IMG/VR virus record: IMGVR_UViG_3300037882_001264
Location: 38,810-102,809 of that record
DNA from: a virus
Length of the DNA: 64,000 nucleotides
Reading direction: 5' to 3' (one strand)
The first letter of the stretch is position 1, and every line of letters starts with the position of its first letter. Positions 1 through 64,000 of this stretch are shown piece after piece. The notes under the pieces are model-generated. The model worked only from the letters and a program-made list of their open reading frames with translations, searched no databases and had not been told where the DNA came from. The position numbers and the translations under genes are program-made.

Positions 1-1453
1 GCTCGCGAGGAGCGTCAGGGTGGTGGTCGTAGACGTTCTCGTAGTACTCGCGCGAGTAGGGCGCATCCTTCGGATCGTCACCGTCGTGCAGCACCTGGAT
101 CTTGTTCGACTTGCCCGGGTGGCCAGAGTCGCGCACTGAGTGGACCGTGCCAGCCTCGCCACGGAAGTCGATGACTCGATCGCCCACCTCGAACTTGGGC
201 GGGAGGTGGCCCATGCCAGCGGTGTGTGGGTTGACACAGAAGCCACAGTCAGGATCCGGGTCTTCCCACGAGTGCTGCTCATGGGCGCGCAACTGCTGCT
301 GCACCTTGGCCTTGGAGAGGTCGTCCATGTCGTCCCAGGCGTAGGCGACCTTCGCAGCGGTGGTGGAACTAGAGTCCCCAGAACTGTCGCTCGACTCGGA
401 TCCTTCCGAATCGGCGTCGCTGTCCACGTCGCTGTCGGTGAAGTCCGAGGGATCGTGTACCTGGTTGGCTACGTCGCTGGGACTTCCCGCGACCATCTGG
501 CTTCCGCAAAGAGGGCAACTCATACCTCCCCGGTAGTTGACGCCCCAGTACCTGCACCGCGAGCAGTGCGCACCGAGTTCGTCCTTCTCGTCCTGCTCCT
601 CCTTGGCCGAGTACTTCGTTGGGCCTGTGGGGTTGCTGTCGAGGAACTTGGCTTGCTCGGGGGATGCGTGCACGGCGTCATCGACGCGACTGGTGAGGTC
701 GTCAGCATTCAGCACTGCGTGAGACTTGGGATCGTGCTTCGCGAGCCAAGCGCTGTTGTCATGCTCCCAGAGGTGCCTGTCCTGGCGGACGTCCTCGCGT
801 CGATCGACCTTCTCGTTGACGTCGCGATGCACTACCTCGCCCGAGTCATCTCCGGCCTCGTGCATCGTGTGGTAGAGGTGGTGGCGCGCGACAGCCTCAC
901 TGGGGTAGTAGCCGAGGTAGTGGCCCTTCCAGGTAGCCATGTGGCCATCTGCGTGCTCGCCCGCAGGGGACGCTTGCAGTTCGGCTGCGTCAGCCTGACC
1001 CTCGTGCAGTTCACTCGGATCTAGCGGAGTCTTGATGGTGCGGGTCGAGTCGTACCAGGAGCGGATGTCTGCCTCGCTGGCTGCGACCTTCGAGCCGAGC
1101 CGGGTGTTCGGGGCGATGTCAGGCCGGTCCACGAGGATGGTCCCGAGTTCGGGGTAGTCATCGGCAGCGGTGTGGATCGAGGAGGCCTCAGCGACCTGCG
1201 CAGACGTCGAGGACACCGTCGAGATCTGGGTCTCGGTGTACTCGCCGCCACCCAGACCGCCGTCCAGGGCGACGTGGTAGACATCGCTGCCCGGGGAGAA
1301 GCCCGAGGAGATGGCCTCGATGGTCCCTGGGAAGCCGTCCAGCGTCATGACCTGCTGGCCCACGCTGTAGCCCCCAGATTCGCCTGGGGCGGCGCTGAAG
1401 GACTGGATGGCCGCAGTGTCGTGACGGCGAGCGTCGCGTCGTCCTAGCCCCAC
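1..1453 (-). CDS. Large modular hypothetical protein, probably virion/head-associated (3' end runs off the window)
   Basis: Absent from the ORF track because it is truncated. Manual translation from GTG 1453 (AGGAGG RBS) reads MGLGRRDARRHDTAAIQ...; the same frame reads ...YYENVYDHHPDAPRE at the window edge. Contains SH3-like barrels (YSVGQQVMT, FEVGDRVID), a CxxC...CPLC ribbon and a D/S-rich tract. Lies directly downstream of the portal and is preceded by the late-type motif. Confidence 0.8.
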   Translation of the reverse strand, partial: MGLGRRDARRHDTAAIQSFSAAPGESGGYSVGQQVMTLDGFPGTIEAISSGFSPGSDVYHVALDGGLGGGEYTETQISTVSSTSAQVAEASSIHTAADDYPELGTILVDRPDIAPNTRLGSKVAASEADIRSWYDSTRTIKTPLDPSELHEGQADAAELQASPAGEHADGHMATWKGHYLGYYPSEAVARHHLYHTMHEAGDDSGEVVHRDVNEKVDRREDVRQDRHLWEHDNSAWLAKHDPKSHAVLNADDLTSRVDDAVHASPEQAKFLDSNPTGPTKYSAKEEQDEKDELGAHCSRCRYWGVNYRGGMSCPLCGSQMVAGSPSDVANQVHDPSDFTDSDVDSDADSEGSESSDSSGDSSSTTAAKVAYAWDDMDDLSKAKVQQQLRAHEQHSWEDPDPDCGFCVNPHTAGMGHLPPKFEVGDRVIDFRGEAGTVHSVRDSGHPGKSNKIQVLHDGDDPKDAPYSREYYENVYDHHPDAPRE

Positions 1454-1473
1454 AGCAGCCTCCTGGTCGTTCC

Positions 1474-1510
1474 TCTACCCCTTCGGGGCCCTGGCACCTG
1501 GCAAGACAGG
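1474..1510 (-). promoter_or_regulatory. Bipartite late-type motif copy 1: CCTGTC-N20-GAAGGGGTAGA
   Basis: Intergenic, about 20 nt upstream of GTG 1453; one of six copies with fixed spacing. Confidence 0.7.
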
Positions 1511-1513
1511 CCC

Positions 1514-3634
1514 TCAGGCGTCTCCCAGGGGCACCTTGGGATCGAGAGCGAGGTGCTTGCGCATCCCGACATGCTTCGGGGTGGCGAAGGTTCCACGCGG
1601 GATGCCGTCGGGAATGGCCTCCTCCCGGATGACTTCCTGGTCCTCGTTGAGGATCGAGGTGGTCTTCAGTTCCGGCGGAGCCTCGTAGTGAGACTTGGCG
1701 ATGGTCCTCATGCGACCGGCCTGCTGGAACAGGGCTGCGGGCTTGGGCATGCTGGACCTCATCTCGTCCGAAGGAGCGATCTCCTCACCTGGCTGCTCAC
1801 CGAAGGGCTGCGTCTCCATGCCAGGCATGGGGGTGCCACCTTCCGGCGGAGTCATCATCATGTCCTCAGGCGTCGGCGCGAAGTTAGGCGTCGCAGGGTC
1901 GGGCGCAGTACCGAGCATCGGGAGCATCATCTGCTGGCCGCCCATGCCGGGCTCAGCCAGGATGACGGCACCGAAGTCTGCGGTGAGGTCGGGCGGAATC
2001 GGGAGCCCCTTGTCACGCAGGGACTCGAAGATGGCCTTACGAGTCTCCTGCTCGGCGACGGCTAGTTGCACCTGCTCATCCTTGGTTCGCTCCATCTCCT
2101 CGTCGAGATCGATGGGAGCGTTGACCAGGCGAGTCTTCATCGAGATCGGGACACCGGCTGCACGCAGGGCCTCGAAGAACTGGCGCTGCCCTTCGTCGTC
2201 GGAGAGGTTCATGGTCTTGAAGCGCAGTTCAGGGATGAGCAACTTGGGCTGCTCGACGATACGCTCCTCGCCGGTCTCCTCGTCGACTTCGAGGATCTCC
2301 TCCATGATGACGTAGCGCTTGCCGTCACGCACCTCGTAGTCGAAGTGCTCTTGTGCCTCGGCGACGATGAGTGCACGCTGACGGTAGTGGTTGGCGATCT
2401 CGTCCTGGTAGGTCGTGAGCAACTGGCTCACCAGGTCGCGGTTGAGTGCATCAGCCGCGTACGTCTCGCCAGAGGATGCGCCAGTGAGCATCGTGCGGCT
2501 CAGCCCGAAGGACTGGAGCATGCGGTCCTCAAGGCGCTCGAAGTCGGCGCCCATGTCGGGCATGTTCTCGCGGCCGAACACCGACTCCATCTGGATGCCG
2601 AAGTGGTGGACCAGCACGCGGAAGTCGGCGGCGAGAGCCTGGTCGAGCGCTTCCTCGAAGGAGGCCAAGTCATCGTCGTTAGGGATCCAGGGCACGTCGG
2701 TGCCGAGGTCTGTGGCACTGGCTCCGAGCCGGGCCAGGATGAGCGGGGTGTAGAGGCGGTCGGCGATGGCGTCCTGGGCGGCGTTGAGCATCTCCTCCTG
2801 CATGACAGCACGCATCGCACGCATGAGGATCGGGATGCCGCGCTTGTTGAACGTGTCGGCGGTGAACTTGATCTGCTGGAGCAGCACGTTGCTGACCGGC
2901 ATGAGCGCGCCGTCGGCTGCGTAGTGGATCAGTTCGGGGTAGGTGCTGACCAGGCGCTCATAGTCGTACGCCGGGGTGCGCTTGGTGATGACCTCGCGCA
3001 GCGTCTCGGGCAACTTGATGAAGAAGCGGGGCTCGCGAAGGAACGGGCTCCGCTCGACCTCGACGTCGTCGGGGTTGATCAGTTCGTCGTCTTCCCACAC
3101 ACCGAGGGCCTCGTTGAACGAGCCGAGCGGCCAGGCCTCACCGACGGTCCAGTACTCGCGGCCGATGTCGCGCAGGAACTTGTCGTAGTTCAGGCCCTCG
3201 GGGCTGAAGAAGAGATCGGTGTAGAAGTCGGTCAGTTGCTCGTCCTTGCAGACCAACTCGGAGCCGAGCAGCGGGTACTTCGAGTAGATGTCGACGCACG
3301 AGGCGATGATCGGGTGGGTCAGGTAGAGCAGTCGGCAGAAGGCGCGGATCTTCTTGATCTCATCGTGCTTCTCGACGTCGTAGGGGAGGTTGTTCTGCTT
3401 CCAGTAGAACATCGGGTCGCGAGGGCGACCAGTAGCAAACGAGAGGGACGAGCCACCGCCCCCAGCACCATTGGCGGCAGCGGTCTTGGCAGCGACCTTG
3501 CGGTTCCTGCGCATCTCGACGAGAGCGGGGTCGTCTTCTCCGGGCCCCTCGGCGCGACGGCCGAACGGCCCGCCCGTGCCCAACTTCGCGGCAATCTTGT
3601 CGAAGGCGCTGGCGCCCTCATTAGTGTCAGCCAC
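1514..3634 (-). CDS. Portal protein
   Basis: 706 aa. The RAFCRLLYLTHPIIASCVDIYSKYPL...GREYWTVGEA...GIPILMRA pattern is typical of large actinophage myovirus portals. Pro-rich C-terminal tail; head-gene context. Confidence 0.8.
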   Translation of the reverse strand: MADTNEGASAFDKIAAKLGTGGPFGRRAEGPGEDDPALVEMRRNRKVAAKTAAANGAGGGGSSLSFATGRPRDPMFYWKQNNLPYDVEKHDEIKKIRAFCRLLYLTHPIIASCVDIYSKYPLLGSELVCKDEQLTDFYTDLFFSPEGLNYDKFLRDIGREYWTVGEAWPLGSFNEALGVWEDDELINPDDVEVERSPFLREPRFFIKLPETLREVITKRTPAYDYERLVSTYPELIHYAADGALMPVSNVLLQQIKFTADTFNKRGIPILMRAMRAVMQEEMLNAAQDAIADRLYTPLILARLGASATDLGTDVPWIPNDDDLASFEEALDQALAADFRVLVHHFGIQMESVFGRENMPDMGADFERLEDRMLQSFGLSRTMLTGASSGETYAADALNRDLVSQLLTTYQDEIANHYRQRALIVAEAQEHFDYEVRDGKRYVIMEEILEVDEETGEERIVEQPKLLIPELRFKTMNLSDDEGQRQFFEALRAAGVPISMKTRLVNAPIDLDEEMERTKDEQVQLAVAEQETRKAIFESLRDKGLPIPPDLTADFGAVILAEPGMGGQQMMLPMLGTAPDPATPNFAPTPEDMMMTPPEGGTPMPGMETQPFGEQPGEEIAPSDEMRSSMPKPAALFQQAGRMRTIAKSHYEAPPELKTTSILNEDQEVIREEAIPDGIPRGTFATPKHVGMRKHLALDPKVPLGDA

Positions 3635-3932
3635 GAGACATCTCCCTGCTTGCTACATGAAAGTCCCAGGCCCGCTGGCCTAGGGCGCGAATGAGATTGC
3701 CGTACATGCGACGCTCGGGCCACTCCATGCAGCCATCCGTTGCACTCATCCTTACCAGATACGCATTGAGGTTGTCAACACAAACTCCGCACAGGGTGAC
3801 CGTCTCCCCTGTGGGCCGGGCGAGAACTTCCACTGCATCCCCGAAGACGGCGCGCATGACGGCGATGTCGAGGCGGTACGGGTAGACCACCAGAGGGGTC
3901 GGGGAGTGGAACTTCGAGCCAAGACACTGCAC
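3627..3932 (-). CDS. Small hypothetical protein with Cys/His motif (CxxC)
   Basis: 101 aa, tightly packed and overlapping the portal start; LCGVC motif. Confidence 0.6.
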   Translation of the reverse strand: MQCLGSKFHSPTPLVVYPYRLDIAVMRAVFGDAVEVLARPTGETVTLCGVCVDNLNAYLVRMSATDGCMEWPERRMYGNLIRALGQRAWDFHVASREMSRG

Positions 3933-3937
3933 TGAGA

Positions 3938-4606
3938 TCAGCCCCGCGAGTCGCGTACTGCTGCCAGCGTTTCGGGTGCACGGTTGGCTGCCTTGAGGGC
4001 CAGGTAGCGCGCGTAGTTCTCCCGGTCCAGGATCGCGCCCGTCGAGGTCTTGAGGCTGGAGCCCTTGGCGAAGGGGTTGCCATCATCCTCAGCGGGCGGC
4101 CCCTCCTGCTCCGGGCCCTCTTCATCCTCATCCGGCAGGGCATCTGGATCCATCGGGTCGCCCTCGTCGAAGGGGACGGAGCCCATGGGGGCGCCACCCT
4201 GCTGCACGCCCTGGGCTGGGTCAGCGTCAGGGACGCCGGGCACGTTGACAGGCATGCCGTCCTGGGTCTGGGGCATGGCCGGGTAGGCGGGCTGCACACG
4301 GACGGTGAAGACGGCACCACAGAAGGCGCACTCTGCTCCACCGTCAGAGCGGGAGGTCAACTGGCCGGAGCCGCAGAAGGGGCAATGGAAGACTCGGAAC
4401 TGGTCGCCACTGTCGTGGGCGACCTTGTCAATCGGGGCCTTGCTCATGCCTTGCTCCATTCGCGATGCGGTCCATGGCTGGGCGGAGACGAGACCGCCTC
4501 GGGGCGTCTCGACGCATGCTGGGCATAGCATCTTGCCGCCGACTTGCTTGCGGGGAACGTACCTATCCATCGAGCGTCCGCAGTCGTGGCACTGACGGCT
4601 AGTCAT
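3938..4606 (-). CDS. Zn-ribbon protein, head region
   Basis: CHDC/CPAC and HCPFC/CAFC pairs; ATG 4606 follows GGAGG and the late-type motif. Confidence 0.75.
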   Translation of the reverse strand: MTSRQCHDCGRSMDRYVPRKQVGGKMLCPACVETPRGGLVSAQPWTASRMEQGMSKAPIDKVAHDSGDQFRVFHCPFCGSGQLTSRSDGGAECAFCGAVFTVRVQPAYPAMPQTQDGMPVNVPGVPDADPAQGVQQGGAPMGSVPFDEGDPMDPDALPDEDEEGPEQEGPPAEDDGNPFAKGSSLKTSTGAILDRENYARYLALKAANRAPETLAAVRDSRG

Positions 4607-4617
4607 AGGCACCTCCC

Positions 4618-4655
4618 TCTACCTCTTCGGGGGCCGTTTGAGGTGGCTCGACAGG
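4618..4655 (-). promoter_or_regulatory. Bipartite late-type motif copy 2: CCTGTC-N21-GAAGAGGTAGA
   Basis: Intergenic, heading the Zn-ribbon/portal unit. Confidence 0.7.
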
Positions 4656-4657
4656 GG

Positions 4658-5554
4658 CTAGTAGGCCGAGGCGGTGAGCCGGAGGACCGGGTCCAGGGGG
4701 ACCACAGCCAGCATCGCTAGCCGGTCCTCTAGGCCGAAGGAGGCCACGAGTCGGCCGTCCCACATGGTCAGTCCTGCCGCGAACTCGATGGTGGGGCGCT
4801 CGAAGTAGAACGGCGGGGTCGTGGACAAGGCGCCACGGTGCCTCCGAACGAAGCGGTTGACGTACTGCCTCTCGCCTCGATCGTAGTGGACCTCATGGAC
4901 CAGGGCGAGCCAGCCGTCGAGCATCCGGATCGCCTGAGACCCACCCCGGAGATCGGTGGTGGGGTCCAGGAGGCGGTACGGGATCCGGCCATCCTCGTAC
5001 AGTATCCCGTCCGCTGGGTCGTAGATGGCGAGCGGGGATGCCTTGTAGATGAACCGGCCGTCCTGCATCGGCATCCAGTTCTTCTCATGCACCAACTCTG
5101 GGGCTCGCGACGGCATGATCTCTCGCTCGACCGATCGCCAGTCCTCAAGGCGATCAACAGCGATGCGGCAGACACCGTCGGCACGGTGCTCGCGCAACGT
5201 CCCGGAGACCTGCCAGTACCCATCGTCATGCCAGATAAGGCGAGCGTCCTCCATGTTCCTGACGTCGCCGTAGAGCATGGGGCCACGCACCGCGCTCTGG
5301 TCGATCTCCTGCATCCCCGTGACCCGGAGGTCATCATCGAGGTGCGCGACCCAGTTGCGTGTGTCGATGTAGCCGGGGTACTCGTACTGCCCGCGCGTGA
5401 TGACGTAGTTCGAGGAGCGGACGATGCACTTGTACCCCTCGGTCGGGGAGTAGGCGATCGAGGGGTTGAACGAGGACCAACCAGGCCGCGCCGACATCGC
5501 GATGGGCCTGGTGGTGCACCAGCCGAAGAGTTCGGCGGCGGACTGCACTTCCAT
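4658..5554 (-). CDS. Five-bladed beta-propeller glycoside hydrolase/phosphorylase-like protein
   Basis: FNPSI, MEDARL, EKNWMP, LRGGSQ and IEFAAGL motifs characteristic of GT-associated GH43/GH130-like propellers; translationally coupled to the glycosyltransferase. Confidence 0.7.
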   Translation of the reverse strand: MEVQSAAELFGWCTTRPIAMSARPGWSSFNPSIAYSPTEGYKCIVRSSNYVITRGQYEYPGYIDTRNWVAHLDDDLRVTGMQEIDQSAVRGPMLYGDVRNMEDARLIWHDDGYWQVSGTLREHRADGVCRIAVDRLEDWRSVEREIMPSRAPELVHEKNWMPMQDGRFIYKASPLAIYDPADGILYEDGRIPYRLLDPTTDLRGGSQAIRMLDGWLALVHEVHYDRGERQYVNRFVRRHRGALSTTPPFYFERPTIEFAAGLTMWDGRLVASFGLEDRLAMLAVVPLDPVLRLTASAY

Positions 5555-6603
5555 CAGAAGGCCAGGTTGGCAGTCGCCTGGTCCCGCTTGTACTGGTCGA
5601 GCGACTCATCATTCGCGAGTTGGCGGAAGATCGAGCGGGCGGTCTCCTTGTCGTCGCCCCACCAGAGGGCCACGCCGACCTCCATGAGCATGTCGAACGA
5701 CTCGATGTCACGGTGCACGAAGAGGATGTCGGTGGAGGGCTCACGGGGCGCCTGGAGCGCGAGCACTTGGGCGGCGAGCCGGGCCTTACTCTGGTTGAGG
5801 ATCTTGATCGCCTCGGTGAAGGCCTCCGCACGCGACGGCCGGTACGACCAGGCGACCAGGTAGTCCCCAAGGGAGCCCGTCAGTTTGGCGATCTGGTAGT
5901 AGGCCCAGTAGATCTCCTGGTCCCAGTGGCCGATCTCCAGGTAGCGCCGGTAGGTGCGCAGAGAGTCCTCGTTGCGCCCCAGATCCTTGTAGGTCTGGGC
6001 GAGGTAGAACGCAGTGCGTGGGTCGTTCGGGTTCCTCTCGAACTCCCCCTCCAGCAGCGCCATGTCGCGAGTGAACTTCTCCGGCCGCGTGCCACCGTCG
6101 CCGTGGTGGTAGATGGTGAAGGTCGGGTGGTTCTCCGTCTTGTACGGCACTTCAGCCGACAGAAACTCGTGAGTGACTCCGTGGTAGCGCCACGGCAGGG
6201 CTGCACTGACCAGGTAGGGCATCCACCACTCGAAGCCCCCGCCGATCTTGACCATGTAGCAGTCGGAGGTCAGTTCGCCGAGGTCGCCCGACAACTCCAT
6301 GTCGGCATCGACCAGCAGGAAGTAGGCGTTGTCCGCGTCCCAATCGAAGTCCTCAACGACCTCCTGGAGTTCGTCGAGCAGCGCGTTGCGGTTGTGGGCG
6401 AAGTTCACCCACTCTTGATTCAGCAGCGCGTACTCGACCGTGCTGTCCGCCATGAGGTCGTGGACCTTGCGCTTGGTGTTGTCAGTCGAGCCGGTGTCGA
6501 TCACCACTAGGTAGTCGGCGTAGGGGAGGGCAGAGCGTAGGCAGCGCTCGATGACCTCGGATTCGTTCTTGACGATCATGCCGACAATGACCTTGGGCAT
6601 CAT
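5554..6603 (-). CDS. Glycosyltransferase family 2 with TPR repeats
   Basis: MIVKNE..IERCL, IDTGSTDNT, FAHNRN, DAD (DxD) and GVTHE motifs, followed by TPR-like FYLAQTYKDLG. Confidence 0.9.
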   Translation of the reverse strand: MMPKVIVGMIVKNESEVIERCLRSALPYADYLVVIDTGSTDNTKRKVHDLMADSTVEYALLNQEWVNFAHNRNALLDELQEVVEDFDWDADNAYFLLVDADMELSGDLGELTSDCYMVKIGGGFEWWMPYLVSAALPWRYHGVTHEFLSAEVPYKTENHPTFTIYHHGDGGTRPEKFTRDMALLEGEFERNPNDPRTAFYLAQTYKDLGRNEDSLRTYRRYLEIGHWDQEIYWAYYQIAKLTGSLGDYLVAWSYRPSRAEAFTEAIKILNQSKARLAAQVLALQAPREPSTDILFVHRDIESFDMLMEVGVALWWGDDKETARSIFRQLANDESLDQYKRDQATANLAF

Positions 6604-6675
6604 GCGGTGGCTCTCTTCGTTAGGGGGCTACGAGGCCACGCTAGCAGAGCCAGTTGAAACGGTCCAGCCGGTGGG

Positions 6676-6906
6676 TCAGCCGCCCAGCGCAGTCAGCCGC
6701 TGCGAGATCGTGAGCCCGCTGTTGTTCACCGGCCGGGTAGGGTCGGCCACGGTACTGGGGGTACCCAGGAGGGCTGTCTGTGCGGCAGAGCCGAGTGCGG
6801 TCCACTCTGCCTCGGTGAGCGTCGCGGTCTGGCCAGCCTGGAACACGCCATTGCGGTAGAGCCACACGTTGGTCAGCCCGGCCTTGACGACTGCTTGCTT
6901 ACCCAT
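6676..6906 (-). CDS. Small hypothetical protein
   Basis: 76 aa, overlaps the upstream stop; codon usage matches neighbours. Confidence 0.65.
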   Translation of the reverse strand: MGKQAVVKAGLTNVWLYRNGVFQAGQTATLTEAEWTALGSAAQTALLGTPSTVADPTRPVNNSGLTISQRLTALGG

Positions 6907-7387
6907 CTTCGTTCACTCCAAACGCATCGCGGATCAGACAGGCTGAGGCGAAGCGGATGACCCGCTCGCCCTCTTCGTCATCGAGTTGGCTGAGCACCTC
7001 GCGAAAGGAGACGTCGTTGCGGACGCGGCTGGCGACCAGCGCAAGCGCATCCTCGGCGATGTCCTGGAACGCGGCCAGGTGGCCTGTGTCGGCCATGGCA
7101 TTGATGACCCCCGCCTCGCCAGCAGCGTCGTAGAGGTCGCGAGCGGCCACTGTCGAGATGCCAGACATCTCCAGCGAGTCATCGAGGTCGGAGTGCACCG
7201 TCATGACCGATCGTGCGGGAGCCAGGTCGTAGAGGGCCACAGGGACGATCTGACCGGCGAGCGTGCCGGTCTCCCAGGAGACGTGTGCTGAGCCCGATGC
7301 GAGCACGAGCAGGCGCCCATGGTCACCAAGGACCAGTCCCTCGTTGGCGGGACCGGTATAGGCGACCTTCTGGCCTTCCTTCAGCAT
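6899..7387 (-). CDS. Hypothetical protein (N-terminal SH3-like barrel)
   Basis: 162 aa; AGGAG RBS; packed in the operon. Confidence 0.7.
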   Translation of the reverse strand: MLKEGQKVAYTGPANEGLVLGDHGRLLVLASGSAHVSWETGTLAGQIVPVALYDLAPARSVMTVHSDLDDSLEMSGISTVAARDLYDAAGEAGVINAMADTGHLAAFQDIAEDALALVASRVRNDVSFREVLSQLDDEEGERVIRFASACLIRDAFGVNEDG

Positions 7388-7395
7388 CTGATCTC

Positions 7396-10020
7396 CTACT
7401 TCTTCGGGATCATCTTGTAGACGTCGACCATGGTCTCCGCGAAGTCCATGCCGTTCTTCAACTTCTGCTTGGGTGACCTACCCTCTTCACCCTCGCCCTT
7501 GGCGGGAGCAGTACCGGGGACGTGCATTGGGTTCTTCTTGACTTCGTCGATGACCTTCTTGGGGCCGTCTTCGATCGCCTTCTCAGTCAAGTGCGTGAGC
7601 GGGCCATCACCGCTGTGCTGCGGCGGCGCGAAGGATAGCGGGTTCCACTCAGCGACCACCGAGGGGAACCGGTCTACGGTCTCCCCCGCGAGCGCGAGTG
7701 CGGAGGTCACCGAGAGGCTCGGGTTCTCCTCGATCACACGGCTGGCCATCGCTGCGACAACCTGCTCGCGACGGCTGGCTTGCGTGCCGCTCGTGGGCTC
7801 GAAGTCGAGGTCGCTACCACCCTGCGCCTTGGGCGCGTTGCCGCCAGCGACAGCCGGGCCGCCCTCACGAGCCTCGGCCTTGGGCTGGGGGACGTTGGGG
7901 TTCTCGTTCTGCGCGACGACGTCGAAGGCACCCTCGGCGACCATCTTGCGGAGGGAGGCCAGCGCCTCGCCGCCAGTGGCATCCTCGACGGCCTTCTTGG
8001 GCTTCGGCTTGAGGCCAGACCCCTTGCACTTCGGGCAGGCCTTCGAGGCATCCCACGGGTGCGTTCCGCCACCCTTGCAGGCGCCGCAGTAAGGAGAGTC
8101 GTCGACAGCGCCGTTGTGGTGCTGCGGGCGCTTCTTCAGCCAGGCCTCCTGCTCGGGGGTCAGTTCACCGCGCAAGGGAACTCCGCCCTCCGGGAAGAGG
8201 TCCTTGGGGACGCCGCTCTTGGGGGCGCCAGGATGCGCCTGGCGGTCCCACTGCCACGAGGTGGGGTCGTCCTTCGGGTCGTAGGCGTTGGCAGCGAGAG
8301 CATCGAATGCGCCCTCGCGCACCATGGCACGGACCTGGTCGAGCGAGTAGGTCCGGTAGCGATCCATCGCGTCAGCGTGACGGTCGTAGGGGTCCGACTC
8401 GTGGGCGCGGTTCGAGCGCTCATCGTCCCCATAGGTCTCGCGATGCTCAGCATCAGAGTTCTCGGCCTCCTGCTGGCAGTCGTCACAGAGGTGGTGGCCA
8501 TAGGGGGCCTCGTCTCCGCAACCCTCGCACTCCCCAGCGGGGGGATTCGAGTGACCGTTCGCGACCTCGCTGGAGTACTGCGACATCTCGGCGTCGTTGA
8601 TCGCGGTCTTGCCAGCAGCAGAAGCCAGCCCGTGCTCGCTCGCCATCGACTTCTGGCAGTTGGTGCAGGTCTCGTTGCCGTAGGCGTTGGCGAAGCCGCA
8701 GGACTTGCACTCCTGGCGATCGTTGGCGGTCTTGACCGAGGACTCCTTCATCGGAGCACTCTTGTCCCACTGGGACTGCCGGTAGACGTCCCAGACGTCC
8801 TTGCCGTACGTCGAGATGGCCCAGGTCTTGTGGGCGTCGTAGTCGGCCTGAGTCGGCTGAGTGCTGCCGCCGTCGGGGTCCTTGCTGCGGATGTCGACGA
8901 GCGCGAAGCGACTCGACTCAGACTTCAGCGAGGCGTAGCGGTCGCTGTGGTCGGTGTGGTTGGCGCAGTACTCAGTGCCGGGCACCACGTCGTTCTCGCA
9001 GTACTCCGGGGGATTGATCGCAGTCGGGCCGTAACCCTCGCTGTGCACGATCGCATTGCACTGCGTGTCCTCATCGCCAGAGGCAGTCTTCGAGGAGGTC
9101 TTCAGGCTGACGGTTCCATCCCCACGACACGTCTGGCATCCAGTGTCGAACTTCCCGTCAGGCGAGACGACTCGACCGTGGCCGCTGCACTCAGGGCAGA
9201 TGCCCCGCTGCTCCGGCGGCGAGTAGGGCTTGCCGTTCTGGGTGAGCGTCTTGCCACTGGAGTCGAACGTCTCGTCGCCGTGGTAGCCGCTGTAACCGTA
9301 GGAGCCGTCGTCGTTGACCGTGACGTGCCGGGGCCCGTCCCAGAAGTTGTTCGGGTCGTGGACCAGCGTGTTCGGCTTGGTGGGGTGCCACACGACCGGG
9401 CCTGAACCGTGCTCGAAGCGAGCGTTGAGCGCGTCGGCATGCTCCTTCGGAGCGACCGTGTACTCGCTGCCCTCGGGGTCATCGATCGTGTGCGAGCGCC
9501 AGGTGTCGCCCCCAGCAGTTACCTGGCTACCCTCGAAAGGGAGGCGGCTCCCAGACTTGCCGAAGGGGTTGCCCGAGTCGTCGTCCGAGTCGTCGTCATC
9601 GTCATCCGAGTCATCGTCGCCCGAGTCATCCGAGTCCGAGTCATCGTCTTGATCGTCCGAACCGGAGTCGTCAGCATCGTCGCTGCTGTCGTCATCGCTG
9701 TCATCGGAGTCGTCGGAGTCCGAGTCGTCAGCGTCGCCATCCGAGTCGGTCTCCCACGGCTTTCCGCTGGCCTCCATGAGGAGCGCCCACTGCGAGCGGA
9801 GGTGGGCCTCGACGTCAGAAGGACCCACTCCAGCCGAGGCTGCGACCGTGCTGATGGCGTCCTCCGCCAGGGCAAGGCGATGCCCCAACTCGGCCTCGGT
9901 GCGAGCCAGCGCCACGTAGGGCATCAGGTCTCGCGAGGCCACGCGGGTGCTCGCCTGCGTACGGAGGGAAGCCTCTTCGTTGATGTCACGAGCGGCTTCG
10001 TCCCAGAGTGAGTACGTCAT
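7396..10020 (-). CDS. Large modular protein with multiple Zn ribbons and an acidic D/S tract
   Basis: 874 aa. Contains CPECSGHG/CQTCRGDG, CKSC/CTNC, CEGC/CDDC and CGACKGGG/CPKCKGSG, a roughly 60-aa D/S run, and an internal repeat (R.MV.EGAFD, twice). Confidence 0.8.
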   Translation of the reverse strand: MTYSLWDEAARDINEEASLRTQASTRVASRDLMPYVALARTEAELGHRLALAEDAISTVAASAGVGPSDVEAHLRSQWALLMEASGKPWETDSDGDADDSDSDDSDDSDDDSSDDADDSGSDDQDDDSDSDDSGDDDSDDDDDDSDDDSGNPFGKSGSRLPFEGSQVTAGGDTWRSHTIDDPEGSEYTVAPKEHADALNARFEHGSGPVVWHPTKPNTLVHDPNNFWDGPRHVTVNDDGSYGYSGYHGDETFDSSGKTLTQNGKPYSPPEQRGICPECSGHGRVVSPDGKFDTGCQTCRGDGTVSLKTSSKTASGDEDTQCNAIVHSEGYGPTAINPPEYCENDVVPGTEYCANHTDHSDRYASLKSESSRFALVDIRSKDPDGGSTQPTQADYDAHKTWAISTYGKDVWDVYRQSQWDKSAPMKESSVKTANDRQECKSCGFANAYGNETCTNCQKSMASEHGLASAAGKTAINDAEMSQYSSEVANGHSNPPAGECEGCGDEAPYGHHLCDDCQQEAENSDAEHRETYGDDERSNRAHESDPYDRHADAMDRYRTYSLDQVRAMVREGAFDALAANAYDPKDDPTSWQWDRQAHPGAPKSGVPKDLFPEGGVPLRGELTPEQEAWLKKRPQHHNGAVDDSPYCGACKGGGTHPWDASKACPKCKGSGLKPKPKKAVEDATGGEALASLRKMVAEGAFDVVAQNENPNVPQPKAEAREGGPAVAGGNAPKAQGGSDLDFEPTSGTQASRREQVVAAMASRVIEENPSLSVTSALALAGETVDRFPSVVAEWNPLSFAPPQHSGDGPLTHLTEKAIEDGPKKVIDEVKKNPMHVPGTAPAKGEGEEGRSPKQKLKNGMDFAETMVDVYKMIPKK

Positions 10021-10029
10021 GTCGATCCT

Positions 10030-12282
10030 TCAGTTGCCGATGGCCGCGAGGCCAGCCTGGACGCGCTTGCGGAAAGCCAGCGTGCGGTCTGCACTCTGGA
10101 GGTTCCCCGAGTCGTCGATGGGGGCTTGCAGTTGCGATGTGCCAGTCGGCTCCGTGGGAACACCGGTCGGGACGACCGGGCTACCGAAGGGCTCGGTGCC
10201 GTTGTACGGGGCAGGTCCGCCAGGAGCAGCGGCGTCTGCCTGACCGGCCAGCGGGCCCGGACGACCGGGACCGTTGATCGGGGTCTCTCCAACCGGGGAG
10301 GCGGTGCCGGAGGGGTTGGAGATATCGAGGTCGGTTGAGGTTGCAGACTCAGTCCGGATATACGGACCCTCGACGACACCTCCTTGGCTAGCCACCACTT
10401 TGCCGGAGAATGAAGCATGCAGCGAGATGCGCTCGCTGAAGTCGGGGTACTTGGCCGCCTGCACGGCGTGCGCCTGGACCCAGGCCGACTGCGCCGGAGC
10501 GTTGTCGGAGATGCCTGCGTAAAGACCGGCCTCGAACTCAGCCGAACCCTTCTTCACCAGCGGCTTGCTGGCGTTCCACTTGCTGGCGAACCGGTAGGCC
10601 TTGCGGAAGTCCTCACCCTCGCGCGTGTCAGCGGTAACGAAGAGATCCGACACCTTAGTCAGCGCGGCGGTCTTGACGGAACCAGTCATCTGCGACTGGC
10701 CATTGTCGCCGCCGAGCGAGGAAGGCACGCTCTGCGGCTGGGCCGAGGAGACCTCGCCCATACCCTTGCCGTAGCCCTCGACGTAGCCAGCCGAGAAGGG
10801 CAGGCCAGCCGAGTTGTCGGCGTAGGTGGCAGCCTGCCCCGTCTTGGCATCAGCCAGACCGGCAGCGAAGCCAGCGGTGTACGAGCCACCCTGCTGCGGC
10901 TGCGGCGTGGTCGCCGGGGAGTTGGCGACACCAGGCTGGGGCACGGCGTGCGGAGCGTCCGATGCACCGAACATGTCGGCGGTCTTCTGCGTCTCGGCAC
11001 TACCGAACGAGCGGAAGGAACTGAAGCCGCTGTTGCCACGACCATCGTCGTAGCGACCGTCATCGGTTGCGTGCATGGTGTCGCCGTAGTCGATGCGACC
11101 ATCGCGCTTGGCGGCGACATCCTTGACGAACTTGGTGATGGTGTCGTGGTTGTCCTCGCCGAAGCGGTCGACGAGTTCGTCGTGCATCGCCGGGGGCACG
11201 TTGTGCTTGCGGTAGGCGGCCAACTGGGCACGCGACACGGTGCCGTAGGACTCGTGGAAGATCGGGGCAGCAGCGGCCTCAACCTCAAGCGAGGCCTCCT
11301 TCTTGTCCTCCTCATCGTCCCCACCGAGGACGCTGCCCGCAACCTCAGCCGCAAGCGGCAGGGCGCGGACGAGGAGCGGGAGGATGGCTTCCTTCTTGTC
11401 AGCCGTCACGGGGACGGCCTTGTTAGGGGAGCCTCCGGGAACGGCCTCCGGGTCAACCTCAGGGCCACCCAGCAGCCACGGGAAGGCCACCTCGCCAGGG
11501 AGCGGGGTGGGGCGCTCAGTCACGCCATCAGGTGCGGTAGTCTGCTCGATCTGATCCAGACCAGAGGCAGCCTGACGGCTCAGAAACTCGTCCATGTTGT
11601 AGAGGTAGCCCAGCGCGACGCTGCCTTCCTGGTGGTAGTCCTGGACCTCGCCCTGGCTCTGGCCACCGCCGCCCTGCACGATCTCCTGAAGGAGAGGATT
11701 GCGCTCGGAGGTCTCGGTGCCGACAACGCCCTGGTTGATCGGGTGGACCTCATCCGCGAAGTTGTCGAAGACCTCCGGGGGCACCGGGGTGGGCTTGTTC
11801 GTGACACCATCGGGCGCAACGGTCTGATCGATCTGGTCGAGACCAGAGGCCGCCTCACGGCGGTAGAGGAAGCCGACGTAGGAGAGGAAGTCGGCCTGGG
11901 CGTCGAGCGCGTCTGCGCCGTAGACACCGGCAGTGCGGCGGGCCATGCCCTCCGCCTGCGCACCGAACTCGTGGACGTCGGCCTTGACCTCGGGGGAGAC
12001 CCGGCCGTACCAGAGGGCCGCTTCAGCCATGATCGGCTGGTGGTACTCGACACGGTCCTCATCGGAGCCGAGCCAGTCCGTCGCAGCGGTGTGCGGGACG
12101 AAGGTCGGAACCGAGGCCATGGTGGGAGTGATCACCGCGTCAGCGAGGTCGATCGCCCGAGCGTCACGGGAGGCCTGCGCCTGCTTGCGGTCAAAGTCGT
12201 CCAGTGCTTCGACGAGCGACATCTGCTCGCTGAGGCTGGACGCCTTGTTGATGGCAGCGATGATCTCTGCACGAGTGTTCAC
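10030..12282 (-). CDS. Large putative virion structural/internal protein
   Basis: Probable start GTG 12282 (GAGGAG RBS, GTGA overlap). Internal repeat AASGLDQI.QT.APDGVT..PTP occurs twice; Ala/Gly/Pro-rich. Confidence 0.75.
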   Translation of the reverse strand: MNTRAEIIAAINKASSLSEQMSLVEALDDFDRKQAQASRDARAIDLADAVITPTMASVPTFVPHTAATDWLGSDEDRVEYHQPIMAEAALWYGRVSPEVKADVHEFGAQAEGMARRTAGVYGADALDAQADFLSYVGFLYRREAASGLDQIDQTVAPDGVTNKPTPVPPEVFDNFADEVHPINQGVVGTETSERNPLLQEIVQGGGGQSQGEVQDYHQEGSVALGYLYNMDEFLSRQAASGLDQIEQTTAPDGVTERPTPLPGEVAFPWLLGGPEVDPEAVPGGSPNKAVPVTADKKEAILPLLVRALPLAAEVAGSVLGGDDEEDKKEASLEVEAAAAPIFHESYGTVSRAQLAAYRKHNVPPAMHDELVDRFGEDNHDTITKFVKDVAAKRDGRIDYGDTMHATDDGRYDDGRGNSGFSSFRSFGSAETQKTADMFGASDAPHAVPQPGVANSPATTPQPQQGGSYTAGFAAGLADAKTGQAATYADNSAGLPFSAGYVEGYGKGMGEVSSAQPQSVPSSLGGDNGQSQMTGSVKTAALTKVSDLFVTADTREGEDFRKAYRFASKWNASKPLVKKGSAEFEAGLYAGISDNAPAQSAWVQAHAVQAAKYPDFSERISLHASFSGKVVASQGGVVEGPYIRTESATSTDLDISNPSGTASPVGETPINGPGRPGPLAGQADAAAPGGPAPYNGTEPFGSPVVPTGVPTEPTGTSQLQAPIDDSGNLQSADRTLAFRKRVQAGLAAIGN

Positions 12283-13361
12283 TGGGTCTCCTCTGAGTCG
12301 AGCACATTCCGGGCTCGTTGGGCGATAGCGGATCCTTGCCGCCAATCGCGGGGCTGCAAACTGGTGAATACGCGCCTCGAACCTTGGTCCTGATCGAAGG
12401 CCTTGAGCGTTGTCGGTGATGTCGTCGCGTTCGACGCGCCACCCGTGGGGTCGACGGCAGAGCCTGCCCCCACGTTCTCAGCATAGCCACAGCGCACGCA
12501 GGAGTAGTGATCGCCCTGCCTACGGAGTGACCCGTGCGCCCCACATACAGGGCAGTTCGTCGACTGGGCCTGGTTACTTCCCCCAGGTCCATGCGGGTCG
12601 AACGGAAGTCGGTTGCTGTTCGCCCCAGGGGTCCCGTAGCCGGGGATCTCCTGCTGACGCTGGTTGTCAGGCACGACCTGGAACTGGCGGGTCCGGTCTT
12701 CGAGGTGCGTGCCCTGGTCGGTCTCGATGTAGACGTGCCGACCACTCGACTCGTGGTTGCGGACCTTCTTGACCTTCAGCGTCTGGCCCGTGGGGGTCCG
12801 GATGCTGTCGCCCGGGTTGAGGCGGTCGGCGCGCGTCTCGAACTGAGTTGCCTCAGCGGACAGGCTCGACTGCTTCTCGTGAAGGTCATCGTTGACAGTG
12901 TCGCAGGTGGGGACCCAGTCGTCCTTGTCCTCAGGCTTGTCCATTCCGCAGGCCGGGCAGTAGTCCAGGCTAGGACGCCAGTCGTGCGTGTTCTGGTTGG
13001 GGCCCGTGCGGGCAGAGCGCTTCTGGTCGAAGACCTCGTCGGGATCGTAGGTCTTGCGAGCGGGGGAGGGCGCCGAGGCGTACTGGTCGAACGGCGAGTC
13101 CTGGCTGTTCTCGTAGGCCTCTTGGCGGTCGCCGTCCACGCAGGTCGGGCACTTCGGCGAGCGGGTGTTCTTCGGGACAACCATCGGCGTGCCACAGCCG
13201 ACACACGAACCGCGCTCGGCCTTCTTGGTCATGCTGCGGCGGACCTTCTTCTGGTCCGTCGAGGGGTTACGGCGAATGCTGGAGGTGCTACCACGCATGG
13301 GCTCGCGCTGAGGCTTATCCTCAGCGGCCTGAGCCTTGCTCTTCGCACTCTCGTGCTGCAT
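12279..13361 (-). CDS. Modular Zn-ribbon protein
   Basis: 360 aa; CVGC/CPTC, YCPAC and CPVC/CVRC; GGAGG RBS; first gene after the late-type motif. Confidence 0.75.
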   Translation of the reverse strand: MQHESAKSKAQAAEDKPQREPMRGSTSSIRRNPSTDQKKVRRSMTKKAERGSCVGCGTPMVVPKNTRSPKCPTCVDGDRQEAYENSQDSPFDQYASAPSPARKTYDPDEVFDQKRSARTGPNQNTHDWRPSLDYCPACGMDKPEDKDDWVPTCDTVNDDLHEKQSSLSAEATQFETRADRLNPGDSIRTPTGQTLKVKKVRNHESSGRHVYIETDQGTHLEDRTRQFQVVPDNQRQQEIPGYGTPGANSNRLPFDPHGPGGSNQAQSTNCPVCGAHGSLRRQGDHYSCVRCGYAENVGAGSAVDPTGGASNATTSPTTLKAFDQDQGSRRVFTSLQPRDWRQGSAIAQRARNVLDSEETQ

Positions 13362-13381
13362 TCGACCCTCCAGAGTCCCGT

Positions 13382-13418
13382 CCTACCCCTTCGGGGGCAT
13401 CTACAACGGGGGGACAGG
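13382..13418 (-). promoter_or_regulatory. Bipartite late-type motif copy 3: CCTGTC-N20-GAAGGGGTAGG
   Basis: Heads the 13361-6676 head-region operon. Confidence 0.7.
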
Positions 13419-13549
13419 GGTCATCCAACAGAGAATCTCCGAGACCCTCCTCGATCGCCTCGCGCTCCGTCAGCGGCTCGCGAGGGTCGCGCCCCTTATG
13501 CGGCCCAGCCGCACCGCTAGAGCGGAGGCCCTGGACACGCTGCACGCGG

Positions 13550-14164
13550 TCACCCATGGGCGCGTAGATCGCTCACGGCCTGGGCGTAGCCAGCCTCGTA
13601 CCCCTCGGCGTAGGTGCGTGTGTCGCGACCTCCGTGGTCCTCGGTCTCCCGCCCCTCAAGGTGGTCCGGGTGCACGTAGATGCGACAGCCCGCTCGGCTC
13701 TGCGCGAGACGGTAGATCATGCCCGCCTTGTGGAGGCCACTGAGGACTCCGGACGACTGGCCGTGGTGCCACTCGGTCGACATGGAGAGGTCCTTCCACG
13801 TCATACCTCTGGCTCCAGCCTTGAGCAGGCGAGACAGGGTCTCTTCCTGACGCTCCGAGGTCTTCCCCGAGGAGTCGGCACTGTGGGCTCGATCCCGGCT
13901 CGTCACCGATCCGGACCAACCCGAGGTACCTGCGTACTCCAGGGCAGGTACCTGTGACTTGGGCGCGGGCGAAACCGTAACCCCTGCGGCGAGGACGATC
14001 TCCTCCATCAGAGCCTGGTTCCTCTTGTGGTCCTGGGGGCTCGGGATCGGGATCCCTTCCCAGAAGATAGAGAGGGGGTCGTTAGCGTGCATGCCGAATG
14101 GGTGCTCCGGCTTCGTGCAGAGCATCGAGGGGGTCTCGGGATTGGGTGCCCCACAGATGCCCAT
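13550..14164 (-). CDS. Winged-HTH-like DNA-binding protein
   Basis: GMTWKDLS...HHGQSSGVLSGLHKAGMIYRL pattern. Confidence 0.6.
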   Translation of the reverse strand: MGICGAPNPETPSMLCTKPEHPFGMHANDPLSIFWEGIPIPSPQDHKRNQALMEEIVLAAGVTVSPAPKSQVPALEYAGTSGWSGSVTSRDRAHSADSSGKTSERQEETLSRLLKAGARGMTWKDLSMSTEWHHGQSSGVLSGLHKAGMIYRLAQSRAGCRIYVHPDHLEGRETEDHGGRDTRTYAEGYEAGYAQAVSDLRAHG

Positions 14165-14604
14165 CAGTCCACCTCGGGGAACCGAGGCGCCCCCTGGAGG
14201 TAGCCAGCGATCTTGGTCAGCGACTCGTAGTAGATCGAGTCCTCGGGCACCCCGACGAGGGCGGCACGGATCTCCATGATTACGGTGTCGATGCGCGACT
14301 CCAACTCACCGTGGTCGTTGACCAGGCCAGAGATCAGCATCGTCAACGGTGCGCCGCTCATCCCGTCATAGACCGGGACCTTGTCGAGCATGCCCCTGAT
14401 GACTGCGCGCTCGCGCCCCTCAGCGTCCAACTGCTGGCTCAGCGACTCGATCTTCAGCCGGAGGTCTGCTGCCTCGCTGTGGGCAGTGGTCGCCTGGCGT
14501 TGCAGCGCATCCTCGACAGCGTGCTGCTTGAGGACCGATTCCTCCCAGTAGCGGAGCATCGCCGTCACTCGACTGCGACGGATGAGGGGCCAACGGATGT
14601 TCAT
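14164..14604 (-). CDS. Hypothetical coiled-coil protein
   Basis: Probable start ATG 14604 (ATGA overlap); heptad-like central region. Confidence 0.6.
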   Translation of the reverse strand: MNIRWPLIRRSRVTAMLRYWEESVLKQHAVEDALQRQATTAHSEAADLRLKIESLSQQLDAEGRERAVIRGMLDKVPVYDGMSGAPLTMLISGLVNDHGELESRIDTVIMEIRAALVGVPEDSIYYESLTKIAGYLQGAPRFPEVD

Positions 14605-14858
14605 ACCCGGCCGCCCATCCGCTCGGCAGCAGACTTGCAGGGCGGGCATACCGGAAGCCCCTGGGGGTCTCGGGAGGGGATCCAGACATGGCCGCAGAGG
14701 GCCTCGACCTCATGGCCGAAGACCATCGCCTCGGTCACCCGGGTCTGTCCGGACTTGCCTCCGCTGGGGCCGACGATGTGCGAGCAGGCAGGGCGGTCCC
14801 CACTGCCCGTGGTGGTCTTCGTCATGACGTCGGTGTCATGTTCAAGGAGGAGGGTCAT
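14601..14858 (-). CDS. DUF3039-like actinobacterial Zn-binding protein
   Basis: SHIV...VTEAMVFG.EVEALCGHVWIPSRDP...PVCPPCK matches the DUF3039 pattern. Confidence 0.8.
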   Translation of the reverse strand: MTLLLEHDTDVMTKTTTGSGDRPACSHIVGPSGGKSGQTRVTEAMVFGHEVEALCGHVWIPSRDPQGLPVCPPCKSAAERMGGRV

Positions 14859-14867
14859 GATGCCATC

Positions 14868-15149
14868 CTAGCGGGCCGCAGCCAGGTTGGCCAACCTGGC
14901 TGAGTCGTAGAGGGCAAGCGCAGGGCTCGTCATCCCTTCGCGCAGCACCTTGAGGTGGACGCGCTTGACGTTGCGACCGTGCTCGACCATGTGCTGGTCC
15001 CAGCGCTCGTCGGGGATGTCCATGGGGTTCGCGCACCGGCACTCAACAACGACCCAGAGGCCGCAGGTGCACTCGACGATCGTCTGTCCGTTCTGCGCCT
15101 CCGTCACGTCTACGTCGTGCCCTGGCACTTGGTTCTTCGGGGGTGTCAT
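14868..15149 (-). CDS. Small Cys/His-rich hypothetical protein
   Basis: 93 aa; ECTCG and ECRC; ATGA overlap. Confidence 0.65.
   Translation of the reverse strand: MTPPKNQVPGHDVDVTEAQNGQTIVECTCGLWVVVECRCANPMDIPDERWDQHMVEHGRNVKRVHLKVLREGMTSPALALYDSARLANLAAAR
14879..14902. promoter_or_regulatory. Perfect 24-bp palindrome overlapping a SigA-like promoter (TTGGCC-N18-TAGGAT)
   Basis: CAGCCAGGTTGG|CCAACCTGGCTG; the -10 element lies 6 nt before ATG 14858, a leaderless geometry. Confidence 0.5.
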
Positions 15150-15436
15150 GCGGCGTTCTCCTGGCTCTCTCGGGTCTTGGCGATGCGGTGGACGCGCTTG
15201 ACGCGATCCTCCTTGAACGAGCGGATCATCTTGTGGGGTTCGGGAGCCAGCGCGTCGATCCAGGTCGCACCGGTCTCATCGTTGGTGACCTTGCGGATGA
15301 AGAGCACCCTCCCCGGGATCCCCCGGACAGACAACTCTGTGCCTCGCGTGACGTTGCGCCCGTTGATCTGGATCTCGCCCTCGATGGAGCACCCCAGTGG
15401 CGCGAGGTCATACATGGTGACCTTCTGCTTTGCCAT
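15146..15436 (-). CDS. Hypothetical protein (small beta-rich domain)
   Basis: Probable start MAKQK at 15436; coupled to the upstream stop. Confidence 0.65.
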   Translation of the reverse strand: MAKQKVTMYDLAPLGCSIEGEIQINGRNVTRGTELSVRGIPGRVLFIRKVTNDETGATWIDALAPEPHKMIRSFKEDRVKRVHRIAKTRESQENAA

Positions 15437-15438
15437 GA

Positions 15439-16299
15439 TCACTTCCTCTTCTTCGCTCTGGCCTTGGCCTCTTCGATGACCTGTGCCTCGGTCTTGCCTT
15501 CCTTCCACGCGATGGCCGGAACCAGGGCGTCGATGACGGCCTGATTGCTCCTGCCGCCATACACAGCGCCCTCGTACTGGTCCGTCAGTAGCGTGCGCGC
15601 CGTGCGGAGAGTCTTGACTGTCTCTCTGCGGCGGTAGGCCTTGCCACGCGAGGCGACGTGCCAGTAGTCCTCGCCGTAGACACCCTCCTCGATGACGATA
15701 ACCAGCGGCTCTCCGTTGGGGGTGATGCCCTTGGCGACCTTGGCAGCCTGGCGCTCAGCCTTGGCAGCCTCGCGGGCCTCACGCTCAGCCTTACGGGCAG
15801 GCAGTTCGAGGCGGCCCGGGTTGTTCAGCACCTCAGCCGGGGCCGAGGGGTAGCAGATGGTGCAGGCATCCTGGCCAGCGAGGGCGACGATCTCGTCCTC
15901 GTCCATTCCAGAGACCTGGGGGAGCCAGCCGAAGCGGGTGGTCGCGAAGCAGGTGTTGCACTCCATCGACTTGTGGACGTGGCCACCAGTGTTGTCGACG
16001 AGCCACGCACGGGTCCAGCCACCCCGGCGGAGGAACTCCTCGGTGAAGGGCTGGGTCTCCTGCTGCTTGGCCGAGATCTCATCACGCAGCGCGTCGAGAG
16101 CGAGCGTGGAGCGCTCGACATCCTTCTGGCTGTACTGCGACCAGCGAACCTCGCCGCTCTCCAGTGCCGCCACCTGTCGCTCGATGTACGCGAGGTGCTT
16201 CAGGCTGCGGTCGAAGTTGAGGTTGAGTTCCCAGAGTTCGTCATAGATGCGGGCAAGTTCGGTGTCGATCTCGGCGGGGGTCTGAGTGGTGAGGTCCAT
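15439..16299 (-). CDS. Conserved actinophage hypothetical protein (HVH..C..C / C..CYPSAP)
   Basis: ATG 16299 after AGGAG; GWTRAWLV...GGHVHKSMECNTC...CTICYPSAP; first gene after a SigA-like promoter. Confidence 0.75.
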   Translation of the reverse strand: MDLTTQTPAEIDTELARIYDELWELNLNFDRSLKHLAYIERQVAALESGEVRWSQYSQKDVERSTLALDALRDEISAKQQETQPFTEEFLRRGGWTRAWLVDNTGGHVHKSMECNTCFATTRFGWLPQVSGMDEDEIVALAGQDACTICYPSAPAEVLNNPGRLELPARKAEREAREAAKAERQAAKVAKGITPNGEPLVIVIEEGVYGEDYWHVASRGKAYRRRETVKTLRTARTLLTDQYEGAVYGGRSNQAVIDALVPAIAWKEGKTEAQVIEEAKARAKKRK

Positions 16300-16341
16300 C
16301 TTGGCGCTCCTCTGGCGGTAGGGGCTGGGCTGCTGAGTGAA

Positions 16342-16370
16342 ACAATACAGGAGCCTGGGGCTCAGGTCAA
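16342..16370 (-). promoter_or_regulatory. SigA-like (early) promoter TTGACC-N17-TATTGT
   Basis: Intergenic; hexamers and spacing identical to the promoter at 50833-50861. Confidence 0.75.
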
Positions 16371-16388
16371 GTACCTGAGCAGACTTTC

Positions 16389-16619
16389 TCAGGACTTCTC
16401 GACCACGCCCTTGGAGTCCACGACGATGTCGATCGAGCCCAACTTGGTCCGCCACTCCGGGTTCTCGGCCTCGTAGCGGTCGCGGATCTCTTCACTCATC
16501 CGGACGGAGAACGAGGCGCAGGGGCCCGGGTGTGTCAGGGGCAACTCGCAGTAGTACACCTGGTGCTCGCCACCGACGGGCTCGCGACAGGTCTTCTCGG
16601 GGTAGGCGGCCTTCTGCAT
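16389..16619 (-). CDS. Small hypothetical protein (C...C..HPGPC)
   Basis: 76 aa; GGAG RBS. Confidence 0.65.
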   Translation of the reverse strand: MQKAAYPEKTCREPVGGEHQVYYCELPLTHPGPCASFSVRMSEEIRDRYEAENPEWRTKLGSIDIVVDSKGVVEKS

Positions 16620-16638
16620 GGGATCTCCGATCTTGGAT

Positions 16639-16896
16639 TCAGGACTGGTCTGAGGGGCGGCCGTTGTACTTCATGACGACCTCGATCGCCTTGTTCAGCA
16701 GTTCGGGCGAGTAGTGCGTAGCGACCAGTTCAGACCCGGCTGGCTCGCTGATGACGACCAGAACAGGTCGACCGTTGACGGGGGTGACGAACTCCGGCGC
16801 CGAGCAGTCGTACCAGATGTCGATCTGCCGGACTGCCATCTGGGCTTCGCGCGTCGAGTAGAAGTAGGCGTACAGGACCGGCTTGGTCTCCATCAT
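16639..16896 (-). CDS. Hypothetical protein
   Basis: Probable start MMETKP at 16896 (ATGA overlap). Confidence 0.6.
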   Translation of the reverse strand: MMETKPVLYAYFYSTREAQMAVRQIDIWYDCSAPEFVTPVNGRPVLVVISEPAGSELVATHYSPELLNKAIEVVMKYNGRPSDQS

Positions 16897-17258
16897 CGGA
16901 ATCCCTGCTCCTTGGCATCTTGGCGCGACTCGAACCAGAGCGCGATGACGGCGGCCTGGACGACCAGAGCGATCTTCGGGGACTTTCGCCACAAGACCTG
17001 CCACATCGCCTGGGCGAACAGCAGGCCAGTCAGCGCCAACTGCAAGATCATGGTCCCCAGGGCGTCCTCGGAACGCTGGAACTCGTCGAGGCCAGGCGGA
17101 GGGTTGATCAGAGCAGGCACCATGATGAAGGCGATGAGGGCTGCGGCTGCCCAGCCACCGAACCACATCCAGTCGATCTCGCGCATGGGGCGGCGCCAAT
17201 CGGTGGACCAGTCGAAGGTGGCTTCGTCCGCTGTGTCTTGCTGGACGATGGTCTTCAC
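16893..17258 (-). CDS. Membrane protein (about 3 TM helices)
   Basis: Three hydrophobic stretches; GAGG RBS. Confidence 0.7.
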   Translation of the reverse strand: MKTIVQQDTADEATFDWSTDWRRPMREIDWMWFGGWAAAALIAFIMVPALINPPPGLDEFQRSEDALGTMILQLALTGLLFAQAMWQVLWRKSPKIALVVQAAVIALWFESRQDAKEQGFR

Positions 17259-17497
17259 AGCAGTACCTCTATCTCTTCATCGGCTAGGTGTGATACTGAG
17301 TAGTCTTGGTCATTCGCCACGTATCGTAGCATCACGAGGGCGTCGTGTCCAGTCTTCCCTTGCTGGGTGCGCACATGGGTGATGTAGCCACGCCCCTCCT
17401 GGACGCGGATCACGCGACCGCGCTCAAGGTTTGAGGCGGGCAGGGTCCATGCAACGGGCTCGGGCTCTTCCTCGGGAGTCAGCGGAGCCTCAGACAT
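17255..17497 (-). CDS. Small beta-barrel hypothetical protein
   Basis: Probable start MSEAP at 17497, overlapping the upstream stop. Confidence 0.55.
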   Translation of the reverse strand: MSEAPLTPEEEPEPVAWTLPASNLERGRVIRVQEGRGYITHVRTQQGKTGHDALVMLRYVANDQDYSVSHLADEEIEVLL

Positions 17498-20400
17498 TGC
17501 GACCCTCACGTATGCGTAGGCGAGCGAGCCGAGGGCTGCTGCGAGGAGGATCTTCCTTGCCCTCACTGAGTACCTCATCAGACGCAAAGATGTGGGACGG
17601 GTGGATGTCGCTGGGCCAGTAGTCCTCGCCCAGGTTGCCCCGGTAGGGGGTCTCAGCGTGCTCCATGTGCTGTGCGGCTGGGTTGTTGACGCTACCCCTC
17701 ACGACGCGCACCGGTACATGGCTGACGCCCTCCTCGTGAGCAGCCTGGACTCGGTGGTTGCCTTCGCCGAGGTAGGCATGGTGGGTCTTCGGATCGAAGA
17801 TTACCATGGCCGGATCCTTGAACCCCTCGCCGTTGCGGAGGGACTCGCGGTAGTGCTCTACGCCGGAGCGCTCAGTCTCGTTGCCGTGCATCTTGCGCAG
17901 CGCGTCGGTGCTGACATAGCCGATGACAGATCGGTCCTCGCCCTGACCGCCCATGCCGCTGTCACGGTAGTGGTTCATGTTCGGGTGCAGCGTCGTGGGG
18001 TCGACCTTCGAGGCGATCTTCTGACCGTGCTGGTCGCGCTTGATGAACATCCCCTCCTCGTCGAAGTCTTCATCCTTGGGCTCGGCCAGGGTCTGCTTGA
18101 CGTCGTCGAACTCGTTGTGACCGAAGCCCCGGTCGCCAGTCATGTACCCCTTCCAGCGATTGTAGTGCTGGGTGTGCTGCTCGGGTGTCATGTCGCGGAC
18201 GTCAGGACCGTCGTAGTGGTAGCCCTCGCCGAAGTGATGGCGCGGGGGCTGATCCCAGCCGTCCCGCTCGATCGGCTTTCCAGAGTCAAACTCGCTGCCG
18301 TGGTGGCTCTCGATGCGGCCATGCTCACCGAATGCCTCGCGCTCGTGCGCGTCGAGGGGGATGACTCGATGCACCTTCACCTTGTCGAAGTGCTCGGCGG
18401 GTATGAACTTCTCTCCGCCCCATCGCTCGTCGGTAGCGACTCCCTTGGGGGAGTGGATCTCTGCCACGTATGGGCGAACGTAGCCCTGCGTTCCAGTCCA
18501 GTCGCTAGGGCGCTCAGCCGTGTAGAGGCCCTTGTGCTCGCGAGGACGGATGGACAATGCGTTGTCCTCCGGCTGGTGGTCCGGGTTCAGCGCGAAGTGG
18601 GGGTTATCAGTAAGGTGGTAGGTCACCTCGTGATCCTGAGACGACGTCTTCTGGTCGGGGAAGCGAGCATCGACCAACTGCTGCCACAGCCCCGCCTGGT
18701 CGAGGTACTTCTCGACGGCGTTGCGGTAGTCGAACACACCCTGGCCATGCGGGCCGAATGCCCCCGAGCGCGAGGAGTGGATGTGCTCCCAGATGCGCTT
18801 GGCACGGTTCGAGCGCGCTGGCTCCGGGAGGGCGAGCGCACCCTTGACCTGCTGCGCGACGCCCTCGAAGTAGTACCACTCCGTCGGCGAGAACTTGTGG
18901 CCCTTCGGCTCGCTGACGGGGCGCACGGCCCACTCGTCGTCGGAGAGGTTGTACGCGGCGTAGGGCTTGATCACGCGGATGTCGTAGGAGTTCGGGTTGA
19001 CGTAGAAGGTGCTCGACCAGGGGCCGACACGCACCTTGCCACCCTCGGGGTCGCCAGCCCATTCCCACTCGGGGACTTCGCTGGAGGGCACGTTGAGGTA
19101 GACACCTTCGAGGTTGCAGTGCTCACGCAGTTCAGCGTTGAGGTGAGCCGACACCATCTTGGGGCTCATGCCAGCGAACTGCGGATTGGCCTCGACCAGC
19201 CCCTTGTACTCGACGCCGATCAGTGTGTCGAGGTCATCGTTGAGCCGGTACTTCGGGTCGACTTCGCGATCGGCTGCATGAGCCTGGATGGCGTTCTTGT
19301 CAGCCCACCACTCGGAGATGCTGGAGCCAGCGATGTAGACCTTGCTCCAGGTGCGCCAGTTGGAGTAGCGACCGTCCCACCATGCAGCCAGTCGCCCCAT
19401 GGCGTAGTCGCGGACCTCGGGGCGGATCCTGTCGCCGTCGAACAGGCGCGGGTCAAGGCTACCGTTCGTCGGGGCGAAGAGGCGGTCGGTCGGTTGCCAG
19501 GTGTCGAGGACGTGAGACTCGCGAAGAAGCGCCTGCTTTATCGTCTTCCATGGGGTGTGCTTGACCTCCTTGCGGAGCGCGGGCATGTCGGGTAGATCAG
19601 CGATGTCCCACCAGGCCACGACCTCAATGTCATCACCCTTGGGGTCATCGGGATTGCGGACGTGACGGTCTTCGTGGTCGGGATTGAGGTCGATGTCATC
19701 CTCGGTGGGGATCGTCAGGACAAACCCCTGGTAGATCCCGTTCGGGCTGACCCAGTTCGCCGTGACCTCAGCGTCGCTGGGGATCTTCAGCCCGGTCTCC
19801 TCGGAGAACTCACGGCGTGCAGCGGCGAGGGGGTCCTCACCCTCATCGATATGACCTCCGGGGAACTCCCAGGTGCCACGAGCCGGGTCCGACTCGTCCT
19901 CGTTGGAGCGCTGGATTAGCAGGATGCGACCGGAGTCCTTGGCCTTGAGGCACAGCCCCGCAACCTCGATGCTCTTCGCCTCAGCAAAGTGCTGGAGGAT
20001 CGACACCGGCTGGAAGTCCTTCTTGCGGAGCCGAGGCCTTGCCTTGGTAGCGTCCTCGTATGCGACTTCGTGCTGGTCCCAGTCGTGCGGCTCGTACACG
20101 TCGCTGCCGTCAGAAACACTCTTGACGAATCCCCTGCCATCGCGGGTGAGGTCGTCAGAGTGCATTGGCAGGGTGTCGACGTGACCGGCGTCGTGCAGTT
20201 GCTGGGCGTGCTCCAGCATCTTGCGCGCGACACCCTTGCCGTCGTACCCCCGGCCCACCTGCACCCAGGTGATCTCACCGGGCTTGTACTGGCGGCTGCC
20301 GTCCTTGCCGACCCACGAGAGGCTCCCGACAGGAGCACCGCGATCTGGCAGCCGGGCGTGGATAACGTGCTTCTCCCCACCGAGGGTGGGCTGCTTCTCG

Positions 20401-20981
20401 TAGTGGAGTTTCAGACCATCGAGCGAGTAGTCATCGCCGAATCCACCAAAGTGCTGGAGAACCCCGAGAGTGTAGTCATGCTTGGTCCCCTTGGGGTCGG
20501 CCACCTCATCGTGGAACGCCCCGGGGTCCTTTCCGGACTCTTCGCCGTCCTCCCAGTTGCTGTCATCCCACCCTCTGGTGTTCATCCAGGTCCGACCGTC
20601 CTCAGACAACTCAGGAGAGTGGATGGGAAACGAATCGGCCTGGCCACTGGTGTAACGCTCCTTGGCGTGTTCCATCATGGCGCTGGCAATGCCCTTGCGA
20701 CGATGGTCCTCATGAACCCACACATTGGAGATCTCACCCGGGTAGTGCCCATCGGACTCCGAGTACCTCTCCGATTCGCGAGGAGCCCAGGTCATGCTGC
20801 CCACGAGCCCACCCGAGGATGGGCTGTGAGCCTCAACAGCATGGTGGGGAGTTATGTAGTGGGGCGTTCCGTCACCCTTCCTGCGCCCCGGGAAGAAGCG
20901 GAACTTCAAGTCTGAGGGCAGATCTCCGCTGGAGCCGCCAAAGTGCTGAAGCAGGGAGGCACCATCGGGCTGCTGGCTCAC
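17490..20981 (-). CDS. Polyvalent multi-enzyme protein: GNAT, GNAT, NUDIX, Pol-beta-like nucleotidyltransferase, ART-like domain, ParB/Srx domain
   Basis: Start GTG 20981 (GGAGG RBS). Motifs: V.VHEDHRRKGIA and V.VGRGYDGKGVA (GNAT motif A); GGHIDEGEDPLAAARREFSEETG (Nudix box); IAGS...DDLD (NTase); TYHLT...GLY...EKFI (ART-like, weaker); GEGNHRVQAA...VPVRV (ParB). Confidence 0.85.
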   Translation of the reverse strand: MSQQPDGASLLQHFGGSSGDLPSDLKFRFFPGRRKGDGTPHYITPHHAVEAHSPSSGGLVGSMTWAPRESERYSESDGHYPGEISNVWVHEDHRRKGIASAMMEHAKERYTSGQADSFPIHSPELSEDGRTWMNTRGWDDSNWEDGEESGKDPGAFHDEVADPKGTKHDYTLGVLQHFGGFGDDYSLDGLKLHYEKQPTLGGEKHVIHARLPDRGAPVGSLSWVGKDGSRQYKPGEITWVQVGRGYDGKGVARKMLEHAQQLHDAGHVDTLPMHSDDLTRDGRGFVKSVSDGSDVYEPHDWDQHEVAYEDATKARPRLRKKDFQPVSILQHFAEAKSIEVAGLCLKAKDSGRILLIQRSNEDESDPARGTWEFPGGHIDEGEDPLAAARREFSEETGLKIPSDAEVTANWVSPNGIYQGFVLTIPTEDDIDLNPDHEDRHVRNPDDPKGDDIEVVAWWDIADLPDMPALRKEVKHTPWKTIKQALLRESHVLDTWQPTDRLFAPTNGSLDPRLFDGDRIRPEVRDYAMGRLAAWWDGRYSNWRTWSKVYIAGSSISEWWADKNAIQAHAADREVDPKYRLNDDLDTLIGVEYKGLVEANPQFAGMSPKMVSAHLNAELREHCNLEGVYLNVPSSEVPEWEWAGDPEGGKVRVGPWSSTFYVNPNSYDIRVIKPYAAYNLSDDEWAVRPVSEPKGHKFSPTEWYYFEGVAQQVKGALALPEPARSNRAKRIWEHIHSSRSGAFGPHGQGVFDYRNAVEKYLDQAGLWQQLVDARFPDQKTSSQDHEVTYHLTDNPHFALNPDHQPEDNALSIRPREHKGLYTAERPSDWTGTQGYVRPYVAEIHSPKGVATDERWGGEKFIPAEHFDKVKVHRVIPLDAHEREAFGEHGRIESHHGSEFDSGKPIERDGWDQPPRHHFGEGYHYDGPDVRDMTPEQHTQHYNRWKGYMTGDRGFGHNEFDDVKQTLAEPKDEDFDEEGMFIKRDQHGQKIASKVDPTTLHPNMNHYRDSGMGGQGEDRSVIGYVSTDALRKMHGNETERSGVEHYRESLRNGEGFKDPAMVIFDPKTHHAYLGEGNHRVQAAHEEGVSHVPVRVVRGSVNNPAAQHMEHAETPYRGNLGEDYWPSDIHPSHIFASDEVLSEGKEDPPRSSPRLARLRIREGRNV

Positions 20982-20990
20982 GGTCACCTC

Positions 20991-21026
20991 CACACCCTTT
21001 CGGGGCCCCCACGCTGAGAGCGACAG
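20991..21026 (-). promoter_or_regulatory. Bipartite late-type motif copy 4 (variant): CTGTC-N20-GAAAGGGTGTG
   Basis: Immediately upstream of the RBS of the polyvalent gene. Confidence 0.6.
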
Positions 21027-21035
21027 CAATGACTG

Positions 21036-21076
21036 AGGGGCCCCTCCCGGAACTCAGTCCAGGTCGGGGCCCCTCT
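21036..21076 (-). terminator. GC-rich inverted repeat, possible terminator
   Basis: GAGGGGCCCC...GGGGCCCCTC 10-bp arms between the candidate ncRNA and the late-type motif; no U-tract. Confidence 0.45.
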
Positions 21077-21077
21077 G

Positions 21078-21157
21078 CGTGCCGATCCTGCCACAGCAAC
21101 CCGCCAGAGACGCTGGGCGGACCTTGCACGCTTGGAGGGGGTTACCCTCCGTCGGCC
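21078..21157 (-). ncRNA. Candidate structured small RNA
   Basis: No ORF. Closing stem GCCGA/UCGGC, hairpin GGAGGG-UAACC-CCCUCC and a CCGCC/GGCGG stem; flanked by a SigA-like promoter and an inverted repeat. Confidence 0.45.
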
Positions 21158-21159
21158 AT

Positions 21160-21189
21160 AGTATGGCACAACCGACCCAAGTGGTGCAA
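21160..21189 (-). promoter_or_regulatory. SigA-like promoter TTGCAC-N18-CATACT (extended -10 TGn)
   Basis: Just downstream of the terminase stop, pointing into a structured non-coding segment. Confidence 0.5.
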
Positions 21190-21199
21190 CCCGGGTCGG

Positions 21200-23239
21200 C
21201 TAGAAGCGGTGCCTCTTAGCGCCCCTGCGCTGCGGGGCCCAGTCGGGCCGATCGGGGTCTCCTCGACGAGCGCCGTTCCCGAAGTTCGAGAGCGCATCGC
21301 CCGGGTCTTCGCGCATGCCCGGGAAGGGGTCCGCTCCGCCCTGGAGCGCGCCACGCGGGCGGAAGTTCGACAGGTCCGCGTGCATGAAGTTGTTGACCTG
21401 CTCGCCGATGAGGACGTGAATGACTTCCATCATGCAGTCGGCGATGTCCTTGGACTGCACCGGCCCAGCGGAGGGGTGGTCGACCCGGCCGTTCTTCATC
21501 TGGAGGAACCGCAGTTCGAGGTCGGCGCGCTCGTTGTATGGGGCGTGCACGAGCCCGAGGTTGATCGCGGCCTTGGCGCTCTCCTTGACGGTCCAGTCGT
21601 ACTGGCGGGTCGTGGTCTTCTCGAAGACGGTGACACGCTTGGGCATCGAGGTGTTGCGGATGCGCTTCTGCAACTTCTGCACCGACGCCGGGGAGTTGTA
21701 CTGGTCGTAGGTGAACTCCTCTGGGTAGAACTTCGTGATGACGTTCTCCCAGATCCAGTCGTCGACCTGCTCGTAGTCGATGATGCCGTCCGGGTAGTCG
21801 GCGGGATCGAAGTGCCGGACCAGGTCGAAGACGCAGTGCAGTCGCCCTGCCTCATCAGTCTCAGTGTGGGCAACGGCGAGGCCGTACTTGTCGTTCACCT
21901 TCGAGGGGTCAGCGTGCCCCTTGTAGGCGTACATGAGGAGCCCGCCGGTCTGGGTCGTGATGGCAGGAGGACCGTACTGCTGCGGGCGCTCCGTCCACGG
22001 TGCGAAGATGCCCGCGACCTTCTCGCTGTTGAGATAGGCATCGATCGCTGTAGCAAAGCGCGACTCGCGCTCGACGGCGAAGGTCTCGGGGTTGGCTCGC
22101 TTGAGCCTCTCCATCGACTCGTCGTAGGTCTGGATCGCGCCCTTGAGTGGCTCGAAGGTCGGGGGCATGCTCTCGCGGTACTCGCCCAGGTCGCCGTCGA
22201 ACTCCGGCGGGAAGAGGGGGATCTGGTCAGCCTTCTCCCAGTCCTTGTAGATGTCCCATGAGGCCAACTGGAACATGGCGATCTCGGGGTACAGCGCAGT
22301 GCCGTGCTCGTTCAGTTCGAGGGAGTGCTGGTAGTTCTCGTAGAACTGGCCCATCATCTGCCAGGGGCTCGACGGCTCGACGATGAAGGCGTCCTTGCCG
22401 AACTGGTCGAGGGCCGGAGTGGCGGCCTGGTAGACCTCTTCAGCAGAGCGGTTGGCGCCAGAGGCCACAACGTGAGCCATCTCGTCGTAGGCCTGCATGA
22501 ACGACGTCGGACCACGACCGGCCATCAGGGTCGACTCCTTCGGCACGATGCCGAAGGATGCCATGTCCTGCTCAGCGTTGATGCCCTTGCGTTCCATCTC
22601 CTTCATTCGGACCCAGTCCGAGGGGGCGTAGATCGTCAGGCTCTCGCCGAGCAAGCGCGAGATGTAGGGAGCGAAGCACGTCGATCCGGAGATGACGTTG
22701 ACGAGGTCCTGCCACACCTGAGCCTTGGCCTGCTCGCGCTTACCGGCGAACACCATGGCCATCAACTTCTTGTCGCGGTCGACACCGTAGTAGGCCTGCG
22801 GGCCTCCGGGGCGCGACATGTAGTTCCAGAGCACGTAGGACATCATGAGAGCGGTCATGTGCCCCTTACCGGCACGTCGACCCATGACCAGCAGCACCTC
22901 GCGGAACCACGGGTAGCCCCGCGCCTTGAGGTAGCGCATGCGTTCGAGGATGTCTCCTGCGACGCCGTTATAGTTGGTCTGGCGGAACGACTCCTGCCAC
23001 TCGGCCACGACCGCGTAGTCGTAGTCGGTGAAGAGGTCTTCCCGGAGGAAGACGATCTTCATCAGCGTGGCCTGGCGCGGGTAGAGGCTAGGTCGGTTCA
23101 GATACTCCGGACTGACGATCCATGTGATCGGGTCGGGCACCTCGATGATGGAGCCGGATACGATCCGGTGCATGTCCTGGGGCGCGATCCCCTTGAGACC
23201 ATCAGGAAGGATCAGGCCGCCGCGACTGGCGAATGCCAT
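21200..23239 (-). CDS. terL: Terminase large subunit
   Basis: LYPRQ (Q motif), VMGRRAGKG (Walker A), AYDEMAH (Walker B), nuclease HADPS...YDQYNS...KDIADC. Confidence 0.92.
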   Translation of the reverse strand: MAFASRGGLILPDGLKGIAPQDMHRIVSGSIIEVPDPITWIVSPEYLNRPSLYPRQATLMKIVFLREDLFTDYDYAVVAEWQESFRQTNYNGVAGDILERMRYLKARGYPWFREVLLVMGRRAGKGHMTALMMSYVLWNYMSRPGGPQAYYGVDRDKKLMAMVFAGKREQAKAQVWQDLVNVISGSTCFAPYISRLLGESLTIYAPSDWVRMKEMERKGINAEQDMASFGIVPKESTLMAGRGPTSFMQAYDEMAHVVASGANRSAEEVYQAATPALDQFGKDAFIVEPSSPWQMMGQFYENYQHSLELNEHGTALYPEIAMFQLASWDIYKDWEKADQIPLFPPEFDGDLGEYRESMPPTFEPLKGAIQTYDESMERLKRANPETFAVERESRFATAIDAYLNSEKVAGIFAPWTERPQQYGPPAITTQTGGLLMYAYKGHADPSKVNDKYGLAVAHTETDEAGRLHCVFDLVRHFDPADYPDGIIDYEQVDDWIWENVITKFYPEEFTYDQYNSPASVQKLQKRIRNTSMPKRVTVFEKTTTRQYDWTVKESAKAAINLGLVHAPYNERADLELRFLQMKNGRVDHPSAGPVQSKDIADCMMEVIHVLIGEQVNNFMHADLSNFRPRGALQGGADPFPGMREDPGDALSNFGNGARRGDPDRPDWAPQRRGAKRHRF

Positions 23240-23242
23240 TGG

Positions 23243-23494
23243 CTAGATACCGTCCTCGGAATGGGCCATCTCTTCGAGCATGAGCCCGATTGCGGAAGGG
23301 GACGCCGTCGCGTTCGGGACTCGATGGCCGCATACCTGGAACCGGACGACGGCCTGGATCCCGAGGAACTCACCCCGGTCAGTGACGACGGCCTCCAGGC
23401 TGGTGGCAATCTCGTTGTAGTCGGCCACGCAGACCGGACACTTGACCTGACGCGGGACTCGCATGAGTACCGCAGTGCCCGGCTCGAACGTCAT
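23243..23494 (-). CDS. Small Zn-ribbon protein
   Basis: CPVC...VCGH. Confidence 0.65.
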   Translation of the reverse strand: MTFEPGTAVLMRVPRQVKCPVCVADYNEIATSLEAVVTDRGEFLGIQAVVRFQVCGHRVPNATASPSAIGLMLEEMAHSEDGI

Positions 23495-23502
23495 GGATCC
23501 CC

Positions 23503-23925
23503 CTAGTGGCTGTGCCCCTGAGCACGAGCCTCCAGAGCACGGATGTCTTCCGCGCTCGTCTTGATGACTCCGCCCTCGTCGAGGCCGAGCAGGTTGTTCG
23601 TAACCTCGTGGACCTGCTGGTCCCGGTCGAACGTGAAGCCTGAATCTGCGCGGTCCTTGATGACGATCTCGGGGATGATGACATCCTTGACGTTCGTGTC
23701 GTACCAGACGACGTCAACGATGAAGCCGATCGCGTGGAAGCGGTCTTTGATCTCACGCTGGAAGGAGTCGTAGTCCTGGGGGGACTGGGCCTTGTCCTGG
23801 AAGTACTTGAGCAGCCCCTCGATCGACTCGATCTCGGAGTCGTAGATGTCGAGGGTCTTGGTCAGATCGCTCTGGGGCGCAGCAGACCCGTAGGTGCTGG
23901 GTTGCCCGATGATCGGAACGCTCAC
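23503..23925 (-). CDS. Hypothetical protein
   Basis: 140 aa with typical codon usage, upstream of terL. Confidence 0.7.
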   Translation of the reverse strand: MSVPIIGQPSTYGSAAPQSDLTKTLDIYDSEIESIEGLLKYFQDKAQSPQDYDSFQREIKDRFHAIGFIVDVVWYDTNVKDVIIPEIVIKDRADSGFTFDRDQQVHEVTNNLLGLDEGGVIKTSAEDIRALEARAQGHSH

Positions 23926-24006
23926 TGTGTTGCCGCCGTTCGGTAGTAGTTCTGGAACAAGGGTAATGCAGGGGTTGACTTCTCCGCATTCAGGGTGTAT
24001 TGCGGG

Positions 24007-24705
24007 CTATTCCGCAATCTCTAGCGGGGTCTCCTGGATGACTACAGCCTGCCGCCGGGCCGACTCAGCGTAGAGCGCCTTGAGGATCGGGTGCTGCTCG
24101 ATGGCCTTGCCGTACTCCTCACGCAGGTGCAGCGGGATGAACTGCTGGGCCAAGGTCAGGTGCACCAGCATGACGTCGCGCCAGACCTGCTCGTCGATGC
24201 CGCCACCAGTGGCTTGCTCGAACTGGTGGAGCAGCGCGGCTGCCCGAAGGACGTCGGGGATGTCCGGCTCAAGGTCTCCGGACTGGAGGCGCTCGAACCC
24301 ACGCTGGACGATCAACTGTGCGACGAGGACCTTGTCTGCCTCAGCACCGACAGCGGCCTCGATGTCGACACCGAGGTCCTCCTGCCGACGCTCGATGACG
24401 GCACGCTGGACTGCCGCGCTCGCACCGCTGTGGCCAGACTTCGCGTGGGTGGCGATGCTGCGAACGCTCGGGTGGTCCCACTCATCGCCGTTCGGCTGGT
24501 GGGTGGGCAGGTCGGCCAGGATGCCGGTGTAGGACCTGCCGCCCAGGAGGGCAGCCTCGATCTCCATGCGGAAGGGGCTCTGGCAGACATCGCATGTGGC
24601 GACGGCCTTGCCGTTGTAGATCCGGTTGCCGACCTTGAACCCGACCGCCGCCTGAGGGACGACCTCGGCAGGGAGCGAATCGTCGTCTGTTGCCATGACG
24701 GTCAT
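24007..24705 (-). CDS. Hypothetical protein, possible terminase small subunit/HTH
   Basis: CDVC..PFR.EIEAALLGGRSY..I HTH-like N-terminus and helical C-terminus; near terL. Function is inferred. Confidence 0.5.
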   Translation of the reverse strand: MTVMATDDDSLPAEVVPQAAVGFKVGNRIYNGKAVATCDVCQSPFRMEIEAALLGGRSYTGILADLPTHQPNGDEWDHPSVRSIATHAKSGHSGASAAVQRAVIERRQEDLGVDIEAAVGAEADKVLVAQLIVQRGFERLQSGDLEPDIPDVLRAAALLHQFEQATGGGIDEQVWRDVMLVHLTLAQQFIPLHLREEYGKAIEQHPILKALYAESARRQAVVIQETPLEIAE

Positions 24706-24706
24706 C

Positions 24707-25036
24707 TCAGGTGGGGTCCCAGGGGTCTAGGCCCGCAGCCCGCCCTCTGGTGTAGTCGACAGCAGTGCTCCGCTTGCCGCCCCCAGGAACCCCGTCCACG
24801 CTGTTCAGGTGAGGGGAGGTGCGGTTGATCTCGCGGTGGTACATGCCCTGGCGGATGGAGGAGTCCGGCGAGCCGCTGGCCGGGTAGACCTCGCGGGAGC
24901 GTCGGTTCTGCTCCTTCCACGGGGTCAGGATGTCGCTCTTGGCGGCCTGACTGGTCACTCCTTCGAGCGACTCCCGGATGAGCCTGTCGGCCTCTGCCTC
25001 AAGTTGGGGGTGGACCCCCGATCGCACGTATCCCAT
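24707..25036 (-). CDS. Hypothetical protein
   Basis: 109 aa; TGATG coupling to the upstream gene. Confidence 0.65.
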   Translation of the reverse strand: MGYVRSGVHPQLEAEADRLIRESLEGVTSQAAKSDILTPWKEQNRRSREVYPASGSPDSSIRQGMYHREINRTSPHLNSVDGVPGGGKRSTAVDYTRGRAAGLDPWDPT

Positions 25037-25386
25037 CAGACGGCCTGCTCGATTCTGTCGTCGTAGCGCTCCAGCATCCCAGAGTCGATCATGAAGCAGA
25101 GTCGCTTCAGGCCGTCTGTGGCATACATGGCGACTGGGTTGGTACTGGAGACACCCATCCTCTCGGCGACGGCCTTCTCACGGATGTTCTCGTAGAGGAA
25201 GAGTTCGATCGCTTCGCGCTGCCTCGGGGCTAGCCGGGTCCGGCAACTGTAGATGTACTGGATGTCGAACAGGCTGTACTCCATCCCGTCCGGTGCGGTG
25301 ATGGTGTCGTCTACCTCACGCGCTGCGTAAAGAGACTCCCACGACTGGAGATTACGGATGAGTTCCCTGAGGACGCTAACAACCAT
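25036..25386 (-). CDS. Sigma-70 region-4-like HTH protein
   Basis: RLAPRQREAIELFLYENIREKAVAERMGVS...GLKRL. Confidence 0.75.
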   Translation of the reverse strand: MVVSVLRELIRNLQSWESLYAAREVDDTITAPDGMEYSLFDIQYIYSCRTRLAPRQREAIELFLYENIREKAVAERMGVSSTNPVAMYATDGLKRLCFMIDSGMLERYDDRIEQAV

Positions 25387-25499
25387 AGGTGACTGGAGAC
25401 CCTTCTCGGCTCACGCCCGATTGGTCCTGTCTAGGACCCGATCTTTCCAGTCACAATGTACCCCATCACTTGACAGATCGCCCAAGAGGGGGTAATGGG

Positions 25500-26162
25500 T
25501 CAGACGAGCGTGTCCTTCAGGCGCTGCCCGAGCAACTCGCAGGAGCCCACGATGGAGTCCGCCCGGCGACTCAGGAGGCTCAGGAAGATCGCGAAGTAGC
25601 GCTCGTCAGTCGAGTGCAGGCGGCCCGCCTGGGTGCGGTCCTCGACGGTCTTCTTGGCCGACTCGTCGTAGCCGATGGCCATGGCCTCTTCCCACTGAGC
25701 CTTGGCGAACATGGCCTCGCCCCAAAGGTCGGCGGCTGTCTGCTTCCACTCGAACAGGTTCGTCGTGATGCGGAAGAGGAAGTCCTCTTTCTCTCGCTCG
25801 GTCAGCACAGAGAAGTCCTCGACGTACCCACCCGTTGGGTGCCGCGCCCAGATGGGGAACCCGTAGCGGTCGACCTGGATGACGCCATCGCTGTCGGTGA
25901 CCTTGACGCGGACCACGTCGTAGATGTCGTTCATCAGAATGAAGGCGTCAGGGAAGAGGTGCAGGATCCTGCCGTCGACCACAGTGCGCAGTTGGCGGAT
26001 CTGTCCACTGTCGGAGGGGGTCCACTCGGTGCGCATCCGGGAGAAGGCGGGGGTGCGGAACTCCTTCGTACGGTCAGGAGTGATGTCGACCTCCATGGTG
26101 CTGTCTGCACCCTCCGTTGCTTCACGTACAGCGGCCTCGGCCTCGCGGGTGTGCTCAGACAT
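25500..26162 (-). CDS. Hypothetical helical protein (recombination cluster)
   Basis: 220 aa, coupled to the RuvC-like gene. Confidence 0.7.
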   Translation of the reverse strand: MSEHTREAEAAVREATEGADSTMEVDITPDRTKEFRTPAFSRMRTEWTPSDSGQIRQLRTVVDGRILHLFPDAFILMNDIYDVVRVKVTDSDGVIQVDRYGFPIWARHPTGGYVEDFSVLTEREKEDFLFRITTNLFEWKQTAADLWGEAMFAKAQWEEAMAIGYDESAKKTVEDRTQAGRLHSTDERYFAIFLSLLSRRADSIVGSCELLGQRLKDTLV

Positions 26163-26691
26163 CAGTCACTCCTCGTTCATCGATGATGTAGGTGTAGCCG
26201 AGCATGGCCGCGTCGGCGGTGTGCTCGTTCCAGGGCTTCAGTCCGTCCTCGGGGAGGAATGCGCTGACCGCTGCTTTGACCTCTGCCTTGGTTGCCTTCG
26301 GCCCGCCAGTCAAGACCTTCTTCGCATGCTGATTAGCGATGAGCACGGGCGGCTTCATCCCAAGGTCGGCGACCACAGTCTGAAGCACATAGCCAGCGAT
26401 CAGTGAGGATTCGGTTCGGTGGCCGTACGCTGCGGGCATCTCGTGCACGACACGAGTGATCGACTTGTAGCCGATCTCGCGGAGGAAGAAGTGGCGCAGG
26501 CTGGTGCGGAGAGCCTCTGCCCGAGCGTAGGTTGCGGCGAAGCCCTTCAGCCCGTCCTCTGGACGCTTGATCAGCCAGGTCTTGAGGATCGATGGGTCTC
26601 CCCCATCCTCGGCGAGAAGAGCCACCCCCGTATTCCCCAGCGTCTGGTCGAAAGCCAGGATGTACCGCGTCTGGCGGAAGTCTTCTTTCAC
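26155..26691 (-). CDS. ruvC: RuvC-like Holliday junction resolvase
   Basis: Start GTG 26691; ILAFDQTLGNTG, VVHEMP, KKVLTG..KATKAEV, EHTADA. Confidence 0.85.
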   Translation of the reverse strand: MKEDFRQTRYILAFDQTLGNTGVALLAEDGGDPSILKTWLIKRPEDGLKGFAATYARAEALRTSLRHFFLREIGYKSITRVVHEMPAAYGHRTESSLIAGYVLQTVVADLGMKPPVLIANQHAKKVLTGGPKATKAEVKAAVSAFLPEDGLKPWNEHTADAAMLGYTYIIDERGVTDV

Positions 26692-27536
26692 GAGATCTTC
26701 TTGATGAGGCAGTTGGTTGCGCCGCACTCGCGAGCCATCTTGCCGCGTGGCTTGCAGCCGTCGCAGGGCTCCTGAGGTACGACCCCTGCGGCGACGTGGT
26801 CGCGGACGCTCTTGTACTTGCGCTCGATTCCCATCGAGTACTCGATGTCGAAGGGGACGTGGAACTCGCGCATCTCCCACGGAGTGCCGACACCCTGGAA
26901 CAGCACGATGAAGTCGCGCAGCCCCGTCATCCGCATGTACTCCTGGTTCTGCGCGTAGTAGTAGGGCCACTTCGCCCTGTAGGCATCGGTGTCGAGGTCG
27001 TCCACCGTGCGCAGGGACGTCATGACGGAGGTCTTGTACTCGAAGCCGGTCTGCTCCTTGATGCGCGGGTGCACGAGGCCGTCCATGTGGCCACGGGACT
27101 TCAGGACCGGGTCGATGGCACCGTGCTCGGGGCACTTGCCCTTCCCCTTGCCGTGGGGGCGCTTGCAGTTGATGCAGTTGCCCTGCGGCCGGATGAGCAG
27201 ATCAGCGTCGAGCATCACGGTCTCCATGAAGTCGTGCATCATGGTGCCCATGGTCATCGAGATGCGGGACTCGACCGAGAAGGGCTCGGGGTTCCAGTTC
27301 TCGGGCTCCGTGAGGTAGTAGTACAACTGGCGCTCACCCATGGTGGGGTGCGTCGAGGGGTGGAACCATCCGTCGATGTGGCTCGCGTCCTGCTTGGCGT
27401 TGCTGCCACGGACGCGAGTGGTGAACTCAGGCCAGGTGCCCCCGTTCAACTTCGCTCGGACGAGCGGCTTGAGCAGCAGGTCTTTGCCTGCGCCCTCCGC
27501 GACCCGGCGGAAGTTCGGCGTCATCTTGGTCGTCAT
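26688..27536 (-). CDS. PD-(D/E)XK Cas4-like exonuclease
   Basis: FHPS, GTMMH, GHMDG, FEYKT, Q..EYM; C-terminal Cys cluster. Confidence 0.8.
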   Translation of the reverse strand: MTTKMTPNFRRVAEGAGKDLLLKPLVRAKLNGGTWPEFTTRVRGSNAKQDASHIDGWFHPSTHPTMGERQLYYYLTEPENWNPEPFSVESRISMTMGTMMHDFMETVMLDADLLIRPQGNCINCKRPHGKGKGKCPEHGAIDPVLKSRGHMDGLVHPRIKEQTGFEYKTSVMTSLRTVDDLDTDAYRAKWPYYYAQNQEYMRMTGLRDFIVLFQGVGTPWEMREFHVPFDIEYSMGIERKYKSVRDHVAAGVVPQEPCDGCKPRGKMARECGATNCLIKKIS

Positions 27537-27895
27537 CAGTTCCCCGTCGTGTTGCGATTGGCGGCTTCGAGGATCTCCGCGAAGTCATGTGCGTCGACCA
27601 CCACGAGGTCTCTGGTGACCTCTAGGCGCTCGTTGTCGTACCAGCGAAGCGCGAGCATGGGGCGCTCGCCATGAGCCTGCTCGCGGGCCTTGTCCCACAT
27701 AGCGAGGGAGACACCCACAGACTTGCCCAGCGTGCTCTTGCCGTCCCACGCGAAGGCGTAGGTGACCTGCTTGCTGCTCTGGCGTCCATCCATGGGGTTG
27801 TGCCACTGGTTGCCCGAGCCGCGCGTCTGCCTGCCACCGAGGAGCGCCACGAGGAAGTCCTCATGGGCGTCGCCCATCTTCTTGTTGAGGCTCAC
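27536..27895 (-). CDS. Small PD-(D/E)XK endonuclease / Hjc-like resolvase
   Basis: G..HE, GSGN...MDG, WDGKST motifs. Confidence 0.7.
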   Translation of the reverse strand: MSLNKKMGDAHEDFLVALLGGRQTRGSGNQWHNPMDGRQSSKQVTYAFAWDGKSTLGKSVGVSLAMWDKAREQAHGERPMLALRWYDNERLEVTRDLVVVDAHDFAEILEAANRNTTGN

Positions 27896-28227
27896 TCGGT
27901 TGCCACGTTCTCCCGCACGCCGTCCTCACAGAAGACGATCGTGGTGGTCCCGGTCGGCCAGAAGAGCACGGTGTCTCCGTCAGCGAGTGGGCGCTGGTGG
28001 CAATCGCAGGAGCGGGTGTACCCGTTCTTCGGCCGGAAGGTCAGGAACCGAGGGAGGTCGTCGGGATCGGTCGGCAGTGCATCTTGGCTGACCTGCTCCG
28101 ACGTCATGACCGCGACCTCCTTGCGCTTGCGGAAGGCGTGGTAGGCAGACCTGGCGATGATCAGGGCGCCGATGAGCGCCACGGCGATCGTGAGGCCGAC
28201 CACCACACCCACGAGCAGTTCATTCAT
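27892..28227 (-). CDS. Membrane-anchored hypothetical protein
   Basis: Probable start ATG 28227; N-terminal TM; CDCH...FCE. Confidence 0.65.
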   Translation of the reverse strand: MNELLVGVVVGLTIAVALIGALIIARSAYHAFRKRKEVAVMTSEQVSQDALPTDPDDLPRFLTFRPKNGYTRSCDCHQRPLADGDTVLFWPTGTTTIVFCEDGVRENVATE

Positions 28228-29320
28228 CGTTGTCAGCCTCCTCGAACTCCGTTTCGACATCCGTGATCACGTCGTGCGAGACGGATGCAACAGCCGCGTC
28301 TCGTACTGCAAACATTTCGTCGCGGTTCTCGCGGAAGTACGCCTTCACTGCGTCGCCGCCCTGGAAGCGCTCGCCGTTCGGCAACGTGTACCAGGCTCCC
28401 GCTCGCGCGATGACCTCGGTCAACTTGCCGATCTCGAAGGCCTCGTCAGCGACGTCGATCCCGATCGGGCCGTACTGCTCGGTGGCCTGATTGATGATCC
28501 AGAACGTGCCTGAGCGCCCCTGAGCGGAGACCTTGGATCGGCTCACCTTGGTCTTGGCCTGAACGCCGACGATCTCCTCGTTGTCGCCAGAGCCAACCTT
28601 CAGTGGGGGCTCCCCGGTACGGCGGACGTCGATCTTCATCGAGGTAGCGTACTTGAGCGCCTTCGGCCCAGCGGAGACGTCTGCCCCGGGGTTCGCGAGG
28701 TTCGCGCGGTACTGGTTGATGAGGATGACGGCCACGTTCTCGGCCCGAGCCACGGCAGCGCACTTCTTGACCATGCGGGTGATGACCTGGGCGTTACGCC
28801 CCATGACCTGCTCTTCAGCCTCCTTGTTGAAGGCCTGCTTCGACTCCATGCCGCCGATCGAGTCGACAACGATCTCGGAGAAGAGCCCCGTCCGCATCAT
28901 CTGGCTCAACTGGTCCGAGACGTCCTCGGCGTTGTCAGGGTAGACGTGCATGAACCGATCATCACTGGTGTCCAGCCCGAGCGCCGCAGCCCACCCCCAG
29001 TCAAAGGTCTGCTCCATGTCGATATAGCCGACGGCCTCGTCCGGGTACTTGCGCTGCGCCTCCACCATCGAGCAGATGGAGAGGGTCGTCTTGCCAGCGC
29101 CCTCGACTCCAGCGACCTCAGTGATGCGGCCCCGGACAAACCCACCGACCTTCGTAGCGAGGTCGAGGGAGAGCGAGCCGGTGGAGATGACCTCGTAGGG
29201 CTTCACGCTGTCACGCCGAGTCACCCGGCCCTCGCCGAACTTCTTGGTCATGTCGGCACGCAGCGCGGCCAACGAGGTCGGCTTCTTGTAGACGGCGGGC
29301 TTCTTTGCAACTCTAGCCAT
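28220..29320 (-). CDS. recA: RecA-like recombinase
   Basis: ISTGSLSLDLA, GRITEVAGVEGAGKTTL, VVDSIG, ILINQYR, ALKYA; start ATG 29320. Confidence 0.95.
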   Translation of the reverse strand: MARVAKKPAVYKKPTSLAALRADMTKKFGEGRVTRRDSVKPYEVISTGSLSLDLATKVGGFVRGRITEVAGVEGAGKTTLSICSMVEAQRKYPDEAVGYIDMEQTFDWGWAAALGLDTSDDRFMHVYPDNAEDVSDQLSQMMRTGLFSEIVVDSIGGMESKQAFNKEAEEQVMGRNAQVITRMVKKCAAVARAENVAVILINQYRANLANPGADVSAGPKALKYATSMKIDVRRTGEPPLKVGSGDNEEIVGVQAKTKVSRSKVSAQGRSGTFWIINQATEQYGPIGIDVADEAFEIGKLTEVIARAGAWYTLPNGERFQGGDAVKAYFRENRDEMFAVRDAAVASVSHDVITDVETEFEEADNDE

Positions 29321-32300
29321 TGAGGCTACTCCTGTTCTCAGCAGTGACTGGCATGGCAGCCAGCATGTTCGCGCCACGGGAGTTCTTCTCGATCTCCATG
29401 ACGTACAACTCTCCCGGGCGCATGGTGTCCCGGAACTTCACCCACTTCTTGTTGAAGATGACGAAGTCGATGGTCTCCCCTTCGGTCTCGATCGTGCAGA
29501 AGGCCATCTCCTGACCGGAGTTGGTCACCTTGGCCGAGACCCTGGTGACGATGCCACCGATGACGAACGACCCAGCCTCAGCGACCGCAGCCCGCTCCGC
29601 CTCTTCGCGCAACAGCGTGCGGTGCTGATCCTCGAACTCCTCGAACGGGCTGACGGTGAGGTAGACACCGAGCATGGACTGCTCGATCTCCATGACCTCA
29701 GCATCGCTGTATCGATCGTCCGAGTCAAGCCTGCGGGGCTCGGGGGCGGTGTAGTTGCGGCATGCCTTCGTGCACTTCTTCGGCGGGGCCTTCTTCTTCA
29801 GGGTCTTGCCGTTGCGCGGGTTGATCGGCGCGGGCTCGGCATCCCAGTCGAAGTGGCAGGGGAGGTCGTGCTTGTTGTTGAAGGCCGGATCCTTGAAGAT
29901 GCACTGGGTCGCGACCCCGCTCTTCTCCTCCGCCAGCCGCAGAACGAGCGCCTTACGGTTCGGCACCAGGCCATCGAAGGCCCCGATCTTCGCGAGCAGC
30001 GCGACCACGCCAGAGTTGACGGCGGAGGTCTTGCGCTCCAGGAAGTCCTCCCACGAGGTGAAGGGCTGCTGAGCGATGATCGCGTTGACGGCAGAGTCAC
30101 CCACGCCCTTGACCGAGGTGAGCCCGTAGCGGACCTCTCCATCGCCCGGGGTGAAGCCAGCCTGCGAACGGTTGATGTCCGGCGGGAGGATCGCGATTCC
30201 CATGCGACGGGCCTCGCTGACGAACTCGGGGATGCGCCCCTTGTCGACCGTCGAGAGGATCGCGTTCATGAACTCGACCGGGTAGTTGATCTTGAACCAG
30301 CCGCACCAGTACATGATCATCGCGTAGCCCCAGGCGTGCGCCCGGTTGAACGAGTACTTGGCGAACTCGGCCATCTGCGCCCAGAGGGCGGCGGCGTCAC
30401 GCTCTGCCATGCCACGCTCGACTGCGGACTGGACGAACTCTCGGCCTGCGGCCTCGACCTTCTCGACCTGCTTCTTGCCGAGGATCTTGCGAACCTCGTC
30501 GGCCTTGGTCGAGTCGTAGCCACCGAGCACCATGCAGGTAGCCATGATGTCTTCCTGGTACAGCAGGGTGCCGAAGGTCTTGCCCAGGAACTCCTCCAGG
30601 CGCGGGTCGGGGAAGGACACGGCCTCGGCCCCGCTACGTCGCGCGAGGTAGATGTTATCCAGGCCGGACAGGCGCGGGCCAGGACGCACGATGGTGATGA
30701 GGTCTGCACCCTCGCTGAGGCTCAGTGGCCTCATGCGCTTGGACATGCGCGTGCCGGTGGGGGTCTCGATCTGGAAGAGCCCCTTCGTGTGGCCCAGCCC
30801 GATCTCCTTCCACACCTCCTCGTCGGCGTACATCGAAGCATCCCACGAGTCGGGATCGATGATCTCGCCGGTCTTCGCCTGGATGAGGTCGATCGTGTCC
30901 TGGAGCGTGTCGAGGTTGCGGATCGTCAGGAGGTCGAACTTGACGTAGCCCAACTTCTCCAGCGTGGCCAGGTCGAACTCGGCGATCATCTGACCGTCCT
31001 CGCCACGGCGCAAGGGGAGGCTCTCGTAGAGGTTCTCGTCCGGCGAGATGACGACACCGGCAGCGTGCCTGCCGTAAGACTTCAGGCGGCCGACCAACTG
31101 GTCTGCCATCTCGAAGAGTTCTGGGTACTTGTCCCGGTAGGGCTGGAGCGTCTCGCCGTGCTCGTCCCACAGGCTCTCCCAGGGGAGGCCCAGACCTGCC
31201 GTGCTGGCCTCTGCCTCCTTGACGAACTTCGAGAAGGCCTCGATGTCGGGGTAGTAGTCCAGCGGGAGTCGACTGCTGATGGCGCGAGCAACGTCCTTGA
31301 CGACACCCTTCGTCTTCAGCCGCGTGTGCGTGCCGACCCGGACGACGTGCTCAGGGCCGTAGCGCTGCTCGATGTAGTGGGTGATCCACTCGCGCTTGGT
31401 CGAGGGGAAGTCGACGTCGAAGTCCGGAAGACTCGTGCGCCCCTCGGTCAGGAAGCGCTCGAAGAGGAGGTCTGCCTCCACCGGGTCGATGCCAGTGATG
31501 CCCGCGAGGTAGGCAACGAGCGACCCGCCACCAGAGCCACGGCCGGGACCGACCAGGATGCCCTCGGCGCGCGCTGCACCAACGTAGTCGGCAACCATGA
31601 GGAAGTAGCCACAGAACTTCTTGTCCCGCAGCATCTTGAACTCACGCTCGAAGCGAGCGATGGCTGTGGCCTGGTCGTAGTTCTTGCCGGTGGTCTTGCG
31701 CTCCCAGTTCGAGAGGCAGAGTTCGAGCAGGCGGTCAGCGTCACGCTCATACCCGCCGGAGCGAGAGAAGATCGGCATGACAGTCTTGCCCTGGAGTCGC
31801 GCCGTGCACCGGTTCGCGATCACGGCAGTGTTGCTCACGGCGGCATCCACGATATCAGCACCGAGGTAGGCGAGGTTGGCCCGCACCTCCTCTTCGCTCT
31901 GGATGTAGAGGTCGAGATCCTCGGCGAATAGGTCGCCCTCATCCTGGACGTCGCTGTTGGTCTGGCAGGCGATCCAGACCTTGTGCGCGTCGGTGAAGGC
32001 CTTCGTCGGGTAGTGCGAGTCGACCACCGCGACGAGGGGCAACTGGTAGTCGCTGGACATCTTGATCAGCGCCTCGTTGACCTTGCGCTGCTTGTCGAGC
32101 CCATTGGTGTGGATCTCAAGGAAGAGGTTGTCAGCGCCGAAGATCTCCAGCAACTTGCCGAGGTTGGCCTGGGCCTGAATGGGGTTGTCCTTGACAATCT
32201 CGTCAGCGACAGGGCCACGGAGGCAGCCAGTAGAGGCGATGACGCCCTCACTGTGACGACGCAGCGTGTCCCAGTCCATGCGCGGCTTGTAGTAGAAGCC

Positions 32301-33059
32301 GTCGCGCTGAGACTCAGTGGTCATCGCCCAGATGTTCCTGAGCCCGGTCTCGTTCTCGGCCCACAGCACGAGGTGGTAGTAGCCGTTCTTGAGGTACTGG
32401 ACCGTAGCCGTGTGCTCAGCCAGCGCGGCCTCGTACTCCTCTTTCGTCTCGAAGTCCGATGAGTTGGGGCTTTCTCCGGGGCGCGCGATCCGATCGTTGA
32501 CCAGGTATGCCTCGATGCCGAAGATCGGCTTGATCCCGGCAGCGTCTGCGGCGATCTGAAAGTCAGGGTGACCGGCACAGGTGCCGTGGTCGGTGATGGC
32601 CACAGCCTGCTGCCCGTGCCGCGACACCTCGGTCATGATCTCGTCGACATTCGAGAGACCATCGAGCGGGCTGTACTCAGCGTGGGTGTGGAGGTGGACG
32701 AAGCCGCTCACGGGGCCCTCAGGCGCCTCCTGCGCCTCCTGGGGGGTGCTGTCGAAGAGTTCTGGGTAGGAGGGGAAGTGGCCAAAGGCCTTCCACTCAG
32801 AGTCCGCGAGGCTGTAGCCAAAGGAGGTCTCAGTGCGTCGCTCCATGAAGCGCTCAGCGAGGATCGCTGCGAAGGTTCGCCCATCGTGGGCCACGATTGC
32901 AGCGGCGCCAGATCCGTAGGCCTGAGCCCAGACGTTCGGGGTAGGGGCTACCGGCTCCCAGAGGAGCAGCCAGCGCATGCCGTCGTCATCCTGCACGAGC
33001 ATGGGGCGCTTCTCGTCCTCGGGGTCACCGTAGAACGCGACAGTGTTGACCTCGGCCAT
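29313..33059 (-). CDS. dnaE: DNA polymerase III alpha subunit
   Basis: PHP domain FVHLHTHAEYS.LDG/ITDHG; GPGRGSGGGSLVAY, PDFDVDF, HAAGVVI, KFDLL and YSFNRAHA; C-terminal OB fold. Confidence 0.97.
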   Translation of the reverse strand: MAEVNTVAFYGDPEDEKRPMLVQDDDGMRWLLLWEPVAPTPNVWAQAYGSGAAAIVAHDGRTFAAILAERFMERRTETSFGYSLADSEWKAFGHFPSYPELFDSTPQEAQEAPEGPVSGFVHLHTHAEYSPLDGLSNVDEIMTEVSRHGQQAVAITDHGTCAGHPDFQIAADAAGIKPIFGIEAYLVNDRIARPGESPNSSDFETKEEYEAALAEHTATVQYLKNGYYHLVLWAENETGLRNIWAMTTESQRDGFYYKPRMDWDTLRRHSEGVIASTGCLRGPVADEIVKDNPIQAQANLGKLLEIFGADNLFLEIHTNGLDKQRKVNEALIKMSSDYQLPLVAVVDSHYPTKAFTDAHKVWIACQTNSDVQDEGDLFAEDLDLYIQSEEEVRANLAYLGADIVDAAVSNTAVIANRCTARLQGKTVMPIFSRSGGYERDADRLLELCLSNWERKTTGKNYDQATAIARFEREFKMLRDKKFCGYFLMVADYVGAARAEGILVGPGRGSGGGSLVAYLAGITGIDPVEADLLFERFLTEGRTSLPDFDVDFPSTKREWITHYIEQRYGPEHVVRVGTHTRLKTKGVVKDVARAISSRLPLDYYPDIEAFSKFVKEAEASTAGLGLPWESLWDEHGETLQPYRDKYPELFEMADQLVGRLKSYGRHAAGVVISPDENLYESLPLRRGEDGQMIAEFDLATLEKLGYVKFDLLTIRNLDTLQDTIDLIQAKTGEIIDPDSWDASMYADEEVWKEIGLGHTKGLFQIETPTGTRMSKRMRPLSLSEGADLITIVRPGPRLSGLDNIYLARRSGAEAVSFPDPRLEEFLGKTFGTLLYQEDIMATCMVLGGYDSTKADEVRKILGKKQVEKVEAAGREFVQSAVERGMAERDAAALWAQMAEFAKYSFNRAHAWGYAMIMYWCGWFKINYPVEFMNAILSTVDKGRIPEFVSEARRMGIAILPPDINRSQAGFTPGDGEVRYGLTSVKGVGDSAVNAIIAQQPFTSWEDFLERKTSAVNSGVVALLAKIGAFDGLVPNRKALVLRLAEEKSGVATQCIFKDPAFNNKHDLPCHFDWDAEPAPINPRNGKTLKKKAPPKKCTKACRNYTAPEPRRLDSDDRYSDAEVMEIEQSMLGVYLTVSPFEEFEDQHRTLLREEAERAAVAEAGSFVIGGIVTRVSAKVTNSGQEMAFCTIETEGETIDFVIFNKKWVKFRDTMRPGELYVMEIEKNSRGANMLAAMPVTAENRSSLNG

Positions 33060-33104
33060 GATCTCACTTCTCTTCAGGGGGCTTCATCAGTGGTGGTGCT
33101 AGGT

Positions 33105-33141
33105 GGTCGCCCGACCGGGTATCTAATCCGGCCGGGCGACC
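33105..33141 (-). terminator. 14-bp hairpin between SSB and dnaE whose apex is GGAUUAGAUACCC
   Basis: GGTCGCCCGGCCGG-ATTAGATAC-CCGGTCGGGCGACC (one G-U pair), just after the SSB stop. Confidence 0.55.
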
Positions 33142-33146
33142 TTCGA

Positions 33147-34163
33147 TCAGTCGTCGAGCGCGCCGACGCCAACCGGGACCTTGGCTGCCTCAGCCGGAGC
33201 GGAGGGCTGGTCGCTGTACCCCTGGAGGCGACTACGCATCGCCTTGAGGGCATCCTCGTCGACATCGTTCGACGGGGCTGCGGCCTGCTGTGCCACCGGA
33301 GCCGCCGTGGACGCAGCCTGGGTCGCAGGCTTGTTGTCCGCAGCGGACGCGAGACTCGGGTCGAAGAAGCGACCGTAGTACTCGTCCGAGGCGCGATCCA
33401 TGAGGATCTTCTCCAGGTCGAGGTTCTGTGCCTTCACGGCCTCCTCGTACCGAGCCCAACCCTGGCTACCAGGACGCAACTTGGTCTGCTCCTGGGGCAG
33501 GAAGGAGTACGAGGTGTCCTTGAGGACGCCCTTGCGACGGACCAGGAAGTCGTAGTCCCGGATGTCGCCCGCGATGTCCAGAGACAGAGTCTCCAGGGGC
33601 TCGAAGAAGGTCGAGTAGGCCTGGTTGATCACAACGATCGCGATCTCCTGGGTCACCTCGCCCGTGGGCTTGCCGTCCTCGCCGCGAACCTCGACCTCAC
33701 GGAGAGCGTCGGTGAGGCCAACGACCTTACCTTCCATCTCCGGGCCGCCGAGTTCCGGGGAACCGTCGCCGATGACCTGCTCACGAAGAACACCGAGCAT
33801 CCAGACGCGCGGCTTGGCCTTGGTGGGCTTGCCGTAGGAGTCGGTGTTCTCACTGGCGTGATCGCAGTTGTAGCACGAGTGGAAGATGCCGCTGAAGGCT
33901 TCATCGTTCCGACAGATGCTCGGCATGCTCTTCGGCCAGTTGCCGGTGTAGTCGGCGGGCTTGTTGACGGTCGGGACGCCCATGTGCTGCTTGACGTTGA
34001 TCCAACCCTCGGGGCCCTCGGTCGAGGCGAGGGGGCGCAGGAAGCACCGCTCACCGTCGTCGAGGGAGAAGTAGTGCGTCTTGGCGAACTTGCTACCGCC
34101 AGCAGCCTCTGCTGCGGCTTGTGAGGCCTTGGCCCCACGGGCGAAACCTGATGGTGCGGTCAT
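33147..34163 (-). CDS. Single-stranded DNA-binding protein (gp32-like)
   Basis: YFSLDDGE...LRPL, QH, CR...CYNC, DFLVRRKG..KDTSY; acidic C-terminus; adjacent to dnaE. Confidence 0.7.
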   Translation of the reverse strand: MTAPSGFARGAKASQAAAEAAGGSKFAKTHYFSLDDGERCFLRPLASTEGPEGWINVKQHMGVPTVNKPADYTGNWPKSMPSICRNDEAFSGIFHSCYNCDHASENTDSYGKPTKAKPRVWMLGVLREQVIGDGSPELGGPEMEGKVVGLTDALREVEVRGEDGKPTGEVTQEIAIVVINQAYSTFFEPLETLSLDIAGDIRDYDFLVRRKGVLKDTSYSFLPQEQTKLRPGSQGWARYEEAVKAQNLDLEKILMDRASDEYYGRFFDPSLASAADNKPATQAASTAAPVAQQAAAPSNDVDEDALKAMRSRLQGYSDQPSAPAEAAKVPVGVGALDD

Positions 34164-34177
34164 TGCCGTAACCTCTT

Positions 34178-35080
34178 TCAGGAGGAGTCAGTTCCCAGAG
34201 CCGCTCGGCTCAGTTGGGACAGTGCTGCGAGGGCGTGGGCCTGGGTAGGCTTGACCCTCTCGTTCAGGAACGCTACGTGAGCATCCCCGACCGTCGTGAC
34301 GGACCAGTCCGGTACGTCACTGCCTCCACGATACCCGACGGCGAACCGTAGAACAACCCGGCCCGCGACGGCTTCTCGGTGGAGAAGTTCTTGCCACTCT
34401 TGAAGGCGATCCTCCTCGGGAGAGATGGAGCGCCAGAGGTAGTACGAGTACTCCCACGGGTCAGCGTACCCCGCCGGTTCCTCGGTTCCATACTGACTGG
34501 TGGGGTCCTCGTTGTCAACCCGATCGTCAGTTTCCTCGTCCTCGATCTTGAGACCCATCTCGTCGAGCACCTCGCGGGCGGTGACCTTCTCGCCCTCCGC
34601 GTTGCGTCGATCTGCTTCGCGCTGGGCCGCACGCTTGAAGCCGTCCTGCACGTAGCGGTCCATGTAGGGCTGACCGAGCGGGGTGCAGTCGTACTCGCGG
34701 CGAGTCTCTGCGTTGAGCAACTGCCCCATGATGTAGGTGAGGCGATCGGAGGAGTGGCCGTCCAGCCGCTGGAACGCCAGGCGCAACTCCTTGCGCGTCG
34801 CGTTGGTCGGTACACCCAGGTCGCGGTAGTAGCCGTTGACATCCCAGATGACCTCGGGGACCCTGGCCAGCGAGGTGCAGGTCGACACGGTGTCAGGGCC
34901 CATGCCGAACCGGACGGGCTTGAGCGTGCTCGACAGCGAGAGGATGTGAGACTCGTGCTGGTGGCTGGGCGCGTCGTTGATGACAACTGCACCACGGGGC
35001 AGCACTGGACCGCCCCCATCGAAGAAGGGCTCATAGTCAGCGATGAAGTCACTGAGGTCTAGGTCGGGGGCAAAGCCCAC
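34178..35080 (-). CDS. J-domain-like protein (no HPD motif)
   Basis: YYRDLGV..NATRKELRLAF...LLNAETRREYD. Confidence 0.65.
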   Translation of the reverse strand: MGFAPDLDLSDFIADYEPFFDGGGPVLPRGAVVINDAPSHQHESHILSLSSTLKPVRFGMGPDTVSTCTSLARVPEVIWDVNGYYRDLGVPTNATRKELRLAFQRLDGHSSDRLTYIMGQLLNAETRREYDCTPLGQPYMDRYVQDGFKRAAQREADRRNAEGEKVTAREVLDEMGLKIEDEETDDRVDNEDPTSQYGTEEPAGYADPWEYSYYLWRSISPEEDRLQEWQELLHREAVAGRVVLRFAVGYRGGSDVPDWSVTTVGDAHVAFLNERVKPTQAHALAALSQLSRAALGTDSS

Positions 35081-35082
35081 GG

Positions 35083-35229
35083 TCAGGCCTCCTGCTCTTC
35101 TTCGCGGTTCTCTGCGTCGAGAGCCTGCTGGTCGGCCTGTGTCCAGGCGACAGTCGCAGTCTTCGCCGTGGACTCAGTCTCCCCTTCGGTGCCGAGGATC
35201 TCCCCGACGCCATGCTTGCGGAACGCCAC
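35083..35229 (-). CDS. 48-aa acidic protein (below ORF-track cutoff)
   Basis: GAGGAGG RBS and GTG start; MAFRKHGVGEILGTEGETESTAKTATVAWTQADQQALDAENREEEQEA; fills the gap exactly. Confidence 0.65.
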   Translation of the reverse strand: MAFRKHGVGEILGTEGETESTAKTATVAWTQADQQALDAENREEEQEA

Positions 35230-35230
35230 G

Positions 35231-36340
35231 CTAGTTCACCTCCTCACAGTCACCATCGTGTGCTGCTGCCCCACAACCGTAGCAGAGCAGCCTCTTGGGC
35301 GGTGACCAGATAGGGAACGGGACTGCATTCTCGACCAGGTGGAGCGCGGTGGCGTCGCTCACGTCAGCGGGATCTGCGGCCCAGGGGCTCTCCACGACGC
35401 GCACGTTGGTGTAGGGCATGAGGCGCTCTCCGGCGCCCGGGATGTGCTGCTTGCCCTCGCCCAGACCGAGCATGGCGTTCCAGCCAGCCTCGTCGTTGTC
35501 GAGCCAGAAGATGACCTCGTCGTACCCCTTGAGGATCTCGAACTGACCGTCTGCGATGCCAGCACCGAACGTACCGCCCATCTCGGGGATGCAGTGGTAC
35601 TTGCTCAGCACACTCATTGGGGACTCGACCACGACGATGCGCCGACGGTCCTTGGGCTGGTTGTAGATGACGCGGTCGGCAGGGAAGTCTGGGCTGTTCT
35701 TGTACTTGACGGTGCCGTCATCCATGAGTCGCCGCGACTGCCAGCCAACCAGTTTGCCCTTCCAGATGACGGGGATGATGATCCGCTCGCTGGTGGGTTC
35801 CTCCTTGCCCATGAAGTACTCAGGGGCGTAGCCGATGTTGAAGTGCTTGTACGTCTCGACCGGGATCCCGCGACCGCCCTCGGAGACTGGGTCAGTCATG
35901 TAGGGGTGGATCACGCGCCACGGAGTCAGGACGTCCATCGAGTAGTTCGGGATCGCCTTGACCTCTGCGGGAGGCGTCGCGTAGAGGGCGTCGAAGAAGC
36001 GCAGCAGGTTCGCCAACTCCATGACGTGACCGTCGGTGCCGGTCTCCTTGCTGAGCCACTTGCGAGCCTCGTTCTGCCCCTCGCCACGAAGTTCAGCGAT
36101 GAACCAGAGGAGTCCACCCCGTGCCCCACAGCCCAGGCAGCGGAACGTCAACTTGCGGTAGTTGAGCGCCGCTGTCGGGTTGCGCGCTTGGTCCTGGTGA
36201 TTGCCGAAGGGGCACGGGATGATCAACTCGTGGCGCAGCGAGACGACCTGTGAGATGTCGATGCTGAACTCGTCCAGCAGCGACTTGCACAGGTTCTCCT
36301 TCTCGCTGTCCGGGAGCATCGCCGGAGCGAAGGTGCTCAT
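35231..36340 (-). CDS. DNA primase (DnaG-like)
   Basis: CPF..H...CLGC zinc finger; RIIIPV, KYKNSP; TOPRIM VVESPMS and WLDNDEAG. Confidence 0.9.
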   Translation of the reverse strand: MSTFAPAMLPDSEKENLCKSLLDEFSIDISQVVSLRHELIIPCPFGNHQDQARNPTAALNYRKLTFRCLGCGARGGLLWFIAELRGEGQNEARKWLSKETGTDGHVMELANLLRFFDALYATPPAEVKAIPNYSMDVLTPWRVIHPYMTDPVSEGGRGIPVETYKHFNIGYAPEYFMGKEEPTSERIIIPVIWKGKLVGWQSRRLMDDGTVKYKNSPDFPADRVIYNQPKDRRRIVVVESPMSVLSKYHCIPEMGGTFGAGIADGQFEILKGYDEVIFWLDNDEAGWNAMLGLGEGKQHIPGAGERLMPYTNVRVVESPWAADPADVSDATALHLVENAVPFPIWSPPKRLLCYGCGAAAHDGDCEEVN

Positions 36341-36513
36341 CCGGCGTCCATGCGGGACTTGCCCCAGTCGTAGTCGTGCACATCGTCAGCATCGAGGATG
36401 TCGTTCGATGCGTAGATGTCCGGGATCCCCGTGTCGTCCTTCTCGCAGGAGACACAGAGCCCTAGGTCGCCGACCCGGCAGACCCTGCCACAGTTCTCGC
36501 AGTTCTCCCTCAT
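36337..36513 (-). CDS. Small Zn-finger protein
   Basis: ATG 36513; CENC...LCVSC; ATGA overlaps on both sides. Confidence 0.6.
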   Translation of the reverse strand: MRENCENCGRVCRVGDLGLCVSCEKDDTGIPDIYASNDILDADDVHDYDWGKSRMDAG

Positions 36514-38786
36514 ACCTCGCACGACCCCGCAAAGCACGCCAACTCGTGGGTGGCAGTGGTCATGTCCTCCAACTCGTACCGGTAGATGCGAGAGAAGTCG
36601 ATCGAGGGGAACGCAGCCACGCGGCTGTTGTACTCGTCCTCCGTGATCTCGGTGTAGGGCAACTGCTCGTACTGGGCATCGTCGAGGGGGAGGAACGACA
36701 GACCACCGACCTGCTCACGGTGCTCCCAGACCCACTTGATGATGTCGAGCAACTCGTCCGGGGCGTAGGAGACGGTGCAGGACGGGTTGTGCTCCGTCCA
36801 GTTCTCCTTGGCCATGAGCCAGTACTCCAGTTGCGCGATGGCGTTCATGTCACGCCGGAGGATAGCCCCCTCGGGCGACTTCATCGGGAAGGGGATCACC
36901 CAGGTGCGGCAGTCGTCCACGGTCTGCCCGTTCTCGGGGTTCATCGGGACACCCTGCTCGCGCAGCGCACGGGCTACCGGGGAGGTCGCTGCGACGCGCA
37001 TGTTGCGAACCAGAAAGGCCGAGTGGCGAGCGTGGATCCCGTTCGCGACGTCGAGGAACTGCGAGGAGTTGCCGCCCGGCTTGTCGGTGGTCACGGCAGC
37101 CGAGGGGTTGATCTTCAGCAGCGCGGCGGTCGCCTCGTTGACCTCAACCGCGTAGGCCTTCATCAACTTCATGACCTCGGGGTCGCGGATCACGGGGCAG
37201 TCCTGCTGGCCGGTGATGTCGACACCGAGCAGGCGCTCCTCGATCGCGTTCTGGACCCACTCGTCACGCATGCCGGGGAAGTTCGTCGCGAGGCTCTGGA
37301 TCGTGCCGATGATCGCGGCGATCTCGACCTTCTCCTTGAGCGTCTCGATGGTGTCATCGACACGGCCGACAGCGATCGAGAGGTTGCACAGGCCGTAGGG
37401 GCGCAGGTTGATCTCGCCACACGGGTTCGTGCCGAAGCGGGCCTTCTTGCGGCGCGAGGGGCGGTTGCGGACGGCGTTCTCTCGCGAGAAGATGCCGGGC
37501 TCACCACGCTGCCCCTTGTCCATGTCCAGCATCTGCTGGATGAGGTCCTGCTGCGTCAGGTCCTCGGGCCAGACGGCCGAGTTGTTCGCGTTCCAGCGCA
37601 CTGGGTTCTGGTCGAGTGCGATGCCCGTCTTGCACTCGCGCATCTCGCGGTCGTCCCAGTCGAACAGGGCGATCATGGCAGTGCGACGGACGCCACCCTG
37701 GACGGCAGCATCGCCGACGTGGCACATGATGTCGTGGGCGTCGATGGGGCGCAGGAAGGTGCCCTGGCGCTTGAGGATGATGCCACGGATGGCGCCGAGC
37801 ATCGCGCGCAAGGGATCGGGCCCAGAGGCGCGGCCACCCTTGCGACGCAGCGGCAGACCCGCCCGACGGATGCCGTCATAGCCGAAGGTGATGTCCTCAC
37901 CGGACATCCACTTGGACAGGCCCAGGCGGAGGGCCTCGACCCACCCCTCAGTCGAGTCCTCGATGTCGAGGTGCTCGACGACCTGGCGCTTCTTCTGGCG
38001 ACGGACCCGAGAGAACTGGTCGACGTAATCCGACTCGACCGAGTAGCCCACGCCGCAGCCGGACATCGAGAGCAGCATCGCCTCGCAGAACGCCTCAGTG
38101 TCGCTGACGGGGAGGTAGGAGCAGTTGTAGATCGCGAGGCTGTTCTCGCGCGCATAGTCACCCGCTGTGGCGAGGAGGCGCATCGAGGGCATGGCTCGCA
38201 TGCCGAGGATCGCATCGTGGATCCGGTCGAAGGTGCTGTCGGGGAGCGAGCCCTCTGCACCGTCGGCCAACTCCTTGAGGAAGTCGACCGTCCTGTCGAC
38301 CGTCTCGATCCAGGTCTCACGGCGACCGAGTTCGTAGGAGTAGCGGGAGTACTTGTCGAAGAAGGTGAACTGCTGCGCATCGGTGGGGAAGTGGAGCGCC
38401 GCCTCGTCGAACGCGGCCTTCACGTCATCAGGGACCGGGCGCAACTTGCGCTCCTGCGCGTGCTGCTCGCGGTAGAGGATGAAGCGCCGAGCAGCCTCGA
38501 ACTCGCCGCTCGACTGGAGCGCGTACTCGACAGCATCCTGCACAGCCTCGATGCTCGGCGTGCTGCCATTGGCGAAGCGCGCGGAGACAGCGAACGCTGC
38601 CTGGACGGCGATGTCATCTGCGCCAACCGTCGGCGTGGACTCGCACTCGGCGTAACAGCGCAAGACTGCGCCCTCGATGCGTGTGACGTCGAACGGAGCC
38701 AGACGGCCATCCCTCTTCTGCACCTGCTCAGGTACCGAGAGCCCAGCCTTCTCGATCTGCCACGCCACCTTGCTCTTGTTGACCAC
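36510..38786 (-). CDS. nrdJ: Class II (adenosylcobalamin) ribonucleoside-triphosphate reductase with ATP cone
   Basis: VQKRDG ATP cone; YNCSY, GCGVG, GGVRRTA, GTNPCGEI.L...LCNL, KPGGN, EHNPSCT; C-terminal AC..G.CEV. No NrdB gene nearby. Confidence 0.92.
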   Translation of the reverse strand: MVNKSKVAWQIEKAGLSVPEQVQKRDGRLAPFDVTRIEGAVLRCYAECESTPTVGADDIAVQAAFAVSARFANGSTPSIEAVQDAVEYALQSSGEFEAARRFILYREQHAQERKLRPVPDDVKAAFDEAALHFPTDAQQFTFFDKYSRYSYELGRRETWIETVDRTVDFLKELADGAEGSLPDSTFDRIHDAILGMRAMPSMRLLATAGDYARENSLAIYNCSYLPVSDTEAFCEAMLLSMSGCGVGYSVESDYVDQFSRVRRQKKRQVVEHLDIEDSTEGWVEALRLGLSKWMSGEDITFGYDGIRRAGLPLRRKGGRASGPDPLRAMLGAIRGIILKRQGTFLRPIDAHDIMCHVGDAAVQGGVRRTAMIALFDWDDREMRECKTGIALDQNPVRWNANNSAVWPEDLTQQDLIQQMLDMDKGQRGEPGIFSRENAVRNRPSRRKKARFGTNPCGEINLRPYGLCNLSIAVGRVDDTIETLKEKVEIAAIIGTIQSLATNFPGMRDEWVQNAIEERLLGVDITGQQDCPVIRDPEVMKLMKAYAVEVNEATAALLKINPSAAVTTDKPGGNSSQFLDVANGIHARHSAFLVRNMRVAATSPVARALREQGVPMNPENGQTVDDCRTWVIPFPMKSPEGAILRRDMNAIAQLEYWLMAKENWTEHNPSCTVSYAPDELLDIIKWVWEHREQVGGLSFLPLDDAQYEQLPYTEITEDEYNSRVAAFPSIDFSRIYRYELEDMTTATHELACFAGSCEV

Positions 38787-38827
38787 GGTTGTACTTCCCC
38801 TCTTGGTTGATGCGACGGTAGTGCTGG

Positions 38828-40132
38828 TCACCTGACCTCGACCTCTCTCATTGCGTTGATATGGCCACTGGCCGGGCGCCAGTCCATGTCCCACGACTTC
38901 AGATCTTCACGGCGAGCCGCAAGGACCTGGAGCGTGGCTTGATTCGCCTCCCGCTGGAGGTGACTCTGGTACAGGCCGAAGACCCAGTCGGCAGTGCGCT
39001 CGACGTCGGACCCCTCAGCCAGCATGTACATCTCCAGGTAGCCGGTCTTCTCGGCTGCCTTCATGCCCTCGCGGTTGACCTGGTGAGCGAGCATGCAGGG
39101 CATCTGCTCGCGACCACTGGAGATGTTGATCTTGAAGCCCTGCATGAGGTCGCGGACGATCTCGTAGCGGGGCTTGTTGCGCGGGTTGGGGTGCTGGACG
39201 AACGTCAACTGGTCGACGAACAGCGAGTCCGCCCCGAGCATCTGAGCCTGCCGGTAGATCTGGTCCGGCGTGCGCATCGAGTCCTGGGGGCTGATGATGT
39301 GGAGCCGGTCCTTCAACTTCGGCAACTCATCCTCGCGGTACCACTCCATGCGCTGCTTCTCGTCATCGGTCAGCAGACCACGCTGCCAGGCGCGGCCATC
39401 GATGCCCAGCGCGAAGCAGATGATGCGGCCGACTGTCATCTCGACGCTGTTTTCCAGCGTGAAGAGGACTGCGCGGCGACCCTGCTGCGCGTTGCGGAGC
39501 GCGAGCGCGTCCAGGAAGAACGACTTACCCGTCTTCGGGCCAGCGGCCAGGACAGCGAGTTCGCCGTCGTGGATGCCGTAGGTGTGGTTGTCGATCAGCG
39601 GCATCTCGAAGGTCATACCGCGCTTGCTCAGGCCTGCTGACTCACGACCGTTGTAGTCAGCCAGCGCCTGGTCGAACCCGCTGACGAACTCCTCGGTCTG
39701 TCGGCGTGGCTGCAAGCCCGATGCGATGTCGAAGAGCGTGCCCATCTGCTCAGTGAGAGCGTTCAGGCGATCCGGGGGCGCGGCCGAGGCCATCGCCATG
39801 CCAGCGTCGCGCTGCCACTGCTGGAACGTGTAGTGCACGTACTGGCTCTTGAGGTGGTCAACCGCCCAGGAGATGGTGTCGACCTGCTCGCTCTCGTCGG
39901 GCAGGTCGATCTTGGCGTCCTCCAGGGCAACGCCCCAGACGTCCACCAGCGCCTCGCGCGAGGGGGCGTGCGTCCGGCCAGACTCGAAGTAGCGGTTGAT
40001 CGCCCACTCGACGACGGGGCGGATCTCCTCAGTGGGAATGCACTCGGGCGGAAGACCTTCCTTGACCAGCGTCTCGATGTCGTCGGTCTCGGTGAGGGCG
40101 GCGAGCAGTGAGATCTCTGCGGGGCTGCTCAT
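38828..40132 (-). CDS. dnaB: DnaB-like replicative helicase
   Basis: GELAVLAAGPKTGKS, FTLENS, FVDQL, HQVNRE, E.TADWV. Confidence 0.9.
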   Translation of the reverse strand: MSSPAEISLLAALTETDDIETLVKEGLPPECIPTEEIRPVVEWAINRYFESGRTHAPSREALVDVWGVALEDAKIDLPDESEQVDTISWAVDHLKSQYVHYTFQQWQRDAGMAMASAAPPDRLNALTEQMGTLFDIASGLQPRRQTEEFVSGFDQALADYNGRESAGLSKRGMTFEMPLIDNHTYGIHDGELAVLAAGPKTGKSFFLDALALRNAQQGRRAVLFTLENSVEMTVGRIICFALGIDGRAWQRGLLTDDEKQRMEWYREDELPKLKDRLHIISPQDSMRTPDQIYRQAQMLGADSLFVDQLTFVQHPNPRNKPRYEIVRDLMQGFKINISSGREQMPCMLAHQVNREGMKAAEKTGYLEMYMLAEGSDVERTADWVFGLYQSHLQREANQATLQVLAARREDLKSWDMDWRPASGHINAMREVEVR

Positions 40133-40965
40133 CCGAGCACCACCGGTCGGGTGATGCCCTGCCGGTACTCCTGCCGGGTCCGCTCGCCGAGGTCGGTGTT
40201 GCGGAAGTCAGCACCGAAGAGGCGGATGAACTCCGAGCCGCCCACGAGGCGCGAGAAGATCGGACCTCCGTACCCGTCCTTGAGCCGCTCGGGCGTGAGG
40301 TTCGTGGTGATGATGGTGGGCAGGGATGCGTTGATCCGCGCCTGGATGACGACGTCGACACTGTCCATCACAGCGCCGCTGCGATTCTTGTGCTCACGGC
40401 CGACGTCGTCGATGACCAGCACCTGGGTGGTCATCGCAGTACGGTGGAACCAGTCGCGCTCGTCCTTGCTGCTCCATCCTGCGGCGAAGTCGTCGAGGAA
40501 CGAGGTGAAGGTGAAGAAGTGGCCGGTGTAGCCGAGGGAGAGGATACGCTTGAGAATCAACAGGGCGAGCAGAGTCTTCCCCACGCCCGTGTCTCCGTAG
40601 AGCACGAGCCCGCGCCCCGAGGTGACGTTGAAGGGGACGTCGTCGATGTAGTCAGCGATCTGCTGCATGACCGAGACATCTACGTGCGTCACGTCGCCCC
40701 ACGAGAGGCGCTGCCCTTCCCAGTTGATCCCGGCGTTTAGCAGCCAGAGGTGCATGACCATCTGGTCGATGCACGAGCAGTCGAACTCGGCGATCTCGCG
40801 ACTCGCGGTGTAGCCGAGGAACCACCCCTTGCCGGTGCAGACACGGCAGGGCTGCGACTTAGTGCACCAGAGGCTCGTGTCACGAGTCTTGAGGCGTTCG
40901 AGTTCGGTGTTGCTGATCAAGCGCACCGCTGGGTTCAGCGGCTGCATCTTGAGGCGGGTCATCAT
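40129..40965 (-). CDS. DnaC-like helicase loader ATPase
   Basis: CRVC.GKG...CSC, GDTGVGKT, LVIDDVG, TIITTNL, IFSRL. Confidence 0.9.
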   Translation of the reverse strand: MMTRLKMQPLNPAVRLISNTELERLKTRDTSLWCTKSQPCRVCTGKGWFLGYTASREIAEFDCSCIDQMVMHLWLLNAGINWEGQRLSWGDVTHVDVSVMQQIADYIDDVPFNVTSGRGLVLYGDTGVGKTLLALLILKRILSLGYTGHFFTFTSFLDDFAAGWSSKDERDWFHRTAMTTQVLVIDDVGREHKNRSGAVMDSVDVVIQARINASLPTIITTNLTPERLKDGYGGPIFSRLVGGSEFIRLFGADFRNTDLGERTRQEYRQGITRPVVLG

Positions 40966-41001
40966 GCTCCTGTCAGAGTCAGTGGGTGTCTTGGTCGTTG
41001 T

Positions 41002-41406
41002 CTACCAGCGTCCAGCGATGACCTCGCTGAAGTAGGGATCGCTGTTCTTGCAGAAGCGGTTCACGGTCACGGGCTTACCCTGCCAGTTCCCGTCGTAGAT
41101 GTCAAACACCGTCGTCGCGATACGGTGAGCATCACTGCCCCAGCGACCGAAGAACGACTTGAAGATGCCGGACTCCTTGATGACGTTGCGGTCCTGCACG
41201 CCGTGGCGCTGCTCGATCTCGAAGACGACGTAGTCGCGCAGATCGGACCAGGTCCAGGTGGACGGATCCTTGCTGAGGTACCCCGTGCGACGCGATGCGA
41301 CAGGGGTCGAGCGGGGCGCTTCGTTGATGACGACAGCGGCTCCGACTTGCTCACCATTGATGATGACCGGCTTGCCGGGAACGATCACGATGTCGTCAAG
41401 TAGCAC
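41002..41406 (-). CDS. Hypothetical protein (possible replication initiation factor)
   Basis: GTG 41406 after GAAGGAG; first gene of the DnaC/DnaB operon. Confidence 0.65.
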   Translation of the reverse strand: MLLDDIVIVPGKPVIINGEQVGAAVVINEAPRSTPVASRRTGYLSKDPSTWTWSDLRDYVVFEIEQRHGVQDRNVIKESGIFKSFFGRWGSDAHRIATTVFDIYDGNWQGKPVTVNRFCKNSDPYFSEVIAGRW

Positions 41407-41511
41407 TGGATGCTCCTTCTCTGGGTAGGTCAATGGTAGCGCTCGCAGGGTGATCTTGAGCCACCCCCTCAGCACTGTCGAGGGGGGTCTTGGAGCATCT
41501 TCTGGGGCCCT

Positions 41512-41540
41512 AGGTTAGTGCCCGGAGCCGCAGGAATCAA
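41512..41540 (-). promoter_or_regulatory. SigA-like promoter TTGATT-N17-TAACCT
   Basis: Intergenic, upstream of the replication operon. Confidence 0.55.
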
Positions 41541-41549
41541 GCCGAAGGG

Positions 41550-42161
41550 TCAGTACCAGCCCTTGCCCTGGAAGGCCGACCAAGCGCCGCACGGCGTGCC
41601 ATAACGGCTCTTGATGTACTTGAGCCCCCACTTGATCTGCGTCTTGTAGTTGGTGCGCCAGTCAGCACCGGCAGACGCCATCTTCGATCCTGGCAACGCC
41701 TGCGGGATGCCGTAGGCCCGACCATTGGACGTCATGGAGCCGGTAGCCGTGGTGCGCCAGTTGGACTCTCGGTCCCACAACTTGACCAGGCAGCCGAACT
41801 GCGATGCGGGGACGAGGGACTTGGCGTAGGCCTGCGCGACGCCCTTAGGTGCCGGTGAGCCAACGGAGGCTGAGGAGCGCTGCCTCTTGCGCTCGACCTT
41901 CTTGGCTGCGGCTGCCTCACGCTTGGCCTTGGCAGCAGCGGCCTGGCGAGCCTTGACCTTGGCGAGGCGCTCGGCGCGCTCCTTGGCTGCGCGATCGGCT
42001 GCACGAGATGCTCGCTCCAGCAGCGAGTCACTGACGCGAGCATCGATGATGGCCTGCTGGGCAGACGTGGGTGCAGACGGCACTGTCGTGGTGACCGGTG
42101 TGGCCAGCAGTGCGGGTAGAACGAACAGCGGAGTCGCTGCGAACATATGGATGCGCTTCAT
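41550..42161 (-). CDS. Secreted lytic transglycosylase (SLT / aggregation-promoting-factor-like)
   Basis: Signal-peptide-like N-terminus and Ala/Lys linker; QFGCLVKLWDRESNW, AYGIPQALPG, TQIKWGLKYIKSRYGTPCGAW...GWY. Confidence 0.88.
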   Translation of the reverse strand: MKRIHMFAATPLFVLPALLATPVTTTVPSAPTSAQQAIIDARVSDSLLERASRAADRAAKERAERLAKVKARQAAAAKAKREAAAAKKVERKRQRSSASVGSPAPKGVAQAYAKSLVPASQFGCLVKLWDRESNWRTTATGSMTSNGRAYGIPQALPGSKMASAGADWRTNYKTQIKWGLKYIKSRYGTPCGAWSAFQGKGWY

Positions 42162-42236
42162 CCCGGGGTCCTCTCGTTGCGCAAACGTGGCGGCGTTGCA
42201 TGGCGAGCCTCGACCCTGGATGAGCCGAACTCAGAT

Positions 42237-43145
42237 TCAGTTATCCGTCAAGTGTACCCCATCGCTCCACAGAGATCCAGCGTAGACCTTCGATAGGACT
42301 GACTTCATGTTGAAAGTCAGGAGGAACTGGACAAGTTCCTCTTGCAGCGCAGACCCCAACTTAGTGGGATCAAACGGGGGCGGCGGGGGCAGAATGAGGC
42401 CGTCTACGGGGACCCTCAGATCGACCAGCCGCAGGTTGGTGTTGACCCGCGCCATGTGGGGAGTGACGCGCTCGTCCTCGATGCGCTCAAGCGAGCCCCC
42501 AGCAGCATGGAGGATCTTCACAGCCTTCTTCGGGCCGATCCCCTTGATGCCGATGACGTTGTCGCCAGCGTCGCCCATGAGCGCCATGACGTGCGGGATC
42601 CACTCGACCGGGCATCCGAAGTGCTCGGCTACGCGCTCTTCGTTCCAGCGGTCTGTGGGGGCCCCGTAGGATGACAGCCGCACCTGCTCGGTGCCATCGG
42701 TGAGCAGTTGCATGAAGTCCTTGTCGCTCGACAGGATGACGACGTCAGCCTTCCTGCGATAGAGCCACCAGTACCCGGCGATGATGTCGTCGCCCTCGAA
42801 GCCACGACGCTGGATCTGCATCAGCCCTGCCGTCGCGCAGAAGGCCTGCGCCATGTTGAAGGCGTCGCTCTTGCGATCGTTGTACTCCTGAGCGGCCTCA
42901 CCGTCGACCACGGCCGGACGGTTCGCCTTGTACTCGGGATCGACGCCCTGGCGCCATCGGAAGCCGGGTCCATCCCACGCGATGATGACGTGAGTCGGCT
43001 TCTCCTCGCGGATGTGCCCCGAGAGCGTGTTGATGAAGACGAGGAGCGCCCCCGTGTCCATGCCCTGGTGCGACATGGGGGAGCGCTCCGTCGCCATCAG
43101 CGCGCGGATGAGGAGGTTGCTGCCGTCGACCAGCAGGAGCCTCAT
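42237..43145 (-). CDS. 5'-3' exonuclease / flap endonuclease
   Basis: MRLLLVDGSNL, YKANR, FEGDDII, SSDKDFMQL, LMGDAGDNV.GIKGIGPKKA. Confidence 0.93.
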   Translation of the reverse strand: MRLLLVDGSNLLIRALMATERSPMSHQGMDTGALLVFINTLSGHIREEKPTHVIIAWDGPGFRWRQGVDPEYKANRPAVVDGEAAQEYNDRKSDAFNMAQAFCATAGLMQIQRRGFEGDDIIAGYWWLYRRKADVVILSSDKDFMQLLTDGTEQVRLSSYGAPTDRWNEERVAEHFGCPVEWIPHVMALMGDAGDNVIGIKGIGPKKAVKILHAAGGSLERIEDERVTPHMARVNTNLRLVDLRVPVDGLILPPPPPFDPTKLGSALQEELVQFLLTFNMKSVLSKVYAGSLWSDGVHLTDN

Positions 43146-44056
43146 GCGTTGTCCGGCGTCAGTAGGTACCACGAGTCCTCCATCCGGTAGCCACCGAAAC
43201 TCGCAGCAGCCGCATTGCAGTCCAGCCCGGTGACCAGGACCGCATGCCGGTCCCCTTGGCCGTTGGGCGGGAGGAGCATGCCGTCCTCGTACCGGTAGTG
43301 AAGGTGCCCATGGAAGACCCTCGCGGGCTCCAGGGCCTCGATCACGCGCTGGATGCGATCCTGGTTGGGGAAGCATTCGCTGAAGTCCTTGCGGTTCCAG
43401 CGAGGCTGAGACCGACGGGGCTTGTCATGGCAGAGCAGGACGTCGATCGGCTCGCCGTCGAGCGCCTCGGCGACCTCCTCCTCCGTGATCTCCTCTTCTG
43501 GCCACCAGAGCAGGGGCTTGCCGCTGAGGACTCGGACTGACCTAGCGGAAAGCCGAGCCACTGCGTCCTTGCCAGCCTGCTCCCGGCCAGCGAACTCAGC
43601 GCGAGCGGAGGCGCGAGCCTTGGCCTCGCCCCGCAGGCGAGGAGCCTTATCGATCGAGTACGCGCCGCCGAGCGCCATGAAGCGCTTGCCCCACCACTCC
43701 CATCGATGGGCGCGGGGGGCGTGGTACAGGCGGTTCCTCATGGCGACGAAGCCGTTCGAGGTCCGGGGCACCAGTGCGCTCTCGATGTACCGCTCGCGCA
43801 GCATGTCGTGAGCCTCGTGGTTTCCGTCCAGCCAGTAGACGTCGAGGTCGTACTGCTCGGCCAGATCCTCACAGCGGTCTAGGAAGGCACCCTTGTCCAT
43901 GTGCTCCCAGTAGCCAAAGTCGCCCAGCACGAAGATGGCCTGCGCTCCATTGCGCACAGCCGTCTGCATGAGGTACTCGATGTGCACAACGTCCCCGTGC
44001 GTATCCCCACAGAGTAGGACGGAACGCGGCTCGATCACCTGGACAGTCTCAATCAT
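43142..44056 (-). CDS. Calcineurin-like metallophosphoesterase
   Basis: GDTHG, LGDFG, DGNHE, CHDKP, FHGHLH. Confidence 0.9.
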   Translation of the reverse strand: MIETVQVIEPRSVLLCGDTHGDVVHIEYLMQTAVRNGAQAIFVLGDFGYWEHMDKGAFLDRCEDLAEQYDLDVYWLDGNHEAHDMLRERYIESALVPRTSNGFVAMRNRLYHAPRAHRWEWWGKRFMALGGAYSIDKAPRLRGEAKARASARAEFAGREQAGKDAVARLSARSVRVLSGKPLLWWPEEEITEEEVAEALDGEPIDVLLCHDKPRRSQPRWNRKDFSECFPNQDRIQRVIEALEPARVFHGHLHYRYEDGMLLPPNGQGDRHAVLVTGLDCNAAAASFGGYRMEDSWYLLTPDNA

Positions 44057-44065
44057 CTGCTCATC

Positions 44066-44689
44066 CTACCGGATCGCCGAAGATGTGGCAACCGCCGACA
44101 ACTCGCCGCGCGCACGGGTCAAGACGAAGTCCCCTGCCCACTTGCTCAGCATGACGCCCTTGTCCTCCCAGGCAGCCAGGGTGCTGTCGTTGTCGAGAAT
44201 GAGGTCGAACGACTCGTCGGGCAGCCCCCGGTCGGAGACGTGGTCGTTGATCGGGCCCACGCCGGGGCGCTTGACCTTGACCAGGACGCCCTTGCGCCCC
44301 TCGATCGCAGCAACCTCGTTGTCGAAGCGCATGTCGGTGACGACGTACTTGCCCTTGGGGTCGTAGTCCTTGAGTGCAGCGTCGACCCAGATGTCCTCGT
44401 AGAACAACTGGCGACCGACCTCGGTGCCCATCACCTGGAGCAGACGACGGATCTCCTCGTACTCGACCTTGGCTCGATCCCAGCCGATGCTGTCGACGAG
44501 CGACTGCACGCGCGTGATGACGATGCCTCGCTCGACGTCGATGTTGGCCGTGACGATTGGGTTGAGTCGGTAGACCGCCTCGCGGAGGATGTCAGCGAAG
44601 GCGATGCGGGTGTAGCCGAAGTCCTCGACCAGGATCTTGGCAAGGGAGTCCTTGCCAGACTGGGCGAAGCCGTGAAGGCCGATGATCAT
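44066..44689 (-). CDS. Deoxynucleoside monophosphate kinase
   Basis: IIGLHGFAQSGKD, AFAD, RRLLQVMGTEVGR, TDMRFDNE. Confidence 0.92.
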   Translation of the reverse strand: MIIGLHGFAQSGKDSLAKILVEDFGYTRIAFADILREAVYRLNPIVTANIDVERGIVITRVQSLVDSIGWDRAKVEYEEIRRLLQVMGTEVGRQLFYEDIWVDAALKDYDPKGKYVVTDMRFDNEVAAIEGRKGVLVKVKRPGVGPINDHVSDRGLPDESFDLILDNDSTLAAWEDKGVMLSKWAGDFVLTRARGELSAVATSSAIR

Positions 44690-44826
44690 GCGCTCTCCTC
44701 CGTCACGACGATGTCGGCGCCGACCTCGGTGTTGACGAGTTCGTCCTCATAGAAGTTCTCAAGATCGCTCTCGATCTGCCTCCATGCAGATCGAGGCATA
44801 CGGATCGTGACCTGCGGCTCGCTCAT
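44686..44826 (-). CDS. 46-aa acidic protein (below ORF-track cutoff)
   Basis: MSEPQVTIRMPRSAWRQIESDLENFYEDELVNTEVGADIVVTEESA; ATGA overlaps at both ends; GGAGGA RBS. Confidence 0.6.
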   Translation of the reverse strand: MSEPQVTIRMPRSAWRQIESDLENFYEDELVNTEVGADIVVTEESA

Positions 44827-45074
44827 GCGGTTCCTCCTGCGGTGTAGTCGTTGACTTCTTCATCGCCGCCCCACTTGGCTCCCCCTCGAACGTGACGCCC
44901 TGGGTGGCCGACAGAGCGAGCGCAGCGGAGCCCATCGTAGACATCCGGGCATCGCTGAGCATCGGTGAGAGACGGCTGTGGCTTGCTGTACGGCTGCCCC
45001 AGGGTGTCAGGGTCGAGACCCATCGACTCCATGTGGCGCCGGTTGATGTCCGCCTGGGTCAGGCGCTCGGTCAT
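44823..45074 (-). CDS. Small Cys/His protein
   Basis: RCP...RC...GHPGRH; ATGA coupling. Confidence 0.6.
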   Translation of the reverse strand: MTERLTQADINRRHMESMGLDPDTLGQPYSKPQPSLTDAQRCPDVYDGLRCARSVGHPGRHVRGGAKWGGDEEVNDYTAGGTA

Positions 45075-45772
45075 GGCGCGACTCTCCCGTTGGCGACGAA
45101 GGAGGCGTACGTCAACGGCATGGCCTCCTTGAAGAACGCCTCGTACTGCTCGGCGACGATCTCGATCTCGCGCTGGGGGAACGAGGGGAAGGTGCTGTTC
45201 TCGTCCTTGGTGCGCAGCGAGAGGAACGACATCAGTGAGCGTGCATTGCAGGTGACGAAACAGGTCGAGTAGATGTTGACCGGCAGCACCATGCGGGCAA
45301 CCTCGCGAGCGATCTCGTCCTCAAGCGAGTGCTCATAGACGTCGTAAGCCAGCCGGTTGGCGCGCTTCATGTTCGCGACCAATGTCTTGTACTGGGTATC
45401 GCTGCCAGGGAGGAAGATGTAGTGGCCCGGTTTGCCGGTCTGCACGAGGTTGCGCTCGGGAGAAGGGACGTAGAAGACCGGGTCCAACTGCTTGTAGCGG
45501 CCCGACTCCTCGTTGTACGAGAAGCCGATACGGTGGCGGTGGTGCTCACGCCAGACGAAGATCGGAGCGGTGACACGGAAGGTGAACATGTTGTGCTCGA
45601 AGGGCGTCCCGTGCCTCCCCCGCATGAGGAAGTCGATCAGGCGAGCGCTTTCCTCGGCCTCAGCCTCTGCACCAACGGTGGACACTCGGGCTGACTGCAC
45701 GACGTCTGCGTCTCTTGCGTTGGACGAGATCAGCGTCACGGGGATCTCGCTGGTGAAGGTCAGGTCTGTCAT
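45071..45772 (-). CDS. thyX: FAD-dependent thymidylate synthase
   Basis: HGTPFEH, RHRIGFSYNEESGRY (ThyX motif), REVARMVLP, NARSLMSFLSLR. Confidence 0.97.
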   Translation of the reverse strand: MTDLTFTSEIPVTLISSNARDADVVQSARVSTVGAEAEAEESARLIDFLMRGRHGTPFEHNMFTFRVTAPIFVWREHHRHRIGFSYNEESGRYKQLDPVFYVPSPERNLVQTGKPGHYIFLPGSDTQYKTLVANMKRANRLAYDVYEHSLEDEIAREVARMVLPVNIYSTCFVTCNARSLMSFLSLRTKDENSTFPSFPQREIEIVAEQYEAFFKEAMPLTYASFVANGRVAP

Positions 45773-46044
45773 GAGGGCTGCCCCTTCTGGTTGACGAGGA
45801 TCGTGACGAGGGCCGAGGAGGGCAGGAAGAGTGCACCCACGCCGTAGAACATGACGTAGTGCTTGCCACGCTCGGCGGTGTCGATCTTCTTGACCGTGAC
45901 GTCATCGATCGTGTTGAACGGGCCTAGGTTGTTGCCCGACACGAGTCGGTCGCCTGGCTCCAGTTCTCCAATCGAGACGACCTCAGTCGCCCGATCTCTG
46001 CTCGGAGAGAGCACGGGGATCTCGTCAGTACTGGCTTGGGTCAT
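45769..46044 (-). CDS. Small beta-barrel hypothetical protein
   Basis: 91 aa; overlaps its neighbours. Confidence 0.6.
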   Translation of the reverse strand: MTQASTDEIPVLSPSRDRATEVVSIGELEPGDRLVSGNNLGPFNTIDDVTVKKIDTAERGKHYVMFYGVGALFLPSSALVTILVNQKGQPS

Positions 46045-46387
46045 CGCTGGATGTTCCTTCCTGGGTGAGTTCGTTCAACTTGGATGCGAGGGCAAACCCC
46101 TCGACGAATGATGCCAGCGCTGCGGACGCGGCGAGGTCCAGGATGTCAGCGAGCGACGAGTCGTCGTTGATCTCGCCTCCTGGGCGCTGGAGGAGTTGGG
46201 CGACGGTCTCAGCGACCTGATGGCTCGCATAGGCGATCAGCGACCCTGCACTGACCCCAGAGAAGGTCGAGTGGGCCTCGGGCGAGAGTTCGACGTCCAC
46301 CTGGAGCGCAGCGACCGCGAGCCTCGCGATCTCCTCGGGGGAGACGTTCTCGAAGATCGGGAGGTCGGGGAAGTCGGTGTCGGTCAC
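46025..46387 (-). CDS. Hypothetical helical protein
   Basis: 120 aa; GTGA overlap. Confidence 0.65.
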   Translation of the reverse strand: MTDTDFPDLPIFENVSPEEIARLAVAALQVDVELSPEAHSTFSGVSAGSLIAYASHQVAETVAQLLQRPGGEINDDSSLADILDLAASAALASFVEGFALASKLNELTQEGTSSDDPSQY

Positions 46388-46788
46388 AGCGGGACTCCGT
46401 ACTGGTAAGCGACAGCACGCACGATGGCTACCGTGCGCTGAAGGTGTATCCCAGAGATGGAGCCTGCCTGGGCTAGTGCGTGTGCCACACGCTCGATGTC
46501 AGCGAGATTGAAGACGGGACTTCCGTGTCCGTCCAGCGGCAGCGGGTCCATCAGGCCCCCGTCGAGGGGGAGACGTCCATGCTCGTCGGACAGGTCGTTC
46601 ATCCGGTTGCGGAGCCAGAAACTCTTCCAGCCGAAGAAGCACTTGGCGACCTCTGCCCGGCTAAAGACCGGGAAGTGATCGCCCTGGGCCGTGGTCGGCA
46701 GGGACTCGTAGCGGATCCAGTAGGGGCGCGCGATGTCACCCCCACCGTCCACGACGACGATGGGGGTGACGTTGGCTCCGCGCGTCAC
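46384..46788 (-). CDS. Hypothetical protein, possibly MerR/HTH-like
   Basis: Probable start GTG 46788; FSRAEVAKCFFG...WLR...FNLADIERVAHAL. Confidence 0.55.
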   Translation of the reverse strand: MTRGANVTPIVVVDGGGDIARPYWIRYESLPTTAQGDHFPVFSRAEVAKCFFGWKSFWLRNRMNDLSDEHGRLPLDGGLMDPLPLDGHGSPVFNLADIERVAHALAQAGSISGIHLQRTVAIVRAVAYQYGVPL

Positions 46789-47534
46789 TTCGCCTTGCGA
46801 ACCGTGAGCGAGGTGTTCGCTCCGGTCTTCTGCGTGATGCGCTTGATGATGCTCAGGCGCTCCGGCTTCGCGAGGATCGCCTTGCTGGCCTTCGCCTCGT
46901 CGAACACGCGCTTCTCGACGGTCAGGGCCAGGTAGTCCTCGCGGCTGATCTCGTCGTTCTTGAAGAGGACGTCCAACTCGCCGCCGGAGAGGGTGGTCTT
47001 GCCCGAGGTGTACTCGATGCTCCACTCCTCGTTCGCCCCCTCGACAGGGATGCGAGTGGGGTTCTGGGGGGCGCAGAGGATGTAGTGGCCGCTCAGGTCG
47101 CGCGGGGTGGCCTCGACGACGATCTCGCCATCAGGGCCGTAGACGGGCTTCGCAACGGCAAGGCCGGAGGCCTCGGCCTCGACGTCGGCGTGGTTCCGGA
47201 TGGCTTCCTTGATGCCAGCCTCACGCTTGCTGAGGGTCTCCAGCACGACCTTGAGGTTCTCACGCTCGATGTAGAGCGCGGCGATCTCGGCCTGGGTGAG
47301 CGCCTTGCGCTCGGTCGGCTGCACCGCTCCGAACTCGTCGGGCAGGGCGGCGAGGGCGGCCTTGAACTTGTCGGTCAGGACCAGCGGCTTGGGCACTGCC
47401 GGAAACTCCTGGGGAGCGGGGGCAGGCTCGATGTCCTCAGCGAGGATCTTGGCGACAGAGGAGAGGCTCGTGCCCTCAGCGAGGCTGATCTGGGCCTTGC
47501 GCAGGCTCTGGTCCTGGACGGCGAGTTCGGTCAT
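46785..47534 (-). CDS. Hypothetical protein (coiled coil)
   Basis: 249 aa; AGGAG RBS; first gene after a SigA-like promoter. Confidence 0.75.
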   Translation of the reverse strand: MTELAVQDQSLRKAQISLAEGTSLSSVAKILAEDIEPAPAPQEFPAVPKPLVLTDKFKAALAALPDEFGAVQPTERKALTQAEIAALYIERENLKVVLETLSKREAGIKEAIRNHADVEAEASGLAVAKPVYGPDGEIVVEATPRDLSGHYILCAPQNPTRIPVEGANEEWSIEYTSGKTTLSGGELDVLFKNDEISREDYLALTVEKRVFDEAKASKAILAKPERLSIIKRITQKTGANTSLTVRKAK

Positions 47535-47574
47535 GGCGGGCTCCTAGTGGTATCTCGTGGATCGGTACGGCATC

Positions 47575-47603
47575 AGCATACACGTCAGCGGCCCCCGGCG
47601 CAA
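47575..47603 (-). promoter_or_regulatory. SigA-like promoter TTGCGC-N17-TATGCT
   Basis: Intergenic, downstream of the lysis terminator. Confidence 0.6.
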
Positions 47604-47615
47604 CCCCTAAACGTG

Positions 47616-47657
47616 ACGAATCCCTGGACCCTCGTGAGAAGGAGCCCAGGGATTCGT
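47616..47657 (-). terminator. Inverted repeat after the endolysin
   Basis: ACGAATCCCTGG...CCAGGGATTCGT, 12-bp perfect arms, 8 nt after the stop. Confidence 0.7.
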
Positions 47658-47665
47658 GTCAGTGG

Positions 47666-48385
47666 TCAGACTCGCCAGCGAGCCTTGACTGCCGGGAACT
47701 TCTTGAGCGAGCCGTAGGTCCTCGGGCCCACGATGCCATCTGCCGGACCCAGGGAGTCCAGGTAGCGACGCTGGTGCGCCTTCACATCGGCGACATCGGT
47801 CCTGGTCATCGTGCCAGTGATCGGGTTGCCGAACGCGGCCTGGACGACCTTGACGTGGTTGCCCTTCGACCCCACGCGGAAACCCTTGCTGCCAGGGTAG
47901 GCCGGGTAGGCACGCCTGATCCTGGGCTTCGGCTTCGGCTTGGCCTTACTCGCCTTGTACTTCTCCCAGGTGGTCATGGGGACCTTCAGGAATGCCTGCG
48001 GGTCCCTCTTGTTGCTGCGCAGTCCATTGCGCCCACGTCGCGCAGAGGTGACCTGCCGACTCGCCACGCCGGGCAAGTCAGGGGCGCCTGCGGCGATGCC
48101 GTGGATGTGGTGCTGGAAGCCGTCCGCAGGGGTCCTCCACCACGCGGCGAAACCGACCTGGCGCATCGCCTTGACGACGCGCAGGATCTGCGTGCGGGTG
48201 AGCCCAGCGAGGGACAGATCGACTGCTCCGCCACCTGTGTGGGTCCCCGCCGAGAACTTGCCTCCGCTATATGAACCTTGAACAGGCCGGAGACGTACGC
48301 CCGAGAGGCGCTCGACCTCCTTGAGCATCTCGATGGTGCGCAGGTCGAAGATCTTCCCGCGCCAGCGCGCCCTCTTGGTAGCCAC
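47666..48385 (-). CDS. Endolysin: M15-like Zn peptidase plus peptidoglycan-binding domain
   Basis: QGSY...SAGTH.GGGAVD...HIH (LAS-type H-x6-D...HxH); C-terminal GSKG..VKVVQ...ADGIVGPRT. Confidence 0.85.
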   Translation of the reverse strand: MATKRARWRGKIFDLRTIEMLKEVERLSGVRLRPVQGSYSGGKFSAGTHTGGGAVDLSLAGLTRTQILRVVKAMRQVGFAAWWRTPADGFQHHIHGIAAGAPDLPGVASRQVTSARRGRNGLRSNKRDPQAFLKVPMTTWEKYKASKAKPKPKPRIRRAYPAYPGSKGFRVGSKGNHVKVVQAAFGNPITGTMTRTDVADVKAHQRRYLDSLGPADGIVGPRTYGSLKKFPAVKARWRV

Positions 48386-48387
48386 GG

Positions 48388-48804
48388 TCAGTCCAGGGTG
48401 AGGTCGACGGGCTCGTCAACCGCATCGTCGGCGACAGGGATGACTTCGTCGTTGTCGGCGTCCGGCAGGTCGATCGGGTCGACGTCCTCGACGACCGGCT
48501 CCGGCCCGTCGGGCTCCTGGATGTTACCGGCATTGTCGACGTTGGGGTCAGCCTCGACAGCCACACGACCGAAGGAGTCGTTGTTCTTGTCGAGCCAGGC
48601 GATGAGGGATCGGCCAGCCGTGGTGATGATCGTTGCAGCCGCTGCCACAGACGCGAGCAGGGCCTTCTTGTCGTCGGGCACGATGCCGAGCGCGGTCACT
48701 GTGGCCACCAGACCGGTCACGCCAATAGCCAGCGCAACGAGGGTGGTGACGGTCGAGCGGACCAGCGCCGCAGTGTCGTGAACGATCGTAGTGACTGTAG
48801 CCAT
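48388..48804 (-). CDS. Putative holin
   Basis: Two hydrophobic helices and an acidic tail; directly upstream of the endolysin. Confidence 0.65.
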   Translation of the reverse strand: MATVTTIVHDTAALVRSTVTTLVALAIGVTGLVATVTALGIVPDDKKALLASVAAAATIITTAGRSLIAWLDKNNDSFGRVAVEADPNVDNAGNIQEPDGPEPVVEDVDPIDLPDADNDEVIPVADDAVDEPVDLTLD

Positions 48805-48839
48805 CTATGGCCTCCATGCGAAGGGGTGGGGATCTTCTC

Positions 48840-48876
48840 TCCACCCCTTCGCAGGGAAACTCACCCCGATGACAGG
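48840..48876 (-). promoter_or_regulatory. Bipartite late-type motif copy 5: CCTGTC-N20-GAAGGGGTGGA, inside a 13-bp inverted repeat
   Basis: Heads the lysis cassette; repeat arms at 48817-48829 and 48841-48853. Confidence 0.7.
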
Positions 48877-48891
48877 GGTCAGTTGAAACGG

Positions 48892-50799
48892 TCAGGCGGC
48901 GAAGAACTCCTTCGCCTCCGAGACGCTGGAGATCTTCGGGGCGCCCGGCAGGGTCTTGACGATGCCCCGGCCGTAGCCCGTGCTGGCCAGGCGGCTGTCG
49001 AGGATCGCGACGACACCCTGGTCCTTCTGGGTGCGGATCAGGCGGCCGAAGCCCTGGATCAGGGTCAGGCTCATCGAGGGGATGGCCATCTTCGAGAAGG
49101 CGTTGCCACCCTCGCGCTCGATCTGCTGGCTCCGGGCCTCGAAGACCGGCTCGGTCGGGACCGGGAAGGGCATCTTGTCGATGATCACCAGGCGGCAGGT
49201 CTCGCCAGCGAAGTCGACACCCGTGAAGAACGACTTGAGCGCGAAGAGCACCGAGTGGGTGTCAGCCTGGAAGGCCGCAGCCAGGTCCTTGTTCGAGCCC
49301 TGACCCTGCATGAGGACGGTGTGGCCGCGCTCCTCCAGGATCTCTGCGAGGCTGTCGTGAGCGTCCTGCATCGCCGAGCGCGAGGTGAACAGCAGGAGGG
49401 CGCCACCGCCAGCAGCGTCGACCAGACCGATTGTGGTCTGCATGACGTACTGCTGCCAGGCCGAGCGAGCCTTCGGGTTCGGGGTCTGCGCGGTCGGGAT
49501 GAACAGGCGAGCCTGGCTGCTGTAGTCGAAGGGCGAGCCGACGTCGAGCACAGTCGGCGCCTCCAGGCCGAGGCGGTCCTTGATGAACGAGAAATCCGAG
49601 CCAACCGAGAGGGTGGCCGAGACCAGGATGACCGTCTTGGTCCAGAGGTTCTCCTGGAGGAAGGGGCCGACGCGGAGCGGGGCTGTCTTGATGACCAACT
49701 GGCTCACGCCGCGCAGGTTCTTCTCCGACTCGACCCAGCGGACGCTGACGTCGCTGCCATCGCTCAGCAGGCGACGGACGCGCCACGCCATGTTCGAGGC
49801 ACGGCTCGCGAGTTGCGCACGACGGGCAGCGACCTTGCGATCGGAGTCACCGCGCGGGTCGATCTTCGCGACCTTGGCGCCCAGTTCGAGCAGAAGGTTC
49901 GCCAGCACGCTCCAGACGTCCGACTCGTCCTCGGCAGCGACGGAGTTGAAGCGGCCCTCGCGGAGCGACGACCAGGCGTTCTCGATGGCCTCGTTCACCG
50001 GAGCGGTGGCGATCAGGTCGCCGTAGGTGCCGGAGAAGTTGCTGACCTCCTTGACGAACTTCTCGAAGCCACCCTTGCGGAAGGTGTCGCTGAGGGCGTT
50101 GGTGGCGATCTCCTCGGTCTCGTGCGCCTCATCGATGACGACGACGTCGTACTCGCCGAGCATCTGGGCTGCACCCTCGCTGCGCTCCGAGACGACCAGG
50201 TCGGTCATGAGCATCGCGGTGTTCGTGATGACGACCTGAGCCTCGCGACCCTTGGCCTTGGCGATCTCGGCGAAGCAGATGTCACCGAAGGGGCACTCGC
50301 GCTTGCCGGGGCACTCATTCGACGAGGAGGCGACGTTCGAGAACTCCTGCTTGGTGACCGGGGTCTTGAAGTGCTCGCGGTCACCATCGTGGCCGGGCTC
50401 CATGACCTCGTCGCGCAGGGCCTGGATCTGGGGGACGAACTTCTCGTCAGCGTTCGCAGCCTTGGCGTGGCAGAAGTAGTTGCTGCGGCCCTTGACCAGC
50501 GCCCAGGTGAACGGGACGCCCAGGTTCTCGGCGAGGAAGGGGATGTCCTTCTCGGCGTACTGCTCCATGAGGGCGATCGTCGCGGTGGCGACGACAACGC
50601 GCTCACCGGAGAGGATGACGGGGATCAGCGAGCCGAGGCTCTTGCCAACACCACAGCCAGCCTGGAGGAGGCCCTGGCCACCCTCGGCGAGGACAGTCTC
50701 GACAGCCTGCGCGAGGCGCTGCTGCTGGGGGCGGCTCTCGTAGCCGGGAAGGGCCTTAGCGAGGACTTCCTCGGCCTGGGCGAAGGTCTTGATGCTCAC
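48892..50799 (-). CDS. dinG: DinG/XPD-family Fe-S helicase
   Basis: Start GTG 50799; YESRPQQ, QAGCGVGKS, KGRSNYFC, Cys cluster, IDEAH, SATL, LFTS, GVDFAG, QGFGRLIR. Confidence 0.93.
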   Translation of the reverse strand: MSIKTFAQAEEVLAKALPGYESRPQQQRLAQAVETVLAEGGQGLLQAGCGVGKSLGSLIPVILSGERVVVATATIALMEQYAEKDIPFLAENLGVPFTWALVKGRSNYFCHAKAANADEKFVPQIQALRDEVMEPGHDGDREHFKTPVTKQEFSNVASSSNECPGKRECPFGDICFAEIAKAKGREAQVVITNTAMLMTDLVVSERSEGAAQMLGEYDVVVIDEAHETEEIATNALSDTFRKGGFEKFVKEVSNFSGTYGDLIATAPVNEAIENAWSSLREGRFNSVAAEDESDVWSVLANLLLELGAKVAKIDPRGDSDRKVAARRAQLASRASNMAWRVRRLLSDGSDVSVRWVESEKNLRGVSQLVIKTAPLRVGPFLQENLWTKTVILVSATLSVGSDFSFIKDRLGLEAPTVLDVGSPFDYSSQARLFIPTAQTPNPKARSAWQQYVMQTTIGLVDAAGGGALLLFTSRSAMQDAHDSLAEILEERGHTVLMQGQGSNKDLAAAFQADTHSVLFALKSFFTGVDFAGETCRLVIIDKMPFPVPTEPVFEARSQQIEREGGNAFSKMAIPSMSLTLIQGFGRLIRTQKDQGVVAILDSRLASTGYGRGIVKTLPGAPKISSVSEAKEFFAA

Positions 50800-50832
50800 T
50801 TGATCTCCTCGTGGTGTCTGGCGGTAGAGGCA

Positions 50833-50861
50833 ACAATACACGAGTCCGGCGCTGGGGTCAA
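50833..50861 (-). promoter_or_regulatory. SigA-like (early) promoter TTGACC-N17-TATTGT
   Basis: Same hexamers as 16342-16370; upstream of dinG. Confidence 0.75.
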
Positions 50862-51487
50862 GTGCTGAGCAGGTGCAACTTCCGAGATCTTTCCAGCCAG
50901 ACCTCACGCTCGGCTCGGATGTCCGCAGCCTCACGACCGGCGACCATGCGGGCGAACTGCCCGATATCGTCGACTCTGAAGAAGTTGCCCGGGACCTCCC
51001 GGTTCCATCCGCGCGTGACGAGGAACGGAACGCTCTCCGAGGACTCCAGGCTCTTGTAGTGCTTGACCTGGTCCTCGACGTACGCATCGGTCCTGACGAT
51101 GGTCTTGTCCGAGGAGAAGGTCAGGGAGTCGAAGGGGAAGTTGTGCAGGGTGAGCCAGTCAGAGGTGAACCCGATGGCAGCGCGAGGGCGGGACGTCACG
51201 ATGTGGATCTGGTGTCCGAGCGAGTGGAGCATCCTCGCCCAAGATGCAGCCTCGTCGAGCATCTCGCCGCTGTAGGCGAACCCCTGCTCGGTGGCCTCAT
51301 CGTGGACCTGGTCGAAGTCCTCATCGGTCAGGCCCCAGGGCTTGTAGAAGCCGAAGGAGCCCACCTCAGTCCCGACAATCTCAGCGGGGGTGCCGGGGTG
51401 CTCGATCGCGCGGAGGTAGCGATGGATGCCACCGACGAAGCAGTGGGCGACTCCATCGAGGTCAATGCCAATACGAGCGAGGCTCAT
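50858..51487 (-). CDS. HAD-family 5'(3')-deoxyribonucleotidase-like protein
   Basis: IGIDLDGV, IVTSR, DK...D.YVED, WN. Confidence 0.85.
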   Translation of the reverse strand: MSLARIGIDLDGVAHCFVGGIHRYLRAIEHPGTPAEIVGTEVGSFGFYKPWGLTDEDFDQVHDEATEQGFAYSGEMLDEAASWARMLHSLGHQIHIVTSRPRAAIGFTSDWLTLHNFPFDSLTFSSDKTIVRTDAYVEDQVKHYKSLESSESVPFLVTRGWNREVPGNFFRVDDIGQFARMVAGREAADIRAEREVWLERSRKLHLLST

Positions 51488-52017
51488 AGACTCACGTACC
51501 TTGCTGGCTCACGAACGCCGGTAGAGGAATAGGCGGCAGCCTGCACTGCCAGGGTGACGCGCTGCTTGGGGGTCAAGTCGAAGCCTTCGCTGGTAAAGAG
51601 CGAGCCCATGGCTGCGTTGAAGCCAGAGCCAACTGCGGTGTACGCGACCTGGGGCTCGAACACGCTGTAGTCGTCACCGTAGACAAAGATGCGACCGTGG
51701 ACCGCAACGAGCAGATCGGTGTCCTCGTCCATCTTCTCATCAGTGGAGCCGCCTGGGCTTTCATTCAGCAGCCCAGCGATCGTGGTGGCGAACTGGGTAG
51801 CCATGAACCGTTCGAGATTGGTGGTCGGAGGTGTCGGGAGGCTGGAGTGGTGAAGGACATTGATCACGCGCATGCTGGTGCACGCGCCGATGAGGTAATC
51901 ACCGTTGATCGCGACCTTCGGTGTAGAGATGATCACTGACTGACCGTCGCCACTCATCTCGGAGTCGTAGGCCGCGTGCACCACCCCCTCGTCCGCCAGC
52001 ATCGCGATGCAGGTCAT
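51484..52017 (-). CDS. HslV/proteasome-like Ntn peptidase
   Basis: Start ATG 52017 gives an N-terminal Thr (MTCIA); AAYDS, PKV, AVGSG...AMGSL. Confidence 0.8.
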   Translation of the reverse strand: MTCIAMLADEGVVHAAYDSEMSGDGQSVIISTPKVAINGDYLIGACTSMRVINVLHHSSLPTPPTTNLERFMATQFATTIAGLLNESPGGSTDEKMDEDTDLLVAVHGRIFVYGDDYSVFEPQVAYTAVGSGFNAAMGSLFTSEGFDLTPKQRVTLAVQAAAYSSTGVREPARYVSL

Positions 52018-53387
52018 TAGAGCATGACCGCCTCTGACCAGCCGAAGCGGAAGCCCTGGCCGACGAGCGCGGTGATGATGCCATGACGCGAGCGCTGGCC
52101 GAAGCCTGCGGCGAAGTAGTCCGAGCCGCCATCGAGCGACGGGGTCTGCATGATCGTCGTGCCGCTGACGTCCTTGATGAAGCCGGTGTGGCGGTGGCCC
52201 ATGAAGGCGATCTGGATCCGGATGTTCTGCTCGAAGAGGATGTCGCCGCGCTGGGCGAGGAACCACTTCTCGATGGTGCCCTTGCCGTCAGCCTTGTGGC
52301 CGTGGGTCAAGGCGCACTGGGTGCCGGAGAGGTCGAAGTGGGTCCACCACTCGTCGTGCGGGATGAACCACTCGATCTGGTCGAAGAGCGGGGACTCCTG
52401 GAGGACGTCGTGGACCTGCTCGGCGATCATCAGGTCGTAGTTGTCGGACTCGGAGGTGTAGGGCGACTGGCCGATGACCTGGCGGATCTCGCCGTGGTTC
52501 GAGAGGGTGTAGGCCTTCTTGATCGGGAGGCCGAACTCGGAGAAGGCCTTGGTCCGCTCGACGTCGAGGGTACGAGCCAGTTGCATCTGCGAGCGGAGCG
52601 TGGTGCTGGTGCGCCCCTGGCTGGGGTAGTGGCCGAAGATGTTCTCGATCACGTCGCCGCATGCGATGTCGGCGATGGCCTCGATGTTGTGGCCGCGCTT
52701 CTGAAGGACCTTGAGCCGGTCAAGGCTCTGCTGGAGTGCATCTTCCGTCCGGCCGATGAAGCCCTCCAGTGAACCTCCGGCGGACTTGCCGATCTGCTCA
52801 TCGCCCTGCTGGTGGACGTAGGTGACGGGATCGCCCAGGCCGCTACCGGCGGTGCGTGCCACCAGCGGCTTGATCTTCCACTTCTGCACCCGTTCGATCT
52901 CGGCGCTGATGTCCGCGACGATCGCGTTGTCCTGCGGGGTGATGCGGCGGAACTTCGCCTTGTAGGACCAGAGCCAGGTCTTGTTGATGCTGCCCTCGGG
53001 CGTCCCCTTGCCCATGTTCCAGCGGGTGATCTTGACCGAGTCGTCCTGGACCTCGAAGTCCTCGGGCGGGAGGCCGAAGAACTCCAGGAGCGGCGCCCAA
53101 CCCTCACCGGCCTTGATCTCGCAGGGGATCTCGCCCTTGCCGATGGACAGTTCGCCAGAGTCGCCTTCGATCGAGATGTAGGTGTCGTCCGGCGCCGCTG
53201 TCGCTGACTCGGTCTCGGCGAGCGCAACCCCATTGGCCTGACGCCAACGTCGGACTGATGACTCCGAGGTAGTGAAGATCGGCCGGATCATGTCCAGCGC
53301 GTCGATGTGAGAGACCCGCCCGTCCTTGAGGACCGAGCGGATTGATGCTTCGGCGGCGGCGGCTTCCACGAGGTTCTTGTACGTCAT
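52017..53387 (-). CDS. Metallophosphoesterase-like protein with N-terminal HTH (MRE11/exonuclease-like)
   Basis: GDEQIGK, GDVIEN, SNHGE, THGH, MGHRH, PSLDGGS. Confidence 0.8.
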   Translation of the reverse strand: MTYKNLVEAAAAEASIRSVLKDGRVSHIDALDMIRPIFTTSESSVRRWRQANGVALAETESATAAPDDTYISIEGDSGELSIGKGEIPCEIKAGEGWAPLLEFFGLPPEDFEVQDDSVKITRWNMGKGTPEGSINKTWLWSYKAKFRRITPQDNAIVADISAEIERVQKWKIKPLVARTAGSGLGDPVTYVHQQGDEQIGKSAGGSLEGFIGRTEDALQQSLDRLKVLQKRGHNIEAIADIACGDVIENIFGHYPSQGRTSTTLRSQMQLARTLDVERTKAFSEFGLPIKKAYTLSNHGEIRQVIGQSPYTSESDNYDLMIAEQVHDVLQESPLFDQIEWFIPHDEWWTHFDLSGTQCALTHGHKADGKGTIEKWFLAQRGDILFEQNIRIQIAFMGHRHTGFIKDVSGTTIMQTPSLDGGSDYFAAGFGQRSRHGIITALVGQGFRFGWSEAVML

Positions 53388-53421
53388 TCGGGCAAGCCTC
53401 TCATCGGCGGTCTGGTACCCC

Positions 53422-53452
53422 AGGTTAGCACCAGGAGCCACAGCCGTGTCAA
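53422..53452 (-). promoter_or_regulatory. SigA-like promoter TTGACA-N19-TAACCT (extended -10)
   Basis: Upstream of ATG 53387; spacer is long. Confidence 0.5.
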
Positions 53453-53454
53453 CC

Positions 53455-53655
53455 CGTCGGCGTCCGTCGGCGTCTATCGGCTGCTAGCGGTGGTCCCCCA
53501 TCAATGACATCAACAACCATTGATTCTATGGACTAGGTTTATAGGGCGCGTCGCGCGCCCACCGCTAAGGCGAGCGAAGCGAGCATTAGCCCATGCTCTT
53601 CAAGACACCGAGCGAAGCGAGGGGTCTTTACCCCCCTACCCCCCACGCTGGGACG
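53455..53655. other. Largest non-coding segment; candidate replication origin or ncRNA
   Basis: AT-rich patch at 53500-53543, two copies of CGAGCGAAGCGAG (53571, 53609), several short inverted repeats and C-runs. Confidence 0.45.
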
Positions 53656-53657
53656 CC

Positions 53658-53688
53658 AGCATACACATGCCCAGCGTGAGGGTGTCAA
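53658..53688 (-). promoter_or_regulatory. SigA-like promoter TTGACA-N19-TATGCT
   Basis: Points into the non-coding segment; overlapped by a 9-bp inverted repeat CACGCTGGG/CCCAGCGTG. Confidence 0.45.
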
Positions 53689-53694
53689 CCCGGG

Positions 53695-54054
53695 TCAGGG
53701 AAGGATCAGTCCAGAGGCCGACCCGTTGCTGCTGGCCTGCTCGGATTGAGCCGACAGGTATTCGCTCCTCGACTTACGGATACCTTCGACCATGCCCCTG
53801 GTCATCTCGGCGATGGCATCGTCGGTGACGCCGAGGTCGAGGATCGTGCTGAGCCCTTGCGAGCGCTCGCCGAGGACGACTCCAGGCATCGTGACGACAG
53901 CGATGATCGCTGGCATGAACTGGCCCGGCGTGTTGCCAGGGAGCATCATGATCGAGACGCCGAAGTCTGCGTCCTCACCTGGCGCACATACGGCCAGGGT
54001 GGACTCCATGACGTCGGAGATTCGCGTGATGAGGTTGGGGTTCTTGCTGGTCAT
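53695..54054 (-). CDS. Hypothetical protein
   Basis: 119 aa; ATGA overlap. Confidence 0.7.
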   Translation of the reverse strand: MTSKNPNLITRISDVMESTLAVCAPGEDADFGVSIMMLPGNTPGQFMPAIIAVVTMPGVVLGERSQGLSTILDLGVTDDAIAEMTRGMVEGIRKSRSEYLSAQSEQASSNGSASGLILP

Positions 54055-55667
54055 GACGACCTCTTTCGGTTGCGGTGGGTACGGGCGATTCGGAGTGCTG
54101 CCTTGCGTTCCTCGGCAGTCATGAAGTTCTCTCCGGCATCCTCGTCTCCAAGGAGGATGTCGGTCTGCTCGTTGCGGTCGATCATCTTGATGCCGATCGA
54201 CTCCTCGACAGTGCCATCGAGGAAGAAGGTCATGCAGGTCACCGACTCAGCAATCGAGTCGATTCTGTGAACCCGGTCGAGCCTCTGCGTTCGGTTGGCG
54301 TACGATAGCGCCGATTCGTACTCGACAACATAGGTCCCCTCAGGGAGGTTGATTCCTCGTGCCCCCGCGTCAGAAGTGAGGAACACACATGGGTCTGGAT
54401 CCGAGCGGAACGACTTACGCGACTCGGTCTGTGCCGCCATGGTCATCTGGCCGTGGTTCAGGTAGACCTTGAAGCCGCTCTCGGTGAGCCGCTTCTGGAT
54501 CACTCGCAAGACCGACTGGCCGAAGAAGGTGAAGACGACAGCCTTGGCGCCCTGCCCCTTGACAACCATGTCGAGGTAGTGCAGGAGTTCCTCTTCCTTC
54601 GCCGAAGAGCACGCCCGCAGGGCATCGGCGCCGATCTCCTCCACGACCATCTTGGCCAGTTTGGAGCCCTCGGGGTTCTCACTGCCGTAGATGAGGCTGG
54701 ACGGGGCACCAGCGACCTGTCGGAGCAAGGTCCATAGGCCGGGCACCGGATCCTCCTGGCCGTCCTGGAGGGCCTCCAGTGTCTCGTAGAGGTTGCGCTG
54801 ATCGTCAGCCATCTGGATGTGCATGGCCTCTTCGACGCGCTTGGGAAACTGGTCGATGATGTCGGGGTCAGACTTGCGCTTGCGGATGATCGCCTTCTGG
54901 CAGATCGCGGCGAAGTCGAGAATGCGCGTGGGGTGGTAGGTGGGCCGGTTGTAGAGGTCCCGGCTCTGGACGTAGACACGCTCGAACTCGGCGACCGTCG
55001 GCATGAGGTCGGGCCGGACGATCCGCATCTGGTTGAAGGCGTCCTCGTAGTCCCGCTCCAGCGGCGTGGCGGTCAGACCCCAAGCCCGGATCTCCGTCGG
55101 GTGGACCTTGCGGAGTTCCTTCAGCGTGCGCTGGTGGGCCTTGTAGATACCCGAACTGCGCTTCCGGAGTTTGACCGGGATCTCGTCGTAGAAGATGGCC
55201 ACGCGCAGGGGGCGGATGATCTCAAGGAGCGGGCCGTCTTTCACGGAGGTGCCCCTGCCGCCAGGAGTACGCACGAAACGCGCCAGGTCGGCCTTAGCCG
55301 TCTCGTAGGTCGTCACGAGCACCTGGGGAACCCCCTTGCGCTCCAGGCGCTGCATGCGCCCGCTCCCATGGTGTACACGAGTGTCCAGCCTGGTGTACTC
55401 CTGGAAGTCGTCCTTCCACTCCCCGACCTTGCCCTTCTCTGCCACGAGCAGCACCAGGTCAGTCTGATCGTCCTCGAACAGTACGGTGGCCAGGCGCATG
55501 GCTGCGTGGCTCTTTCCCGTGCCCGTGTCCCAAACGAGCAGGCCGGAACCCATGACGTACATCCGCGCGATGCCGTCGACTTGGAACGGGTAGAGGCCCC
55601 GGGGCGAGTGGTAGAGCGCACCCTCAGGCCAGCCGTCCTCGGGGAGGGGGCTTGACATGTAGGCCAA
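54051..55667 (-). CDS. SNF2-family helicase
   Basis: LYPFQ, DTGTGKS, TTYE, FYDE, GLTATPLE, SDAGARGINL, QRLDRVHRI. Confidence 0.9.
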   Translation of the reverse strand: MAYMSSPLPEDGWPEGALYHSPRGLYPFQVDGIARMYVMGSGLLVWDTGTGKSHAAMRLATVLFEDDQTDLVLLVAEKGKVGEWKDDFQEYTRLDTRVHHGSGRMQRLERKGVPQVLVTTYETAKADLARFVRTPGGRGTSVKDGPLLEIIRPLRVAIFYDEIPVKLRKRSSGIYKAHQRTLKELRKVHPTEIRAWGLTATPLERDYEDAFNQMRIVRPDLMPTVAEFERVYVQSRDLYNRPTYHPTRILDFAAICQKAIIRKRKSDPDIIDQFPKRVEEAMHIQMADDQRNLYETLEALQDGQEDPVPGLWTLLRQVAGAPSSLIYGSENPEGSKLAKMVVEEIGADALRACSSAKEEELLHYLDMVVKGQGAKAVVFTFFGQSVLRVIQKRLTESGFKVYLNHGQMTMAAQTESRKSFRSDPDPCVFLTSDAGARGINLPEGTYVVEYESALSYANRTQRLDRVHRIDSIAESVTCMTFFLDGTVEESIGIKMIDRNEQTDILLGDEDAGENFMTAEERKAALRIARTHRNRKRSS

Positions 55668-55702
55668 TCTATCCTATAAGGGCAGGTTGGTCCAACTCGG
55701 GA

Positions 55703-58700
55703 TTACTCCTCGATGCCAGGGGCGTCGGGCACCTCGGGCAGTTCTGCAAACTGGGCTGTCGCCTGACCGCTCTTCTCGCCGATCCACCAATCCTGGGGAA
55801 CGGGCTCGTCCCACAGCATGAACCACGGGTCGTTCTGGACGGGCGGCATCATCTCGTATGCAGAGTCGACCGGCCCCTGGATCTGGACAGACTCGCGGAA
55901 GGGGACTCCGAACGGAAGGCCCGCATACCAGGGGCGCATGACCAGGCCACTCACCGACACGTTCGGCCGGGTGCCGGTGACTCGCCACACGAGGCCGTTG
56001 GTCGCGGGCTCGCTCTCCGCGAAGGTCAGGACACCGGACGGGTTGTTCCGAATGTCACCGGCTCGCTGGAACGTGTCCCCGCCATCGTTCGAGAACTCCC
56101 ACTGGATGGGGTCGACGAAGACGGAGATGTTGTCGACCCACCAGCGGTCGCGAGCGTACTCGTTCTGAGTGACTCGGACCCCCATCGATCCGACGTACGG
56201 GGAAAGCGAGTTCTCGATGTCGTTCCACGACATGCTGCCGTCAGCGAGGGAGTCCCACAGGATAGTTCCCGTGTCTCCATCGGGGATGATGTCGGAGCCG
56301 GAGGTCACCTCGCCCCAGGTCTCCCCCTCGTTGACTCCGCCATCGCCGACTCGGTAGGCGACGTACCACTCGGTGAGTTCTCCCGCGTTTGGCGTGATGC
56401 TCGAAGCAGCAAGGACGAGTGTCGGGTCCTCAGACGAGAAGATCTCAACCACCAGCGGGTGGTCCAGGGGCTCGTCGGTGTAGAGCCGCACTGCCGCGTA
56501 GACGTCCTCACCCGGCTCGGCCATGAACGGGCGTGCAGACTGGATCCCGCCGAAGTCGACGAGGTCAGGGTCTTCGGCCAGCGCCTGCCATGACGGGAGG
56601 CTCGGGTCGGGGTCTGAGTCCTCCAGCGCATCCCACGAGAGGTAGCGGGCCTCCAAGGAGTTCCAGTCGCTGCTCTGCCCGCCTCGGACAACCAGCATGG
56701 AATCGCCGAGGATGCTGCTGTAGTCGCTCACGAGTGCTACGCCCGAGTCGCCGTAGCCGATCCACTCACCTTCGGGCTCGTCGAAGTTCGGGTCTGTGAG
56801 GATCTGGACCGGCGGGGTCTGAACCGTAGCAAACTGGAGTCCCGTCACCGCGTCGGTGGACTGGAACACTGTGCTGGTCGAGACCCGGACGTTGGTGTTG
56901 TCCTTGGTCGTGAGCCTCTCGCCGAGTTCGTCGAAGACCCAGTCGTTGGCCCCGCTCTCGATCCGCTCATCATCGAGGAAGTTCTCCACGTACCGCGCAG
57001 TGTTGCTGTCCTCGCGGTAGTCGCACCGAATCATGCGCAGGCTCTTCAGCCCGACGAAGTAGGCGATGCGCTGAGCGAACTGGACCTTGAGGGATGTGTA
57101 CTGGTGACGCCCCCGCTGGACGAAGCGCGGCTTCGCGGTGACACCCCACGGGGTGAAGTTGAAGTAGCCACCCGCAGCACGAAGGCGAGAGGAGATGTCC
57201 GGGTCGGATGAGTAGATGACCTCGGTCGGCGCATACGGGCTCTGCGGCCTGGCGTTCTGAGTCTGGTAGAAGACGCGGTAGGAGTCAGGGAACACACCCT
57301 CTGGCGAGATCTGCTGCGAGACGACGATGCCAGATCCGCCTGCGTGACCAGAGAGCCGGGGCAAGAAGATCCTGCTCTGCGCCCTAGTCATTGAGCGTGG
57401 GAAGATCTTGACGTCGCGCCAGATAGAGCCGACGGCCTCGTAGGGCTCTGGCGTCAGGTCACTGAACTCGAACTTGAAGTAGGTTGCGCGAACCGGGTCG
57501 AACTCCAGGTAGCCCCGGCGCAGCGCGAAGTCGCGGTTGATGGGAGTCCACTCGATGTCGAACGCAGGGTCACCTCGGCCGCCAAGGAACCCGAACGGCT
57601 CGGCGTCCGGACCATCGAGCGTGGTGAACGTCGGGCTGTACCGGAGGACGGCATTGCGCTCGTAGCCAGAGAAGTCCTGGTAGTAGCCAGAGCCATCGAC
57701 GAAGACCGCCGGATCAGCATTGAACACGCTGGCCGCGTTGAGGTCTGTCGGCTCCTCGTGGATGGCCATGCGCACCAGTTGCCACGGTGCCTCAACACCC
57801 TCATCGCCACCGCCGAGGATGGTCTGGGTTCCGAGGTAGTCGTTCCTGCCGGTCTGGATGAGGCCACCATCGTTGATGACCATCCCGAGGTTCGTCTTGT
57901 CGCTGTAGAGCGAGACGTTGATGACGTCGCCCTGCTCGAACTCCAGCAGGTTGCGGGCCTCGTTGCCGCTTACGACTCCACCCGTCAGGATGAAGCCGCG
58001 CCCCTCACCATCTTCCGACCCAGCCTGCCACGAGAAGACCCCGGAGAGGAAGGACAAGATGGGGACCCGCGTGTCGAACTCCTGGCTCGAAGAAGAGAAC
58101 CCCATGCGGAGGCTCATGTGCACCACGTAGGGGAGGTCGGTGTTGATCTGGGGGATGGTGTTCTTGATGAAGAATGCTGCGGGTCCGCTGAAGGTGAGCC
58201 CCGTGTCGGCCTTAGTCGGGCCGGTCCCCAGGTCCCCACACTCGCTGTTGCTGAGCGGGACGCTCCCGGAAACGAAGTCGCCGTCGATCACGTCGTTGGT
58301 GTAGTAGAGGTTCAGCGAAGGTCCCGAGTAAAGCGGGTCGATGAAGAACCTGTCGATGACCTGACCGCGACCCTCGGGACCTCTGGCATCGACATACAGA
58401 TTGACGACGGCGCTGTTGATCGGCTGCGGCCCGCTGCGCCACGCCCGCCCGCCAGTGATGAGTGTGGACGCGCGAATCTCACGCAGGAAGTACTCAGTCG
58501 AGGATCCCAGCGAGTCACGGCCTCGCAAGAACGGCTCGTGCTCGACGATGGACCCGCCCCGGAGCGGCATGCGCGGGACATCCTCCTTGCCAGCCACAGC
58601 GTAGCCAGCGCTGAAGCCCTTGACTCCGAGCGAGTAGGGGAGCGGCGCACCAGTGAGACTACGGGGCGCGAGGCCCTCGGAGCGAACAAGGATCAGGCGC

Positions 58701-59164
58701 ACGTTCTTCGCAGTGAAGGGGGCCAGACCGATGCGGTGTGGAGCCCAGTGGCCAGCACCGTAGTGCTGGGGGTGGCCGCCACGCTCTGTCGCGGCAGGGT
58801 TGATGACCTCGGGGATGGAGTTCGAGATTACGACGCTGGCCTTCTGCGTACGGCTCCCCGGGCGCGTGCAGTACTCCCACTTGCCCGATGCCGGGTTCAG
58901 CCACTGCACGTAGCACAGGTGGGGGAACTTCGCGAGAGCCACGTCGATGTAGTTGATCCGCTGGGGAGAGTCGAAGACGACCTCATAGACCTCGCGGATC
59001 GGAGAGGCTTGCGGGCGGCTCGGTGTAGACCAGAAGTCCTTACCCTGCTCCACCCGGTTGACTCGCTGGCTCGAAGCCAGGGCATCGCCCAGTTCCTTGA
59101 TGGGCGATCCACCCGCGTAGATAGGCGAGGTAACTCGACCAGGGTAGTTGTCCGTTTCAGGCAT
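55703..59164 (-). CDS. Large baseplate/tail-associated structural protein
   Basis: About 1150 aa, beta-rich; coupled (TAATG) downstream of the baseplate genes. Confidence 0.7.
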   Translation of the reverse strand: MPETDNYPGRVTSPIYAGGSPIKELGDALASSQRVNRVEQGKDFWSTPSRPQASPIREVYEVVFDSPQRINYIDVALAKFPHLCYVQWLNPASGKWEYCTRPGSRTQKASVVISNSIPEVINPAATERGGHPQHYGAGHWAPHRIGLAPFTAKNVRLILVRSEGLAPRSLTGAPLPYSLGVKGFSAGYAVAGKEDVPRMPLRGGSIVEHEPFLRGRDSLGSSTEYFLREIRASTLITGGRAWRSGPQPINSAVVNLYVDARGPEGRGQVIDRFFIDPLYSGPSLNLYYTNDVIDGDFVSGSVPLSNSECGDLGTGPTKADTGLTFSGPAAFFIKNTIPQINTDLPYVVHMSLRMGFSSSSQEFDTRVPILSFLSGVFSWQAGSEDGEGRGFILTGGVVSGNEARNLLEFEQGDVINVSLYSDKTNLGMVINDGGLIQTGRNDYLGTQTILGGGDEGVEAPWQLVRMAIHEEPTDLNAASVFNADPAVFVDGSGYYQDFSGYERNAVLRYSPTFTTLDGPDAEPFGFLGGRGDPAFDIEWTPINRDFALRRGYLEFDPVRATYFKFEFSDLTPEPYEAVGSIWRDVKIFPRSMTRAQSRIFLPRLSGHAGGSGIVVSQQISPEGVFPDSYRVFYQTQNARPQSPYAPTEVIYSSDPDISSRLRAAGGYFNFTPWGVTAKPRFVQRGRHQYTSLKVQFAQRIAYFVGLKSLRMIRCDYREDSNTARYVENFLDDERIESGANDWVFDELGERLTTKDNTNVRVSTSTVFQSTDAVTGLQFATVQTPPVQILTDPNFDEPEGEWIGYGDSGVALVSDYSSILGDSMLVVRGGQSSDWNSLEARYLSWDALEDSDPDPSLPSWQALAEDPDLVDFGGIQSARPFMAEPGEDVYAAVRLYTDEPLDHPLVVEIFSSEDPTLVLAASSITPNAGELTEWYVAYRVGDGGVNEGETWGEVTSGSDIIPDGDTGTILWDSLADGSMSWNDIENSLSPYVGSMGVRVTQNEYARDRWWVDNISVFVDPIQWEFSNDGGDTFQRAGDIRNNPSGVLTFAESEPATNGLVWRVTGTRPNVSVSGLVMRPWYAGLPFGVPFRESVQIQGPVDSAYEMMPPVQNDPWFMLWDEPVPQDWWIGEKSGQATAQFAELPEVPDAPGIEE

Positions 59165-60555
59165 TACGCATACACCCACTCAACGTATTGCGGAGACGTG
59201 GCTGAGGCTGAGTACGGGTGGGCTGTGAGCGAGTTGTCCTCAGACAGGAGCGCAGCGCTCGCAGCACTCGGGTCAAGGATCCCGCGTCGAGGAATGAACT
59301 CCTCCCGGGTGCCGTCTCCGAGGATCATGTCTTCCCAGTTGGTAGGCTCAGAGAGCACGCCATCCTCGATAGAGTCTGGCGCCGCGTCATCAAGGCCAGA
59401 TAGCGTGTACCCATTGGCCCCGACGATGTTGCCCGCATGCGAGACTCGGTACCCCACTGCACCCGACATCGGGGGCACACTTTCGAGCGACATGCCGTTG
59501 ACGGGGAACGAGATGCCGAGGTCCGAAGCACCAGACTCCGGGTACATCACCCTGGCAGAGAACCTGCCGACGTTGCGCCGAAGGACACGCTTGCCGACCT
59601 CCCAGAAGTTGCTGTCCGAGGAGACAGCGCGCATCGGCGCGTCGATGTGGAAGGCCACACCTCGATCATCGATCGTGAGGAGCGATCCCGCAGGCTTCAA
59701 CTTGCCGAGCACCTGGGTCAGGCTGCGCCGGTCTGCCTCACGGATGCTCCCGTCGAAGTCATCTGAGTAGTTCTTGATCGGACGCACGATGAACTCAGCA
59801 GCGGTGTTGGTCTCCGACCGGCCGAGAACGACACTACCCTCAAGGCCAGACCAGGATTCTCCGCTCACCTCATCCCAGAGGACCGAGCCGTCGTCTCCAT
59901 CGGGCGGGTTGTCGGGGTCTGATGTCGTCTCGGCCCAGGTGTTGTTGATCGCTGGGGTGAACCCATCGGAGCCGAGGAAGCGCCAGATCTCGTAGACCTC
60001 ACAGGGGGCACCCACAACAGCCTCTGCTGCCATCTGCATGCCGGGCACAGTTCCGCCCAGGGGGATGGCTCGTGCGAGCGCCTCGATGCGATTGCGATAG
60101 CCAGCGTCGAGCGCACGGATGGCCTCCCACTCGTCAACTGTCGCAAGCCCAGCCTGCGGGTTGAAGGGGAGTTGCTCTTGCTGCTGTCGCCCCTCACCGA
60201 AGATTGCCCCGTAGAGGCCGTCGAGGTCGTAGAAGTGGCTGCCAGCCATCGTGGAGGCGAGCCGGACGATCGTGTTGCGCTTGGCGAGTTGGCCAGCGCC
60301 GGAGTCACCGATCAGCGCCCGCATGAATCGCATGAGGTGGCTCTCGGAGCGGAGGTCATACAGGTCGGGCGGGAAGTTGCGAACGGCGTCCTGAGTGATC
60401 AGCGGAGGGTTCAGAAGTCCGGTGCCCCGGTCTAGCCCCTCGACCTCTGGCCCTTCAGGGACAGTCTGTAGCGGGAGGATACCGACACTGGCTTGAGCGT
60501 CGGTCTCGAAGAATCCGCCCTCGGTAGTGAACGGGTCAGTGCTCTCGAAAGGCAC
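59164..60555 (-). CDS. Baseplate wedge (gpI/P2-like) protein
   Basis: Follows baseplate J; LDGLYG.IFG...D..YR.RI...GGT..G...A; L.KLKPAG. Confidence 0.7.
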   Translation of the reverse strand: MPFESTDPFTTEGGFFETDAQASVGILPLQTVPEGPEVEGLDRGTGLLNPPLITQDAVRNFPPDLYDLRSESHLMRFMRALIGDSGAGQLAKRNTIVRLASTMAGSHFYDLDGLYGAIFGEGRQQQEQLPFNPQAGLATVDEWEAIRALDAGYRNRIEALARAIPLGGTVPGMQMAAEAVVGAPCEVYEIWRFLGSDGFTPAINNTWAETTSDPDNPPDGDDGSVLWDEVSGESWSGLEGSVVLGRSETNTAAEFIVRPIKNYSDDFDGSIREADRRSLTQVLGKLKPAGSLLTIDDRGVAFHIDAPMRAVSSDSNFWEVGKRVLRRNVGRFSARVMYPESGASDLGISFPVNGMSLESVPPMSGAVGYRVSHAGNIVGANGYTLSGLDDAAPDSIEDGVLSEPTNWEDMILGDGTREEFIPRRGILDPSAASAALLSEDNSLTAHPYSASATSPQYVEWVYA

Positions 60556-60557
60556 GG

Positions 60558-62393
60558 CTACCCCCCGAAGGTGTTCTGAGCGCGGACATCCTTGTAGACG
60601 AACTCAAGGACCGGATTGTGGTTGTCGCTCAGCGTGACATCCTGCGGTCGTCCGATGCTCGTGACGTAGGTCTGGGTCACACCGCCACCCTCAACCAACT
60701 GGATGCCGATCTGATAGTCGTTCTTCAGCGAGTTGTTGTACGCAGGCACATCCGCCCCCTCCAGGAAGCGAACAGCGTCAACGCCGGACACGTTGGACAC
60801 AGCGCGGAGCACGTCGGACACCTGGATCACTGACCCCATCCCTCGCTGCACGAGGTAGGTCGAGATCGCGGTGTCGATCGCGGTGTTCACGTCATTCTGG
60901 GTTCGTGTCCCGTCGTACATCACCGCGAGATTGAAGCGCAGCGCGCGATCGACACCCTGGTGCACGAGTGCATCGATGCCGACGAGGCGCCAGCGGTCAA
61001 CCTCGACCTGGACGGAGGCAGGCACCTCGTTGTAGATGTAGTCATCGTTGAGGCCGATGGTCACCGTGTTGCCCGTCAAGGGCGCGGCGTAACCAGCCGC
61101 ATCGTCGAGCATCTCTAGGCCGAACAGCGAGACGGGGGTAAGACCGTTGACAGTGGTGTCGTGCACGATCCGGTATGCGTCAGTGACGATGCCAGGGGCG
61201 GCAGTGACACCCCGTCGACCGTAAGTGAGTGCGCCCCAGGTGATCGCCTCGGGCACCGAGATGATGGGGCCGAATGCGAGCGGGACGAAGATGTTCCCTG
61301 ACGTAGGGGGCGTTCCGTCGACCCCCTTGAAGTTCGCCACGTTGTAGGGACTACCCGGGGTCGTGTTGAAGGTCGGCATCGAGGACTTCCACACGAGCGT
61401 CTGTGCGGCGCTCTTGGGGCGAGTGCCCGCGACCCAGATGTCGACCTTGCTCGCGATCCCTGCTGCCGGGTTGTTGCGGCTCGCCTGGGAGACGTACTCG
61501 AAGTCGAGATCAATGATCGAGCCAGGAGGCATTCGCGTGGCAGAGATGGCGCTGAGCGAGGGGTACGGAGTCGCGGCGTTCCAGGTGTAGTCCAGGCCCT
61601 TGGAGGCTACGTCTCCAGCAGCGAGATCCGGCCCCACGAACACACCGCTCGCGAAGACGTACGAAGCATCGGGAACCTGGCTCACCGCAGTGTTGTCATC
61701 CTCGACCTGGAGACGCTCGCGACGACGCTTCGACGAGCCAAGGACAGTCGCTGAGGTGCAGTTGGCGTCGGCCAGCGCGATGCCTCGGTACATCTGCTCG
61801 GTTCCCGCCAGCGAGCGGAAGACCGTGGACTTCCAGCGTGCGCGCAGTTCGGTGTCTGACTCGGGGTTAGTGCCGCCAGTGAGGGGCAGTGGGTTCGTCA
61901 CGCCAGTCACATTGATGACGGGGCTGATCAAGAGCACCAGGGATCCCGCAGCAAGGTTACCATCGACCCCGGGGCTCACAGCCTGGATGGGGATCGAGAT
62001 GGAGTTCTGGCCCGGAGCCATGCTCGCCGTCACGATCGTAACCGCAACGATCGCCGGAGATCCCAGCGTAGAGATCTCGGTGCCTGCGGGGATCGTCACT
62101 GTGACGTCACTGGCCCCCAACCGCTGGAAGGTGATCGCGCCCGACGCCCTCTTCGGGGTCAGGCGAGCGATGCCGAACAGTTGCGTGAACGCATCAAGAT
62201 CTGACCCGGCCTTCGAGTCGATGTCGTACTGGTACGAGGTCATGTGCTGGTCGACGTAGGCATTGGCGACGGTGTACGCGACTGCGTCGATGATCTTGCG
62301 AGTCGAGGTGCCCACCGAGGTGTCGAGTTCAGGGTCCGTCACCCGGAGGGTGTTGATGATCTGGTCGGCGACCTCAGAGAGAGTTGCAGCCAT
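60558..62393 (-). CDS. Baseplate J-like protein
   Basis: GSDLD...FGIAR, TIPAGT, AVSPGVDGNL, VTNPLPLTGGTNPESDTELRAR; indicates a contractile tail. Confidence 0.9.
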   Translation of the reverse strand: MAATLSEVADQIINTLRVTDPELDTSVGTSTRKIIDAVAYTVANAYVDQHMTSYQYDIDSKAGSDLDAFTQLFGIARLTPKRASGAITFQRLGASDVTVTIPAGTEISTLGSPAIVAVTIVTASMAPGQNSISIPIQAVSPGVDGNLAAGSLVLLISPVINVTGVTNPLPLTGGTNPESDTELRARWKSTVFRSLAGTEQMYRGIALADANCTSATVLGSSKRRRERLQVEDDNTAVSQVPDASYVFASGVFVGPDLAAGDVASKGLDYTWNAATPYPSLSAISATRMPPGSIIDLDFEYVSQASRNNPAAGIASKVDIWVAGTRPKSAAQTLVWKSSMPTFNTTPGSPYNVANFKGVDGTPPTSGNIFVPLAFGPIISVPEAITWGALTYGRRGVTAAPGIVTDAYRIVHDTTVNGLTPVSLFGLEMLDDAAGYAAPLTGNTVTIGLNDDYIYNEVPASVQVEVDRWRLVGIDALVHQGVDRALRFNLAVMYDGTRTQNDVNTAIDTAISTYLVQRGMGSVIQVSDVLRAVSNVSGVDAVRFLEGADVPAYNNSLKNDYQIGIQLVEGGGVTQTYVTSIGRPQDVTLSDNHNPVLEFVYKDVRAQNTFGG

Positions 62394-62821
62394 TAGAGGG
62401 TCACCGTCCGAGTGATGGGGAGTGTGCGACCGGCTTGGGTCGTGAGGTTCATGGACACCTTGATCGAGTCGAGAGAGACAACAGCGTTCACGTCGCTGAC
62501 CCCGGTGACGATGTCGGCCGTCATGAACGAGGACCGAGCCTGCTGGAGGCTGTCCTCCCTCAGGATCCGGTTCTGGTTGGTGATGTACTGCTGGACGACC
62601 CGGTTGACCTCAGACTTGACCTGGAAGATCGTCTCGTCATCGATCGGCTGCCCGAGGTACTGCACCACGACCGAGCCCCACTCGGGGTGGAAAGGGTCCG
62701 CGCCCAACTCCTCGCCCAGAGCCAAGGCCAGGTCCTGCTGGATCCGGGGGCCGCCAGTGACAGTCCTGTGCCCGCCGGGACCGGCGACGAGGTCTCCAGA
62801 GACCAGTGCGAGCGACTTCAT
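62393..62821 (-). CDS. Baseplate wedge gp25/W-like protein
   Basis: QDLALAL.E.LG..PFHPEWGS motif; precedes baseplate J. Confidence 0.85.
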   Translation of the reverse strand: MKSLALVSGDLVAGPGGHRTVTGGPRIQQDLALALGEELGADPFHPEWGSVVVQYLGQPIDDETIFQVKSEVNRVVQQYITNQNRILREDSLQQARSSFMTADIVTGVSDVNAVVSLDSIKVSMNLTTQAGRTLPITRTVTL

Positions 62822-62829
62822 GACTACCT

Positions 62830-62867
62830 CCTACCCCTTCATGGGCGGTGCGGGGGAGGGCGACAGG
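62830..62867 (-). promoter_or_regulatory. Bipartite late-type motif copy 6: CCTGTC-N21-GAAGGGGTAGG
   Basis: Heads the baseplate operon and merges into the GGAGG RBS. Confidence 0.7.
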
Positions 62868-62906
62868 GCTACCGTTTCAAGCGTTTGTAGAGCCCCGACC
62901 GCAGGC

Positions 62907-64000
62907 TCACGCTGGCAGTGAGTCGACCTTGACCCATGCCTTGAAGTTGCGGAACTGCGTCGTGCCCCCGAAGACGCCAAAGCCCGCGTAGCGCGCATTC
63001 GGCAGGATGGTATCGGTGTCACCCCAGTGGGCCGTCCGCAGCGTGCCGTCGATGTAGCCAAGGATTCGATTGCCGAGAACGACCAGGCGCAACTTGTGCC
63101 AACCGCTAGACAAGGCAGTAATGCTCTGTGCGCCGTAACTAGCCACGCCGTCGCGCTCGACGCGACACGAGGAGTTGCCGTCAATCCGGAACGAAAGACC
63201 AGCGCCACCAGCGGCCGAGTCAGTAAGCATGACTTGCCGGATCTTGGAGTCTGCGGCCACATCAACCTCACACTCAATGATGACCGCGAAGAATGGCTCT
63301 GTCAGTGGCGTATCCGCAGCGGCACGACACCACGATCCGTTGAGTTCGACTTGGCCGGATGTGATGGCCCAAGACCCGCCGTTTCGTGTCAGGCCAGTCA
63401 ATGTGGTGAGCGGGATGTCGACAGCAAGGCCCCACTCTTGCGACGCATCGCTGGCGGTCTGGGCGATCATGCGGATTTTGCGTGCCGCAGTGATGTTCCG
63501 CGTAGAGCCGTTGTTGTGGTATATACCGACCTTGATATACCAGCCTGCTGTCAAGTGTATCGGCACGGAGTGCGATGTTGCCCCGTTGTCGACTACGCGG
63601 TATCGGTTGAAACCCGCGAGCCCCTGGCTCACATTCGACGCATTGAACACCTCGAAGAAGATGATGCGAGTGTGCTCAGAGACGTACTCAACAAGATCGA
63701 ACTCAGCCTGGACTATGTGCCACCCTGTCGTGACGGCGTACACCCGATCGTTGTTCGCGCCAGACCACATTCCAGGCGTTGAGCCTGCGCGAGTGGTTGA
63801 TCCCTGTAAGTAGACCCACGCATCGCCAGGACCCCCAGGGTAGTTCTCGCTCGGGAACGACTGAGTCGCGGTGGCCTGCACTTCGACCTGCGCCCCGACC
63901 CCTCCGCCCCCTCCTCCAGGCCCCGTGGGGCCTGTTGCACCGTCTAGCCCAGGCGCACCAGGCAACCCCGTGGGCCCGACAGCAGCCGCTCCTGTGGGCC
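62907..64000 (-). CDS. Tail fibre / receptor-binding protein, C-terminal part (5' end outside the window)
   Basis: Frame open to 64000. Collagen-like GPTG/GxY repeats and a Gly linker are followed by two beta-sandwich domains (C1q-like, then ConA/LamG-like WHKLRLVVLGNRILGYIDG). Confidence 0.75.
   Translation of the reverse strand, partial: PTGAAAVGPTGLPGAPGLDGATGPTGPGGGGGGVGAQVEVQATATQSFPSENYPGGPGDAWVYLQGSTTRAGSTPGMWSGANNDRVYAVTTGWHIVQAEFDLVEYVSEHTRIIFFEVFNASNVSQGLAGFNRYRVVDNGATSHSVPIHLTAGWYIKVGIYHNNGSTRNITAARKIRMIAQTASDASQEWGLAVDIPLTTLTGLTRNGGSWAITSGQVELNGSWCRAAADTPLTEPFFAVIIECEVDVAADSKIRQVMLTDSAAGGAGLSFRIDGNSSCRVERDGVASYGAQSITALSSGWHKLRLVVLGNRILGYIDGTLRTAHWGDTDTILPNARYAGFGVFGGTTQFRNFKAWVKVDSLPA

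Follow-up and report, generated by a model that had tools for sequence, protein, structure and literature searches.

Herpesvirus assemblin (MEROPS S21) lies at the N-terminus of a longer precursor whose C-terminal partner is a scaffold; a release site follows the protease domain, and the release and maturation consensus is reportedly (V/L/I)-x-A followed by S, with the cut between the A and the S. The phage-encoded proteases T4 gp21, phiKZ gp175 and SPN3US gp245 have the same fold; they cut themselves, and they act at a short degenerate motif in portal, internal and ejection proteins. In the T4 gp21 / phiKZ gp175 type this motif ends in Glu (L/I-x-E or S/A/G-x-E), and the T4 gp21 type of protease is small and free-standing. 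SPN3US gp245 cuts after A-x-E, taking off a C-terminal propeptide of its own and a long one of the portal (PMC10052503). Multi-domain late proteins with a processing peptidase are also known as the polyvalent proteins of phages and conjugative elements (Iyer et al., 2017). That account predicts that the peptidase domains release the units, calls assemblin-like peptidases rare and always C-terminal and, in the passages searched, describes no junction motif (PMC5512222).

Here we analyzed 64,000 nucleotides (the window) of the IMG/VR record IMGVR_UViG_3300037882_001264. The first 13 kb form the portal side of the head block in an uncultured actinophage of high G+C content, which is a distant relative of the Bxz1/Myrna (cluster C) mycobacteriophages; its source environment was soil. 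The region gave no megablast match to cultured phages, the 874-, 750-, 298-, 162- and 360-aa proteins matched nothing in Pfam, PHROG or NCBIfam, and the same three collections recognized zero enzyme domains in the 874-, 750- and 949-aa proteins. Since the protease gene is absent from the phage's own contig (~70% complete), as is the major capsid gene, we infer the protease of this phage from its relatives. The motif enriched in the head proteins does not end in Glu; it ends in Ala, with a basic residue two positions before, and its core reads [K/R/H]-T-A with S, A or G next, V or I being minor variants in the middle. We consider it probable, though far from certain, that, as a whole explanation, the phage's own capsid-maturation serine protease recognizes this motif and cuts there.

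A sequence-only reading had proposed a broader signal, [KRH][TVEQ]A, at module boundaries in several late-type proteins, and all of the strings it quoted are present in the genes it named (translations checked): the 874-aa protein has SSKTASG, SVKTAND, AGKTAIN and SQVTAGG, the 750-aa protein RREAASG, SRQAASG, KKEAILP, KKEASLE, QKTADMF, SVKTAAL and PHTAATD, protein 2-1453 SIHTAAD, GSKVAAS, AAKVAYA and PHTAGM, the portal RKVAAKTAA, and protein 3938-4612 DKVAHDS. Counted against shuffles, this broad motif occurs 27 times where 12.4 are expected in region 1-13361 and 50 times where 41.6 are expected in the remainder of the window. At the middle position, however, the proposal stands in part: measured against the reversed tripeptide in the cargo of 120 of the relatives' fusion proteins, T is enriched 8.1-fold and V or I 2.5-fold, whereas E and Q reach 1.1-fold. 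Because E and Q are not enriched there, REA, RQA and KEA are probably a different signal from basic-T-A. The residue after the motif Ala is also selective in the fusion cargo (Ser 4.7-fold, Ala 2.5-fold enriched).

For the narrower [KRH]TA, with its five same-composition permutations as the control, the ten proteins of 1-13361 hold 11 occurrences where the permutations average 1.8 (binomial P 1e-4), whereas the 23,000 residues elsewhere on the contig hold 14, the permutation average there being 15.4 (Fisher P 4e-4 for the region against the rest). KTA alone is not exceptional in the phage's own genome, with 6 occurrences against 1.4 and a rank of 14th among 8000 tripeptides. The same pattern of over-representation in head proteins, and not in the other proteins tested, holds in three genomes. 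In the complete relative G001, [KRH]TA occurs 18 times against 6.0 in the head block and 8 times against 1.8 in a second block of large proteins, and the other 36,186 residues hold 33 against 24.4. In Mycobacterium phage Flabslab, which has been cultured, gp83, gp84, the portal, gp91 and gp92 together hold 15 against 2.0 (P 1e-6), and the tail and baseplate proteins are depleted (2 against 6.0). A composition artefact was considered and ruled out by permutation, reversal and non-head controls. The excess in the head block of this genome is genuine, but narrower than the pattern first proposed.

A score matrix trained solely on foreign cargo (i.e., the relatives' fusion proteins) was then run on the phage's own contig. 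Its four best sites all fell in the head block (874-aa protein, 750-aa protein and portal), as did 7 of the top nine. The features concerned, in window coordinates, are:

1..1453, minus strand: the first 484 of the 949 residues of an internal head protein (whole-contig ORF call)
218..226, minus strand: HTA, residues 410-412 of the 949-aa protein, a weaker candidate site
1166..1174, minus strand: HTA (SSI-HTA-ADDYPEL), residues 94-96 of the 949-aa protein (matrix score 11.7)
1514..3634, minus strand: portal protein (phrog_2833, E 2e-154)
3479..3487, minus strand: KTA, portal residues 50-52 (matrix score 12.8)
3938..4612, minus strand: 224-aa zinc-ribbon protein (homologue alignment)
7396..10020, minus strand: 874-aa protein, with a conserved N-terminal ~90 residues, an acidic tract and four CxxC..CxxC ribbons
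8602..8610, minus strand: KTA (AAG-KTA-IN), residues 471-473 of the 874-aa protein, 15 residues past ribbon 2
8725..8733, minus strand: KTA (SSV-KTA-ND), residues 430-432 of the 874-aa protein, 5 residues ahead of ribbon 2
9082..9090, minus strand: KTA (TSS-KTA-SG), residues 311-313 of the 874-aa protein (matrix score 15.7)
9562-9747, minus strand: Asp/Ser acidic tract of the 874-aa protein
10030..12282, minus strand: 750-aa protein, its start GTG at 12282 placed from the homologue L004
10666..10674, minus strand: KTA (GSV-KTA-ALT) of the 750-aa protein (matrix score 14.7)
10978..10986, minus strand: KTA (QKTADMFG) of the 750-aa protein (alignment of homologues)
11548..11859, minus strand: two R-[EQ]-AASGLDQI repeat heads of the 750-aa protein (11830-11859 and 11548-11577), a conserved repeat
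12085..12093, minus strand: HTA (HTAATDW) of the 750-aa protein (alignment of homologues)

The 874-aa family keeps its N-terminal ~90 residues and carries variable cargo after them. The site at 9082..9090, 13 residues past ribbon 1, is the top-scoring site of the contig, and the pair at 8725..8733 and 8602..8610 brackets a ~40-residue zinc-ribbon module. The 750-aa protein, aligned with nine homologues, is conserved in its N- and C-terminal parts and variable in the middle. Its KTA at 10666..10674, the second-best score of the contig, lies in a variable linker; the QKTADMFG column is [K/H]-x-A-D in every close homologue, with T, R, Q or K as x; and HTAATDW keeps H-T-A in 9 of 10 aligned homologues, L004 having STAETDW. 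Both SGLDQI copies of this protein directly follow R-x-A-A, as had been reported; because the residue preceding AASGLDQI is not always basic among homologues, R-[EQ]-AASGLDQI is probably a separate conserved element and not the basic-T-A signal.

The gene of the 949-aa protein, a homologue of Flabslab gp91 / phrog_2940 (tblastn, PHROG), runs past the window start, and its relatives show H-L-A-S in the column of the HTA at 1166..1174. In the portal, which shares about 42% identity with the portals of Myrna and Rhodococcus phage E3, the KTA sits in a basic stretch followed by a Gly-rich linker and then the conserved body (FATGRPRD). Among 11 aligned portals, basic-T-A occupies this column in the phage's own portal and in L003, L004, L007 and L020, and is shifted in L011 and L012, which makes the KTA a candidate for the end of a leader peptide; a relative's portal found no solved homologue in the PDB. 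In the 224-aa protein, K-V-A-HDSG (4409-4426, minus strand) marks the junction at which a variable N-terminal part gives way to the conserved ribbon domain. Homologues have KVA, KTA, KQA or VQA in this column, and those of L009 and L020 carry ~400-aa N-terminal extensions that end at the K-x-A junction.

A neighboring 1179-aa multi-enzyme protein (GNAT + NUDIX) is the clearest polyprotein candidate nearby. It holds zero [KRH]TA, and no direct homology to the relatives' protease fusions was found beyond the NUDIX domain. Only this protein and those fusions combine at least two unrelated effector or enzyme domains; the 874-, 750- and 949-aa proteins do not.

The prohead protease was found in all four complete relatives and in Flabslab as gp92, with a match to phrog_18299. 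In the relatives it is the N-terminal domain of giant, variable fusion proteins, a family of 2625 representative clusters, in which NUDIX, GNAT, ParB-like and other domains are combined with the protease in a late/head gene context. A first model of the domain, built from six sequences, was poor (pLDDT 52) and its Foldseek matches were meaningless. A relative's protease-domain model (pLDDT 81) superimposes on T4 gp21 with Z 10.8 (rmsd 2.7 over 127 residues) and on eight herpesvirus proteases, VZV, PRV, HSV and HCMV among them, with Z 7-9.3 (rmsd about 3 Å over 110-126 residues), and the best 34 structural matches all belong to the T4 gp21 / herpesvirus protease fold family. On this modeled structure, the relatives' protease is shown to have the fold of T4 gp21 and the herpesvirus proteases. 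Residues H81 and S139 are invariant and, in a weak profile alignment (hhalign E 0.06-0.11), align with the FFNH and MSVGF stretches of HK97 gp4 (MEROPS S78), which we take to hold the catalytic His65 and Ser114; unlike HK97 gp4, the clade's domain has a CxxC...CxH insert. The domain gave no match to Pfam Peptidase_S78 at E 0.01, and a PDB sequence search returned only noise.

Behind this domain the motif recurs in the relatives, Bxz1-type mycobacteriophages included. Of 7 aligned fusions, 5 have [KR]TA in the same column, and of 120 fusions, 70 have a site no more than 60 residues past the domain, usually at +13 to +20; the consensus is GL-K-AAS-KTA. A second fusion set has the post-protease site in 38 of 107 proteins, and overall it is absent or altered in about 40-65% of fusions. 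The stretch that carries it falls below pLDDT 50 in the model, and the fusion sequences diverge completely beyond it. These positions suggest that the motif also marks the protease's own maturation site in the relatives. Alternatively, the motif may be a docking or targeting peptide that is bound and not cut, recruiting proteins to the protease, scaffold or portal, or retaining them in the capsid. Enrichment, restriction to the head block and conservation would fit binding equally well, and some sites stand in conserved, possibly structural contexts (HTAATDW; the K-x-A-HDSG that starts a folded ribbon domain). Yet release sites are usually placed just as here, in a low-confidence linker directly behind a protease domain with complete divergence after it, the preference for Ala at the putative P1 and Ser/Ala at the putative P1' matches the known specificity of the assemblin fold, and docking would not need many copies per protein at module borders; we judge this reading unlikely.

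The proposal that the motif lies at module boundaries is supported by its position at the edges of homology blocks in the shuffled cargo proteins of the relatives. The cargo of 120 fusions holds 243 motifs against 67 expected, with the protease domain itself at 1.06-fold, and 107 further proteins replicated this (193 against 64.8), an over-representation of 3- to 3.6-fold; KTA is the top Cys-free tripeptide in an unbiased count. Relative to the motif, the starts of BLAST blocks fall at -3..+2 and their ends at +2..+4, with a frequency of about 0.2, against 0.05-0.1 at control sites, though this border test is partly dependent, as any short motif held in common could make block ends accumulate. 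BLAST coverage showed no dip at motif sites, a crude hydrophobicity proxy showed no clear linker signature there, and for domain avoidance home-made NUDIX and GNAT profiles yielded just 21 and 13 domains, too few.

The motif might be a conserved, recombination-tolerant joint for module shuffling between phages with no role in processing, as homology blocks begin and stop at it and the hypervariable cargo has a median spacing of 174 residues between sites, about domain size. Recombination acts on DNA, however, and codon use at the sites is ordinary and varied and three different basic residues are used. The motif also occurs in places that are not shuffled (e.g., the portal leader), and its depletion in tail proteins points to head-linked selection, so that a joint alone seems decidedly improbable. 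A DNA-level motif was separately ruled out, the site codons following normal usage, and sequence comparison supports a signal that acts at the protein level.

The motif might also serve some other activity: for example, a Ser/Thr kinase of the host or the phage could phosphorylate its Thr, or a host protease could cut there once the proteins have been ejected. The strong preference for Thr in the middle would fit, and Actinobacteria have many Ser/Thr kinases. A phospho-acceptor would forbid the replacement of T by V and I, and by L, Q, R and K in conserved columns, and the link to the protease-domain border is specific; we give such activities very little weight. Finally, the excess could stem from chance, composition or common descent (Ala-rich proteins at high G+C, homologous positions recounted), a reading that is scarcely credible. 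In its favor, the motif was chosen with the data in view, the rank of KTA alone is modest and several counted sites are homologous (HTAATDW six times). The controls, however, already refute it to a large extent: neither same-composition permutations nor reversed tripeptides are enriched, no excess is seen in the non-head proteins of these genomes, 214 of 241 scored cargo sites have unique 15-residue contexts, a second protein set replicated the result, and the foreign-trained matrix ranks the window's sites first.

Under the favored reading, cleavage by the phage's own maturation protease, the carriers of the signal are the long, poorly conserved 949-, 874- and 750-aa proteins, the portal leader and the small zinc-ribbon protein. 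The protease, probably a serine protease with the T4 gp21 / HK97 gp4 / herpesvirus-assemblin fold, would be synthesized at the N-terminus of a giant variable fusion and act inside the procapsid, where it would free itself at the AAS-KTA behind its own domain, trim about 50 residues off the portal and cut the internal head proteins to a few pieces of roughly 40-400 residues, which would exit the shell or remain for ejection with the DNA. Because assemblin cuts between A and S, we place the putative cut, by analogy, between the motif Ala and the next small residue; both cleavage at the motif and packaging of these proteins are what we infer from the patterns above. Processing into many mini-proteins, as first envisaged, does not fit the site density of ~1 per 250-400 residues, from which we expect few products, ~3-5 fragments per protein. 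In the literature we found no proteomic or N-terminal data on this clade, and no described cut-site motif for cluster C or Streptomyces phages; the relatives' capsid protein matches phage G gp27, and the phage G paper makes no statement on cut sites.

Set against the described systems, the scheme would combine familiar parts in a different arrangement. The fold is that of T4 gp21, phiKZ gp175 and SPN3US gp245, and a short degenerate motif likewise recurs in portal and internal proteins, but the T4 gp21 type cuts x-x-Glu where the putative signal here is basic-Thr-Ala, and its small, free-standing protease contrasts with the first domain of a giant fusion. Assemblin shares the N-terminal position in a longer precursor, the release site (putative in this clade) behind the domain, and Ala then Ser or Ala at the putative scissile position; it differs in having hydrophobic V/L/I, in place of K, R or H, two residues before the Ala, and in having a scaffold as its C-terminal partner where this clade, in bacterial viruses, has variable enzyme or zinc-ribbon cargo. 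The relatives' fusions resemble polyvalent proteins, except that their assemblin-like domain is N-terminal and very common, unlike what Iyer et al. (2017) describe.

It is possible, though we lean somewhat against it, that an actinophage clade of at least 2600 representative clusters, including the lab-tractable Bxz1-type mycobacteriophages, uses protease-first cargo polyproteins together with a basic-Thr-Ala code, followed by Ser/Ala, as both cut site and module joint. Were the code clade-wide, it would also provide a joint for swapping modules (zinc ribbons, NUDIX, GNAT, ParB-like and others), and with it an arsenal of small capsid-delivered proteins that can evolve. If the tag is a cut site, capsid-loaded proteins and their cutting could be read from the sequence of large actinophages, among them the much-used Bxz1-type mycobacteriophages and phages of Streptomyces-like hosts; the tag would represent a new specificity for a capsid-protease fold common to tailed phages and herpesviruses, and explain how very long, fast-evolving cargo proteins become separate units.

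All genes of the window, which spans bases 38810-102809 of a 102,809-base IMG/VR virus contig (completeness ~70%), are carried on the minus strand. Read downstream, they run as follows, with the gene order of the head block kept in 18 related IMG/VR loci.

Gene order of the window, in downstream reading
59-64 kb, minus: baseplate genes
24-59 kb, minus: replication block
21200-23239, minus: large terminase (weak match)
17490-21029, minus: 1179-aa GNAT+NUDIX protein, between the terminase match and the head block
Head block, first gene, minus: 360-aa protein
10030-12282, minus: second, 750-aa protein
7396-10020, minus: third, 874-aa protein
Fourth, minus: 162-aa protein
5554-6603, minus: fifth, family-2 glycosyltransferase with TPR-like repeats
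Sixth, minus: 298-aa protein
3938-4612, minus: seventh, 224-aa zinc-ribbon protein
Eighth, minus: 101-aa protein
1514-3634, minus: ninth, portal (phrog_2833, E 2e-154)
Tenth, minus: 949-aa protein, only its first 484 residues inside the window

The portal shares ~42% identity with portals of cluster C mycobacteriophages and Rhodococcus phage E3, and the 949-aa protein is related to gp91 of Mycobacterium phage Flabslab, a protein with LysM plus transglycosylase matches. All relatives conserve the small zinc-ribbon protein beside the portal; in two related loci (L009 and L020) it makes up the C-terminal portion of a ~635-aa protein. The glycosyltransferase sits within the head block, with a weak counterpart at the same place in locus L003 only.

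The sequence-only reading had proposed [KRH][TVEQ]A as a signal at which head proteins are cut. Its quoted peptides were all found in the translated sequence, and its motif occurs 27 times in the head region versus 12.4 expected from shuffles (rest of the window: 50 versus 41.6). A cleaner control than shuffling is to set [KRH]TA against the five permutations of equal composition. By this measure, the ten region proteins (4,794 residues) hold 11 sites against a permutation mean of 1.8, and the other 23,001 contig residues hold 14 against 15.4 (region versus rest, Fisher P 4e-4); one of the 11, in the glycosyltransferase, is probably due to chance. KTA alone (6 versus 1.4) is unremarkable among all tripeptides within this genome, and the case therefore rests on relatives.

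Across the related loci, KTA, HTA and RTA occur 25, 24 and 48 times (each permutation, 5-20), many of them at non-homologous positions. In the complete relative genome G001, counts were 18 versus 6.0 in the head block, 8 versus 1.8 in a second block of two large proteins (688 and 1625 aa; G001:C1:12189-19277) that lies far from that head block, and 33 versus 24.4 in the remaining 36,186 residues. In cultured Flabslab, gp83, gp84, the portal, gp91 and gp92 together hold 15 sites versus 2.0 (P 1e-6), and the tail, baseplate and other proteins (11,624 residues) are depleted (2 versus 6.0). The sites show ordinary codon use, which places the signal at the protein level. Two terminal occurrences were also seen: a 241-aa protein outside the window (G000:C1:32819-33544, minus) terminates exactly in E-K-T-A-stop, and KTA falls among the first seven residues of two small proteins, which come from this contig and from G001, respectively.

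Neither the protease gene nor the major capsid gene is present on this ~70%-complete contig. In Flabslab, the 1369-aa gp92, annotated as hypothetical, matches the head-maturation protease profile phrog_18299 at residues 61-211. Giant ORFs (963-3116 residues) open with the same domain in each of the four complete relatives as well as in loci L004 and L017, and NUDIX and GNAT domains follow it there. Modeled from a 52-sequence alignment (mean pLDDT 81), it is closest among solved structures to T4 gp21 (Z 10.8, rmsd 2.7 Å over 127 residues) and also matches eight herpesvirus proteases (Z 7-9.3); this fold family accounts for all of the first 34 rows of the structure search. His81 and Ser139 are invariant, and in a weak alignment they fall on the FFNH and MSVGF segments of HK97 gp4. 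Database searches returned 583 protease fusions at E 1e-10 or better and 2625 representative clusters at E 1e-3 or better. Their source names indicate Streptomyces and Kitasatospora assemblies; fusions P0072, P0090, P0115 and P0124 come from NCBI assemblies of these genera, on contigs of ~150-155 kb, which is a hint at host range and suggests that phages of this kind accompany cultured strains.

The variable remainder, or cargo, of 120 fusions (113,460 residues) holds 243 [KRH]TA against a permutation mean of 67 and 30 for the reversed tripeptide, and this was replicated in a further 107 proteins with no overlap (193 versus 64.8); the protease domain itself showed no excess in the 120 fusions (1.06x). 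KTA is the top-ranked Cys-free tripeptide in an unbiased count. Relative to the reversed tripeptide, the middle position favors T (8.1), V (2.5) and I (2.5), with E and Q not favored (1.1). Ser (4.7x) and Ala (2.5x) are enriched after the motif Ala, and Ser is favored two and three positions upstream of the basic residue. The indel check proposed earlier, run on fusion cargo, found BLAST homology blocks starting at -3 to +2 and ending at +2 to +4 of the motif more often (~0.2) than at control tripeptides (0.05-0.1), though block ends can be drawn to any shared short motif; 80% of motif sites, versus 56% of control sites, have an HSP end no more than 10 residues away. Crude proxies (hydrophobicity, BLAST coverage) gave no linker signature around the sites. 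Median inter-site spacing is 174 residues.

Right after the protease domain stands PADPTA-F-GVD--GL-K-AAS-KTA, beyond which fusions diverge completely; this stretch has pLDDT below 50 in the model. The aligned column holds [KR]TA in 5/7 fusions, and [KR]TA lies within 60 residues of the domain in 70/120, mostly at +13 to +20, with KVA, KMA or KKA at this position in others. The site is not universal (38/107 in the second set). The best window sites (TSS-KTA-SG, SSV-KTA-ND, GSV-KTA-AL, AAG-KTA-IN) resemble this consensus.

A position matrix built from foreign cargo sites only and scanned across all proteins of this contig ranked 874:311, 750:558 (771-residue numbering), 874:471 and portal:50 highest, and placed seven of its top nine in the 874-, 750- and 949-aa proteins and the portal. 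The three KTA sites of the 874-aa protein adjoin CxxC..CxxC ribbons, two bracketing a ~40-residue ribbon module, and the low-G+C L003 homologue of this protein carries five sites of the SS-R-[KR]-TA type. After the conserved N-terminal ~90 residues of the 874-aa protein comes a 60-residue Asp/Ser acidic tract (9562-9747, minus); since a comparable tract occupies this position in the L020 and L009 homologues, it is a conserved feature, not simply noise. In the 750-aa family, HTAATDW keeps H-T-A in 9/10 aligned sequences, [K/H]-x-A-D-M-F/W is conserved, and zinc-ribbon modules inserted in L003, L004 and L009 have KTA or RTA flanks. The portal site falls in a conserved basic stretch ~15 residues upstream of the conserved body. 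In the 224-aa family the conserved domain begins at K-[V/T/Q]-A-HDSG, which is also where the L009 and L020 proteins end their long N-terminal extensions. The R-[EQ]-AASGLDQI repeats are real, with the preceding residue not always basic in homologues, and are treated as a separate element because E and Q show no general enrichment.

The 1179-aa multi-enzyme neighbor has no [KRH]TA; it contains instead three copies of another recurring motif, LLQHF[AG], or S-[LI]-[LI]-Q-H-F-[AG] in its general form. Three matches to the looser [LIVMF][LIVMF]Q[HFAY]F lie in the L004 protease fusion (L004:17634-21500), two of them in strict form, and the looser form is found 20 times in 12/120 fusions versus once for the reversed pattern. 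HTA, KTS or KTA directly precedes the second motif in several proteins, and the motif may belong to a composite junction.

The number of sites predicts ~3-5 fragments per window protein, rather than the many mini-proteins first envisaged. The phiKZ/SPN3US protease cuts the portal, the ejection proteins and its own chain at A-x-E sites (PMC10052503), whereas the putative specificity here is basic-Thr-Ala; its Ala then Ser/Ala preference recalls herpesvirus assemblin. The literature searched on cut-site motifs in cluster C or Streptomyces phages yielded no published description of such a signal. The relatives' fusions fit the polyvalent-protein concept, although the paper behind it describes assemblin-like peptidases as rare and C-terminal (PMC5512222). 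The most economical reading, from sequence pattern and analogy, is that the motif represents the cleavage code of the clade's assemblin-fold capsid protease and its occurrences candidate cut sites; the protease would then cut at basic-Thr-Ala, working as in T4 and phiKZ/SPN3US.
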